A stretch of DNA of 64,000 bases from Marsupella aquatica (lineage: Eukaryota; Plantae; Marchantiophyta): positions 21,923,455 through 21,987,454 of the forward strand of contig OZ316897.1 in the NCBI GenBank assembly GCA_973895155.1. The letters are read 5' to 3'. Below, one piece after another: positions 1 through 64,000 of the stretch (positions are counted from its first letter, which is position 1; each line of letters opens with the position of its first letter). Made by a program: the position numbers and the translations under genes. Below the pieces are notes generated by a model that made no database searches, was not told where the DNA came from, and was given only the letters and a program-made list of their open reading frames with translations.

Positions 1-1887
1 CCGGAATCCAAGCCAGGTGTTCGAACGTACGTGGGAACCTCAAGCTCCGAATCTGAGGCAGAATTGCCTGAAGCTCCTACCGACGAAGAGGAGAGGGAGA
101 AGCCGGACGTCCAAGAGGTAGAGGAGGCAGTGGAGGACTGCAGCCATGATAATTCCGGCTATGGGTCGGACCATCACGTTCCAGGAGTAAGGACCTGTGG
201 CCGGTTTGTCCCCACACTTCCAAGGGTAGTGCGAGGGGACCCCAACCAGCAGAGTAGCCCTGAGTCTCCCCCACCAGATGTTGCTCCCCCGAGCTTCGAC
301 GGCATAAAACAGACGGTGCAGGAATTTCAAGAGCGAATCAAGCAGGAGGAAGAGGCCGCCCTGGCTAAGGAAAAGGATTTACCAGGAGGAGATTGGCCGG
401 AGGACATCAGGCGGCTAGCCGAAAAAGGAAGCAAACCTCTAGCCACGATTGAAGAGATCCGCAGGACGGCTTGGGAGCAGAGGCCACGATGGGCGATGCC
501 GATCACTTCTACTTACTCCACCTACGCTAAGAATAGAGCCATGGAGTATGGTGAGATGTGTGGGGAACTTGCGCTCGGCATCTTTGGAGAGGAGTTGGAG
601 GTAGGACCCTTTTTCCATAGGGAGCAGTTGGAGAAGCACCAATTAGAAGAAGCGGTGGCTTTAGAGAGAAGCAAGAAGGACGAGGTCATTCGGCGGCTTA
701 GGAGGATGGGAGCCGAGATTGAAGATCTAAGGGCGGCCAAGAAAGCCCAAGATGAACTGCGGATTAAACGACATGAGCTGAACATCATGCAGGGGCAGTT
801 GGACGCCGCGTAGGCTGATAATCAGAATATCAAGGATAAACTGACTCAGACGCAGGAAGAGTTGGCCGACACGATCAAAGAGAGGGAAAAGTGGAAGCAA
901 GAGCTGAAGAATACAGAGGAGGCCCACATAACAGCCAACAGCCAGGCCATGGCGGAGACCCAAAGAAAGGAATGGGCGTTGAAAGGGGAGCTCGAGAAAA
1001 TCCGCGGAGCCCTTGAGCAGAAGGAGGTCGAGTTAGGGAAATCCTATCAAGGGATTATGGCGCTGCAGCAGGAGCTTGCGTCCCTGACGGTCAGCTTCAA
1101 GGCCGACCTAAGGGAGAAGGACGAGATGCTCGAACAGACTTACGCCAAGATGAACCAGATGGAGTCTGTCATCATTGCAGAGCTCGACAAGGAGCTAAGA
1201 GCAACCCAGGAGGAGAGGGCTACCTTGAAGAAGGAATTGGAGGAAGCCCACAGGGAGCAGGAGGAGGCCAAAAACGAGCTGGAGGGGGCACGTAAGGACC
1301 TGGATGAAACCCAAGAGGAGTTGGAGGAAATCACGAGGAAGATGGAGAACCTACAGCGGCGGGCCGACAACCAAACAGAGCGGCTGAAGAAACAAGTCGC
1401 AGTATTTAAATGCTTAGCTGCAGCAGGTCCATCTCCCGTTGGGACAAACCAGTTACCAGGGGTGGTAATTGCCGAAGGACAAGCCGCATCAACTGCACCA
1501 GTGCCGGAAGTAAGTGGGAAGGGGAAGGGACCAGCTGCCGAGCCACCAACGAAGAAGAAGCGGAAACCTCCAGGGTCAAGGAGTAATACGACTTCACAGG
1601 CCGTGGTGATCAAGGAGGTAGACCCAGCACCGACCCCAGACAGGGTCACGGCTAAGGATCCAACTACCCTAGGGGAAGGGGAGGCCGAAGCCGTGGGAGT
1701 GGCTGAGGCCGAAGCCGTGGGTATTGCCGAGGCCGGTGTCGAGGCTGAAGCCGAAGGTGGACCCAGTCAGGCCGATGGAGAGTTGACTCGGTCAAGGGCA
1801 GGTAATCTGTTAGTAGGCGGGCCAACGGCAGTGGCTGAGGAGGAAGTGTTGGGGGCGTCCATTGAGGATCCACCACCGGTGTCGTGA
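1..1887 (+). pseudogene. C-terminal part of the long acidic/coiled-coil ORF of copy A, with premature TAG at 811-813
   Basis: ORFs 31..813 and 862..1887 are in the same frame; copy B has Gln at this position. E/K/L-rich heptads and a KKKRK NLS-like motif. Confidence 0.8.
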
Positions 1888-2808
1888 CGGTGCAAGGGCG
1901 CCGTTCCTTTTAGGGAGGGCGGACGTGGAGGGAGGAGGCGTGAGTGGGCAGGGCGGGCACGGATCTCCACGTTTAGGATTAGGATCAGAACCAGGAGCGG
2001 CCCTGACACTTAGCTTAGTGGGATTGCGGTCCCACTGGTAGGAGCAACACTTGTGCTCCTGCCTTGCTGTACATAGGTAGATTCGGGCAAGTAGATTACT
2101 GTCAGGTAGATTAGGCTTACGATGCAAAGAATGGCGGATCCACTACCAGGATAAGTACCTGGGCAGCGGGGAGCTCAGGGCCTCTTCTTTAGCAAGTTTT
2201 TAGTTTGCACCAGCCGGGCTGGGATCAAGTAGTACGAGAAGCTCTCGGTTAGTCATACAGTGACCCTTGTGTATATTCATGTTTCCTCATGCCTAAGAGC
2301 TGAATAGAGTTGGCCTCACGGCTTAGTTCGCAGAACTTGTGTATGAGATGTACTGTTTGTATGGCAAGTGCATGGTATGACTCAGTCAGAATGAGTCATT
2401 TTGCTATTTGTGTGTCGCATTAACTTGTGTGAAGAGTGCCCACATCAACAGAAGGAAGGAAAGTAAGCAGGGGAGTGAGAGTTGGATGTGTCGAGCTGAG
2501 AGAGGTCTTAGCGGCTTAACCAAGCCTATTGGGGATCATTCCGGCGGCGGAATCCAAACATACCTAACAAGACGGAGGGGAAGACAGGGGAAGACAGGGG
2601 AAGGCCTATATTAGGCCGGCTACGTATCTCATGACCCGATGAAGGAGCTGTCCAGTATATGTGTGTAAAATGTTAATAGTAGTAGTAGAAGGTTAGCAGC
2701 GTCCCATGCCGCTAAGCCGCGGAAACGGCCTCGCCAAGCACGAAACCTGCGGGAATCGGCTTGAGCTGGGGGGTTTCTTGGGTTTAGGGAGCCATGGGAC
2801 GCACCACA
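1..2808 (+). mobile_element. Partial copy A of the 4.66-kb TG...CA LTR-like unit, cut by the window start
   Basis: Reverse complement of about 14975-17806. Homology stops at ...GGGACGCACCACA (2808), after which the interrupted transposase gene resumes. Confidence 0.85.
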
Positions 2809-5800
2809 GCGTAATATACTTTTGGTTCCAAAAGAGTAAACAGGGAATACTCATCTCGTTCCCAAGACAGTAAATTTTGCCGAGGATCCTGTGTATACTG
2901 TTGTTTATACCAATCTGCCTCAAAGAATATGTCCATGTGGCCATCGAATTCGTGCATGAAAATCTTTTGGAGTACTGCTTTCCAGTTTTGAGGATGTGAA
3001 GCATCTGTACTCCCATCTACCAGTACAACAACGTGATCGCCAGGCCTGTACACTTCAGCTCTCCACACAGCTGAATCGCAATGGAGTGCAAGATTCACTA
3101 ATTTCGTGGTCCTCACTGATGTTGAATACTCCAACATCTGTCCAATGCTGCTTCAATGACATCCTGGCGGACAGCCCCAGTTTCTTTGTCAGCTTCCTGT
3201 TTGAGCCTATGCCAACCCCTTTGCTCAACAACATGTGCTTGCAACCATATGACTCCACAGAGGATATCATACTATCCCACAATTCCATCGCTAGAATTTG
3301 ACTTGAAACTATTGGCACCGAATTCCCGTGCCAGTGTGGGCATTCAGATGGTGGTACAGTGACTCTGCACCTGTGCTCCTTACGATGCTCCGCAGGTACA
3401 CGCAGGGATGCATGAACTTTCTCCAAAGCCCTCTGATGAGAGAAAAGTCCATCGTCATCTTCCCAAATGTACGACGATATTTTTGTGAAAAAGCGTCGTG
3501 CAAAATGAAGAGAATAAGTGACTTCCTAGACCTTCTGATTTGTTCTGGTGCGTCCATAGTCTGATACCATCCTCTCAAAGCGGTAGCACCAATAAACATA
3601 GTGTGGGCCATGTCGTTCTATCCCATCAAATATCTCTCCGCTCCCTAAAAATTGGGATCAAAACACATTGGGATTAGAACATCACCTCAGTGCAATGATG
3701 GATCGACCAACAATGAATACCCACTGTCATCATGATCATGTAGCAAGTGTAAACAAAATGACTCACCAGCAACATGGTCTAGAATTGCTCCATTTGGGCC
3801 CCAAGCCTCTTCTGAGCGAACTCTCCAAGAAGCTAGTAGAGACCTGCCTTTTTTCAATGTGGCTGTAGTCCAACCCTCTTGTCTACTTCTGATATAAAAG
3901 AGGCGTGCAATCTCTACCAAAAGAATCCCAAGCGTCCCAAGGTCAGAGTGGACACTAATGTCCATCTGTTGGAGGATATGAGGCAGACAATACAATATGA
4001 ATCGCGTGAACTCTTCAGCCTTGAAGTATCCCAATCTTTCAAAAGGTTGTTTAGGCCACCTTCCATCAAAACCTCTCGGTTTCCTAGCAGTAACCTCCTC
4101 TAGAGCATCTTCAAACTGTTTTTGATGTTGACGGGGAACACTCGAAACTAGAAGCTCACAGTATTTCTTGAAAAGGCACAAGGCAAGGATATGCATTGTA
4201 TCATACACCAGATCCTTGCTCAAACAAAATCCAGTAAGCTCATGTAGTCGCCAAGCCCTGGTCATGTTTGAAATCCCGCACTCCCTACTTATCTTCATCC
4301 TCTCTGCAGTTGTTCCTGCCCTGGTCATGTTCCTGGCCGCCTCCCTCACCTCTTCAATTTTCCGTGTAGGTGGTGGATATCTCATCTGCATCCTATTGTT
4401 GTCATACACAGCCCTTCCCAAAAAACCTCGGGGTTGTGATTGGTCAGTCTCCTTTCGAGGATGATCAAACTTGCACTTCATCCATCGAGTGCTCATTTTA
4501 CAATTCCTACAAGCGGAATAACCTGTAACATTCCAGCCCCCAAATTTACATTGTGCGGGATGATCGCCAGTGAAAACTGCTAACAGTGCTCGTAGCACAC
4601 ACCTAGAGTCATTCGGTACATTATCCTCTTCAGCCAATAATTCCACAGGGTAATTGTAATCCACCTCTATCCCATCCACAAACAACTCCTCCAGTTCTCT
4701 TATGAATGGTTCTAAGAAAGCATCCAAGCATTTCAGCTTTTTTTTTCCTACGTCGTCGTCATCACATGGCGGGATAAAAAGAACAGGGATAGGTGGAATT
4801 TTGGTTTGAGACCCGGCGCTTAAAACTTGGACCTCTACAGTCCAGGTGCTTTTGTGGGCAGTCTTGGCAGACTGAAATCCATCCCAGTGTGCCATGAGTG
4901 CAATATTTTGGGGATCACCCTGCATGCGGTGGGTCACACTAGTTAGACAAAAGTTACTCTATCATAACCCATAAATACCCTAAAAATACCCAGACCATAC
5001 CCTGTTCATACAAAAGTGCGCAACAACAGTAACGCAAGAAGAAATCACTAACCTTTGCAAATTGTTTCGGGGCCGTGACTCGAGATCCGCAATCTGAGCA
5101 TTGGAAGTCGTATTGTTTGCTGACATTATCCCAGTTGGCAGTATCCAACAACTCAGGACATTTATTTGGTGTTGTTGAATAGCAAGCATAACAGTTTCGG
5201 CATAACATGGGAATCTCAAACTGTGTGCCAGTGTCCCAAAAGTAGGATAGCTCGGAAGCATGGTAGCCGTCCCACCATTCCTTGTACACAGGTCTGGGCA
5301 TGGAATCCTTCTTAAACCACTTATCTTTGTCCCTCCACATTGCCTGGAACTCATGACAAACAGATCGACTGCTACATAACTTCTGCAACATGGGACCAAT
5401 GGGGAAATATTCAAACCGGAGCATCTCGTTGCGAGCCGTGCCGCAACCATCCAATGGGCAACGTTCCGAACAACGCAAACAATCCCTGGCTAGATACCAC
5501 TTCGTCCCTGCGATTGAACAACTGCACTTCAATCCAGTTCGGACATTGTAGTCATCTTGGTGCGACGGCGGTAGGACTACGGGAGCATGCCAGTTTGGCT
5601 TCTGTTCAATACACATTCTCCACCGCTGCATTTTTGGCATACCATATGCCTCAAACGTGCCACACAAACCCTTGAATGATGACAATGCATCAATTCCATG
5701 GCGTCCTCCATTCCACGTCACACCAGCGTGCCTTAGGAGTGCGCCCAGTCCTACATTTGCCATGTCGGATGGAGGGTCGGGTGAAGGTGTCAAATTTGTA

Positions 5801-6321
5801 GATGGGGGAATCTGAATCTTCCCGAATAGCATTTTCAAAATGCTATCCTGCAATGCCTGAGGCATTTTAGCCTCGTCAAGCATTGATTGTAATCTCCAAG
5901 TCTGTCGATAAATTGCTTCGTCCACGGTCAGTATTCTTCGAGGCATTATGTGGATACCATACTGCATGGGAAGCGTCTGACCAATCCCATCAACATCCAG
6001 GTCCTGCAAATCGTTTCTTCCACCGTCATCATTCCCGTCTCCTCCTGTAAGTGCCCTGTACAACAAAGTTGGGACCGTATATCTGTGTTCTTGTCGGGAC
6101 ATTTGAACACCTAAGAAGCTGGCAGAATGACCGTCTTGATGCGATAGGCCATGGCCATCCGGATGCCCACGGTCCACTAAAAACTTTGCAGGAATGACCC
6201 TGCCTGTCTTGTCATAGTTTGCATGTCGTCTTCGATTCCTTGGGCTCACAAAATCATACCCATCCCGTAAGCGCGAACATTTGTACTGACAGGTGCATCG
6301 TTCCTTCGGTTCTGGCGTCAT
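2809..6321 (-). pseudogene. CACTA/EnSpm (tnp2/Transposase_21-like) transposase, spliced and decayed
   Basis: Motifs NIALMAHWDGF, FLEPFIRELEELFVDG, FTGDHPA, CRNC, DTMH, KAEEF, HGPHYVYWCYRFER. GT-AG introns 4920-5052 and 3645-3766 keep the frame. Stop at 3526-3528, frameshift near 3063, 3' end interrupted by copy A at 2808. Confidence 0.85.
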
Positions 6322-7355
6322 GGTGCACACTGCCGTTCCTGTGTACAAAATATTGCAACGAAGTCGATTCAAAATTCCTCAGGAGGTGGATGTGCGCGGT
6401 GGGATTGTCGGAAGGATGATTGGAGAAGTTCATTATTATGTTGAATACTGTGCATAATTAGGTGGGGCCCACGGCATTCATGACTCCGGGAAAGCATTCA
6501 AACGTCCTTGTTGCATGTGAGCGAATGTGCTACAGTAGGTGGGAAACCTTATCGTTGACCCTGCAAGCCTGGGGCCACTGCCTCTAATCCCTCTAAGGCA
6601 GTCACTCACCATGTTGAATTCATGCTTATGCTATTCAAATTTGAAGTTCATGTGTATGGTTTTCTTTCTTGGGCAGCTTACTCCGGGAGTTTATTGACAT
6701 TTTTGGTTTAAAGTGCATGTTTTTTATTATTGTTGGGACATTGAAATTGTTGTTGGGCCCTGTCTAGGTCTTTATTTATTTTGTATCCGACCCATCCTTT
6801 CTTACAATATGGTCTATGTAAATAGAATTGTCATCCAAGCTTTTTAATGGCATTCCAGTTCACCAAATGCATACCAGCTGGTTATAGGGGCTGGCCACGA
6901 CATCAGCCATCTCAAATGTCACAAGATTAGTGTCACACATACTAATTATTGTGTGACCCTGAAATACCCTGCTGCCTCAATCTTACGTGCTCATGTCAAT
7001 TTGTTTTGGGGTTAAGGACCCCCAATGTACCATTTGAAAATAGGTCATTGGTTGATACCCCCTTCTTAAATGAAGATAGAGTAATGGCGCAATATATTGA
7101 AGTTTAAATAAGTAATGTAGACTATGGAATATTCCTCTAGGGATATAGTGTAGCCTAATATTCCCTTTGTTAATTCATTTTAGTACTAGTTTGTTTACCT
7201 TCATGAAGTCTATAAGCTACCAGAGTTTTAGACAAATTAACACAGGAAGAACAATAATTTTCTAGTACTAATTTACAAAAGGATCTAATGTGATAGGATA
7301 AGTAATGTTTTTACATGCATAACAAGGCATTTTTAATGCATCAAACGATATACAT

Positions 7356-7372
7356 GGGGGGGGGGGGGGGGG
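7356..7372 (+). repeat. poly-G tract
   Basis: Run of G seen directly. Confidence 0.9.
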
Positions 7373-8119
7373 TTTGTTCTCAGGGGGGTTCACTTAATGT
7401 AGCAAAAGAGGGAGGGCCGAGGGATTCTACTTTGATTTTGATTTTATCAATACGTACATAATCCGCTTTTCAATTCGTCAAACTTTAATAAAGTTTGAAA
7501 TGTAATTGAGCTTCATTTGTAAAATGTTAAGTTACACACATCAATTCAGAGTCTATCTGCTTGTCACCAAAAGTAATCTAACTTACTTGAATATAGAATG
7601 GCATGTATTTACTCTCGATCACTTCTTATATAGTGTCACACTTGTTAATGATGGTCAACCTTCAAAATCCTTAGATTACGGATTATTAATCCTTAAATTA
7701 CCCTTCCATTGACATATCATACTAGCTAGCCTTCATTACCTGTTCTTTGCACAAACATGAATAGAGGATAGTACGTATAAATCATGACAAATGGCATACA
7801 TGCTTATTATTTGACATACTGGTCATGAGTTTTCTCATCCACATGATCTACCTTGTAGTTGGCGCTTTATAAGTTGTAGTTTGCTATAGAGAACCAAAAG
7901 AACTCTTTTACGTCTCTAAACTCGGCATTCGTTCCCGTTAAGAACAAGATTGGGTTGGTTTGATGTAATAAACTAAAAATAAAGCTTAAAGCTGTTGTGT
8001 CACACATAGTAATCAATCTTGACTACTTTAATTAGGTACTTTGAAGATCGCTCTACAGCGATGAGCAGTTTTTGATGATAACTCAACATCATATAACCAT
8101 CAATTAATCAAAAGGTTGC

Positions 8120-10980
8120 AATTAACAAAACACAAGGAAAAATCTCTTAGAGTATGCTTAAGGGAGTTTGGAATATACCAAGGTTACTCCTTAGACATAA
8201 GCAATAATGGAATGACTTTAAGGGAATTCAAATCCACACGGCTTTTCAGATCTAAACTGCATACTAGAGTATCCTTTTAAAATGCCGGCAACATGTCTTG
8301 ACCTTTCTTCCTAAGTGATACTTAGTCAAGATCTAAAAGGATAAATACTTCAGCATTTAGATGGTACTAAGCAACATGAAGGTGAAAATATCATTTCCAA
8401 TGCAACTTAAACTCAATGGGTTAACTCTAAGAACTTGTGAGATTACAATGTGTCACCAAAGCGGAATCTGACATTATAATTCACGAGATTCATAACTGAG
8501 GTTTTACTTCAAGTATTTGGGTTCCAAAATACAAGAAGGAGGTAAGTCCCTCCTAGGATTGCCTGCTCTGAACTTCAAAAAGTCCAAAATCACAAGGACA
8601 ACACCAAGGGGCGACAAGTCATGTCTGACTTACTTACTTTTGTTTATTAGTAGTGGAAGATACTTATAGTGAAAAACATCGAGGAAAAACCCTTGGGGGT
8701 TGAAGAGTCATGACCCTTCAAAACCCTCAAAAAGTCAAAAATGAAAACTAAGTATGAAAAGGTCTAAAACTAACTAAGTTAAGTTTACCGTAGTATCGTA
8801 AGATCGTAATTCGTAAAAGCGTAGGTTCGTAAGATCATAAGATCGTAAAGTCATAGTCACGGAAACTTAACGATAACCCTAAACTCAGCAAACTAAAGTA
8901 TTTCTAACTTTCTAACTACAATCCAAAGTGATTGAGACTTTGCCAATGTGTTTTCCTATGTATAAGCTGTCTACTGAAAAAGACTTGATGAGTTTTGGAA
9001 TCTTAAAACATGTCTAATAAAATCGAGCGGGGTATAGTAACTGAAACTGCCTCTGACACTTAACAAAATTGCAGGTCTGCTTCAATCTTTTGGTTGTCGA
9101 ATATCCTCTGGTTCTCTAATTTCTACTTTCCAAATAGTGCGCGTCCGAATAGCTTCCCTTACTTCATCACAGTGAGGTTGATCCCGGATGTAAGGTAGAC
9201 ATCTCATCTGTCTTCCCCAATACATAAGTGGCATCCTTTTCTCCAAAAAGCACTGGTTGATTCTGATTGCTTCCCGTAAGATGCCTATGACATCTAAACA
9301 ATTGCACGAGTTGGCGTAGACAGATGGGTAGAATTGTAAGAACATCTCTGTACTCAGCATCTTGTTGTAGGAGGATCGTAATTTCCACTTGTAGAAACAT
9401 AACGGCCAGTATAGGTCGGAAGTAGACTGAATCTGTCCAGTACTCATCAAACTGAGCCAACTCCACGCGAGAGGTACCAATCATCCTGAGATCAAAAATG
9501 TAGCTAGCCTCTGCTTTCTTCAAATAATAAAACCTCCAGAACTCACTTATAGGCGGTGTATTGGCATGCATAACCTTACAAGTGGTGACATACTTCTGGA
9601 CTTGTTGCTCTGGTGTTCTAGGCTCCATTTTATAGATGATAGCGTTTCTAGGAGTCTGGGTAGAAGAAGTGACAACTGCAACAAGGTTGGGGTTAGATCG
9701 CAAGGCTGCATTAACTCTTTCGAATCCCTGATCTGGTGAGTCACAGACTGGAATATCATAGGGAAAGAAGTATTCTAGTGTGGATGGAGGATCAGAATCT
9801 TCAGAAAAGGGAAATCCTTGCTGAGAGAGGGCTGTGTGGAGTGCAAAGATTTATGAGGTAGACTATCAGTAGGCTCATAATTTGAATCAGGACTATAGGG
9901 AAACTGAGAGGATGGCAGTGGGGAGCGTGAAGGTTCAGGTCTATCAAGAAATTCATCGACTATGGAGGTGACTTCTTCTGAACGGCAGCCTAACATAGTA
10001 GTTAACTCATGGACAATCTTAAGGCAGGAGTGATGTTCTACAGATGAGCAGGGAGGAGGCTCTGAATTTGTAGGTGAGGTCTCCTTCAAGTCTGTAGGGG
10101 ATGGAACTGAGATTTGAGCCACGGTCTTAACAGCAAAAAGTTCCTCTGTGGAGAGTTGAATTTCTGCTGGAGGTGAAGATGATGGCGAATTCTCATGATC
10201 CGGAGATGAAAGTGCAGAAGGAGGAACCTGTGTCACTGCGTCATGGCGCAATTGCTCAATGGTCTCGTACAGTGTGTAGTATTGTACTTAAGACATAAAT
10301 CAGCATTTAATGTCCAAAACTCGGTATTCGATCCCATGGAAGAACAAGAAAGGAATGATTTTCTATCGTTTAACACTTATGAATGACTAAGGTCACAAAA
10401 AACATAGGTTTGAGCCTTTTACTATGATTGCTCAGCAAGGCATAGATTTGAATGTTTGCTTAACATTGTAAATGCAATTAATAAAATGGAAACAAATAAC
10501 AAAACACAATGAAATCTTGAGGTATGATGAGGGAGTCTGGAAAACACCAAGGTAACTTCTCATCAATACTTCATTTGATGTGATTTGGGTGATATATCCG
10601 TAAGAACATTTTTAGAATGGATTACTGTACTAGGATGATTACTAAAATGCCGTCAACACGTCTCAACTTTTCCTTCCAAAGGTACTCAGAAGAAACTAGT
10701 AATCAATCTCTTCGATATCCAGTCGGTACTCTGAGTCACGAATAATAAACACCATCATGATCAAATTGAAGTCACAGGTAATTGGTGAGTAACAATCTTT
10801 GCATCCGTGCACAAGCAATGTCACGCCAAAAATTATGCATCAAGAACTCAAGAAGATGGGTTGTCACCACTTAAGGAATCTATTCCCTCATACTTCTGAG
10901 ATTCAACTTCATACAAGTAATTTTACTTCAATGATCTAAACTCTCAATCATTCAGACCAAGGAAGGGAGAAGAATTCCTT
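8120..10980 (+). repeat. Diverged direct repeat pair (about 8120-8560 and 10495-10980)
   Basis: taacaaaacacaa...gagtatg...agggagt.tggaa.a.accaaggt.act and further shared blocks at both positions. Confidence 0.6.
9082..10251 (-). pseudogene. Fragmented TE-associated ORF(s) of unknown function, Ser/Pro-rich N-terminal part
   Basis: Adjacent or overlapping minus-strand ORFs 9775..10251, 9167..9703 and 9082..9480; no recognised domain. Confidence 0.35.
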
Positions 10981-11212
10981 TGTATTTGCAAGCAAAGGTG
11001 ATTCCAGTCCTGCAGCACATGCCACAGGCACTACTTTATTTCTTCACACTTGAAAATGACACAAATTCTACTTCATATAGGCTAGCAGGAACCCAAGGAG
11101 ACTGAGATACTGAAAGGACATGCCCTTTCATATCTAAAGGGTCTTGAATAAACTTAATGACGGTCATCCTTGAAAAGTGAATGGACACTGTTGAAAGTGT
11201 CAAAAATGCAGG

Positions 11213-11800
11213 GGACGCTTCAGAAAGCGTCGAGGTTTGAGCGGACGCTTTGCAAAGCGTCGGTGTTTGCGGTAAAACTAATAAACAGTGATTTTAATCT
11301 AATTTTGACTTCTAAACTAAGAGTCGGAATGAGTTGAAACTTTTCTAGGGTACTCTACTACATATAGTCTATATGCTGGAAAAGTTTCAGACTTTTCTGA
11401 GATCTCTAAGTGCCTCAAATAAATCGGTAAAAGTGACACGGTGTTATAAAAGTGCGAAAACTGAAACTTTTTCTAAGTGTTGGGAACATAGTGGACGCTT
11501 CAGAAAGCGTCCAAAACTACAAAGGACTTTTATGGACGCTTCAGAAAGCGTCGGCTGAATTTTGAGGTTTTGGTCGCAGCGTCCATCTTCTGGGCTCCGG
11601 GCGGGACGCTTCAGTGGGCGTCATAGTGTCGAGGTCACCTTCGGGGTAGCAGATGCTTCTGTGGGTGTCGCTCCTCATGTGGATTGCAGAGCGTCGGAGT
11701 ACAACTGGTTGGGTGGTGGACGCTTCAGAAAGTGTCGTGGTCTTTGGGTGGACGCTTTTCAAAGCGTCCAAAAATACAAGGGACGCTTCACAAAGCGTCG
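11213..11800. repeat. Array of about 10 imperfect palindromes GACGCTT-N4-AAGCGTC
   Basis: Copies near 11213, 11243, 11493, 11534, 11605, 11651, 11718, 11750 and 11781, irregularly spaced. Confidence 0.85.
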
Positions 11801-12264
11801 GCGAAGTTGCGGCTATGCAAAAAACAGCAAAACTAAATTAATTCTAACTTTCAAACCACATGTCGGTTTGAGATGAAACTTGCAGGGATGATTCTACTAC
11901 GCAACTACTACCTCCTGAAAAAGTATGAGACTTTTCTGACCATGATAGTTATTTAACTAAAATAGCAGAGATGGGCTGATTGTGATAATTGTATACAGAG
12001 CTCATTCTTGTTGAAAAAGTGTTTTGGATGCCGGTTCTTGAATCTTCTAGTCTGCATTGCTTCTCCAATGATGTCCAGTCTTCTTTCTTGGTAGCATGTA
12101 AAGAGCAAGGATTTATATTGGCGGTCCTTGTCCAATAGAATAGCCTCCGATGAAGCATAACATTAGGTTAAGTGTTCAGTTGATCTAAATTGCTACAAAA
12201 GGTAACTAGATTGTACCTTGAGTTAGAAAAAGTTTAAAATTTATAAAATTTCCATCATTTCTAA

Positions 12265-13269
12265 CTAATGTACAGCATTACACAGTGAATGAAAGTCACA
12301 GTTGAGCAAAGCACACACCTTACTGATCAGGGTCTGATTGGAGTCGTCCTGTGCAAGTCGAATAGGAAACTTCCCAATTCCTATGGAAAGGGGTGGTGAG
12401 GGGATCCCTGGGTAGTCTATCATCTCAGCATCTGTAGTAAGTGCTTCTAGGTCCATGGGTACCTCATCTGAAGGACTTGAATTGTGAAGACTTGCCCGGC
12501 TGCCTGGAGAAGCTGGCGATATGACGTTTGCCTCTTCTGCTGTAGTAGGCATAATTTCATCTTGTTCCCACAACTTGGAGATTTCTTCCATAAGATAATC
12601 TCTCTCCATCACCTCCTCAGGAAGTGAGCAATCAAAAGCGGAGTATAGCTGGGCTAGATAGTTTTGCAGTTGAGTTGATTGATTCGCCCTTAATGTCCGA
12701 AGTTGATCCCTCACAACATTGAAAAATACCAAAGCCCAATTGACCTTTACTCTACCACTGTGCGCAGCGATGATGGTATTGGCCAGAGAAATGGAGCAAA
12801 CAGTTGGTTTCTTGGGATGAAAAATAGGAACCAAAAATTCCAAAAGAATTCTTAGCTCCAAATGATTGCATTGACTCACATTCCAGCCATTTCTCTTATT
12901 CCGGGTACCTGAAAAGTATGGAGTTGATGTATCATCCTTGGGCGAAAGTAGCGCTTCTCCGTCAGCAGAACATCCAAAAGCATACGCGAAGTGATCTATG
13001 GTCCATTTGCTGGGCCGTCCTCGAATAGAAGTAGGCGAAGGTGAGGCGACAATTGATCCTCTGACAAAATCTTCCAGGTAGGTGTCCAACTCTGAAGTCC
13101 ATGGTAGTCGTAATAATTTCTCCAGTCCAAGCTCTCTCAAGGATTGGCGTAATGATTCATAGCTCTCTTCGGTCCTGGGGAGCCTGATGACGAGCGCTTT
13201 TGGAATTGCCACAGAATCAATGAGGTATTCCTCATCACAATCGAATGTTGCCATAGCTCTCGGGTTCAC
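12265..13269 (-). CDS. TE-associated plant-mobile-domain-like (PMD/Transposase_32-like) protein, likely start MATFD
   Basis: 334-aa open frame. GLEKLLRLPW, FSG..KRNGW...C...LRILLEFL and KVNWALVF align by eye with the N-terminal domain of the LTR ORF. Confidence 0.55.
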   Translation of the reverse strand: MNPRAMATFDCDEEYLIDSVAIPKALVIRLPRTEESYESLRQSLRELGLEKLLRLPWTSELDTYLEDFVRGSIVASPSPTSIRGRPSKWTIDHFAYAFGCSADGEALLSPKDDTSTPYFSGTRNKRNGWNVSQCNHLELRILLEFLVPIFHPKKPTVCSISLANTIIAAHSGRVKVNWALVFFNVVRDQLRTLRANQSTQLQNYLAQLYSAFDCSLPEEVMERDYLMEEISKLWEQDEIMPTTAEEANVISPASPGSRASLHNSSPSDEVPMDLEALTTDAEMIDYPGIPSPPLSIGIGKFPIRLAQDDSNQTLISKVCALLNCDFHSLCNAVH

Positions 13270-13445
13270 AATCTTGAGGTGGATGCTGATCAGATGAAGC
13301 GGAGCGATGCTTGTAAGCGTCGGAAATAGTCATGCAGAGAGTGATTCGCTCTGGTCGTAAGATTTCACGCGATGCGGCTCATAGTGTACTTTCCGCCCGT
13401 TAGTCTTGCAACTGCGTAATCTTCTAGTACCACGTAAGTTTGTAA

Positions 13446-13491
13446 ATCGTAAGGTAATAAGATCGTAAGATCGTAAGATCGTAAGATCGTA
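13446..13491 (+). repeat. (TAAGATCG)n short tandem repeat, with a related copy at about 8795-8850
   Basis: taagatcg repeated four times; a degenerate version occurs at 8.8 kb. Confidence 0.8.
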
Positions 13492-13899
13492 TCTTACTAA
13501 AAGGCGTAAAAAATGTAAGTTTAAGTGAACTTAAACTTTAGTGACCAGAAAATTTAAAAATTTGCACTTAATCTTAGCTTTTCAAGTTTACTGTATATCC
13601 ACATAAGTTCTATTGTTAAGGGACTGAGACAATTGGTACCTACCCAGCTACCTCCCAAGTTCACCTTAGGATCACGGAACTTGTTATACATGCATCTGCA
13701 AACATGCATGTTTGATTTAATCACTCTCTCAAAAAGGAATAGGAAGGTCACAAAACCCACCAATCATTTATTGACATGTGGCAACCAATGAATTGTGTGA
13801 TGAAAAGTGGGACTTTTTGAATTGTTACCCCCTTACTTCATCCCTACTTCTAAGCACTTCCTTACAAATTAATAATGACTGAAACGCCCCATACTTTGG

Positions 13900-14352
13900 T
13901 GCACATGATGTGAACATTTAATTTGTGGAAGTGACCCGCACCCCCACCCACCCTGAGCTACCTCCATACTTCATCCTTAAATTAATTAACCTTCCACATA
14001 TGCATGCATGCATATATGTGCGCAAGTCTTAGGGTTTAGGGTTAGGGTAATGAATAAAAGGCCCCTTACTTCGATCATTTGCACATGATGTGAACATTTA
14101 ATTTGTGGAAGTGACCCGCACCCCCACCCACCCTGAGCTACCTCCATACTTCATCCTTAAATTAATTAACCTTCCACATATGCATGCATGCATATATGTA
14201 CGTGCGCAAGTCTTAGGGTTTAGGGTTAGGGTAATGCATAAAAGGCCCCTTACTTCGATCATTTGCACATGATGTGAACATTTAATGGGTGGAAGTGACC
14301 CCCACCCCCACCCACCCTGAGCTACCTCCATGTTTCATCCTTAAATTAATTA
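13900..14352 (+). repeat. About 180-bp tandem repeat, 2.5 copies, containing TTAGGG/TTTAGGG motifs
   Basis: gcacatgatgtgaacatttaat starts near 13900, 14080 and 14264; ttagggtttagggttaggg in the full units. Confidence 0.9.
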
Positions 14353-14974
14353 ATACGCCTGCCTAGCTGTATGTTCTCATATTTATGTAATAATATATAC
14401 TAAGTGCGTGATGACCCCCCCCCCCCCCCCTAAAGAAAACAAAATAGAGTTTTAAAAAGCAAAATGACCTCTGCCTCACCCAATGCTTTTGTGTCCCTCC
14501 TCTTCAAAAACCCTTATAACTTCACCTTAAAAGCAGGAAAATGTGTTAAAAACTCTCCCCTTGTAAGTCATCATGATGTGACATAAAGTGTGCCAATGGT
14601 CCATATAACTGGCAATATAAGGGCCTAGATCCAACATTTGAAACATGTGGCACATGGCACTGACAAAGTATTGTAGACATTATTATGGGCCCTGTTTTAG
14701 GCCCCTCATCACAAGTTCAGCCATATAGCAACCTCTATAAGATTCAATGTATGTAAGGAAAGCTCCCACAAGTTCAGCCAATGCCTTCAGAAAATGAAAA
14801 CTCATATTTATGTTAGGGGAAGGGTGAGAAATTTAGAACGGAAGGAGACAAAGTCTTTTTTTATTTGATTTATTTTGCCGCATATTTACTCCATTAAAAC
14901 GTGCCCAAGTACACAAAGTGTCCGCCATGTCTCCCAAGAGAAAAACTCCGCGTCTCTCTAAAATGAACGTCTCC

Positions 14975-17900
14975 TGTGGTGCGTCCCATGGCTCCCTAAA
15001 CCCAAGAAACCCCCCAGCTCAAGCCGATTCCCGCAGGTTTCGCGCTTGGCGAGGCCGTTTCCGCGGCTTAGCGGCATGGGACGCTGCTAACCTTCTACTA
15101 CTACTATTAACATTTTACACACATATACTGGACAGATCCTTCATCGGGTCATGAGATACGTAGCCGGCCTAATCTAGGCCTTCCCCTGTCTTCCCCTCCA
15201 TCTTGTTAGGTATGTTTGGATTCCGCCGCCGGAATGATCCCCAATAGGCTTGGTTAAGCCGCTAAGACCTCTCTCAGCTCGACACATCCAACTCTCACTC
15301 CCCTGCTTACTTTCCTTCCTTTTGGTTGATGTGGGCACTCTTCACACAAGTTAATGCGACACACAAATAGCAAAATGACTCATTCTGACTGAGTCATACC
15401 CTGCACTTGCCATACAAATAGTACATCTCATACACAAGCTCTGCGAACTAAGCCGTGAGGCCAACTCTATTCAGCTCTTAGGCATGAGGAAACATGAATA
15501 TACACAAGGGTCACTCTATGACTAACCGAGAGCTTCTCGTACTACTTGATCCCAGCCCGGCTAGTGCAAACTAAAAACTTGCTAAAGAAGAGGCCCTGAG
15601 CTCCCCGCTGCCCAGGTACTTATCCTGGTAGTGGATCCGCCATTCTTTGCATCGTAAGCCTAATCTACCTAACAGTAATCTACTTGCCCGAATCTACCTA
15701 TGTACAGCAAGGCAGGAGCACAAGTGTTGCTCCTACCAGTGGAACCGCAATCCCACTAAGCTAAGTGTCAGGGCCGCTCCTAGTCCTGATCCTAATCCTA
15801 AACTTGGAGATCAGCGCCCGCCCTGCCCACTCACGCCTCCTCCCTCCACGTCCGCCCTCCCTAAAAGGAACGGCGCCCTTGCACCGTCACGACACCGGTG
15901 GAGGATCCTTAATGGACGCCCCCAACGCTTCCTCCTCAGCCACTGCCGTAGGTTCATTCTCTGACTGATTACCTGCCCTTGACTGAGTCAACTCTCCATC
16001 GGCCTGACTGGGTCCACCATCGGCGTCGGCATCGGCTCGGGAATCGGTTACAGCCTCAGCCTCGGCTACGGTCTCCCCGGCCTGCTCAAGAGGCGGATCT
16101 GGGATATCGGCCTCATTACTGAGTAGTTCGGCTTGGGCCGCACCACCCCCACCTGTGATGATAGCGGGATCATTTGCCGTATTCATGCCGGAGGATGGTG
16201 CTGGTTCTACCTCCTTGGTCACCACGGCTTGTGGAGTCGGATTACTCCTTGACCCTGAAGGTTTCCGCTTCTTCTTCTTTTCTGGTTCGGCAGCTGGTCC
16301 CTTCCCCTTCCCACTTACTTCCGGCACTGGTGCAGGTGGCGTGGCTTTTTCTTCGGCCAGTACCACTCCTGGTAACTTGGTTGCCCCAATTGGAGTTGCG
16401 CCTGATGAAGACAAGCACTTGAATACTGCGGCTTATTTCTTCAGCCGCTCCGTTTGGTTGTCGGCCCGCCGCTGGAGGTTCTCCATCTTCCTCGTGATTT
16501 CCTCCAACTCCTCCTGGGTCTCATCCAGGTCCTTGCGCGCCTCCTCTAGTTCCTTCTGGGCTTCCTCCCGTTCTTGTTTCAAGGTAGTCCTCTCCTCCCG
16601 GGTTGCTCTTAGCTCCTTGTCGAGCTCTGCAATGATGACAGACTCCATCTGGTTCATCTTGGCGTAAGTCTGTTCGAGCATCTCGTCCTTCTCCCTTAGG
16701 TCGGCCTTGAAGCTGGCCGTCAGGGACGCAAGCTCCTGCTGCAGCGCCATAATCCCTTGATAGGATTTCCCTAACTCGGCCTCCTTCTGCTCAAGGGCTC
16801 CGCGGATTTTCTCGAGCTCCCCCTTCAACGTCCATTCCTTTCTTTGGGTTTCCGCCATGGCCCGGCTGTTGGCTGTTATGTGGGCTTCCTCTGTATTCTT
16901 CAGCTCTCGCTTCCACTTCTCCCTCTCTTTGATCGTGTCGGCCAACTCTCCCTGCGTCTGAGTCAGTTTATCCTTGATATTCTGATTATCAGCTTGCGCG
17001 GTGTCCAACTGCCTCTGCATGATGTTCAGCTCATGCCGTTTAATCCGCAGTTCATCTTGGGCTTTCTTGGCCGCCCTTAGATCTTCAATCTCGGCTTCCA
17101 TCCTCCTAAGCCGCCGAATGACCTCGTCCTTCTTGCTTCTCTCTAAAGCCACCACTTCTTCTAATTGGTGCTTCTCCAACTGCTCCCTATGGAAAAAGGG
17201 TCCTACCTCCAACTCCTCTCCAAAGATGTTGAGCGCAAGTTCCCCACACATCTCACCATACTCCATGGCTCTATTCTTAGCGTAGGTGGAGTAAGTAGAA
17301 GTGATCGGCATCGCCCATCGCGGCCTCTGCTCCCAAGCCGTCTTGCGGATCTCTTCAATCGTGGCTAGAGGTTTGCTTCCTTTTTTGGCTAGCCGCCTGA
17401 TGTCCTCCGGCCAATCTCCTCCTGGTAAATCCTTTTCCCTAGCCAGGGCTGCCTCCTCTTCCTGCCTGATTCGCTCCTGAAATTCCTGCACCGTCTGTTT
17501 TATGCCGTCAAAGCTTGGGGGAGCAACATCTGGTGGGGGAGACTCAGGGCTACTCTGCTGGTTGGGGTCCCCTCGCACTACCCTTGGAAGTGTGGGGACA
17601 AACCGGCCACAGGTCCTTACTCCTGGAACGTGATGGTCCGACCCATAGCCAGAATTATCAAGGCTGCAGTCCTCCACTGCCTCCTCTACTTCTTGGACAT
17701 CCGGCTTCTCCCTCTCCTCTTCGTCGGTAGGAGCTTCAGGCAATTCTGCCTCAGATTCGGAGCTTGAGATTCCCACATACATTCGAACACCTGGCTTGGA
17801 TTCCGGCCTGATTCTCTCCTTGTCTCCAGCAAAGGGGTTTTCTCTTGTGAGCCGGTGTAGGCCTACCTCTGTAGTAGTGTCCTGCATTGTTGCCGTTGCC

Positions 17901-19637
17901 GTTGTTGTTGCCGATGCCGATCTCTTTTCTTTCTCCAGTAGTTTCAGCAGACTCTGCATGCCTGGTTGTTGCATCGGCAAGTCCTCCTTCCTAGGTCTAA
18001 ACACTTGCTCGATCGTAGGGCTAACAGGTGGTTGAGGCTTCTCAGCCAACGGCCTCGGCGTTGGAGCTTCCTCGGGTGCCCTTACCTGCAGGGGAAGTAC
18101 TGGGGCAAAAGTCTGACCTCTGGCATACCGGCACAACAGCGGCATGTGATAGCCAAGCCGCGACACGCTCCCCATGCCGATTACCTGCTGCTCCTCCTTT
18201 AAGATCTTCTTCAATTGGTTGAGGAGGTACCCGTTGTAGTCCCGGCTTGGGTCTGGCCTCTCTGCTAGATAGACCTATGCCTTGCCGATCTCTGCCCTCG
18301 GCAAGTTACAATGCATGGTCACCCGCAAGAAGTCGATCATCTCTCCTATGTGCGGGTTGGTGCAGGTGTTCCGGAAGAAGCCATTCTTCGTTGATGGCCC
18401 GGGGAACGACCGGAACTCCTTGTCAGGCAAGGTCTTCCTGGTATCAACTTTGGTCTTATTGCCTATCGGCAAGCAAAACACTTCGGCAATTACCTTGGGA
18501 GTAAGATAGAAATCCTTCCCATATATCCTCGTGCAATTGGTCTCGGGTTCCCATGACCCCACGAATTCTAATAGGTCTGACTCCGGTACCTCCGGCTTCA
18601 GCCATGGTAATCTTACAAAGGCCTCTAAGCCGGATCCGGCCATGAAGCCTTGATACTTCTTGGTCTGCATGGCCGTAAAGCATGCATCCTCCTCCCGTGC
18701 AAAATGTAGTTGCACTTCCACCGGTAGGGTTGCCGCCCAGCCCTTCCAGGTGTCATCCCTGGTTGGAATGGCCTTGATGGGATCGACCTCCTCCTCTTCG
18801 GCTTCTCCCTGCCTCCTGCTCTGTTGCTCGGCTGGCTTCTTTGGTGCCGCCGACCTCATTCTTTTTGCCGGGATGGCTTCATCGTTGACGGCTCCCTTCC
18901 TCTTCATCTCTGCTACCGTGGAGGTTTCTCCTAGCACCGTTGCCTGGGTCTACCTTTCCGTGCTACCCTTTAATTCCCAGTGTATGTCGTTGCAGTTCTT
19001 GATGGCCTCTCGGATGCCGACGACGTTGTCTTTGCAAAACAGAAGATCGTCGAGTTGATTGGAAGTAGGCGTCCACAGGAACTCGTCCTTGATGAGTTTG
19101 CCTCCTAAGAAAGCCGTCTTTTGCAGCTCCCATAATCGAGCGAGCTCCTGCCGTTCTCGAGCTGCCCTTTCTGATTCCTCGTCCTCGTAAGTCTTGATGT
19201 ACTCAGTTGCCCGTTCGAACAGGCATCCCCAGAAATGTGCCGCTTGATTGACGTTGCTCATACCCTCCTTAGGTCGATCGTCGGTATCTACTCTCTCTCC
19301 GAGTGCTTGCCTAAGCAGCTGACAGTAGTTGGCCTCCCATAGTCGTCTGCCTAGTTCGTGCTCGCAAATGAGCCACCATCTCCTACAAGCGCTCCTTACC
19401 CCTCTCCTCTGCCGGTCCTTCTTCCCGTTGATCCTTCCTAGCCGCCGACACTTAACGCGCCCTAACCCTAATCGAGTTTTCACCCTCAGCGTCCTTACCT
19501 CCGGCCTCGGCCCGGGTTCCATGGTTGCCCCTAATTGTTTATATTTTCCTTGTTTTGTCCCTATACTAAGGTGTTCCTAGGGTGCCTTCCTGCTTTACCC
19601 ACTTAACTGGCCGAGTGATTCCTGTCTAGGCATCACA
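14975..19637 (-). mobile_element. Complete copy B: 4663-bp TG...CA element, probable solo LTR of a Ty3/Gypsy lineage
   Basis: Ends TGTGGTGC and GCATCACA form a 7/8 inverted match. Flanks TCTCC (14970-14974) and TATCC (19638-19642) are a 4/5 match consistent with a 5-bp TSD. The host motif taaaat.aacgtctcc occurs on both sides. Confidence 0.75.
15887..19522 (-). pseudogene. Single reading frame of about 1210 codons (PMD-like domain, acidic linker, long coiled coil, NLS-like tail), broken by three stops
   Basis: ORFs 18950..19522, 18275..18937, 16433..18214 and 15887..16414 share one frame. LLEFVGSWEPETN...LTPKVIAEVFCLPIG resembles the PMD consensus LVERW.PET...ITL.DV..LLGLPI.G. Confidence 0.75.
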
Positions 19638-19944
19638 TATCCCAAAGCTCCACTTCCGTAGAGTCAACGTCCCCGTAAAATCAACGTCTCCCAAAACTCG
19701 GCCCTAAACTCCCGGTCTCCCTTCTGGATCCTCTACTTGCATTCACTTTGCGCCCCACGATAATTTACTTATCTAGTGACCCCTCTGCACAATTTGTCGA
19801 GTGTTCTGCAGTCCGGCTTGTCATTTGATTCGCAACCATTGCAGATTGGTATTCGTCCCTTCCTGAGTAGTGCTTGCGCCCGGCTGAGTGCCTGCCCTTC
19901 GCCACTATTGTTTGGATTTCTGCTGGGTGGCTCTTTTCAGAGAC

Positions 19945-20649
19945 ATGGCCACACTTAAAGATGTCGTTGGCTGCTGCAATGCTGGAGAAACGAGGACCTT
20001 CCCATCAATGAGGGTTTTTGTGGTCAATTTTGATGCTCCAATCGATTTTCCGCGGAAGTTTCTATACCATGGATGTACTCGCTTCGTGACACCTGGGTGG
20101 ATGTGTAATCGCATTGTTGAAGGGTCAAGTCGATGTCCCCATAATTCGGTTGTTGCTGGGACCTGGACAGAAAGGTATCGTTTTGAGGTGTTCCTGGTTG
20201 ACTCTACTATCGGGCCACACTTCCCTCCAGTGCAAGCTAAGATTTTTGATGCAGCGACTGATCTCATAGGGATGCCTCCGCAGGATTTTAGCGAGAAGGA
20301 AGACTTTGTCTAGTTTGCTACTGTCCATAGAGCTACAGCAAAGATGGAATGTGTGGACGTAGTGATCCGCTGCAAAGACGGTGAGGCCATTATTAATTCC
20401 TTGTCACCTGTAAGCGATGACGACTGTGAGATCTTGCATTCTGTGGTGCCTACTTCTGTCACTCCACGGAAGACGAAGTTGAAGACGGACAGTGTACCTT
20501 CAAGGTATCATACTGCACGAGGGAGGCATACAGCAGAATCTTCAAGATCATCTATTAATGCTTCAGACCCGGCCACGGCGTCGCAGCTTAGTTTTGTTAG
20601 ATGTAGATTGCAGGACCTGCTTGATAGTTTGGATGCAACTCATATCTGA
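19945..20649 (+). pseudogene. RPA70 C-terminal-like OB-fold/zinc-ribbon protein with in-frame TAG at 20311-20313
   Basis: FLYHGC...CNR...RCPH...RYRFEVFLVDST...KIFDAATDLIGMPP matches the Rep_fac-A_C pattern; 20344..20649 is in the same frame. Confidence 0.7.
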
Positions 20650-21048
20650 TGTGACCAGATGCAAGCACAACGTACGACGGTTTGGCATTTTGGGCAGGAG
20701 TCTTTTAGTTTGTAAGGTTCCTACAGGCCATGCAATGACCTGCCATTTTGGTTTGATATGGCATAACGTGTATGCTTGGTTTGTGGGGCAAGTGGGACCA
20801 GAATGTATGTATGTGAATGGTCGACTTATTTTCAATGTGCAATAAAGGGGGGCTCGGACCTGCATCTGTTAAATGAAGGTTGTGATGTCCACGATGCGTT
20901 TGTTAAAACGTACCAGAAAGTAATTGGGTGTTAATCGGCTGGTGTTTAATCGATGAATGGGTCTCGGCTAGTGTTTAATCGATGAATGGGTCTCGGAAAT
21001 TTTTCATTTTGCAATTTGTGCGCAATTTCTCAAGGAAAACTTCCAACT

Positions 21049-22800
21049 TCAAACTCTGATACAGGACAGCAAGTAGAACTCAGCCACTATAGCGCTTTTG
21101 CGGATCGCAGCGACATCATGTAGTGGGTCATCATAGTTCACGGAGAATTGGGTAAGGGCCACTCCCCAATCTCCGAACATCAATAGACCAAAAAAACAGA
21201 GAAACACCTGAAACTCATTGGGCGGATCCGCGGCTCCATCGATCCCAACGACCAGGAAGGGAAAAAAACACAAGCATACAGACAACCGTAAAAACAACGT
21301 GACCCCAAACAATACATTTATGGCAGATGTGTTCTTGTTCCAGTAGGTGTTCATTATATTTATGGAGAATTGATGGGTAATGTATGTAAATGAATAATGG
21401 AGTTCGCACTTTGAAGGTCGGGGCAACGCCTGCAACTCAATGAAGAAGTAAGTAATCATGAAAAAATAGATGACAACTTCCATATGCGTAAAATAGGTCG
21501 TAAAATTATCTTTTGCGACAACTTACCACTGCATACCGGTTGGCAAGGGGGGGTGGACAGCATACTGGCAACCCGGTTACCTGACAAGGCAACCCGGGCG
21601 GTTGCCACAAAATAGGCATCGGCCTCGGACGATGCCACAACACCTTTGTCAGCATGGCGCTCATGATGTATATTGCTTCAACTGTAATCTCAAAGACTCA
21701 AAAAGTGTGGTCTGTTCTAAATATCCGAGTTCATTCTCATACTAACCTTGTAACATTAGTGTTGGAACGAGCATAACCACAAATACCCCAAACATACCCC
21801 TCACATACCTCGCACATACCTCGCACCGGCAGAACAAACTACGTCACATCCGCTTCTTCACTTCCTCTGATATTAATGCTCTACCTGTTTCATATGACCT
21901 GCGTAGCCTGCAAAACATTCCACATACCATATATAATTAATGATGCATGTTGCATGAAAATAGATCGCGGAGTCTGTATCATTGAACATCCAGATTCATA
22001 CCTGTTCCATCGATCAGAGCGCACCGGACACGAAGAAGATATATGGTTTAGTTGGTTTCTAAGGATTGGTGTACAGGGGGTGGCTAGCCAGCCTTGGGAT
22101 CGGTGAAATCGATGACGAGTTTCAAGGATGCGTAAATGGTACTATAGGATATTTACTAGTAAGCCCGGGCTAAGGAAGAAGTGGGTGGTAAAGGGTAAGG
22201 TAAGATCTGCTTTCACTTTGAAGTATACGAGAACCCTGTATTTGACCTGCGAGCACATTTCAAACTCAAATCATAAGCAAAAACTATTGCAATCAAAAGA
22301 ATTGACTCCGAGTGCTGCCAATAATTTCTACCAAATCCAAAACACATTACAGGATATCGCACAAGGTGGCATGGGATTTGACAGAGAATTCTCCCACGTA
22401 GTACGAAGATCCGCAGGTGGCCTGTGGACTTCCACGTTTTGGATGATGTTATCGGGCGCGAACGTGTAAAACTTATTCTGAAGTTGTCTGAGCTCGCACA
22501 GAGGAGGATTGAACACTTAGAGTGGGAGGTGTGAGCTACGGTCAATGACCTCCACTCTTTAGTACCTTTGGAATCGTTCCCGCGGAAATGATCCCTCTGA
22601 AACTGGAGGGAAACTGAGGCCAGCCTTATCTTCTTGGTATCCTATGTAGGGTATTTGCCACATAGGCTTCTGATTGATCAGAAGGTCATCGCAGCTGGCG
22701 GCTTTACTTTCCCGAAGTGCAGGCTGCGCTAGTCTCCATGGGAATAGTTTGTATCTTGTCCTAACTTGTCATAGTAATCCAAACTGCATGGACTTTTGAG
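21049..22800 (-). pseudogene. Degenerate multi-exon gene of unknown function
   Basis: Several minus-strand splice-like sites (ttgcag near 21430 and 21908, gttagt near 21746) and short ORFs; no domain recognised. Confidence 0.3.
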
Positions 22801-23278
22801 TTAGGCCTAGAATAGTAGAGTGAGGGAAAATTTCCCAGTTGTATAATCATGACCGCAACTCCTAAATCCCCAGCCTAAATCGGCTGGATAGAAACAAAAT
22901 CAGCGATGCGCTTGACGCAATGGACTGCGGATATATCGCATTTTGAAGAGTGACCAGGGCGGTCAGTTCAAAACTGACGAGGACTAGCTTTGAGGCGGGC
23001 AACGCATGCACTACTTGCCTTGCAGCCTTTACCTCGAACACGCACGGGCGGGCGATTCAAACGGACAATGAACCCGCAACCTTTACCTTCAACACGCGCG
23101 GGTGGGCGATTCAAACGAACGATGAACGAGAGAGGCAGTGAGTGCGCTTGGTGTAATACTCCCTTTTCGTTTTAAGTCCCCCTCTATATTTCACTATTTC
23201 TGCTACGCGTACGCCTGGAGTGAAGTCGATCTTCAGAGTTTCCTACACTTGATCGACGTTGATTGAAACAGAGTTGCA

Positions 23279-26200
23279 ATGCATGAATGGAGCAGGCTTA
23301 CGTGTAAGGAATTGTGTGAAAACATTGATCAATGTTTAGAATCGACAATGTACACTTCCAAAATTGAGGAGTTGGATCTTACTGGGGAAAGCTTCTTCTG
23401 TATGGATGGGGATGATTGGCAACTTTTCTTTGACAGTGTGGGGATGAAGACATGGGTGCACAGGAAGAAGTTGAGGAGATGGGTGAATGAATGCAATGGG
23501 AGCAGCAATACCGGAGTCACACAGCCATCACAGCTACAACCATCACCGCTGCAGCCATCACCGTTGCCGCCAATGAAGACACTATCTGAACGTGATACGA
23601 ATTGAAAGGAGAGCTCTGGTGAAGAAGAGCACAAGTCTATCAGGCCTGCTGAAAATACCCGCACTCCTGATGCGGCGGAGAGAGAGACGTCTATGATTGG
23701 TTCTACCAAGCATCATCAAGTAAGTTGTTTGTCTCCCGTGACATTAAATTAGCCTATTGAAATCCATTGCGACCACGGCAAGGACCTCTTCTGATAATCA
23801 CGCGAAGGCATCTAATGCAGTGCTCAATGGTAGTTTCTTTGTTTGATTGAATACACGCTGATGTGTGTTTCGACGCTGCTATGCACAGTTCTATCCTTCG
23901 GCAGAGGACATCTTCAATGTGACCAACAAATCTGGAGGACGGTCCATTCTGGCTTCTAAGCATGTAGAAGCGCACCAAGCTCACAAGGCAAATTACAGAA
24001 CAGTGAGGAATTGGTTTGCGAATTTCGCCGCCGACAAGGAGATATACGAATACCTCAGTGCAGATTTCAAGTCTGACACAAAGACAAAAGAGAATTGTCG
24101 ATTGTATGTTCAGAGTAGAATGCACGAACTTTCACCTCTCAAATTTGAGTGTCTAGAAACCGGATCTAAACATGAGATGCCTTGGCCAGAAAGCTTCCTG
24201 TTTGAGGTCGTCAAGAACAGAAAGCATGAATGGAGGAAAGCAAATGCAAAAATCAAGGAAGGTACGTATTGACAGATTCCCATTCATTAGTTAGCGCAGT
24301 GCCATTGGTTTTGGCAATGAACTGTGTTCTATCTTTCGCAACTTGGAAATAACCTGGAAATACCCTGGAATTAACCTCAAGTACTTGCACTGAATTTCAT
24401 TGCAGGTGCCATCCCTACGGCCCGAAAAAAGGAGCCGACTGATTTTGCAGATATGAAGGTAGAACCAGATGCAGATGAAGCGATTGCCATTGGACATGGA
24501 CAATCGTACCCAGAGATTTTTGTGGAACTCCGTGCGTATGCATTCAAGGTGACCTTGGTAGAACTGCAAATGAGAGACGTCGATAAGTCTGTAAGGTATA
24601 GGGGGCAGTACAGTGGAGAGGTCGTTGGTCGTGGAATACCAGAGAGCGTCCATGTTATTAAGAAAGTGAGATGGTGGAAGATTAAGTTCATGAAGGCCTT
24701 GTCTGATGGTAATCCGTCATTGCTGGCGCCTTACTGGGTGCCATTAATGACACCTTCAAAGGGTCTGCAGATGGTACAGTTTGGGCACTTAAAACCAGTA
24801 AGTATGGTGCCATATACATATATAAATATATGCATTTACCAACCCTAGGTTCATTGCATCGGAATGAATCTACTTCTCCGGGTTCTGCAGGTTTTTTCAT
24901 GTTGCCCAGTCGATATGTATCGAGAGGTAGAGATGTTGAATGAATCTGGTTTTCTACAATATATTTATATTGCAAGATTCCCTGGCACTCATGCACCGTC
25001 ACTATTGATGTGCATGTACATATTGCAGGACATGTCCATTTTTGTTCCGAGAGCATATTGTTCCATGAGTCCCAATCTGGCTCATAAAGTATGCCAATCG
25101 TATTCAGGTCCCTCTCCTCAGGGTTCTGCTGTCTCAGGAAAGACCTCCAAGAGAGTGGGGTTACCGGAGATAGGTCCCTCTCCTGAGGGTTCTGCTGTCT
25201 CAGGAAAGGCCTCCAATGGAGCGGGGTTACCGGAGATGCCTGACGTTGAGGAAAACCCTCTTTCAAAACCGAAGAAGCGAGTGTTGGCATTAGCTGGCCA
25301 TGAAGAAGATGCAGAGGGAGGGGCGGAAGTAGAGCATAGAGAGGAAAGCAAAGCAGATGATGCGGTCAGGTCCAATGATGGAGAGCCAAGCGAGGATACT
25401 GAAGTACTGGATACCACTACATGCAGCCAGGAGAAAACATCTTCAACATCAACTATCAACTTGCAAGTTGATTGCTTCACTACATACACCCAACTTTACA
25501 TTGAATCTGACGAGGATGATGAAGACACTAATATAAGGCCTAACGATCAACCGGAACCGGAGGTACGAGTATTTTGTCATCCTAGTTGCGTTCTTATATA
25601 TCATACGTACGTAATTATAATTAAGACACCGAGTTTGCTTTATACTTATTTTTCAGGTAAAAAGACAAAAGATTGAGAGCAGTCCTGCAGGGGGAAACAA
25701 CCCGCTACTGTCCAAGGTATATATCATATATCATTGTATGTATAAGTTTTGTATATTGCAATTATTATAATGGCCTAAAAGTTCTATTGTAAGTGATGTA
25801 TATGACTTTGCAATTCATTCTACTTTGAGCCTAGGTTCACCAATATATACAATGATTTGCACATCCACATATGCATGGCAGGTTAAGACCGAGAAGGAAC
25901 AAGGTGGAGTCCTTGCAAGCATTCGGGACCTAAATCAACCATTGAGTAGAGCACGAAGAGGCAAGGGTCCGAACCCAGGCAAAGAAAACGTACCTTCATT
26001 TAGAGCTATTTCAACAAAGGTACAGGAGGATGCAAGGGAACGGTTGTTGACCGGCAAAAACATGGTATGATTTCTTATTTCCATCCATTGTAAGCCAGCA
26101 GTCTTTATTAGGTTGCAGCGATCATTGTGTACAATGTGTAGACAGAAATTGTATGTGTGGAACGTACTCTTGTGGTCTCATTATGTGGTCATTATATATG

Positions 26201-26708
26201 TACAGGCAAACCAGGAAGAAGTTTTGTGTGCTCAAGGAACCCGGTCGACGAGAAGTAACAAGTCCCAGGCTTCTGGAGACTCCAATATAGTAAGCATATA
26301 CTGAGAAGTTTTGCACGATTCTGTAAATAATCATTTATAGCTTGTCATTGGTGTACTACCATATTTTAAAAAGCTCACCAAAGACTGTAACTTTTGCAGA
26401 ATTTTGAAAAGCTCACCAAAGACGCCAAACTAGTATTGTGCATGAGAGCCATGGGTTTGATGAAGACCTGCGAAGTGGAGGCCAAATTGCGCACGTTTGT
26501 AGAAGATACGAACAAGCAGTCAAAGACTACCGCCAAGCCATTCACCAAACACGCTCAGAAGAATGCATCAGAGTTATTGGACATGGTGGCCAGGTGGATT
26601 GTAGAGCAGAATGTAGTGATCGTTACACATCTTCCGGCTTTAAATGCCGATGGCCAGCAAAGGATCTTCCCTGAAAATGCTATGAAGAAAGCCGGGGAAG
26701 AGGTATAG
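23279..26708 (+). pseudogene. Multi-exon gene with N-terminal SAM-like domain, possibly a TnpA-like accessory gene
   Basis: WSRLTCKELC...YTSKIEELDLTGESFFCM...GMKTWVHRKKL fits the SAM pattern. TGA at 23603-23605; GT..AG sites (e.g. 23719, 24262, 24405); 66-bp coding duplication at 25107-25237. Confidence 0.55.
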
Positions 26709-26826
26709 TACTCACTACATAGATAGCATACCTGCATCGCTCTATGAACGGCACAAGCTAGACAGGTTATGAATATGATTGCATTATATATTGACCAAGG
26801 GCCACCACTACTTGCTTCGTGTTTCA

Positions 26827-26827
26827 C

Positions 26828-26884
<57 letters not shown>
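26827..26884. repeat. Compound (TA)n(GA)n microsatellite
   Basis: Seen directly. Confidence 0.95.
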
Positions 26885-26887
<3 letters not shown>

Positions 26888-27119
26888 GAGTTGCTAACGT
26901 ACTTAGTTTCTAATGTACAAATGAATGCTACTTAACTCACTGTGATCTTATTTACAACGCTATGAGGAAATGATTCAAAACCATATTAGAAATTTGATTT
27001 GCGTAAGCTGGGCCCAATAAAGAACCTTACGTTCACGATACCCATCGACATTTCATGGTATTCATTGGCAATATGACTGGATGGTTTTCGATGCAATTCA
27101 TCTTGGGACGCCAGACATT

Positions 27120-28150
27120 TTTAATACCCCATTGGTAATACGTGAGGATCCCCCAATACCCCACAATACATAGGCGTTACATCGTGAATCCCCACTTCAT
27201 CGTAGGCAATTTGGACGATGCGGATGCACATTATCCTGGAATTTGACGATGCGGATGCAATTTGACGCAGCAAGAAACCTGGAATCAAAAATACCCTACA
27301 AATACCCCACGGTATGCAGGTAAAATGCACAAGTAATCCCCACTTCGACATAGGAAATCTGGACGGTGAAGATGCATATCATCCTACAAACCTCCAGGGC
27401 TGTTAGCGAAGCCACCTGGAGAGTGGCAATTGGAAGTGGCATACCAAATACCCCAACGATACCCCAGGGTATGCGGGTAATGTGCACACAGAACCCCCAC
27501 TTTACAACAGGAAATTTGGATGGTGGAGATGCATATCATCCTGCACACCTCCAGGGCTGCCAGCGAGGCCACCTGGAGAGCGGCCATTGGACGCTGACAA
27601 CCCAAATACCCCAGAGATACACTAATGTATGCGGGTAATATGCACACGGAATCCCCACTTTACCACAACAAAATTGGATGGTGGAGATGAATATAATCCT
27701 GCACACCTCAGCGAAGCCACTTGGAGAGCGGCAATTGGACGCTGACATCCCAAATACCCCAGCGATACCCCACAGTATGCGCGTAATATGCACACGGATG
27801 TTGCGGAGAGCGCGACCATCCAAGGACCTGGATTATGCCAACTGCCTCCGGCTTATACAAATAAACACGCAAATGTGGGGAAATGCGGAGTCGCTAAACC
27901 CTTCTGTAGTTGGGTATATTACGGGAAACGCCCCAAATGTCACGCCTGTGAGACACATAGGCAAATTACCCCAGGGAAACGTCGAACTGCTAGAAGTATC
28001 AAATCCCTCGTTATGTATGGGAAAGCATGGGTATTTTCAACCAAATTCCCTAAGATGTCCGGAATCCCCACTTCTTTGTTATGGTACACTGATTCACCAA
28101 GTCAGGTGGGGAAATCCCCAACTCCTCGACCTGCATATCCTCCTTGTGCT
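27120..28150. repeat. About 158-bp tandem repeats rich in ATACCCC/AATCCCCAC, subterminal-repeat-like
   Basis: Units start near 27301, 27459, 27617 and 27765; inverted motifs (gtggggaaat) after 27870; host duplicated DNA resumes near 28197. Confidence 0.75.
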
Positions 28151-28196
28151 TCACTCAACAAACTTTCGCACCCAAGCCTTATTTTAACATGCTATA

Positions 28197-28680
28197 TGCT
28201 TGATTGACCTACATTTCAAATCCAGTCCCATGTGTAATATTAAAAGACGGTATTCAAGATGGCAAACTTTTGTCTTGGTTTTGAATTTAGTCTTATAACA
28301 GAAGTAAATGCTGATGTCACACTAAAAGTTCTCTCCGGTTCAGCTGGCCTGGGGGCTTTTTACACAGCAAGCTTCAGCTTTCAAAGATCAAGCGCATGCC
28401 CTTAGCCTTCAATACACTCTCGTACGTACCAATAATCAACAAGATGAAGTCAGGTCTAAGTACAACGCTTGGATCAGAATGACCCATGGGACCGGATTGC
28501 CCCGGCCACGGGAGGAAGGGACCCAGAGACGAAGTACATTCACAAGTACTTTTCTGGACCCTCGGAGTTATTACAGATGACGATTATATTGGTGGGTAGC
28601 ATATTACAGATGACGATCATATTGGTGGGTAGCAAGTACAGGAAAGGAAAGTAACTGGGAAACATGATATTGTTTTGGGT
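28197..28680 (+). repeat. Segmental duplication, direct copy of about 39160-39642
   Basis: tgcttgattgacc.acatttcaaatccagtcccatgtgta... shared through ...gtaactgg.aaacatgata. Confidence 0.9.
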
Positions 28681-28691
28681 CATGACACAGC

Positions 28692-29905
28692 CGATTTCGT
28701 GATTGTTTGTTGTGATTCCAAAACAATGATTGTATATGGACCAGGACCTCATGGCTTTTCAATGATCTCCTTCAGACGCCTCGCTTCAGGGTCGCAACCC
28801 TTGCCATTCTAACCTGAGTAGCCATTCCTATACATCCTCTCAAAGATGCACAAACGAGGTCCCGAACTGATCTAAAGTAGGTCTGAAGCTTTTTAATTCA
28901 CCATCCTATGAGTGTGCCAAAAGTGAGCCGTCATGCAGGTACATTTCCCGCACTGGGGCAGCAAATTAGCTCAAGGAAAATCAGGTAGACACATTTTAAT
29001 TAATAATTCAGTCACAGCCTGCCACTGGACCCACTGAGCCAGAGGCGCGACCAGTACGTACCTGGAGTAGCCCTGAATTAGAACTTGAGGAAGGATTCTT
29101 GGTGGTCAATTAATATTTATGTCCTTTTACATTTAGACCAGTACTGAGGCTCCGAATGGTCAATCTCGGTCAGTTTTTCGACCGAGATCGACAATTTTTT
29201 CAACCGAGACCGACATCGAGGTTATTCGTCGAGTTGGGTGGCCTTTTTATTTCAAGTCTAACTTTGTGAAGGAAGAACTAAGGGGGAAGAGCATATATAC
29301 AAGGAGCCAAGCCGAGAGATAATATTTTGAAGCAGCATGCATGCATGGCAGGGAAAGAGAAAGCTTTAGAGCTCGTACCACTCGGCAAGGGTGAGCAGAG
29401 CACGCCTCTGCTACTTGCTGAAGACATGGACGCCAAGCCCACGTACCGTTGGGAAGGGTGAAGCTAGCACCTCTGCGGACGTAGCTCAAACGAGAGCTCA
29501 AATAGTTTCAAACCGTTCGTACGTATCAAGAAATAGGGTGAGGTTGGGTCCTGGACTTGGGATGTAAGTTCCAATATCTGCGCCATGATCTGTGAGAACC
29601 CACATTGCGGTTCCCTGCATCGAGTGCTGGCAGGCTACTCTAGCAACCACTGAAAAGTGCACGGTCAGATGCGATGTTTGCACCATGCCAAATTCAAAAG
29701 ATTGAGTGCCCGATTGAGTGATTTCTGGCCACGAAGTTGGTTGGTAGAAGCAAGTCAAATGGTTCCTTCAGTTATCGGGTGGCCTGGGCCGGGGACTTAC
29801 CAGAAAACAGTGTCATGTGCATGGAGTATTGTTTCAAGAATTTTTCTGCAGTTAAATCTTGTTCTATTCTTCATTGTCGGCATTTCAGCTTTGGATACAG
29901 AAGAC
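28692..29905 (+). repeat. Segmental duplication, direct copy of about 55375-56558
   Basis: Long near-identity, e.g. cagacgcctcgcttcagggtc through catttcagctttggatacag. Confidence 0.9.
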
Positions 29906-32900
29906 TTTCTTACTTAATCCGCAACTCAATTCTCTGCAAACCAGCTTTCACGTTAGAACAATACATTTTAGCACATCCACTCCGCCTTGGAATATATGCG
30001 AATTTATTATTCGGGTGATCAAGATATCTGGAAAACTCTTCGGTGGAATTCAGAAGAGTCGAACTTGGGCCGACTATTGTTCAATACATCCTAGCTAGAC
30101 TCTCTTAGGCAACCAGTTGCGTGGGTTTTTCACATTTTCATCTCGACTCCATCAGTGTCGATCAAGTCACAAGTTAAGGTCCATCTGCAGAACTGCAAGA
30201 TTTAGGGGAAGGACAAATGATTTTCTATATAAGTAAAATCAAATCTTTCCTTCAATATCGTGAGTGATAAAATGAGACGTTCAATTCAGTCTAGAAAGAG
30301 CGGAATAAATGTCCATTGGACCCTCGATTGGACCAGGTATCTGTGGATGGTAAAAACACTAGTTAGTGCTATATGTCTAAGTACAGAAGAAAACATTTTG
30401 GAGTACATTTGGGTTGTGCTGGTCCATGGGGGTTTTAGTTCCTAATATACGCAATGGACATATATAGCCACCTCTACAGTCCTGTCCTGACCTTTCCCTG
30501 AAAAATAACTTTTCTTCCCCATTTGGTTGGCCAGAAAGACCCTCCTGTGCTTATGTGACCCTCGATCTGTCTCACTATACAGTAGGTGCCTTGCCCTCGC
30601 CCTTACCTGCATCCACCTGCAGCGGTACCTTAGCAGCAGCTGTATGCGGGTCGCGGTACTATCTGCCGTGACATATCTCAGGAGTGGCTTTCCAAAGAAA
30701 TAGCTTAATTAGTGGCTGCATTGGCAGCACTCGCGCGTGAAAAAGATTGGAAAATCTTGCCCAAGAAGGCGATAGTCTTGTAGCACATTTTCCCATTGGT
30801 TTAATTGAAAAAATAACTCTTGTCCTCCCTCTCTGATGCGCCCCAGCCCTTGGCCTCGCTCATGCAGGGACGCGGAGGAGGGAGAGGGGAGGGAAAGGAG
30901 AGAGGAGAAGAGGGAAAGGGGGTATGGGGAGAATAATGAGAAAAGGGAAGAAAAGGAAAAAGAAAAAACCAGCGTCTCCTTAAAGTTGTAGCCACCGTGG
31001 CTCTTAGAAAGACATGGCTTTCACAATTAGATTAACCAAAATGAGAACATTTTTGCACTAACAATCACCCATTCAACCAAAACAACTTGTACACAAGTTG
31101 GACAACACCACATGACCCCAAACATGATTGCACAGACCATATTAATTGCTAACCTGGGTCAGAGTGCACAGGCACACGTCAACAACAATGACGGCCTCAA
31201 TGACAGCCCATCTGAAACAATATTTGAGGTCCATGACTGCAACATGGTCCCCATGACGACCAGGCCACCAACAACAACACAGTTGCAATGAATAAGCGTG
31301 CCAGCTCTCTACAACAGTTTTGTGCCTCACTGACTTTACTTGCCTTGGAGATTTTCACGCTTTGTTGACATGCATACTTTTGCATCAAGATGAGCAACTT
31401 CAATATATATCTCATGTCACAACATTTCATAGTTCTACCCCGAGTTTTGATCACCTGTACTTTTTTGCCTCATCTTAACTCAAGGGCATTAGACTAGTGT
31501 AGTATAATTGAGATACATTTATACTTACAGGAATACAAACTAGCTCCGATCCAGATATTAATTAAGTGTACGTACGAGGACTGCTTGCAAGAAGTTATCT
31601 GTCATTGAGACACAAAACACCTATACCCAAGGCGTCGAGCATGCAGGATCAAGAACACTATTGTAATCTACCCCAAAGTTTGTTATTAGAATCGTTGGTC
31701 TTAGATCAAAGATTTAAAGGAGGACAGTAAGAACAGTATGCTGAAAGAGTGAAGTGGGTAAGGTGTCGTCCAGTGTCTTTAACCGTACGTGTTTTCCTGG
31801 TGGTTGATCTGGGTTACCCCCTGCGAGAAATGGTCACCTGCAGGAGAATGCTATCTCATATATGGATCGAGAGAGTGATCAATGGGCTCTTGCCTAGGAT
31901 GGAAGCCCGCGTGAACTGTGTGCTGTTGCTGACTTTTTCTCTCTATCTGGAACAGAGTCGAGATCTAAAGATGATGAGCCACGTCGAGAGATAGTACAGT
32001 TTACATCAGAAAGTAGTGTGAAGGTGGGTGGACGTCAGTGAAGTTGCGAAGTTCATCATGTTTGTGTAAGCTGGGCGGAGGCAAAGGAAGGTTTAGGAGA
32101 AGATCTTCCATGTGAACATGTATTACAGAGGTCGTCACAGGGTGCTACACTGATATAGGTCAATGTCGACGCATTCTGTTTAAGGGAAGAGACGTTGCGT
32201 CGGCTCTGTCAATTCATTGGGTCCACATGGCAACAAGTTTCTGGAGACTAGCTTCTGGGCATGTTGATTAGTAATCACCTTGTTCACATGCATGGATTGC
32301 GCCATGACATTGAAGCGTGTCACTAGAGTAGCAGACCGGAGACAAATGAATGACAAAGAGGTGTATATAACTACCGTTAGACTTGCTGATGAACGTGGCT
32401 TGAGGCTTGCGCTCGAAAGTATGTCGAGTGAAGTCTGGGATTTTGGGATGCGCGCTGGAAAAGTCGATGATGATGCGCGCCATAAACCGGACTTCAATTA
32501 CTCAGTATATATTTACAATCTCGATATATATATTCATGTTCTTGAAAAACGTGCACACCGTTTCGAAAGGAAACAAGAATTTCGTCAAGAAAGTCATTGC
32601 ATATATATTGAGTAAAATTTTTGGAGTTTTTATACGTAGCTAGCTAGGCCGGCCATGATAGACTAGGCGGTAAGGGAGTGAGTGTAAGCAGTAGATAGGG
32701 ATCGACTGTGATGGAGGTTCCCGCCCCACACCCGGTTAATGTCCTGAGTAAAATCAGATATAGGTTGAAAAAAGCAAGGAAACATAATACCATTTAATGC
32801 ATACGTTTCCCCTCTAATTTTATTCTATAGGTGGTTCTAACTTTACTGATATAGTCCCAGAGATTGCTCTGCTGTTGGATCCCGATAACATGACATGCAA

Positions 32901-33926
32901 TGAAATCCTCCTACTCTTCGGTAGTTAAGCTTCGCCTACTTAATTCCGGACGGTTCGAATTCTGATTGCAGTAAGTTAAGTTGATCCATTATGGTTAATT
33001 ACCATATATCTGTGCGGCTGTACGTTCGTTGATTTGTCGGGTCACTTCCGTTGCCTCGTTCCTCGGGAGACTCTACGAGATTCTAACGTTGTTTTCGTTC
33101 TGTGAATGTCTCGCTTGGTCTGTTCATTACACGCATATATAGTTCAGATCGTCAGTACGCAAGAGTAATGAGGATCGTGTGTTGGACTGCTGAACAGCCA
33201 AAAACAAATTTTCAAGCAACTGATAGCGACAAGAGAGTAATATTCGAGAAGAGATATCCCCAATCGTCATAATGACCGAGACCATATTATATCTCGGAGG
33301 TTGAACTTATCAATCACAACACAAAACGTTCTACCCTTGTGTCATGGGATGTTGGTATAAACAAACTAAGACGCAAGGTGAGAGGGAAGAATATGGCCAC
33401 CTCTGCCTCAGTGGACACCGACTCCGCCCCCAATGATGGTACAAGCGCCCCCCTGCAGGGACATCTGGCCGGGGCTTTCACCTCCTTGCCCGAAGGCAGA
33501 AAAAGGAAGAAGACAAACGGTTTATCTCATTGCAAATGATTATGATTAATGACAATCAGCTAAACACATAAAAACCAATTAAGGAACTTTACTGAATAAA
33601 AAGATAGTCACGGAAGTATATGAATATACATGTGGCAGCCGTCATTCCCAGTCAGAATTGTTGCCAATGCAAAATGTGGAGAGCACAACTACCCTACCCT
33701 AACTCCATCGATTTATTTTCCTATCTTAGCGAGACAGACAGTTGTCCGCAGACATGATCGACAAGCTATCACGGTTGGATCGAGTGCAAGTATCATACAT
33801 CTTGCAAATTATCTAGTATATATTATCTCTTCAGACAGTGTCTGCATCCGACATCAGACTCCTAGCTTTCCTACTGGAAATCACAGCTAGTTAGCTAGTC
33901 ATAACTTTCTTTTGGGCGCACCCACG

Positions 33927-34469
33927 TCACATCTGCTTGTAAGAAGCACCATGAGATTCGAGCCAATTTGCTTTCTCTGCATCGGGGATGTTCTGCATCT
34001 GCGAGTACATCTCAGCTGCTTCGGAGGTTGTGAGAATCCAGTTACCCTTCGTGCCATCGTCAGTGTAGACTATACCAGTAGGCTTCATCTGGCTGTCACA
34101 TGTCTGGGAATCAGTGAGGAGCGATCGGCGTCGAGCTGGGTACCAGAAAGCTCCGGTGAACTGGCCTCCAAGCAAGCAGAAGTTGCCGCTGCCCGTGCCG
34201 ACCTGCGTGGTGCAGCCTCCATCTCTGTAAAATTTGCTTGCCTGAGAACTTCCAGATGTGCTTGTGACCAGGACAGAGCCGCCGTCTATTGCGCTCACTT
34301 CACAGCAAATCTGGGCTCCGATGCCATTGAATGAGTAGCCTGACCCACTGCACTGCGAGGTGCTTTCGTAGAAGATGATATCAACTGCTCCAACGAGGCT
34401 TGAGAACTGCAGCAACAGAAGCACTGGCAGCACCGTATACATGACGCCCTTTGCGCTGATCTTCACCAT
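33927..34469 (-). CDS. Secreted Cys-rich precursor, copy 1 (180 aa, 6 Cys)
   Basis: Signal peptide ending LVGA|VD, internal RRRSLL motif, 5'-UTR intron 34491-34777, TATA-like TATTTAAG near 34915; two paralogs in the window. Confidence 0.9.
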   Translation of the reverse strand: MVKISAKGVMYTVLPVLLLLQFSSLVGAVDIIFYESTSQCSGSGYSFNGIGAQICCEVSAIDGGSVLVTSTSGSSQASKFYRDGGCTTQVGTGSGNFCLLGGQFTGAFWYPARRRSLLTDSQTCDSQMKPTGIVYTDDGTKGNWILTTSEAAEMYSQMQNIPDAEKANWLESHGASYKQM

Positions 34470-35744
34470 CGTGGAAAGTTTGAAAAGGTCCTGCAAAATA
34501 AGTCAGACCGACCCATCCCTCAGTTAGTCCCAGAAAAGCAATCGCATGGGCTAGCTGCAAGCGCTTGCTATATTATCAGACATTCAAACAGATGTTGTGC
34601 GTACTGTGAAAAACAACGAAACAGCTTTGTGCATCAAACAGATTTGGCATCCATGTGCGAATTGAAAGCTTGGCACAAGAAATAGAAACCAGTCGACTGC
34701 GCAATGGCACCATTCAAACATAAGTGTTGGGCTATCGCGCGTCTTCACAGAAGGTTTCTCTCAAGAGGCTAACATACCGATATATTACTCAGCTCAGCTA
34801 AGGTACTTACTAGCTAGAATTGAGCAACGAGTTGAGATGCGAATACACTTGTAGATCGTGAATGGCAGCGGTGAGAATGAGAATGATATGAGCTACGGTG
34901 GTTTGCATGGCTTAAATACTAATATGGTGCAGACCTTTTCTTCAAGTCTGGACCGTAGAGCCGTGCCAAGTCCTGTGTAGCAGGTCTTATCTTCCCAAAA
35001 GGATCGAGAACATCATGTTGACAATTAATTTCTTTCCAGCTAGTATCACTTTCGACAGTGCTGCAGTTTGGGTACGGTCATTTTCTGTGGGAACGTTCAT
35101 TCTGCAGAAGAGAGGTGTCAGAATTCGGGTATCATTATCATCTGAGCAATCACCATTGAATAAAAACTACTTAGTCACACTAGTACTAGGCATACTGGTT
35201 TACCCTCCAATATGGAAAGTGTCCACCACTTAGCTAGCAAAGATATTAAATAACGAAAGGTTAATTTCCAATTTCTACATAGGTTTCTACATAGGTTGCC
35301 CATCCGGAAAGTAATTTGTTATGTTTTCTTACTTAGAACATAACTATAGAACATAACTAAAAAACATGTATCATATTTACGGACCCCCATTAGGGGTCTC
35401 TTGCAAATTCTCTGTCATGAGGTTGCACCACATCACCACAACCAGCCTCAAACAGGAATGATCTTATTTTTAACAATAACAAATGTGCACATTCCTGTTT
35501 GTGGCAAAAGCAACATAATTTTTGGGGCGCCATACCGTAAATATTAAACGTAAAAAAACCAAAATACAAAGAAAGAGATGTCATTTAGTAAAACAAAGTT
35601 ACCATTTTGATGTTTGTCAAAGATATATCAATGTTTTATATCAAAATGTTTGTATTTTCTAATTGTTTGTAAGTTTGAAAAAACCAATCGATAGAAATGT
35701 ACATAGTTAAAACCTCTTTGGCTTCACATTGTAAACTAAATATT

Positions 35745-36230
35745 AATAAATCTCCTTAGTACTTGATAAACTCTGTCAATGTTTGATTCATTGGAAAACT
35801 CAAGATCAAGATTTAGAAACTCGTGACCTCTTTAGTAATGTCTTGATAAAATCTCTCAACGTCACACTCATTAGAAAGCTATAGTAAAAGTAAAAACTTA
35901 TCATCTCCTTAGTACTTGACAAAATCTATCAATGTTAGATTGATTGGAAAGTTAGATAAATTTAGATACTCATGATCTCTCTATATATTGACAAATAATC
36001 TCAATGTCACACATTAGAAAGCTAAAGAAATTGAAAATCTCCTGATCTCTTTAATACCGTGACAAAATCTGACATTGAATTTGTCAATGTCGGACTCAAT
36101 GTTGGAAAGCTAAAAGAATTCATGAACTCATGATCAAATTTTTTTATGCTCACACTCATTGGAAAGGCAAAGAAATTCAAAAACTCATATGGAACTTGAC
36201 AAAATTTGTCAATCTGAGGCTCATTGGAAA
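35745..36230 (+). repeat. Degenerate tandem repeat of about 60-70 bp (ttgacaaaatct.tcaatgt...cattggaaag)
   Basis: The motif recurs about seven times. Confidence 0.7.
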
Positions 36231-37879
36231 CCCATTCTCAATTAAGAGGTATCACAATCTCTTCACCATCATAAACTTAGCCGCTACAAATTGATTTCTT
36301 TGATTACGTCGTCATTGCTTGTCCACAATGAGTGCTTTCCGACTTGAATTGTTTGCATCTCTTAGATAGTCTTCAACTAAAGTTCACTCTGAACACAGGT
36401 TGACGCCAAATGCAGCCTCTATGTCAAAGAAACAATTGTTGGTCTTCCCCTCACACCATAGCTTTTTTAAATAAAAATAACTACAAATCTTTTGTGTGAA
36501 ATGATGGCTCGTTCGTTTTGTGTGTTCTTCCCATTGAATCGACAAGCACTCTTTAGCCAACAGCTGAGTGTTGTGCTCCAGTCTGTCTTGTGACGGTAAT
36601 GCTCAATGTAACTCACAAACAATCAATCAAGAATGGTTGAAACATGATTTCTCCAATGTGTAAGCAAAACCTGTCAAAAAACTCAATTCCTCCACATTCA
36701 ACCTTCTGTTTGATAAATCTATATCTTTTGAGCATTTCTTTTGTGCAAGCACACACCAATACCATCGGGAGACTCAAAACCGTCAGTTACCGTCTTGCTG
36801 AAAATTGATTTCACTTAATCACACACACATTCCTTGGATGAACATGGGGGTCCACGGATTAATTTATGACTTACATTAACTATGAGTCATTTTTAATATG
36901 AAATTTAACATTTTTATTCCTCATGGGATGGGATGCTCCTTAATTTCAAAATCAATGGAAACATGGACAGTCACATCATTCAGCACTATTGCTCACAAAC
37001 CAGAATAACCAACTTTTTAGTCCATATAAAACTGTAGACCCGTGCCTATTAAACAAGAGTTGTGACCAGGGAGCCAGGTTACTTTGTCTTATTGCAGGAC
37101 ATTTTTTATATGCATTTTAATTACATTTTGCCTTAGATAATGTGCATCTTCTGTAATGCAATTTTGAAATTGTTTTTGACCCCCTCTGAGTGTTTTGAAT
37201 TTCTTTTATGTACACCTTCTGTTTAAGTCTATATTTATTTTTCAATCTTGCCAACTCTTTATCAAAACATGCATGTTATTTTAAATATGTATATATATAG
37301 GTTTTATTGAATTTACATTTCATACACGTACTAAGGATACTTAAACCCGAGCTTATATATATCTTCTGGCCCAAGAGTGTGAGGCAGCCAAGGAATGTGA
37401 GAAGTTCTCACACTTCAAGATATTGCCAGCCCCTACCCTAACTTTGAACTAGCTACTGCGTAGAGTGTTGTTTCCTAAGTCTATGGTTTTGAGTGACTTA
37501 AGTGTAGCTAGCTAAACTAAGTCATTATGAGAGAAACATGAAAATCCAGCCACATGTTTTTAAAAATATTTATAATCTTCTAAGAAGAGCTAAATAGTTA
37601 TGTACTACAAAAATGACATGTTAATGTACTACAAAAATTATACCTGCGGATAAGAGTGGGGCCAACACTTTGTAAGGCCATTAGCAATGAGGAGATGGCG
37701 CAAGTCACCAAGAGAGCTTGAAAGTGGCTCATAGAAAATTCACTACTTTCTAAAAAGAATGAGTACTTATTTGTTTTAAGATTATAATCCTTTTGTTCAG
37801 GAAACACTACATAACAACCTACTGCATTTTCTTTTAGGGGATACTCACAACTTTAGTTAGCTTAAAGAAAAATGCTTTA

Positions 37880-38330
37880 CTTATTTATCTAGATACAACA
37901 CTACTATTTTTTTTAATACCATAATTATGAGGAAGGTTGCTTAAAGTTGGAGAACCTTAGCCCTGTCAGCCCGCCTGTCAGTTGAATTGTTGTTTAATTT
38001 CATCCCTCCACGAGTGTGTGACACATAGGGTCCTCTAGCTATAATATTCTTGCGCACCAAAACCTAACTTATGGCTATAATAGTCTTGCGCACCAAACCT
38101 AACTTATGGCTATAATAGTCTTGCGCGCCAAAACTTATCTATTTGGTGATTGCTTTCCTGATTTATCTAGAGACAACAATCCTATTTTTCTTAAAATACC
38201 ATATGAGGAAGGTTGCTCAAAGTTGGAGAACCTTATCCTTGTTGAATTGTTGTTTAATTTCATCCCTCCACGAGTGTGTGACACATAGGATACCCTAGCT
38301 ATATTAATAATCTTGCGAACCAAAACTTGG
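37880..38330 (+). repeat. Local tandem duplication of about 250 bp
   Basis: gttgaattgttgtttaatttcatccctccacgagtgtgtgacacatagg at 37981 and 38241. Confidence 0.85.
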
Positions 38331-41300
38331 CATATGCTACGTACACTAGGACGTGGATGGCTCATGGGATCCGACTGACCCAGGGAGCCAGGATGGACCC
38401 AGGCCTGGAGGATTGGGTGGACGAAAAATAGATTGCCACAGGTACTGTGGACCGGCGGAGTTGATACACATCACAATCATATTGTGGGTACCCTGTTGAT
38501 ATTACACATATTGTGATTACCCTGCAAGTACAAGGAGACTAGCTCGGAACAAGAGGGTGTATTTGCTGACCTGATGTACCTACTGTGGAAGGTCTCGACT
38601 TTGTCTCGTTAACTTATTGACCAAGCGAGACACGAAGAGTCGATAAGGTTAGTCTCCAACGAACGAATCCAGGGCCCAGGTATCCTCTTCGTTACTATAT
38701 ACACGGTAAACCCGCTGCTTGAGATGCATGACATCATGACCAATCGGCCTACATGCACAAGGTTGAAACGATTCGTTTGTGCATGGCTTCGACTGACCGC
38801 CACAGCTCGTGATAGATTATTTAGCATGGTCATGACTGTTACATTGATTGTACTCCCAGAGTCCCAGTCTTCATTTAACAAACTTTCGCGCGCAAGCCTT
38901 ATATAGGCTACGTTCACTAATAAATCAAAATTACTCTTTGTCACTCATTTGTCTCCGTCTTCCTTCAGCCAGCACACCGCTAGATTTTATTATGGTCTCT
39001 GTCATGCGATTGATGAAATCTCAAGTTCCTATATAAACTTTCATTCTTCTAAAGTGCTACTTTCCTATCCAAATTCCGTTTGATTGTTCTAATCTCTCCA
39101 CCAGTTCCTCTCAGAGGGGGTATTTGATAGCATTGAGACAATCCCATTGGCAGTTTCATGCTTGATTGACCCACATTTCAAATCCAGTCCCATGTGTATA
39201 ATATTATTGAAAGACGGTATTCAAGATGGCAAAAGATTGTCTTGGGTTTGAATGTAGTCTTATATAGAACAGAGGTAAATCACGGTGATATCACACAAAG
39301 TTCTCTGTGGTTCAGCTAGGGGGATTTTTATACAGCAAGCTTCAGCTTTCAAAGATCAAGCGCATGTCCTTAGCCATGGAGTTCAATACACTCTCGTACC
39401 AATAATTAACAAGATGAAGTCAGGTCTAAGTACACCGCTTGGACCAGTGACCGATGGGACCGGATTGACCCGGCCCTGGGAGGCTGGCACCCAGACCGCT
39501 TGGACCAGTGACCGATGGGACCGATGGCACCCAGAGACGAAGTACATTCACAAGTACTTCTCTGGACCCGCCGAGCTATTACACATCAGACACGATCATA
39601 TTGGTGGGTAGCAAGTACAGGACAGTAACTGGAAACATGATATATATAATTTTGAGAGACCAACTGGAGAGAAGATGAACCACTCCATCTGTAGCGTTGA
39701 TTCACTTTTCTTCATGAGTATAATTTTCCGTTCGAAAAAAAAAATCAAATAGCTGAATGAAGATCTGATTCAATTGTAAGTTCTGACGAACCAACCAAGC
39801 GAGGCACTAAAAGTAAACAACAGTACGAATTTCTGGAAGTCACCAAGGAAGGCGCCATCTCCGCGTGGCCAATGTTGACTTCATGACAAACGCATGGCAA
39901 CCTAGACCAACCAACTTTTAAAATCGGGCTCAAATACTGTGCACCTGCTGACATGACATCGTCTGAGCACAACACCGCATGGCCCCTGATTCCGCAAAGG
40001 TAGTGCGTCATTTTCCACGTATTGTACTTCAAACTCGATAGTCCTCAACAACCGAAGTGACCGGACTTGAAAGGAACACCAGACTAGTAATTTAAGCCAT
40101 TTTAAGCCATGCACTGTCGGCATTCCTAGTATTAGACCCGTTTTGATTTCATGTGTCAAGCTTCCAAAATCCGCTCAATGTGTGATATAGCATGCTCATC
40201 CCGGTACATGCTTGAGTTTTTGTCTTGTAGTGATTTGAAAGCAAATAAAATTTGAGAACATAACTACAAAAATTGGTACACAGTGACCAATGAAAAGTAC
40301 AATCTAGGATGCTACAATGTATGCACTTAATTCAATGTCTTCATGAATGACACTCATTTCAATAAAAACTATAAACTTATAAAAGAAAGACATAAAGGGA
40401 ACTTAAGACACAATCAGAAGCGCTTCCTGGGCAAAACTAACGGGATGGGTTGACTTAATTAGACGAACTTGGGCCGACGATTAATCAGTACCCAAGTATA
40501 CCCAGCCATACTAAGAGAGTCTAGAATAATTCACTTGGGAGAGTGGCTAATCAGTTCAATACGAATTGAGACCTAAGCTCATGGAGCTCCATCAAAATGA
40601 TGCAGAAGGGTTCTAACATTTCCTTGGTACTTAAGTACATACATCCATGCTTTAAAAAAATGCTACAGCTTAGCTTGTAGTCAAGGAGTTTATTCTACCC
40701 ATGGCTATTGACATGCAAATCTGTCAATTATATAAGAAATTGCAACTTACATTTTACTGGAAAGCACTGATATATCAATTACAACCTATCCAAATGGGTA
40801 TCTTCTTTATCATATCATTTTTCACCCCTTTATTTGTTATTTGAAGTGCTATTTTTAATATTCCTCTGGATATTCCATTGTTTTAATAGTAACAGGGTCT
40901 GCTTATTTTTCTTCATTTGCCTTGCCTCAAACAAATTGAAGAATGGTATGAGTACATATTGATATAAACAGTGACTTTACAGTGCATGTGTTGTCTCCAA
41001 AATTAAAAAGTGACAAAAAGTTCTTGACTTACGTACTAGCTTCTTGACTAGCTAGTTTAAAACATATACTAGTAGGGGTTAACCATCAGCTAATTGGCTA
41101 TGCATTGACTTCCTTATCTCTTATTGAGGTATCTGCAGCAAACAGTAGAATAAGACATACTCCCATTTCCCCCAAAATGGGGATGACTAGATACAAATTA
41201 CGACAAGGGGGGAGCAATCCCGGAGTGGGACTTGGATACACAACTTTTGGATAATAGGCAGGGGTCTAAATTTTTATAAGGACTAAAATGTTTGCTTAAA

Positions 41301-42064
41301 ACTAGCATTTCACAGTTGGTCAAGACACCTGGAAAAACTACTAGGGGCGTGATTCTCAAAAGTGAAGTGCCCTTCTTAAGATAGCCTGACAATGTGGGTG
41401 TCACAGTCCATGAGGACGGGCAAAACAAACCCCTCGGTCCATCTGGGCTGAACTTTCCTAGTTTGGATGTAGGCCCATGTGCTGAAGAAAAGCCATATAT
41501 TAATTAGGTTTCTAACAAGTTTTGCCACATCAAAAGAAGTTTGGTTTTTTTTGTCGTTAAATTATTTCCGTGGATTCTTTGATTTTGAGAGGGACAAGAG
41601 TTTAGTAGACTAAAATAAAACTTCACATAGTCAATTGGACATAAAGTCATTATAAGGGTTCTGATTAAAAACTTGTCTTATGAAAAGGGCCAGTTGCATG
41701 CATACCTCCCCAAAATCTTAACCTCCCCAAAATTAGTGTTTGCACCTTCAGATTGACCCTACATACCCATTTATCCCTCTTGCCTCACATCCTTTGCCCT
41801 CCCATATGAAACAAACAGAAAACAAGAAAAAAAATACTTATAGTAGAAAAAGGGAAACTGAAACAATCAATGAGTACTTAGTACATGTGACTAATTAAGA
41901 GCAAAAACACAGGGCACTCAATGAGTGTCCAGCCAGGGTTAGAGTAAAGATTGTACTTATATGTGAGAGATCTATGGGGTTGGGGGAGGAGGGGTGATAG
42001 TGTTGACCCTTTAAAGTATATGCCAAAAGTGTCGTCAAAAGAACCTGATTGACATGTAAGAGAG

Positions 42065-42066
<2 letters not shown>

Positions 42067-42095
<29 letters not shown>
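42067..42095. repeat. (CA)n microsatellite
   Basis: Seen directly. Confidence 0.95.
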
Positions 42096-42097
<2 letters not shown>

Positions 42098-42429
42098 GGC
42101 ATATACATATACACTGCCAATGAACAAAAAGTGCCTAACCCGGAGACAGGTTTTTATTTTCACAATATTCATTCACCCCCAAATCCTGAATATTAACATT
42201 TTTCATTTATCTGTTGTGGTAGTGGGGGAGTCTTCATTTGATAATATTATATCTGTTAAAACTACAAGTACTGTATGAGGGCAAGGCTTAACCCAAGGAT
42301 CACCCTTTCCCACAAGTCCTAACTATTAGGCTAGATTTGAAGTTTGTGTTAGTATAGATACAAAGGTTTTCAGCATATATGTTAATTAGACTTAGTTTTA
42401 ACTTTGTACCTTTAAGTTGCAATCCCGGT

Positions 42430-42675
42430 TCCAATTGAGATTGCACACATTTGTGCTACTGGAAAACTTTACATTCCAATTGAGAGTGCACATGATTCTG
42501 ATACTTGAGACGTTTACATTTAAATTGAGAGTGCACATGATTATGGTCCTTTTCATTCCATGGTCCTTTTCATTCGAATTGATTGAAAGTGCACACGATT
42601 GTGATAGTTGAGATCTCTTTGACCCCTTTTGATTCTAATTGCGAGTGCACACGATTGTGGTACTTGAGATCTTTT
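42430..42675 (+). repeat. Degenerate repeat with core ttgagagtgcacatgatt
   Basis: About five copies of the core at irregular spacing. Confidence 0.7.
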
Positions 42676-43300
42676 TGAGACTGCTACAATATAGTGAGTG
42701 CAATTGTCGATCTCAATGCTTAATTTCCTTCTTTTAGTGATAATTGAATTTTTGATTTAGTTTAATACAGTGAATGCATGTGACTTGCTCAATGCTTAAT
42801 TTCTTATGGTGATGACTGAATTTTTAATTTACTTCATGAGGTAGATTGTTTGTTTGTTTTCCATTATTTTAGAATTACAAGATACCCTATTTAATTTCTT
42901 TAAGTTTTGAAATTTTCACAAGACTAGTTGCCTCACTGAGTAGAGGATGTCCTGAAACCCATCGTCCTTTAAAGATCATGTGCTAATTTCTAATCAGGCA
43001 AAACTGAAATCAAGCAAAAAAGATTTAGGTTGAAAACTCAGTCTCTAGATGTAATTGGAGTATCACGTGTTTCTTCAAAGATAATCATTTGGATAAGAGG
43101 ACCCTATAACAGAAAGTGAAACTGAACTTTGTCCCATCTAAATTTATTTTTATTTTTATGGAAAACAGAATGCCTGGTACGACTGTGAGAAATATATACT
43201 CAATGGTGATTGATTGCATGATTATGATACCCGAAATTTTGACCCCTCTCATGCAGAATGAACGTTCCCACAGAACATGACCGCGCATAACCAGCAGCAC

Positions 43301-43628
43301 GGTGGAAATCATTTGATACTAGCTGGAAAGAAATGAATTGCACTCAATTAGTGTCATCCTTTGGAACAGTGGACATTGATACTAGCTGGAAACAAATGAA
43401 TTGCAACTCAATTAATGTCATCCTTCGGAACGGTGGAAATTGATACTAGCTGGAAAGAAATGAATTGCACTCAATGAATGTCATCCTTTGGAGGGTGGAA
43501 ATTGATACTGGCTAGAAAGAAATGAATTGCACTCAATTAATGTCACCCTTTGGAACGGTGGAAATTGAAATTGATACTAGCTGGAAATAAATGAATTGCA
43601 CTCAATTAATGTCATCCTTTGGAACGGT
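43301..43628 (+). repeat. Five copies of a 62-bp unit directly upstream of the copy-2 TATA-like box
   Basis: gtggaaattgatactagctggaaagaaatgaattgcactcaattaatgtcatcctttggaac starting near 43301, 43369, 43431, 43493 and 43555. Confidence 0.95.
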
Positions 43629-43694
43629 AAGACCTCCGAAACAAGACTTGGACCCACGATCCAGACTTGGAAGAAAAACTCTACACCAGACTAG

Positions 43695-43702
43695 TATTTA
43701 AG
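43695..43702 (+). promoter_or_regulatory. TATA-like box of copy 2
   Basis: agtatttaagc is conserved in inverted form near 34910-34920, upstream of the conserved 5'-UTR intron (43823-44123). Confidence 0.5.
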
Positions 43703-44148
43703 CAATGCAAAACACTGTAACTCGTATCACTCTTCCATTCACTATATATTGTACAAGTGAATTCGCATTTGAACTCGTGGCGGATCAATTCTAGTACCTT
43801 ACCTGACCTGAATAACAAATCGGTAAGTTAGCCTCGTGAGACAAACCTTCTGTGAAGACAATTGCGCAACACATAAATTTCAATTATGCCGTTGCTTTCA
43901 CTCTCATGCAGCAGCCTCAGAACATGCGCAGACAACTGGATTCTATTTTTTTGTGCCAAGCTTTCGCACATGGATGCCAAATCTGTTTGATGCACAAAGC
44001 TGTTTTCGTTGTTTTTCCCCAGTTACGTACGCGGAACATTATTTGAATGTCTGATAATATAGCAAGCGCTTCTAGCCCATGCGATTGTTTCGCTGAACTA
44101 ACTGAGGGATGGGAACTTTGCAGGACCATTTCAACCTTTTTTACGATC

Positions 44149-44691
44149 ATGGACAAGATCGGCGCAAAGGGCGTCATGTACGCAGTATTGCCAATGCTTC
44201 TGTTGTTGAAGTTCTCAGGCCTCGTTGCAGCAGTTGATATCATCTTCTACGAAAGCACCTCACAGTGCAGTGGGAGAGGCTACTCATGCAATAACATCCC
44301 ACCCCAAGTTTGTTGTATAGTGAATGCACAGGACGGTGGCTCTGTGCTGGTCACAAGCACATCTGGAAGTTCTCAGGCCAGCAAATGTCACAGAGATGGA
44401 GGCTGCACCACGCAGGTCGGCTCGGGCAACGGGAATGTCTGCTATCCGGGTGGCCAGTTCACGGGAGCTTTCTGGTACAACGCTCGACGCCGATTGCTCC
44501 TGACTGATTCCGAGACATGTGACAGCCAGATGAAGCCTACTGCTGTAGTCTACACGGACGATGGCATGAAGGGCAACTGGATCCTCACAACCTCCGAAGC
44601 ATCTGAGATGTACTCACAGATGCAGCATATCCCCGACGCAGAGAAAGCAAAGTGGCTCGAGTCTCATGGTGCTTCTTACAAGCAGCTGTGA
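44149..44691 (+). CDS. Secreted Cys-rich precursor, copy 2 (180 aa, 8 Cys)
   Basis: Signal peptide ending VAA|VD, RRRLLL motif, intact frame, 5'-UTR intron GT at 43823 to AG at 44123. Confidence 0.9.
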   Translation: MDKIGAKGVMYAVLPMLLLLKFSGLVAAVDIIFYESTSQCSGRGYSCNNIPPQVCCIVNAQDGGSVLVTSTSGSSQASKCHRDGGCTTQVGSGNGNVCYPGGQFTGAFWYNARRRLLLTDSETCDSQMKPTAVVYTDDGMKGNWILTTSEASEMYSQMQHIPDAEKAKWLESHGASYKQL

Positions 44692-46539
44692 AGTGGGTGC
44701 GCGAAAGAAAGTGATGACAGACTAGCTAACGTGATTTCCAGGAGGAAAGCTAGCATTGTGATTAAGCATCAACACGTACGCGGCCTTCATCGGTTGGGTA
44801 GTTTCGCTTTAAGGTTACCGTCAAATGTCGGATGTAGAGTGTCAAAAGAGATAATATATAGTAGATAGTTGCATTTGCAAGACGTATGATACTTGCACTC
44901 CAATCGTGATAGCGTCAGTTGTCAAGCTGCCGACAACTTTCTGTCTCGCTATATAAGATAGGAGAATAAATCGACGGAGTTAATTAGGGTAGGGTAGGGT
45001 AGTTGTGAGCTCCACATTACGCATTGGTGACAATTCTTACTGGGAATGACGGCTGCCGCATATTCATATACTTCCGTGACTATCTTATCATTCAGTAAAG
45101 TTTCTTGGTTTTTATGTCTTCAATTGAATACCGACTGGACTGTAGATTGTAGTTGCGCTTGATAAACTTATGAAGAACGAATATGTTTTGCACGAGTATG
45201 CTTCAAAAGAGTTTGTCATCGTTTTTTTCTTAGGCGCAATTCGTGTTGTCCTTGGAGTTCATTCGCCAAAATTAAATGATATCACATCACTCACAGCGAG
45301 TGTAAGTTCGCGTGCCAGTATGCTGCTAAAGCAAATTATTATGTCTACATCCCACCACGAAAGTTATTTAACAGTACGTGCGAGCTAGAGAAATGAAAGG
45401 AACAATAGCTGAAAATGCTCATGTGGTGTTGTTATGTTTCGACCCAGCGCCCTAAACGTTATCGATTTCCCTCGCCGTCCCTGTGATATCCTCTGAAATT
45501 GGTGGCGCTTTTGTGATAGCAACGCTAGAATCTGAAAGAAACTGATTCGTACGATTTCACAAGACTTTACTTGAATCTGCTCAAATCGTTCTCTGTGATT
45601 TCAGAAGCCAGGGAGCGAAGTGACTGTTTTCTTGTTATTAAATTTTCGTGACATCTCTCTACGTACGCAGTAAAATTAACCGTGAGGCCAACATCGCTCG
45701 ATCAGATATTAACGGTAGTCATGTACCCCTCGCAGTCATATTACCCCTCGCTTCCATTCTCAGGAGTGCAGTTGGGAAATCATTTTAGTACGTTAGAGAC
45801 TGTCTTGCACCCGTGTCATGGACTGTCGGGTGCAGTGCTACAACCATGCGTTAGTCCAGGTGTTTTTACATAATTGAGGCGATCAGAAATATAACGATTC
45901 AATAATAGCTGCGGAAGAGCATATGGATCCTTATATTGGTAGCGCTCGCAAAACCGAGAATCTTGACGACAGGTCTTCTCCCTTTGACATAATGTACTTT
46001 GGTTTAGGGTTTTACGGTTCCGACCCGAGAAAGCAACGTACAGCCGCACGGATGTATTGGTAACTAAGTATAATTATGGATAACTTCCTGCAATCAGACT
46101 TCGAACCGTCCGGAACAAAATGCGCGAAAGAGAGAACTAAGACTAGGGAGGATTTCATTGTACGGTATAATCTCGGCGGGGATCTCGGGATCCAACAGCA
46201 GAGCGATCTCTGGGGGACTTAGATAATCCTAAACCACCGATAGAATGAAAACATGGGGGCGGGGGAGCGATATGCATTATATCGTTTATGTTCCTTGCTT
46301 TTGCAACCTTTATCTGATGATCCTGGGGACGTAACCGCGTGTGGGGCGGGAGCCTCCATCAGTCAGTCCCTAATGTATAGCTTACAGTCCCTTGCCGGCC
46401 ACTCTATCATGGCCGGCCTAGCTACAGTAGCTACGAATTGATAATCCAGAGATGTTTCTCTATATGCAACGACTTTCTGAATGTGCAATTATCGAGAACA
46501 CAAATTATCTGGATTGGAACTAGTGACTAAATTTTCATA

Positions 46540-47050
46540 ACCATTCTGTTTCATTTTGGTAACATAGTCTAAGTGTTTAGGCACAACCTAATATTTTGGT
46601 TAAGAGTAATGATTCTTACTAGATTAAGAGTAATGATTCTAGAGTATTGAGTCATGATTTATAGAATCTTGGTTTATGTTATGCCAAATACTTATTCTCT
46701 ATGGAGTTGTGATTAATGTTTGGACAACACTACTTTCCAAGGGAGTCATGCTTGTTTGGTAACAAAGTCTAAATGTTTAGGCATAACCTAGTATTTTGGT
46801 TAAGAGTAATGATTCTAGAATCTTGGTAGATGTTTTGTCAAATGTTTCTTTCTTGATGGAGTAAGGGTTTATGTTCTTGCAACACTTCTTTTCAATGGAG
46901 TCATACCTATTTTGTAATAGAGTCTAAATGTTCAAAGGGAGCCTAATACTTTGGTTGAGAGTCATGATTGATAGAGTCTTGATTTATGTTGTGCCAAATA
47001 CTTATTCTCTATGGAGTGGTGGTTTATGTTTTGGCAACACTTTTTCCCAA
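46540..47050 (+). repeat. Degenerate tandem repeat, roughly 190-200 bp period
   Basis: ggtaac..agtctaa.tgtttaggcac/taacc...ttttggttaagagtaatgatt recurs near 46558, 46758 and 46914. Confidence 0.7.
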
Positions 47051-49019
47051 AAAGTTGATGGCACAAAGTCAATTGGGCAGGAGTGGCTGACAAAAAGTTT
47101 TGGGTGCCAAAACATAAACCTGAAGTTGATGTCGCAAAGTTGATCGGGCCGGAGCACATGAGTTAAATCGTAGAGTTAGTATTGGTTTGTGTTCTGCCAA
47201 ACTTGGGCCAGAGCGGGCAGCAGCATTGGGGACCCAATGCTGGGATGGGTAGTGTATGGCACCCCGAGAAAGTGGGGGAGCATTAACTTGATGTAGATTT
47301 AACTTAGGGTCTTCCTGGCCAATATAGTGAGATCATTTCCAATCGATCATAGTAGTTGCGCAAACATGGATACAGCCCTGGATAGAGATGAGCATTCAGA
47401 TCAACTTGCCCATGGATAAGCATATCTAGGGTAAAGTGTTTAATATATTTTGTCACAGAAAGTACATTACAGGAGATTTAGTTTAGTACTCCATGCCAAG
47501 AAAATGCATCGCCTGATCTTGTGAGACAGGGGAGGCATCAAAAATTTCTTAATGGGAAACCGGCTCATCAATTTGTTCTTGACAACAAGGCTGCTGATAT
47601 AGCATGTTCATCCTAGAACATGTCTCTTTTTTGTCTTCTAGTGATATTCATTTAAGTAGGGACATGTAAAATATATGCACATAAAATCACATTATGACCA
47701 AGAAAGTACAAAGGTACTAAAGAGTTGAGTTGTGCACATACAGTACAGATTTTCATTTGCTTCTAGGTAATGACATTCAACTCAATTAAAACCATAAATT
47801 TTGCAAAGTAAATCATGAGGGGAACTTAATACACCAGATGTTCACATTGATCAAATTCATTTCTTACACTCTCATGAGAAAAAAGAGAATTCACTAAGGA
47901 GTGAAAAGGAAAGATTAAACCTTGATGAGGGGAGCCAATACATTCAAAATACTCTAAGTTCACTAAAATTAAGAGGGGTCCTAAAGTTAATTCAAAATCA
48001 AATTAATACAAATGATTTACATTGTTAAGGCACATTGAAATCAAAATACTTGACACAAAATATGAATGAGAGGCCTCATTCACAATTGGAGGACCCAAAA
48101 GGAACGTCACACTCAAAAGTGACCATAGTTTATTATGCTTTAGGATATCATTTTTAGGGTGTAATGAGATGATATAGAAAATTTGATGTACTATACTTAA
48201 TAAACATCCTATAGATTGGTAACATTCATTAAACTATCTAGCATTTGAGACTTTGAAGCTTTCCTTATATGTCCTTCAAAGATTGATAAAAGGACTTGTC
48301 ACGCAACGGGTCACATCATTTCAGGACTCAAAAGGACTCTAAAAAATGCATTTTATATAATGAAATTTTACCAAAGCATGCATACTAATCGCATAATCTT
48401 ATATTTCAAAACTTAAATAGTGACACACAGTAAACCTTTATATACAGGACAAAAATAATCAGTAATTTTGGCTTATTTAGGGCCATCAATAACAGGATCC
48501 CTTAAAACAGTTGAAACTTTGATGTATCTACACGGTGAGGTAGGTTACACCATGCAAAATAGTCTTGTGAAAAAATTAGACTTAAATGTCTTGAGATAAA
48601 ATCATGATGAACCTTTTTCCATGTTACGAAAGTCAATTTTCACTAAAAAAACATGTTTTTGAGTCCTGAAAGTGGTTCCTGCAAGGTACACCCAATTGTG
48701 AATGAGGCCGAGACAAAATCTGAAAGGTGGATTCACCATATAGCAGCCTCAAGAAAAGCTGAGTCGGTTCCTACCGTAGTTCCTAATGGCCTGAATTGTT
48801 CAGCTGCTTAATTTATTCTATCACGTTTTATGTCTGCAGATCAGAGGATAACTGACAGAGGTTGGGTTCCGAGAGAGTTATTCAGTGTTGGAGGCTTACT
48901 TTGGTTGTCCTTCGGATGCCTTGCTTACATTTTCTCCATGGACTCTATGGAACAGAAATATGCCCTTAGTCATTGAAGAAACAAATTGTGCTTCAATGGC
49001 TAGAAACACCGGCCCCCCT

Positions 49020-51618
49020 GGCGAGGTCACCTTGACGGCCCTTCAAGATCTCCATCCACAGCCCTATGATCAGCTCCCTTTGTTCGTGGAGGATTTTGAG
49101 CCTGAGGAGAATCTTCAGTTTAGTAGGGACCACTTCACCTATGCCTTCCTCCATGCCCCGCGTTGCGCGGCTGGTGGCCCCTCTGGCTATGTCTTTGAGC
49201 ATTTTCGTGATTTATTCCCCCCTGAGGATCCTTAGTCTGGTTTTCCAGTTTTCTTCTCCTTTTGCCAGTGTATTGTAGCCGACCGTTTGCCTCCTCCCGT
49301 CTCTCGGCTTTTGAGTGCTTCTCGTTTACTGGCCATGGCTAAGTCTTCACCGGGTGTTCGGCCCATAGCTATTGGAGAGGTTTTTCTTCGTCTGGTGTCT
49401 CGCACACTTTCATCGCAGTATCGCTCTGCACTATCGGATCATCTATCTCCACATCAGTTTACAGTGGGCGTTCCGGCGGTTGTGAGACAGTTATTGCGGG
49501 TATTCGTACTACCTTGGACCTCCACCCTGATTGGGTTGTCCTCCAGGTTGATGTCTCTAATGCTTTCAGTACGGTTTCTCGGGCAACAATTTTTTGTGCT
49601 TTGGGGCGGCGGATCCAGACATCCAGTCCCTTATCCCCTTTGTCCGTTGTTTTTATGGACTCGAGGCCCCCCTCTTCTATAGTCATCACACCTCTACAGG
49701 AGTGTATACCACTCTTTCTTCTGCAGAAGGTACACGTCAGGGTGACCCTTTGGGTGGGCCTCTTTTTGCCATTGCCCATTTTACTGCTTTACGGGAAGCC
49801 TCCGTGGCCCACCCCGAGTGTATCTTCCCCTCCCTTTCAGATGACACCCACATCATTGGTCCACCTGTTGCGGTTACTTTTGCCCTCGCCACCCTTTCCA
49901 CCCATTTGTTGGGCCTCGGTTTACGGGTTCAGCCAGTGAAGAGTCATGCATGGAGTCCAGCTGGGTTACCCTCTGATCTTGCGCTTCCCCCTGGGTACTT
50001 ACGCCCAAATGACGGTCTTCGGGTCCTTGGCTCCCCAGTCGGTACCGCCTCCTTTTGCTCATCTTTCATTGCTGACGCTCTACAGGCTGCCTTAGCCCCT
50101 ACTTCTATGCTCCCTAAGTTAGGAGATTCTCAGGCAGCATTTGGGTTGTTATTGCGATGCATCCACCCTCGCGCGTCCTATTTGGCTCGGACACATCCCC
50201 CTACGGAGGATCTGTATCTACACCTCCGAGCGTTTGATGTCTCCATTCGTGAGACTTTGGCTTCTCTTTTAGGGCCAGGTACTTTGCTCTCATCTCCGTG
50301 GCTTCATCGACAGCTCAGTCTTCCTATTTCTCACGGTGGTTTTGGGCTTACTTCCACTGAGCGCCTTGCACCTTTGGCCTTTTTGGGTGCGTGGGCGGCC
50401 GCCTTCTCATTGTTGGCAGATTGTTTCCTTGCTGAGGATCGACCTTTTTTACTTTCGTCTCTTATGGAGGTAGAGGAGGGTTCCCTCCCATTTCAGGTTC
50501 ATTTGCGCGTGGCGCGGTCATCATTACCAGATCCTATTCGAGCTGCGTTACCTTCATTTCAGGAGTTTTTATCCTTGGACCCCGTCCGTCTTCAGGCAGA
50601 CCTTGCTGGGCGTATGCACGCTTTCACCCTCTCCAGCATCCTCAACAAGGCACCTGACATGGACCGAGCTCGGATTCTTTCTTCTGGAGGGAAGGGCGCA
50701 GGAGGTTGGCTTCAGGCCAATCCAGTCATTCCTCACCTACGGATGTCTTCAGTGGAGTTTGCGACAACCATGCGTCTTCGTATGGGCTTGCCGCACCCAC
50801 TTCTTGCTGGTTTACCTCCTACTTGCACTTGTGGGAAGCCTTGTGATGCCACAGGTGTCCATCTTCTTCGGTACAGTTTGGGCGGCGAAACCATTTTTGT
50901 TCACGATGTTGTGAGAGATGCCACTGCTCAGGTTCTTTCTGGCTCTTTGGTCTGCGCACGGCGGGAGGTGGTGCTCGAGTTACCTGGTCCTCCACACAGC
51001 AGTTACGGGTGGATCTTACCATGGTCCGTGAGGGTCACCGTACTTTGGCAGATGTAGTGGTGGCAAACCCATTGCGCCAAGACATCATTGGGACAGCGGC
51101 AACAACGGCAAGGGCAGCAACATCACGAGCAGCAACAACGAAGGAGGCCAAATATGTTGCACGAGCTTCATCTGATAGCTTCCTGCCCCTTGCTCTTGAG
51201 ATATTTGGGCGTCTCCATCCTCATTTCGACGGGCTTCTTCGCCAAGCTGTTCGGGATGTTCACGGCCGGATGGGTCCCACTGGACCTCCGCTATCTGTTT
51301 TGACCACGCACTTTCGCCAACGCATTTCAGTCACCTTACAGCGTGCTCAAGCTCGGGCCATCTATCGTCGATCTTTGACAGTGGGTGCTAGTGTGACTCC
51401 ACAGCGGCTAGCCCCCCTAGAGGACTTGATGTAGACCATTAGCTTTTTGCCACATTTGCTAGGAATGATGAGAACCTCGGTCCATTTGCGGTAGTTTTAG
51501 CTACTCTTTCTTAGTTTTTAGGGGTTTCCTTTTGCTCATTTCTTTTGTGTTTGGTTTTGTCCACTTGGGACCTCTCTTGTTTATTCTTTTGTACTCTATT
51601 TGACCCTTTTATGTAAAA
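49020..51618 (+). mobile_element. 5'-truncated CRE-clade (RT plus restriction-like endonuclease) non-LTR retrotransposon, decayed
   Basis: AAGGPSG, RPIAIGE, QVDVSNAF, GTRQGDPLGG, SDD, GLRVLGSPVG, GGFGL; then CTCG...H, VHD, D...DV, KEAKY, PLALEIFG. Stop at 49233 and several frameshifts; T-rich 3' UTR ending in a short A run. Confidence 0.85.
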
Positions 51619-52969
51619 AGTATGTGTTATATTCTTCATTGTGCTTGGGAAAACATGATAAATATATCTGTTCCAGCTGGCGAGCTATCATTGATGTGAT
51701 TTAGAAACCATCTTTTATCCAATCAGGCGTCAACTGATGACCTTTTAATTTCCTTCCCACGATCAAGAGAAGCACTGGGAAGGGTGAAAAAGGGGCCCCA
51801 TATTTCTTGAGCACTGTGTTATTCTCTCACACAACAATGTTGCATTGAGTACTTGACAACTCGGGTGGCTTTCCTGAATGGTTAGCAACGACCAGATGGC
51901 GGGCCCAAATGTATTGATGCGAGGTCAGGTCAACAAAGCTACATGCTTCTACTACCGTATACCTGTGCTTTTTTCCTGAAATATGATTGAAGAGTACAGG
52001 ACGAAGAGGCTTACGTAGCGCTTTGCTAGCAAACCAGACCTAGTCGCCTAGTTGGAAATTTGATTAATGTTTGTTTCGAGACACAAAAACAAATCTTTCA
52101 CAAGTTGACAGAATCATATGAGGGCTGGAGATGGTTCGTTTGTGTTCAGGTCAGTATGGAAACACTTCAGACTTCACGGGCTTAATTTGTGAAGAACAGA
52201 ACGTCCAATTTGTTCAGGTTGAGCCGAACAAACGAGGGCAATCCGAAAATTATTCATAGTCAGATCAAGTGATGGGACAACACCCTTCGGAATCTAACTT
52301 TTTCAATTTGATCAACGACCAGTCTGAATAATTAAATGATCTCAAGCCATTTCTGTATTGGTTTAATGACAGACAACTAAAACTACCGGTTTCTTCTTAA
52401 AGAGCTACATGTGACATTCCCTAATTTGAATTCTAAAATATGGGATGTGCCGAGCGACTACCGTCATAAACATTTTGGCAGTATGAAGGTCTTTGGGGAT
52501 GTGCTAATCGAACGCCTGTCAGCTGCATTGGGGCCGATTAACTCTCCTTGATTTGAGCATCTGCACGTTTCTCAAGTCCCTCTCCTCGAACTTGCTGCGA
52601 AACTATACAGAATGGCGGGTCGACATCTCTGCGGTTCAGCAACGGTAGTCGGTATCAAGAACCAATCTCTCAGTAATTAGATCTCCCTACCACCGTAAAC
52701 CAATCGCTCAGTAAGTGATGTTACTGACAGGAATTCAAAACAGCATTTGCGGAATGACGGGTGTTGTTGTGAGTAAAAAGGGTCGTTCGATTGCGTCGAC
52801 CATGGTTGAGAGTTGTGTGCTTGAGCCACAGGAAACGATAATTGGTGGTATAGAAAATCAGCCTCTCAATATTTTAACTAGATGCAGAGGAATCTAGATA
52901 TGCCCTATGAACAATCTTTGATTTTCAATAAAGATGTAACCAGTTATTGGCGGTACGGACAATCATTCT

Positions 52970-53700
52970 GTCGATATTTCTCGATGCGAAGACGAATCTA
53001 TAAAATGCATTTTCCATAAAGATGATGGGTGTTTACGTACCGCGGACAAGAATTGACTGGCTTCAACATTTCTTCACCTCGCCTTGGTATACAAACCATG
53101 ATACGCTGGTACAGATTCATGCATGGAGGGTTGGGACAGATTCAAGCAGCACTATAGATTCAAGCTGCACTATAGGCGCTGGCGAGATGGGGAGGACTTC
53201 AAGTTGCCTCCTCAAGAATCTTTGATATTCCATACAGATATACACTGCAACCGATGGTACCGAGAGACAGTCTCTCAATATTTTCTCGATGCGAAGAGTA
53301 ATCTAGAAATGCATGTTCCATAAAGATGATGGGTGTTGTTGTACCGTGGAGAAGAATTGCCTGGATTCAACATTTCTTCACCTCACCTTGGGTTTACTAT
53401 CCATGATACGCTGATACAGATTCAAGTCAGAAGAGTTATATTGGTGCTACCGAGAATAAATTGTTGACGAGTTCCAGTTGCGTCCAGAAATATCTTAGGT
53501 TTCCCGTAAAGGATGTTGGGGCCATTGTGACTAGGAGGAAGAATTATCTTTGGATGACATTTCTTCACTTCGCCTTGGTTTACATATCGCATCAGATTGG
53601 CACAGGTTCAATTGAAGAGAAATTCAAAGTTGCCTAGTGAAGGATTGTTGAAGAATATTTGATTTCCATCATAATGATGGGTGTTGAAGTGATGAAGAAT
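52970..53700 (+). repeat. Diverged direct repeats of about 300 bp, possibly a coding remnant
   Basis: ttctcgatgcgaaga...ccataaagatgatgggtgtt...caacatttcttcacctc at about 52979 and 53282; a weaker third copy near 53500. Confidence 0.6.
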
Positions 53701-56700
53701 AGAAGGGCAAAATTTTCAATTAATCAAAGACTTCCGGGTGGACGGTATGGCGGTAGTGCATGCATGAGGTCTGTGGACTGAGGTGTGGAGCTAGACTGCC
53801 TAAGCAGCAAACCGCCCCAACAGGACAACACTTGCCCTTCGGGCTTTATCTGAGACAATGCACTTGTGAGAGGGCTCTACACAAAGTGGATCCAAGAGCC
53901 CTAGAGGTTGCAGTAGCAGGACAGGTGTTGAAATACAATAGGTGCTGCAGGAACCCGGCTGCCCAATCGAACGGGAGTAAACTTAGCTGCCCAATCGAAT
54001 GGGACTAAACAGAGCTAAGCTGCCCACTACACAAGCTGCCCACTATCTTTTTCTGACGTCGTAGCTCGGGATAAGAGATTCTCGGAGAATCCAGGATCCA
54101 ACGGACAGAGAAGTCCTTCTGACTCCCAGATTTTCCGGATGAAGCTCCTGGCCGAGAGTTGGCCACGCTAGGGACTCACCTGCGCCCTTCTGTTTTCATT
54201 GATAGCTGATTAGACGCAGAGGACTGTAGTGCGATCAGAAATTGTTGGGGCCGGTGAAAAAATACAGAGGGCTTCGATACGTGTTTCAAGTTGGAAAGTA
54301 CATTTCGTTAACTCATCTCTGCCATTATGTTTTCCTGGAAACTTGATTACTATGATCAGAATTTGATAGGCTACATTGGAAAGTGTCCAAAACTCACCAA
54401 TGGCTTTACATCGGAAAGTCTTATGTTCCTCTTCAATTTACTGTAGAGATCATAAAAGCGAGCTCAGGTTGTCCATTTAGGTGTAGTTGCGTTGATCCCA
54501 TCTATTCGAATGTGGCAGATTGAAGCTTAATTAATCCAATCTATTTTATGGACGCCCAACAAGCTGTAGTTGCGAGCTCAGTAGCGGATGTAGTGGACCG
54601 AAAGACTTGTGAACGCCTGGTTGAGCTCCTGACTGTGGTTGTGCTAATTGAGCTCAGAGAAGGATCATAAATTAACATTCGACCTCACGCCTTCAAATTG
54701 GTTGAGATAGGCTAATTACTCGTTCCTGATTGGATCATAATCCTGAAATTTCCGTCTCCCTTCGTCCGGCGTGAGCTAGGTGACAATTTCTCTTAGTTTT
54801 TAGGGGCCCCTCTAAGATAGAGCTTTGACGACGAACGAACGATCCAAGAAAATATTAGTGGAGTTCAGTCCACTCCTAATTCCACTCAAACCGTAAATAC
54901 CCACTACGAAGAAGGAGAAGAGCCGTGTAGCCGACCCGGAACGTTGTCGTTTCAATGGGAAGAAGACTACTCCATACATTCCCTTCAAAATTTTCCTGAA
55001 ACTTTAAGGTCGTGGGTCTAGTGTAGTCGTAAAGTATGCGTAACCTCAAAGATTAATGGGGTGACATGAAGATAACCCAGTCAAGCGAGGCTTTGCATGA
55101 GTAGTACCCGAAGTTCAAAACAGAGGCAATGAGACGATTCAAATTCATTTAGGTGCATCAGTTGACATCTACGCTCGTCGATCAAGGTAAGTGCGTACTG
55201 CACCGCGTTTATGGGACCATGAGCAGTGCAAGCGTTTACCTGGTCCGACATATTGTCAAAGAGAAGGTCCTGCAAAAATTGATCCGTCTTCAAGACAGCC
55301 AAACAGATTGCCCGGGGCTGGAATTTGGACGGTCTTGGTAGGCTGATCATTTCCACCATGAACAGAACGAAAAACCGATTTCGTGGTTGTTTGTTGTGAT
55401 TCCAAAACGATGATTTTGAATCGGCTGAGACCTCATGGCTTTTCAATGATCTTCTTCAGACGCCTCGCTTCAGGGTCTAAACCCTTGCCATTGTAACCCT
55501 GAGTAACCATTCCTATACATCCTCTCAAAGATGCACAAACGAGGTCTCGAACTGATCTAAAGTAGGTCTGAAGTGGCAGCTTTTTAATTCACCGTCCTGT
55601 GAGTGTGCCAAAAGTGAGCCGTCAGGCAGGTACATGCATGACCAGCACTGGAGGAGCAAATTAGCTCAGGGAAAATAGGTGGACACATTTTAATTTAACA
55701 ATTCAGTCACAGCTGGCCACTGGACCCACTTGAGCCAGAGGCGCCACGATGTACCTGGAGTAGCCATGAATTAGAACTAGAGGAAGGATTCTTGGTGGTC
55801 AACTAAAATTTAGGTCCTTTTAAATTTAGATCAGTACTGAGGCTCCGAATGGTCGATCTCGGCCAGTTTTTCAACAGAGATCGACAATTTTTGACCGAGA
55901 CCTAGATCGAGATTATTCATCGAGTGGGGTGGCCTTTTAATTTTCAAGTCTTAACTTTGTGAAGGAAGAACTAAGGGGGAAGAGCATATAAGGAGCATGC
56001 ATGGCAGGGAAAGAGAAAGCTTTAGAGCTCGTACCACTCCGCAAGGGTGAGCAGAGCACGCCTCTGCCACTTGCTGAAGACATGGACGCCAAGCCCACCG
56101 TTGGGAAGGGTGAAGCTAGCACCTCTGCGGATCGTAGCTCAAACGAGAGCTCAAATAGTTTCAAACCGTTCGTACTGATCAAGAAATAGGGTGAGTTTGG
56201 GTCCTGGACTTGGGATGTAAGTTCCGATATCTGCGTCATGATCTGTGAGAACCCACATTGCGGTTCACTGCATCGAGTGCTGGCAGGCTACTCTAGCAAC
56301 CACTGAACAGTCCACGGTCGGATGCGATGTTTGCAGCATGGCACATTCAAAAGATTGAGTGAGTGCCCGATTGAGTGATTTCTGGCCCCGAAGTTGGTTG
56401 GTAGAAGCAAGTCAGATGGTTCCTTCAGTTATCGGGTGGCATGGGGACTTAACAGAAAACAGTGTCATGTGCATGGAGTATTGTTTCAAGAATTTTTCTG
56501 CAGTTAAATCTTGTTCCGTTGTTCATTGTCGGCATTTCAGCTTTGGATACAGAAAGACAAACGGTTCATCTCATTGCAAATGATTATGAATAATGACAAT
56601 CAACTAAACACATAAAAACCAAGGAACTTTACTGAATATGCGGCAGCCGTCATTCCCAGTAATAATTATTGCCAATGCAAAATGTGGAGCGTACAACTAC

Positions 56701-56923
56701 CCTACTCTAACTCCACCGATTTATTCTCCTATCTTAGCGAGACAGAGAGTTGTCCGCAGCTTGATCGACAAGCTATCACGGTGGGAGTGCAAGTATTATA
56801 CATTTTGCAAATTATCTAGTATATTTTGTCTGTTCAGAGAGTCTCTGCATTCGACATCAGATTGCTAGCTTTCCTACTGGAAATCATAGTTAGCTACTCA
56901 TAACTTTCTTTGGCGCACACACT

Positions 56924-57364
56924 TCACAACTGCTTGTAAGAAGCACCATGAGATTCGAGCCAATTTGCTTTCGCTGCATCGGGGATGGATCTGCGAGTAC
57001 ATCTCAGCTGCTTCGGAGGTTGTGAGAATCCAGTTACCCTTCGCGCCATCGTCAGTGTAGACTACACCAGTAGGCTTCATCTGGCTGTCACATGTCTGGG
57101 AATCAGTCAGGAGCGATCGGCGTCCAGCTTGGTACCAGAAAGCTCCGGTGAACTGGCCTCCAACTAAGCAGAAGTTGCCTTTGCCCGAGCCGACCTGCGT
57201 GGTACAGCCTCCATTTCTGTAAAATTTGCTGACCTGAGAACTTCCAGATGTGCTTGTGACCAGCACAGAGCCGCCGTCTTTTGCGCTCACTACACAGCAA
57301 ATGTTGGATTTGATGCCATTGAATGAGTAGCCGCTCCCTTTGCAGTGCGAGGTGCTTTCGTAGA
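56924..57364 (-). pseudogene. Secreted Cys-rich precursor, copy 3, with signal peptide lost and a C-terminal frameshift
   Basis: YESTSHC...GRRSLL...MYSQ, then a small deletion near 56985; the 5' end is joined directly to Copia sequence. Confidence 0.9.
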
Positions 57365-58900
57365 TCTTATACACCCATTTTGAAGGTAGTAATCGAGCAC
57401 CACTGGAAGTGGTACAAGTCGGGCAACATTGAGCTTGCGAAGTTGGTGGAGCTCCAGCATCTCCGCTTCCTTCCATTTGGAAGAGTCAGGTCGCTGCATG
57501 GCTTCTTTGTGATGACGTGGTGGATCTGTCAACGTGAGTGAGAAGAGAGCCGCCGAGTAGTTGTCGAGAAGCGTTGGTGGTAGAGAAGTGAGGACCTGAT
57601 TGATGCCATCATCCAATCGAGAAGGTGGAACTCCTTTGTTGAGACGTGATGATCTTCGGAGTGGAGTGGGAATGACAGCTGCAATGTCAGCTTGAATTTC
57701 TCCTTCGGTGTGATATCCCAAGAGGGGAGGGATCACTGGCGCATTAGCAGGGCAAGCGACTGCATCAATTGATGACGTCAAATCATCAGTGGAGGTGGTC
57801 ACCGTGGTGTCATCATGCTGACTGCCAGTACAAATTGTGGTGGATGTTTGCTCAGCATCCACGGAACAATCAGAGGGGATAGTCGATAGCTGTGGGACTG
57901 GTGCTGAGAAGATAGCCACTACATCATCGGTGCTAGACGTAGCAGTGTGAGACAACGTGTCGCTGCTATTGATGGCAGAGGTTCGTGGAGTCTCATCAAA
58001 CTGTACATATGCAGAGCGAACAATCTCATTAGTAGTTGGAAACCAGATTTTGTAGTTGAGACCATCAGCATATCCAACAAGGAAGCCCTTCCTAGCACAT
58101 GCCGTAAATTTATCTCCACGAGCACGTTTCTCAGGTGGAATGTGGACATAGGCAGTTGCACCATAGGACCGGAGACGAGTAATGTTGGTCTGCTGTGGTT
58201 GTCCTATTGCCTGGTGGAGACGTGCTTGAGGTGTGGAGCTTGCTGGATTAAGAGCAGTCGGTGATCTATTGGCAATGTAGACAGCAGTTGTAATTGCCTC
58301 AGGCCAAAGATGTTTTGGAAGGTGAGCATCAATAATCATTGCACGAGCTTTCTGAGTGATGACACCAATAGATCGTTCAGCAATTCCATTCTGCTCATGA
58401 TGATAGGGAGCCGAAGGTACATGTTTGCATCCTTGGGATGCCAAGAAGTCAGTAAGTTGTCGACCTCCAAATTCAGTACCATTGTCAATGTGGAGTTCAG
58501 AGATGGTGGAGTGATACTGATTGACAACGGAGAAAAAGAAATGTTGGATGGTAGTGAATGCTTGACTTTTAGTTGAAAGGCAGACAACCCAGCGATAGCG
58601 GGAGAAATCATCAGTAAAGATAAGGAAGTAATGCTTGTTTCCTATGCCAGACGTAGAGAGTGGTCCACATGTATCAAGATGAATAATCTGAAATGGACTA
58701 AGAGCTCGTGAGTGAGGAATGCGACAAATGATTTTACTGGACTTGGCAAGAGAGCATGCTTCACATGGCGTAAAAAGAGACGAAGATGATAGCGAGAGCC
58801 CTTCTTGTTTGAGTAGTTGTCGAATGCCATCAACATGAAGATGTGCAAGTCGTCTGTGGAGAATGTTGAGATCAAGAATAGCTGATGGTACCACCACTGC
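57365..58900 (-). mobile_element. Ty1/Copia pol fragment (pre-integrase, integrase, start of RT), no LTRs seen
   Basis: LHRRLAH, CEAC, IHLDTCGP, FTDDFSR, DNGTEF, QNGIAER, LWPEA, LRRSSR, WKEAEMLE and a frameshifted SKWVYKI. Confidence 0.93.
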
Positions 58901-60466
58901 ATAATCCTAGGCTAGGGCCGGTATGCGGACATTGAGTAGTTTCAATCCATTTTGCTTAGTGACCACAGCAAACTCAGTGCCAGTCGGAAGATGAATGAAC
59001 TGCTGCAATTCACTGCGCCAACTGATGTTAACACGATTTCGGACCGACCAAGAAGTGTGTCGGAGTTCTCGTTTAGCCCGATCCCGTTTTTTTTCTAAAG
59101 CAATGCAATGACCGATAAAACTGGCAAAAACTCTCTGAAACGCCACTTTCCTCCATTGCATCGCCGCGAGAATGCAAGGAGCGATACGTGCATCGGGTTT
59201 TACATTCCGTCAGTGAAAAAGTCCGAACTAAGAGTAACTTGGTCCGAACCGCGTAATCCAGGAACGACCACGCACTAACCCAGGTAAAGGGGAAACTTAA
59301 CCATGGTTAAGGGGAAATTAACCATGGTTTAGAGCGTCTCCTATATAAAGAGGAGCGGGCTGCCCATAAGACGTTTGCTTTCGCCAGAGCAAATATCTCT
59401 TGACTGAGAGCGAATACCAAACTCCCATCAAGTCTTACATTCCTCCCAAGCGATTCGACTCTTTCTACCGAAAACCCGATAAATTTATCGGAACAGCCAT
59501 TCCTGTTCAAGTTCTCCATGTAAGACTAACTAGTCATTTAGTGTAAAATGTCCAGATCCGAACGGACTGCGATAAATTTATCGCATTCTGCATTCCTCTG
59601 TTGCAATCATTTGATCCAGTGTTTAGAGAGGTGTTGCCTTCATTCCGATAAATTTATCGGAGTCTTCATTCCTTTCATGGAAAGAGGAGTAATTGAGAAT
59701 CCGATAAATTTATCGGAGTTGTCATTTTTGTGAAAGATTGAATTCAGGGCTTAGGTGTCTGAGGAAGTCATATTTTCAATTCGAATGCGGAGTGCGATAA
59801 ATTTATCGCATCCTCCTGTGAGAATCATTTTCCTTTGTTTTGTTTGGAGACTCATCTTCAACTCTGATGTCGCAGTGTTGTCGGGTTTAGGAGGCACAAC
59901 GGAAGGTCGATTGCACTCCGTGGACAACAGGTATTGTGACAAATGGCTGTCTTCCTTGAAAATCGTGTCAAACGTGCACGTCGGTTGTACAAGAGACTCG
60001 TGCGACTCAAAGTTCTCCCCATCGGTATAGGAGCATTATGGATGGGTGGTACTGATCCTGGAGATAGGCAGAATCCTCTCCGCATTGAATTCTGCGGAAT
60101 GAATGATGCAGGGGTTCCAATTCGTTCGAGGTTGATGTTAACGACGTGTTTACATTCTTTGGAGTTTTCTTGTAACTATTGTTGTCGTCATCTTGACAAC
60201 AAGTACCACAAACAGGCTCACTTCTGTTGTAAGATTTGGAACGAAGACCCTTGGGTGAACCTTTCATGATGAGTGTTTCGACCTTTCCATTGAGGCGCGT
60301 CTTGTAAGGACATATTTAAATAAACAAGTCCTACCCTTGCGCAGCGAATATAATACGTCATGAGTCCTAATCGTTAAACTGTCGTGCAGGGTTGGTACTG
60401 TGGATGTGTTCGGTTACACCTGGTGATTGAAGGTATTTTTATTGGTGGTTTTGGTAGCTCTGCTTC

Positions 60467-61015
60467 ATGGCTGCATCGGAGAATCTAATCGTTGCAAAGA
60501 TGGGATCCGTTTTAGCCCACGAGCATAGGAAATATATTCGAGGAAAAGTGCCCGGTGTGGAATGCGGAAGTTTGTTGAATGGACTTCCCGATGAACTCGT
60601 TGAATCTCACATTTGGCCCCTCCTAGCCTTGTCTTGCACACAAGATGAACACCTTGGCCTTGACCTAAAACTTCTACCAGAAGAACGACTGACTCGAATG
60701 AGAACAATCATTTGTCTTGGAGCCACCTCAAAGAAATGGAACCATCTTGTTGTTGGTACACGATTTTGGGCGCTATTGAAATATGCAGTCCGTGAGATCA
60801 ATGACATAAACAAAATGCTTGCAAGCATTCCTAATGCCGAACTTCTCTCAAACATACATATTGCTAGGGTCTTCCGAGAGGAAACTCATTTCCTCCCTCC
60901 CATAGATATGCTTGGGTGCTTTTTGTATGAGCAGTTAGATCAGTTTCGTAGAGTTTGGATAAATCTTGGAGAAAGCGGGAAGCGGAAAATTCTTGCATGG
61001 CATGGACGAGTCTGA
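60467..61015 (+). CDS. F-box-like protein
   Basis: LLNGLPDELVESHIWPLL...LGATSKKWNHLV. Confidence 0.6.
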   Translation: MAASENLIVAKMGSVLAHEHRKYIRGKVPGVECGSLLNGLPDELVESHIWPLLALSCTQDEHLGLDLKLLPEERLTRMRTIICLGATSKKWNHLVVGTRFWALLKYAVREINDINKMLASIPNAELLSNIHIARVFREETHFLPPIDMLGCFLYEQLDQFRRVWINLGESGKRKILAWHGRV

Positions 61016-61330
61016 GTGGATGAGGCATTGCTGCAAACATCCGATAAATTTATCGCACTCCTCATTCCTCTAGTCGATTTTGGGTGCTCTAAGGTTTGCT
61101 CGAGAAGAGCTTGTAAAGAAATACTTTGAATGTAATTGACTCTGCCTCCCCTGACTTCGGGCTGTGTGGTCCAGAGTGTATTTGTTTGCGCCTCTTCGGA
61201 CGATTAGCTGACAAGTGCATTGGCTTCACAGCCCGTTATACAAGGTACTGTAAAGTTGGATGAAACTTGTAGAATTATAATTAGTATGTTCTCCAAAAAT
61301 TATTCCTGATTTCTATTCGGTGATCAGGCC

Positions 61331-61807
61331 ATGCTCGAGCGACGCATTTTTGTACCCTACCCGGATCCTCTAGAATGGGGGAATGGAGCCATGCTGGACC
61401 AACTAAGGAGGCTGGATGAGTCACTAATTTTAAAGATATGCAGGCTGGTAGTAAAACCGTTTTACCATAACACATTTCACTTCTACGTAGATCAGGTAGG
61501 GGGAGAAATTTATATTCGGTGGGATAGATATATTGGATTTTCTAGAAGAGTTATCCTACTCTTTCTGAAAACCGGTGCAGTAAGACGTTTTATACTCCAC
61601 TGCTGTCATGTTGTGAAGGGCAATCCTGCTTATGAGCCAGAATTCTATGCCGACAATAGACGTAGAGCATTCGATGAGATTCAGGATGTGATTGACGAGC
61701 TGAACAATCCTCTTGCCACCGAGTTTTTTATTGACACTGGTGGGAAACTATATTCATACAAGATTCGTCAACTCCCCCCTAACCAGTCTGTGCGCTCTTT
61801 AACTTGA
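61331..61807 (+). CDS. Hypothetical protein, probably TE cargo
   Basis: 158-aa ATG-initiated ORF with protein-like composition; no domain recognised. Confidence 0.35.
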   Translation: MLERRIFVPYPDPLEWGNGAMLDQLRRLDESLILKICRLVVKPFYHNTFHFYVDQVGGEIYIRWDRYIGFSRRVILLFLKTGAVRRFILHCCHVVKGNPAYEPEFYADNRRRAFDEIQDVIDELNNPLATEFFIDTGGKLYSYKIRQLPPNQSVRSLT

Positions 61808-62279
61808 TCTATGTAAGTTGTCTGTGGACAAACGTCCTTGCCAATGGTGAGATCTGTCCATGCTGCACAAATGCTTGTTGTGACATTTCGTCACGCCGGT
61901 ATTCAGTAGCAGTAGTGAATCCTGAGACTGGTGAAGTTGATTTCCATTGGCTGTGGGCTTATGATCATCGCGTCACTCATATTCCCCAATGGCCCAAGAA
62001 GTGGATCGAACGCTTCGCTCTGGCGAGGTTCAACTATGATTAGGGTTTAGTTTTAGGGGTTAAGGTTTTGGATTTAGGGTTCCGTAGCTGATTCTTTGAC
62101 CTGTACACTCGGCCGTCAATTTAAAGAAGGCTCACTTTTGCGATAATTTTATCGGTCATTTGCATTGCGGGTCTCTTTGTCCTTGTGTGATGAGATGTCA
62201 TGTCCACATGTGCTGTGAGATTGGCGACGATAATTTTATCGCTCTTTGCATTGGAATTTGTTTATTTGCAGACTTTGCC

Positions 62280-64000
62280 ATGGCTACTAGTGGAAAGAGT
62301 GGATCTGCTGAGGTAGAAAGTCTCATGACAAGCCTCACCAATGCAATTTGGATGAGTGAAGACATTTGTGAAGAGGTCAAGTGTATCAAGAAGTCATGGT
62401 ACTTCCGTGACGCCAGATTACAGTCCACGGGTTTTGAAGTTTGTGCTACCCCAATCCTTTGGGTCCAGTTGCAAAAATCGACGAAGGTTAATGTTTCGTA
62501 TGGCCCTGTTATTGCTGTTGCCGTCGTCGAGTTCATGGATGGCCACGGGGAGGGAAAAGTGTTGATAGAGGGCCTTAGTTTCTTGACAATGTGTGGGCGC
62601 AAGGGTTTCACATCTCTCATTGTTACTCTCGATAACTTTGATGAGAAATCGATGGACAGTTATCCAGAAGATCCCCTTGTTGCCGAAGTTCGGGCAGCAA
62701 GAGAGATGAATGTTATGGGTTCGGCTTGGATCGGCCAGTATGTGCAAGATTGTCATGCCATCATGCTTCCAAGGGTGAACGCAGAGTACAAGAGACTTAT
62801 GGGTGAAGAGTTCAAACCTGTCCGCAAAATTGTTTTCAAGAAACAAGGTTCAAGTGGCAGCGGTGGTTCTAATGCCGATAAAATGTCGGGGCGGAAAGAA
62901 CCATTGCAATCCTCTACACATATTGACGTGGACGAACCTACAACTTCTGGTCGGGTTTCGGGAAGTGGAAGAGGGAAAGGGAGAGGTAGCGGCAGGGGAG
63001 ATGCCGCGGGAACCTCTGACGGTGGGAAGAAGAGCCAAGAAACTGGCGGTAGTGGGAGAGGCCGAGGCAACCGTCAAGGACCATCCGTTAAACCAAGCGA
63101 AAGTAAAGGATCCGAGGGATTTGGGCCATCTGGTTCTGGACTTAGCACAAAGAGGAAGAGGACTGGCTGGACTGAGACGGTGGCTGCAGAAGTAGATAGA
63201 GCTTCGTCAATTCCATCAGTTCCAGTCACGGTTCCTGCGGCGCCATTGGTAAGTACTACGTCGTTGTACTATTTAACAAATACGAAATCCGATAAAAATC
63301 TCGTTGTTTATTTCCTGAATTGCGGATTGTGGAGTTATGTTGAACAAATGCGAACTCCGATAAAAATCTTGCAATTTCTTTCCTTAATTGAATTTGCAAC
63401 GCTTTTGTAGGCTGATCAGGAGGAGGAGATGGCTCTTTCGATGTATGAGACGGACGCGATCAAGGCAGAGCTCAGTCTTCTGATGCAACGAAGGGTGCAA
63501 AGGACAATTGTGCTTCTGCATGTCGACAATCTCATATTTGATGAGGAGGGGATTTGTTAACTTTGATTAGACCAGTGGATAGATTGCATGTGGAAAATAT
63601 CAAGATACTTCTCATGAAAAACCCCACCAACTTCAGTGCCCCATTCGTGCTGTGTGTGGATCCGAAGGATTGTCCCACAACCGCAGATTGGGACATCCTG
63701 AAGTCAAGGGTATGGAAGTATAGAATTATTGGAGGGAATCATGGTGCTCGGGCAAAGTCGGAGTTGTTTAAAATGTACGGGAAGCAAATATATGGTGAGC
63801 TGGAAGCTTGGGTTTACGCTGGGCTTACGAGATCCGAGGTCCGAAAGTTAGGCTTCCAGCATAACTATGACCAGGAGTATCGGAAGAACATGACTAAAAT
63901 TTACCAAGTTAGCGCTTGTCACAATATTTTCCTTGAAATGGGTGTGGGCTCGACTAAAGATGTCCGCGAAGCATGTTGTCAAGAATGCATGATGGAGTAC
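62280..64000 (+). pseudogene. Spliced gene with Gly/Ser/Arg linker and ParB/sulfiredoxin-like domain, running off the window
   Basis: ATG at 62280, intron 63249-63410, apparent 1-nt frameshift near 63550, then IRPVDRLHVE...YRIIGGNHGARA...LGFQHN. Confidence 0.6.

Follow-up and report, generated by a model that had tools for sequence, protein, structure and literature searches.

We have found that a gene present three times in the window (a 64,000-nucleotide stretch of the liverwort Marsupella aquatica, analysed whole) encodes, in its intact copies, predicted secreted precursors of a family common to liverworts and fungi. These precursors are likely cut at an internal RRRSLL site, which would free a domain with a predicted MiAMP1-like fold; this domain likely binds microbial cell-wall glucan in defence, and the genes were likely gained from fungi. 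Taken together these elements make a reading that we hold tentatively and place slightly below an even chance.

A tblastn comparison of the copy A protein against the window gave three loci and no more (next match at E 0.13). These were copy A itself (34469-33930, 100%), copy B (44149-44688, 82%) and copy C, split over two frames (57365-56985, 85%, and 56992-56927, 82%). An earlier reading of the same DNA from the sequence only had described three paralogs, the two intact ones with RRRSLL or RRRLLL, and this is what the search recovered, A and B being intact and 180 aa long. The features are as follows.

33927 to 34469, minus strand: copy A, intact single-exon coding sequence, 180 aa
34386 to 34469, minus strand: predicted signal peptide of copy A, residues 1-28, from a hydrophobic stretch at 9-19 and the family-aligned mature start VDIIF
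34134 to 34385, minus strand: N-domain of copy A, residues 29-112, predicted beta/gamma-crystallin fold, 5 Cys, net charge -3
34116 to 34133, minus strand: RRRSLL of copy A, likely S1P-type processing site, where model confidence is lowest
33930 to 34115, minus strand: C-domain of copy A, residues 119-180, acidic, one Cys, predicted beta-hairpin and two helices, without a fold match
34491 to 34777, minus strand: predicted 5'-UTR intron of copy A, with splice-like motifs kept in copy B; alternative donor at 34810
near 34918, minus strand: TATA-like box of copy A, upstream of the predicted 5'-UTR intron
44149 to 44691, plus strand: copy B, intact single-exon coding sequence, 180 aa, 82% identity to A
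44485 to 44502, plus strand: RRRLLL of copy B, putative processing site
43823 to 44123, plus strand: predicted 5'-UTR intron of copy B, with splice-like motifs; contains an upstream in-frame ATG at 44047
near 43695, plus strand: TATA-like box of copy B, upstream of the predicted intron
56924 to 57364, minus strand: copy C, 5'-truncated, frameshifted remnant without promoter or signal peptide
57365 to 58906, minus strand: internal fragment of a Copia-type retrotransposon (integrase, SH3), adjoining copy C
28691 to 29902, no strand assigned: downstream flank common to A and C, 88% to 55375-56554; a 3.6-kb stretch between this flank and A is absent at C
43567 to 44762, no strand assigned: inverted duplication unit of B, 79% to 33853-35053, including the promoter

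Copies A and B thus have 1.2 kb in common in inverted orientation, promoter included. Copy C lacks the first 33 codons and begins at 57364 directly against the internal Copia integrase fragment, a junction that is spanned without differences by one contig of run X3 (a run that may be the source sample). It also has a 5-base deletion near 56988, and its site reads GRRSLL; the deletion is absent from the listed sequencing contigs, where the undeleted paralogue form is found instead. The dN/dS ratio was 0.41 between A and B and 1.21 between A and the in-frame stretch of C (small counts), which indicates constraint on A and B and decay of C. Four sequencing runs cover the non-coding flanks, in several diverged copies, and no splice joint was seen in them; a 5'-UTR intron upstream of the ATG is predicted in both A and B. 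The gene is integrated in the plant genome as local duplicates amid plant-type transposons, so contamination by a fungal contig can be rejected, and relatives are found on multi-megabase sequences of Calypogeia, Marchantia and Riccia.

Both intact proteins are hydrophobic over residues 9-19 (mean Kyte-Doolittle 2.4), and from this and the family alignment the signal peptide would be removed after residue 28. Residues 29-112 hold 5 Cys in A and 7 in B, the putative site follows at residues 113-118 (RRRSLL in A, RRRLLL in B) and one Cys (124) lies after it in each. The counts given in the sequence-only reading, 5 or 7 before the site and one after it, were therefore right, with the correction that the 7 of copy B consist of the even set of 6 usual in the family and a Cys80 peculiar to this copy.

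A first search gave 13 matches at 55-82% identity, all 13 carrying the Pfam label PF28391, and the three with a name all came from Calypogeia fissa, which points to a leafy liverwort as the likely host. The three best Atlas clusters are ARB_05566_N (PF28391), with a score of 0.93 and 195-202 shared features, and Ascomycota is the commonest phylum in the three best Atlas clusters for PF28391. We take ARB to be a dermatophyte locus tag. The likeness to uncharacterised ascomycete secreted proteins that the sequence-only reading had pointed out is thus borne out, on an indirect assignment of copies A-C through the precomputed Pfam labels of their relatives and the Atlas clusters; the local Pfam copy gave no family for them. 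Standard plant families (defensin, thionin, RALF, LTP) were considered and rejected.

An exhaustive profile search found 75 representatives among 1.84 billion, 70 of them new, and 20 of these new rows were looked up for organism names. These names were Marchantia, Riccia, Ceratodon, Tothia, Pseudogymnoascus and Coprinopsis, to which a separate search adds Mycena. In Marchantia polymorpha the members comprise five adjacent locus tags (MPTK1_7g02900 to 7g02910) plus 8g00430, 7g10820 and 7g10840, and further liverwort members were found in M. paleacea and Riccia fluitans. The members from the moss Ceratodon, in two assemblies, consist of the N-domain only (114 and 115 aa). No vascular plant, alga, prokaryote or virus appeared among the named or confirmed matches; the distribution is patchy, with all named matches in bryophytes and Dikarya. 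A pattern scan based on the close alignment matched none of 79 candidate stretches in metagenome contigs, none of 22 in prokaryote genomes, none in plasmids and one of 39 in viral contigs. This single viral match is without the cysteine pattern and lies inside a Mu-type transposition gene (labelled by ORF reading), and was discarded. The family, listed in Pfam, is uncharacterised; public annotations of liverworts carry its members as hypothetical proteins. No function of PF28391 is described in the papers searched, and literature searches for ARB_05566, PF28391, Mp7g029xx, MiAMP1 with Marchantia and bryophyte antimicrobials returned no relevant paper. The Marchantia gene ids are absent from those supplement files of PMC12513842 and PMC11906373 that were searched, and the horizontal transfer lists of the former (Supplementary Data 8-11) may already include the family.

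From this distribution, a transfer between fungi and bryophytes very probably took place. A careful, unrooted tree was built from 59 of the 86 aligned rows after dropping 27 that were long-branch, partial or redundant. In it the 37 liverwort-side rows form one group (support 96/93), and a split with support 99/92 sets these and a Tothia/Pseudogymnoascus group apart from the remaining fungi. A tree constrained to keep the two ascomycete-type groups together is only 0.31 log units worse (AU p=0.486), so that, with no root, neither nesting among fungal sequences nor the direction of transfer is proven by the tree. Of the horizontal acquisition that had been suggested earlier, the patchy occurrence in bryophytes and Dikarya and the integration in a plant genome stand, while the transfer itself, the nesting and the direction are not established. 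The direction was probably from fungus to plant, since the family occurs in two fungal phyla and fungus-to-bryophyte transfers are described as frequent in the available parts of PMC12513842 and PMC12890914.

The competing account is that the family did not come from fungi by this route: it would have a long history in bryophytes, from which one ascomycete group received it, or would have moved in several transfers, or would result from ancient paralogy followed by losses. Part of the evidence points this way. Only the seven-row Tothia/Pseudogymnoascus group has the liverwort-type C-domain (five of seven at 26-39 bits, the other 22 rows at 6 or less or none). Its N-domain scores 10-27 bits against 19-46 for most other fungal-type rows, a comparison biased by the picking of matches with a liverwort profile. 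The liverwort diversity is deep, the AU value does not separate the topologies, and Ceratodon switched sides between the quick and the careful tree. Against it stand the presence of the family in both Ascomycota and Basidiomycota, yet with bryophytes as the sole named plants, the single supported liverwort-side group and the commonness of the opposite transfer, and we consider this account rather unlikely.

The linkers between the two domains were compared in 80 of the 86 aligned rows; Ceratodon and five rows that were short or could not be placed were left out. Sixteen rows were assigned to the liverwort or the fungal side by their names, and all others by where they fall in the tree. The S1P-type motif RxL[LM] is present in 38 of 53 liverwort-side linkers (9/12 of the named ones) and in none of 27 on the fungal side (0/4 named), where a Kex2-type dibasic [KR]R is found in 16. 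Shuffled liverwort linkers gave a mean of 1.3 and a maximum of 6 in 1000 shuffles, although the sequences are related and not independent, and 15 of the 53 lack the motif. The site falls in the variable, lower-confidence linker of the model. Plants are not known to have kexin orthologues, nor ascomycetes S1P; as a counterpoint, plant cells are able to process dibasic sites. RRLL and RSLK are S1P sites in mammals according to the available text of PMC8310232. In that of PMC9933782, RALF precursors are cut by S1P at a dibasic site and RRLL is found in the moss PpRALF1. The conservation on the liverwort side, which agrees with the S1P-type site proposed earlier, together with these precedents makes cleavage at the RRRSLL-type site likely.

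The AlphaFold model of the mature protein (72-row alignment) had a pLDDT of 92.6 and a pTM of 0.87, with a dip in confidence (73-81) in the linker holding the basic site. The top structural match of the N-domain (mature residues 1-84) was the antimicrobial protein MiAMP1 (PDB 1C01; Z 6.6, rmsd 2.7, 74/76 residues, 12% identity). This Z is middling, as values below 8 can reflect a common fold arrangement, and is tied within 1 Z with lens crystallins (mouse gammaS-crystallin, 6.2). The first 15 match rows are beta/gamma-crystallin-type chains except for one fucosidase domain, and lower down appear AFP1, SKLP and WmKT (Z 3.8-4.1). Foldseek gave nothing for this domain at E<=0.001, its top-ranked fold being of the same crystallin type without significance. 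The Pfam MiAMP1 model matched none of 72 family members at E<=0.1, and PDB sequence searches gave nothing significant and no MiAMP1 chain at E<=10. The N-domain is thus predicted to adopt a beta/gamma-crystallin (Greek-key barrel) fold, and the likeness to killer toxins in the sequence-only reading finds a counterpart in these matches.

The C-domain modelled alone (pLDDT 81.5) consists of a hairpin with two helices and a strand. Its structural search reached a best Z of 3.6 with none at E<=0.001 in Foldseek, which does not make the fold new; the Atlas search gave no usable match, and a viral fold library none at E<=0.001. When the two halves were folded as separate chains they scored 0.42 against 0.01 for the best control, with contact agreement between runs of at least 75% and partner pLDDT of at least 68. 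Passing scores of 0.60 or less were given by 5 of 78 solved complexes and by all four passing mismatches, and here the chains are halves of one protein, so the result weakly suggests that the N- and C-domains pack together.

Several observations bear on which half would be active. Between A and B dN is 0.14 in the N-domain and 0.058 in linker plus C-domain, and the mean family identity is 41.6% in the N-domain against 46.9% in the C-domain, with the C-domain ahead in 548 of 741 pairs. Across the family this domain is mostly acidic; it is missing in Ceratodon and is not recognisably common to most fungal members. The pattern fits an active N-domain with a pro-domain. The net charge of -3 of the copy A N-domain argues for binding and against cationic membrane lysis, which was rejected for this copy. 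Binding has a precedent in the MiAMP1 relative Sp-AMP3, antifungal and a binder of beta-1,3-glucan in the available part of 10.1101/127746.

Expression data of Marchantia relatives were taken from the supplementary tables and legends of PMC12890914 that were available, taking locus tag MPTK1_7g02900 as the same gene as Mp7g02900. This gene, listed in Dataset S1 as accessory and without annotation, is up 3 dpi with Colletotrichum nymphaeae (row-centred 3.5, 3.5, 1.2 against -0.7, -0.9, -1.8), in an experiment with 1,266 genes up in all. It is also up 2-4 dpi with an oomycete, Phytophthora palmivora according to the figure legend. It is up in 14 of 25 abiotic treatments and down in one. Among the five Marchantia ids searched it is the only one up under the fungus, and Mp7g02910 has no row in those tables. 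Mp7g10820 and Mp7g10840 are not significant under the fungus, one of the two is up 3 dpi with Phytophthora, and Mp8g00430 is down under Phytophthora (PMC12890914). Infection RNA-seq had been named earlier as a check, and it shows one pathogen-induced relative, Mp7g02900.

We judge an antimicrobial role to be evenly balanced. A processed, secreted protein with a general stress, cell-wall or signalling function, built on a stable crystallin scaffold, would be the other possibility. Tandem expansion, gene loss, accessory status and the faster N-domain are typical traits of defence genes, and the best structural match is an antimicrobial protein, which leave such a function with a minor share of the probability.

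Cysteines were counted in the 73 rows that span both domains, 13 partial rows of the 86 being dropped. Cys40 and Cys55 are present in all 73, and the other two core Cys are invariant in the family alignment. By their spacing, the core disulfides 40-98 and 55-86 would match two of the MiAMP1 pairs as printed in 10.1101/127746 (available part). The complete MiAMP1 pattern of six Cys and three disulfides in a 76-aa domain was not found: the four core Cys fit by spacing and the others vary. Cys47 never occurs without Cys56 (48 rows have it, and it is missing from the 8 that lack Cys56), which points to a 47-56 pair. Furthermore, an optional Cys near residue 75 and another just before the site co-occur (23 rows with both, 2 with the first only, 0 with the second only).

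These counts bear on the proposal, made in the sequence-only reading, that the two halves stay linked after cleavage by an interchain disulfide. In its strong form, an obligatory disulfide-linked alpha/beta toxin like K1 or K28, we regard it as unlikely. It agrees with the 17 of 73 rows, copy A among them with its spare Cys56, that have an odd N-domain set and one C-domain Cys, with Cys124 being present in 63 of 73, with a folded and conserved C-domain and with the weak predicted pairing of the halves. But 44 of 73 rows, including 7 without both Cys47 and Cys56, have an even N-domain set that leaves Cys124 without a partner, N-only members exist, and most fungal members do not recognisably have the C-domain. 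K1, K28 and KP6 are not among the fold matches listed, where absence does not amount to exclusion. The even sets and the N-only members make a pro-domain a better fit than a K1/K28-style toxin. What stands is a plausible Cys56-Cys124 bond in copy A, not a family rule; the other options are that Cys124 stays a free thiol, forms a homodimer or takes part in exchange with Cys47 and Cys56.

In the preferred reading, the signal peptide would be removed after residue 28, an S1P-type subtilase would cut after RSLL in the Golgi, and the core disulfides would be 40-98 and 55-86, by analogy with MiAMP1. The acidic, more conserved C-domain may serve as a chaperone or pro-domain and remain bound to the N-domain up to export; in copy A a Cys56-Cys124 bond might hold it there. 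The faster-changing N-domain would then be the active part and, acidic in copy A, rather a glycan binder than a cationic membrane lyser. An early fungus-to-bryophyte transfer may have been followed by the replacement of a Kex2-type dibasic site by an S1P-type one. A bolder version appears improbable to us. In it a Kex2-processed fungal antagonism protein was rewired to the plant S1P, a three-cysteine switch (47, 56, 124) tethers the C-domain until disulfide exchange releases or keeps it, and the whole would be a class of processed antifungal proteins found throughout the lineage and not yet described.

If the preferred reading is true, an unstudied Pfam family would gain a function and a fold, and liverworts a defence family of likely fungal origin, induced by pathogens, that could be tested directly in Marchantia on the array Mp7g02900-02910. 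It would also show clearly how a gene, once transferred, can adapt its processing site to the protease of its new host, and might supply new antifungal proteins.

The N-domain described here is a member of PF28391 ARB_05566_N, from which the Marsupella proteins differ by being in a plant genome, by having RRxLL instead of KR and by a C-domain common to one fungal subgroup only. With the MiAMP1/Sp-AMP beta-barrelins they have in common the predicted fold, secretion and, by spacing, two of three disulfides; they differ in sequence (12% identity, no match to the Pfam MiAMP1 model) and in the extra C-domain and processing site. MiAMP1 is basic, whereas the N-domain of copy A is acidic. Plant thionin precursors have a signal peptide, a Cys-rich defence domain and an acidic pro-domain at the C-terminus, which a subtilase cleaves away; this layout is alike, but fold and sequence are unrelated and thionins are strongly cationic. 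A precursor with an internal basic processing site is also known from yeast K1/K28 and, in the available description, from Ustilago KP6. No sequence or fold match to these toxins was found among the matches listed, and their obligatory two-chain state is not supported family-wide. Williopsis WmKT (1WKT) and Streptomyces AFP1 and SKLP are secreted crystallin-fold antagonism proteins, matched here at low scores (Z 3.8-4.1), and Cladosporium Ecp4, Ecp7 and CfCE72 belong to the same kind. As far as its available description goes, a putative kexin site in CfCE72 connects a crystallin-like domain with a second one; there the crystallin domain is C-terminal and its partner KP6-like. Bryophyte KP4 killer-protein genes and fruit-body lectins, in the available accounts, are likewise fungus-derived and of secreted or defence type, with other families and folds. 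Antimicrobials with a crystallin fold were known before, as were fungal transfers into bryophytes, and this is not a new kind of system. The proteins fall outside the MiAMP1 family and by prediction would work like MiAMP1 or WmKT.

The liverwort-type C-domain, the segment that follows the RRRSLL/RRRLLL site, is common to liverworts and a small ascomycete group from Tothia and Pseudogymnoascus (proteins P0064, P0069, P0071, P0075, P0080, P0100 and P0103), whose members carry an additional Cys pair. This group is a candidate for the donor or the recipient lineage.

The flanks of the two intact genes (copies A and B), set against each other and against the truncated, frameshifted remnant (copy C), show these features:
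29903-33509, 3.6-kb stretch downstream of copy A, missing downstream of copy C
35022-35066, single stretch at copy A related to the copy B unit
43313-43637, tandem array of five copies of a 63-69 bp unit, immediately 5' of the copy B TATA-like box

Units similar to the copy B repeat were found at the same place in sequencing-run contigs, and the promoter copy number of this unit possibly varies. Part of the 3.6-kb stretch (32588-33043) was found again, inverted, downstream of copy B.

Other duplicated, transposon-related or transposon-like features of the window are:
1-2809 and 14974-17806, inverted duplication, 91% identity across 2.8 kb
3687-4958 (-), Transposase_21 (tnp2) ORF, remnant of a CACTA-type transposon
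48960-51434 (+), fragmented ORF series between copies B and C
59490-61050, recurring palindromic GATAAATTTATC motifs

The inverted duplication includes long ORFs of low complexity, one of them with only a below-threshold match to ATG16 (coiled-coil). The fragmented series, in which a Pfam search gave no matches at E<=0.001, presumably resembles a non-LTR retrotransposon polymerase, judging by its motifs. The GATAAATTTATC palindromes appear similar to the subterminal repeats of DNA transposons.
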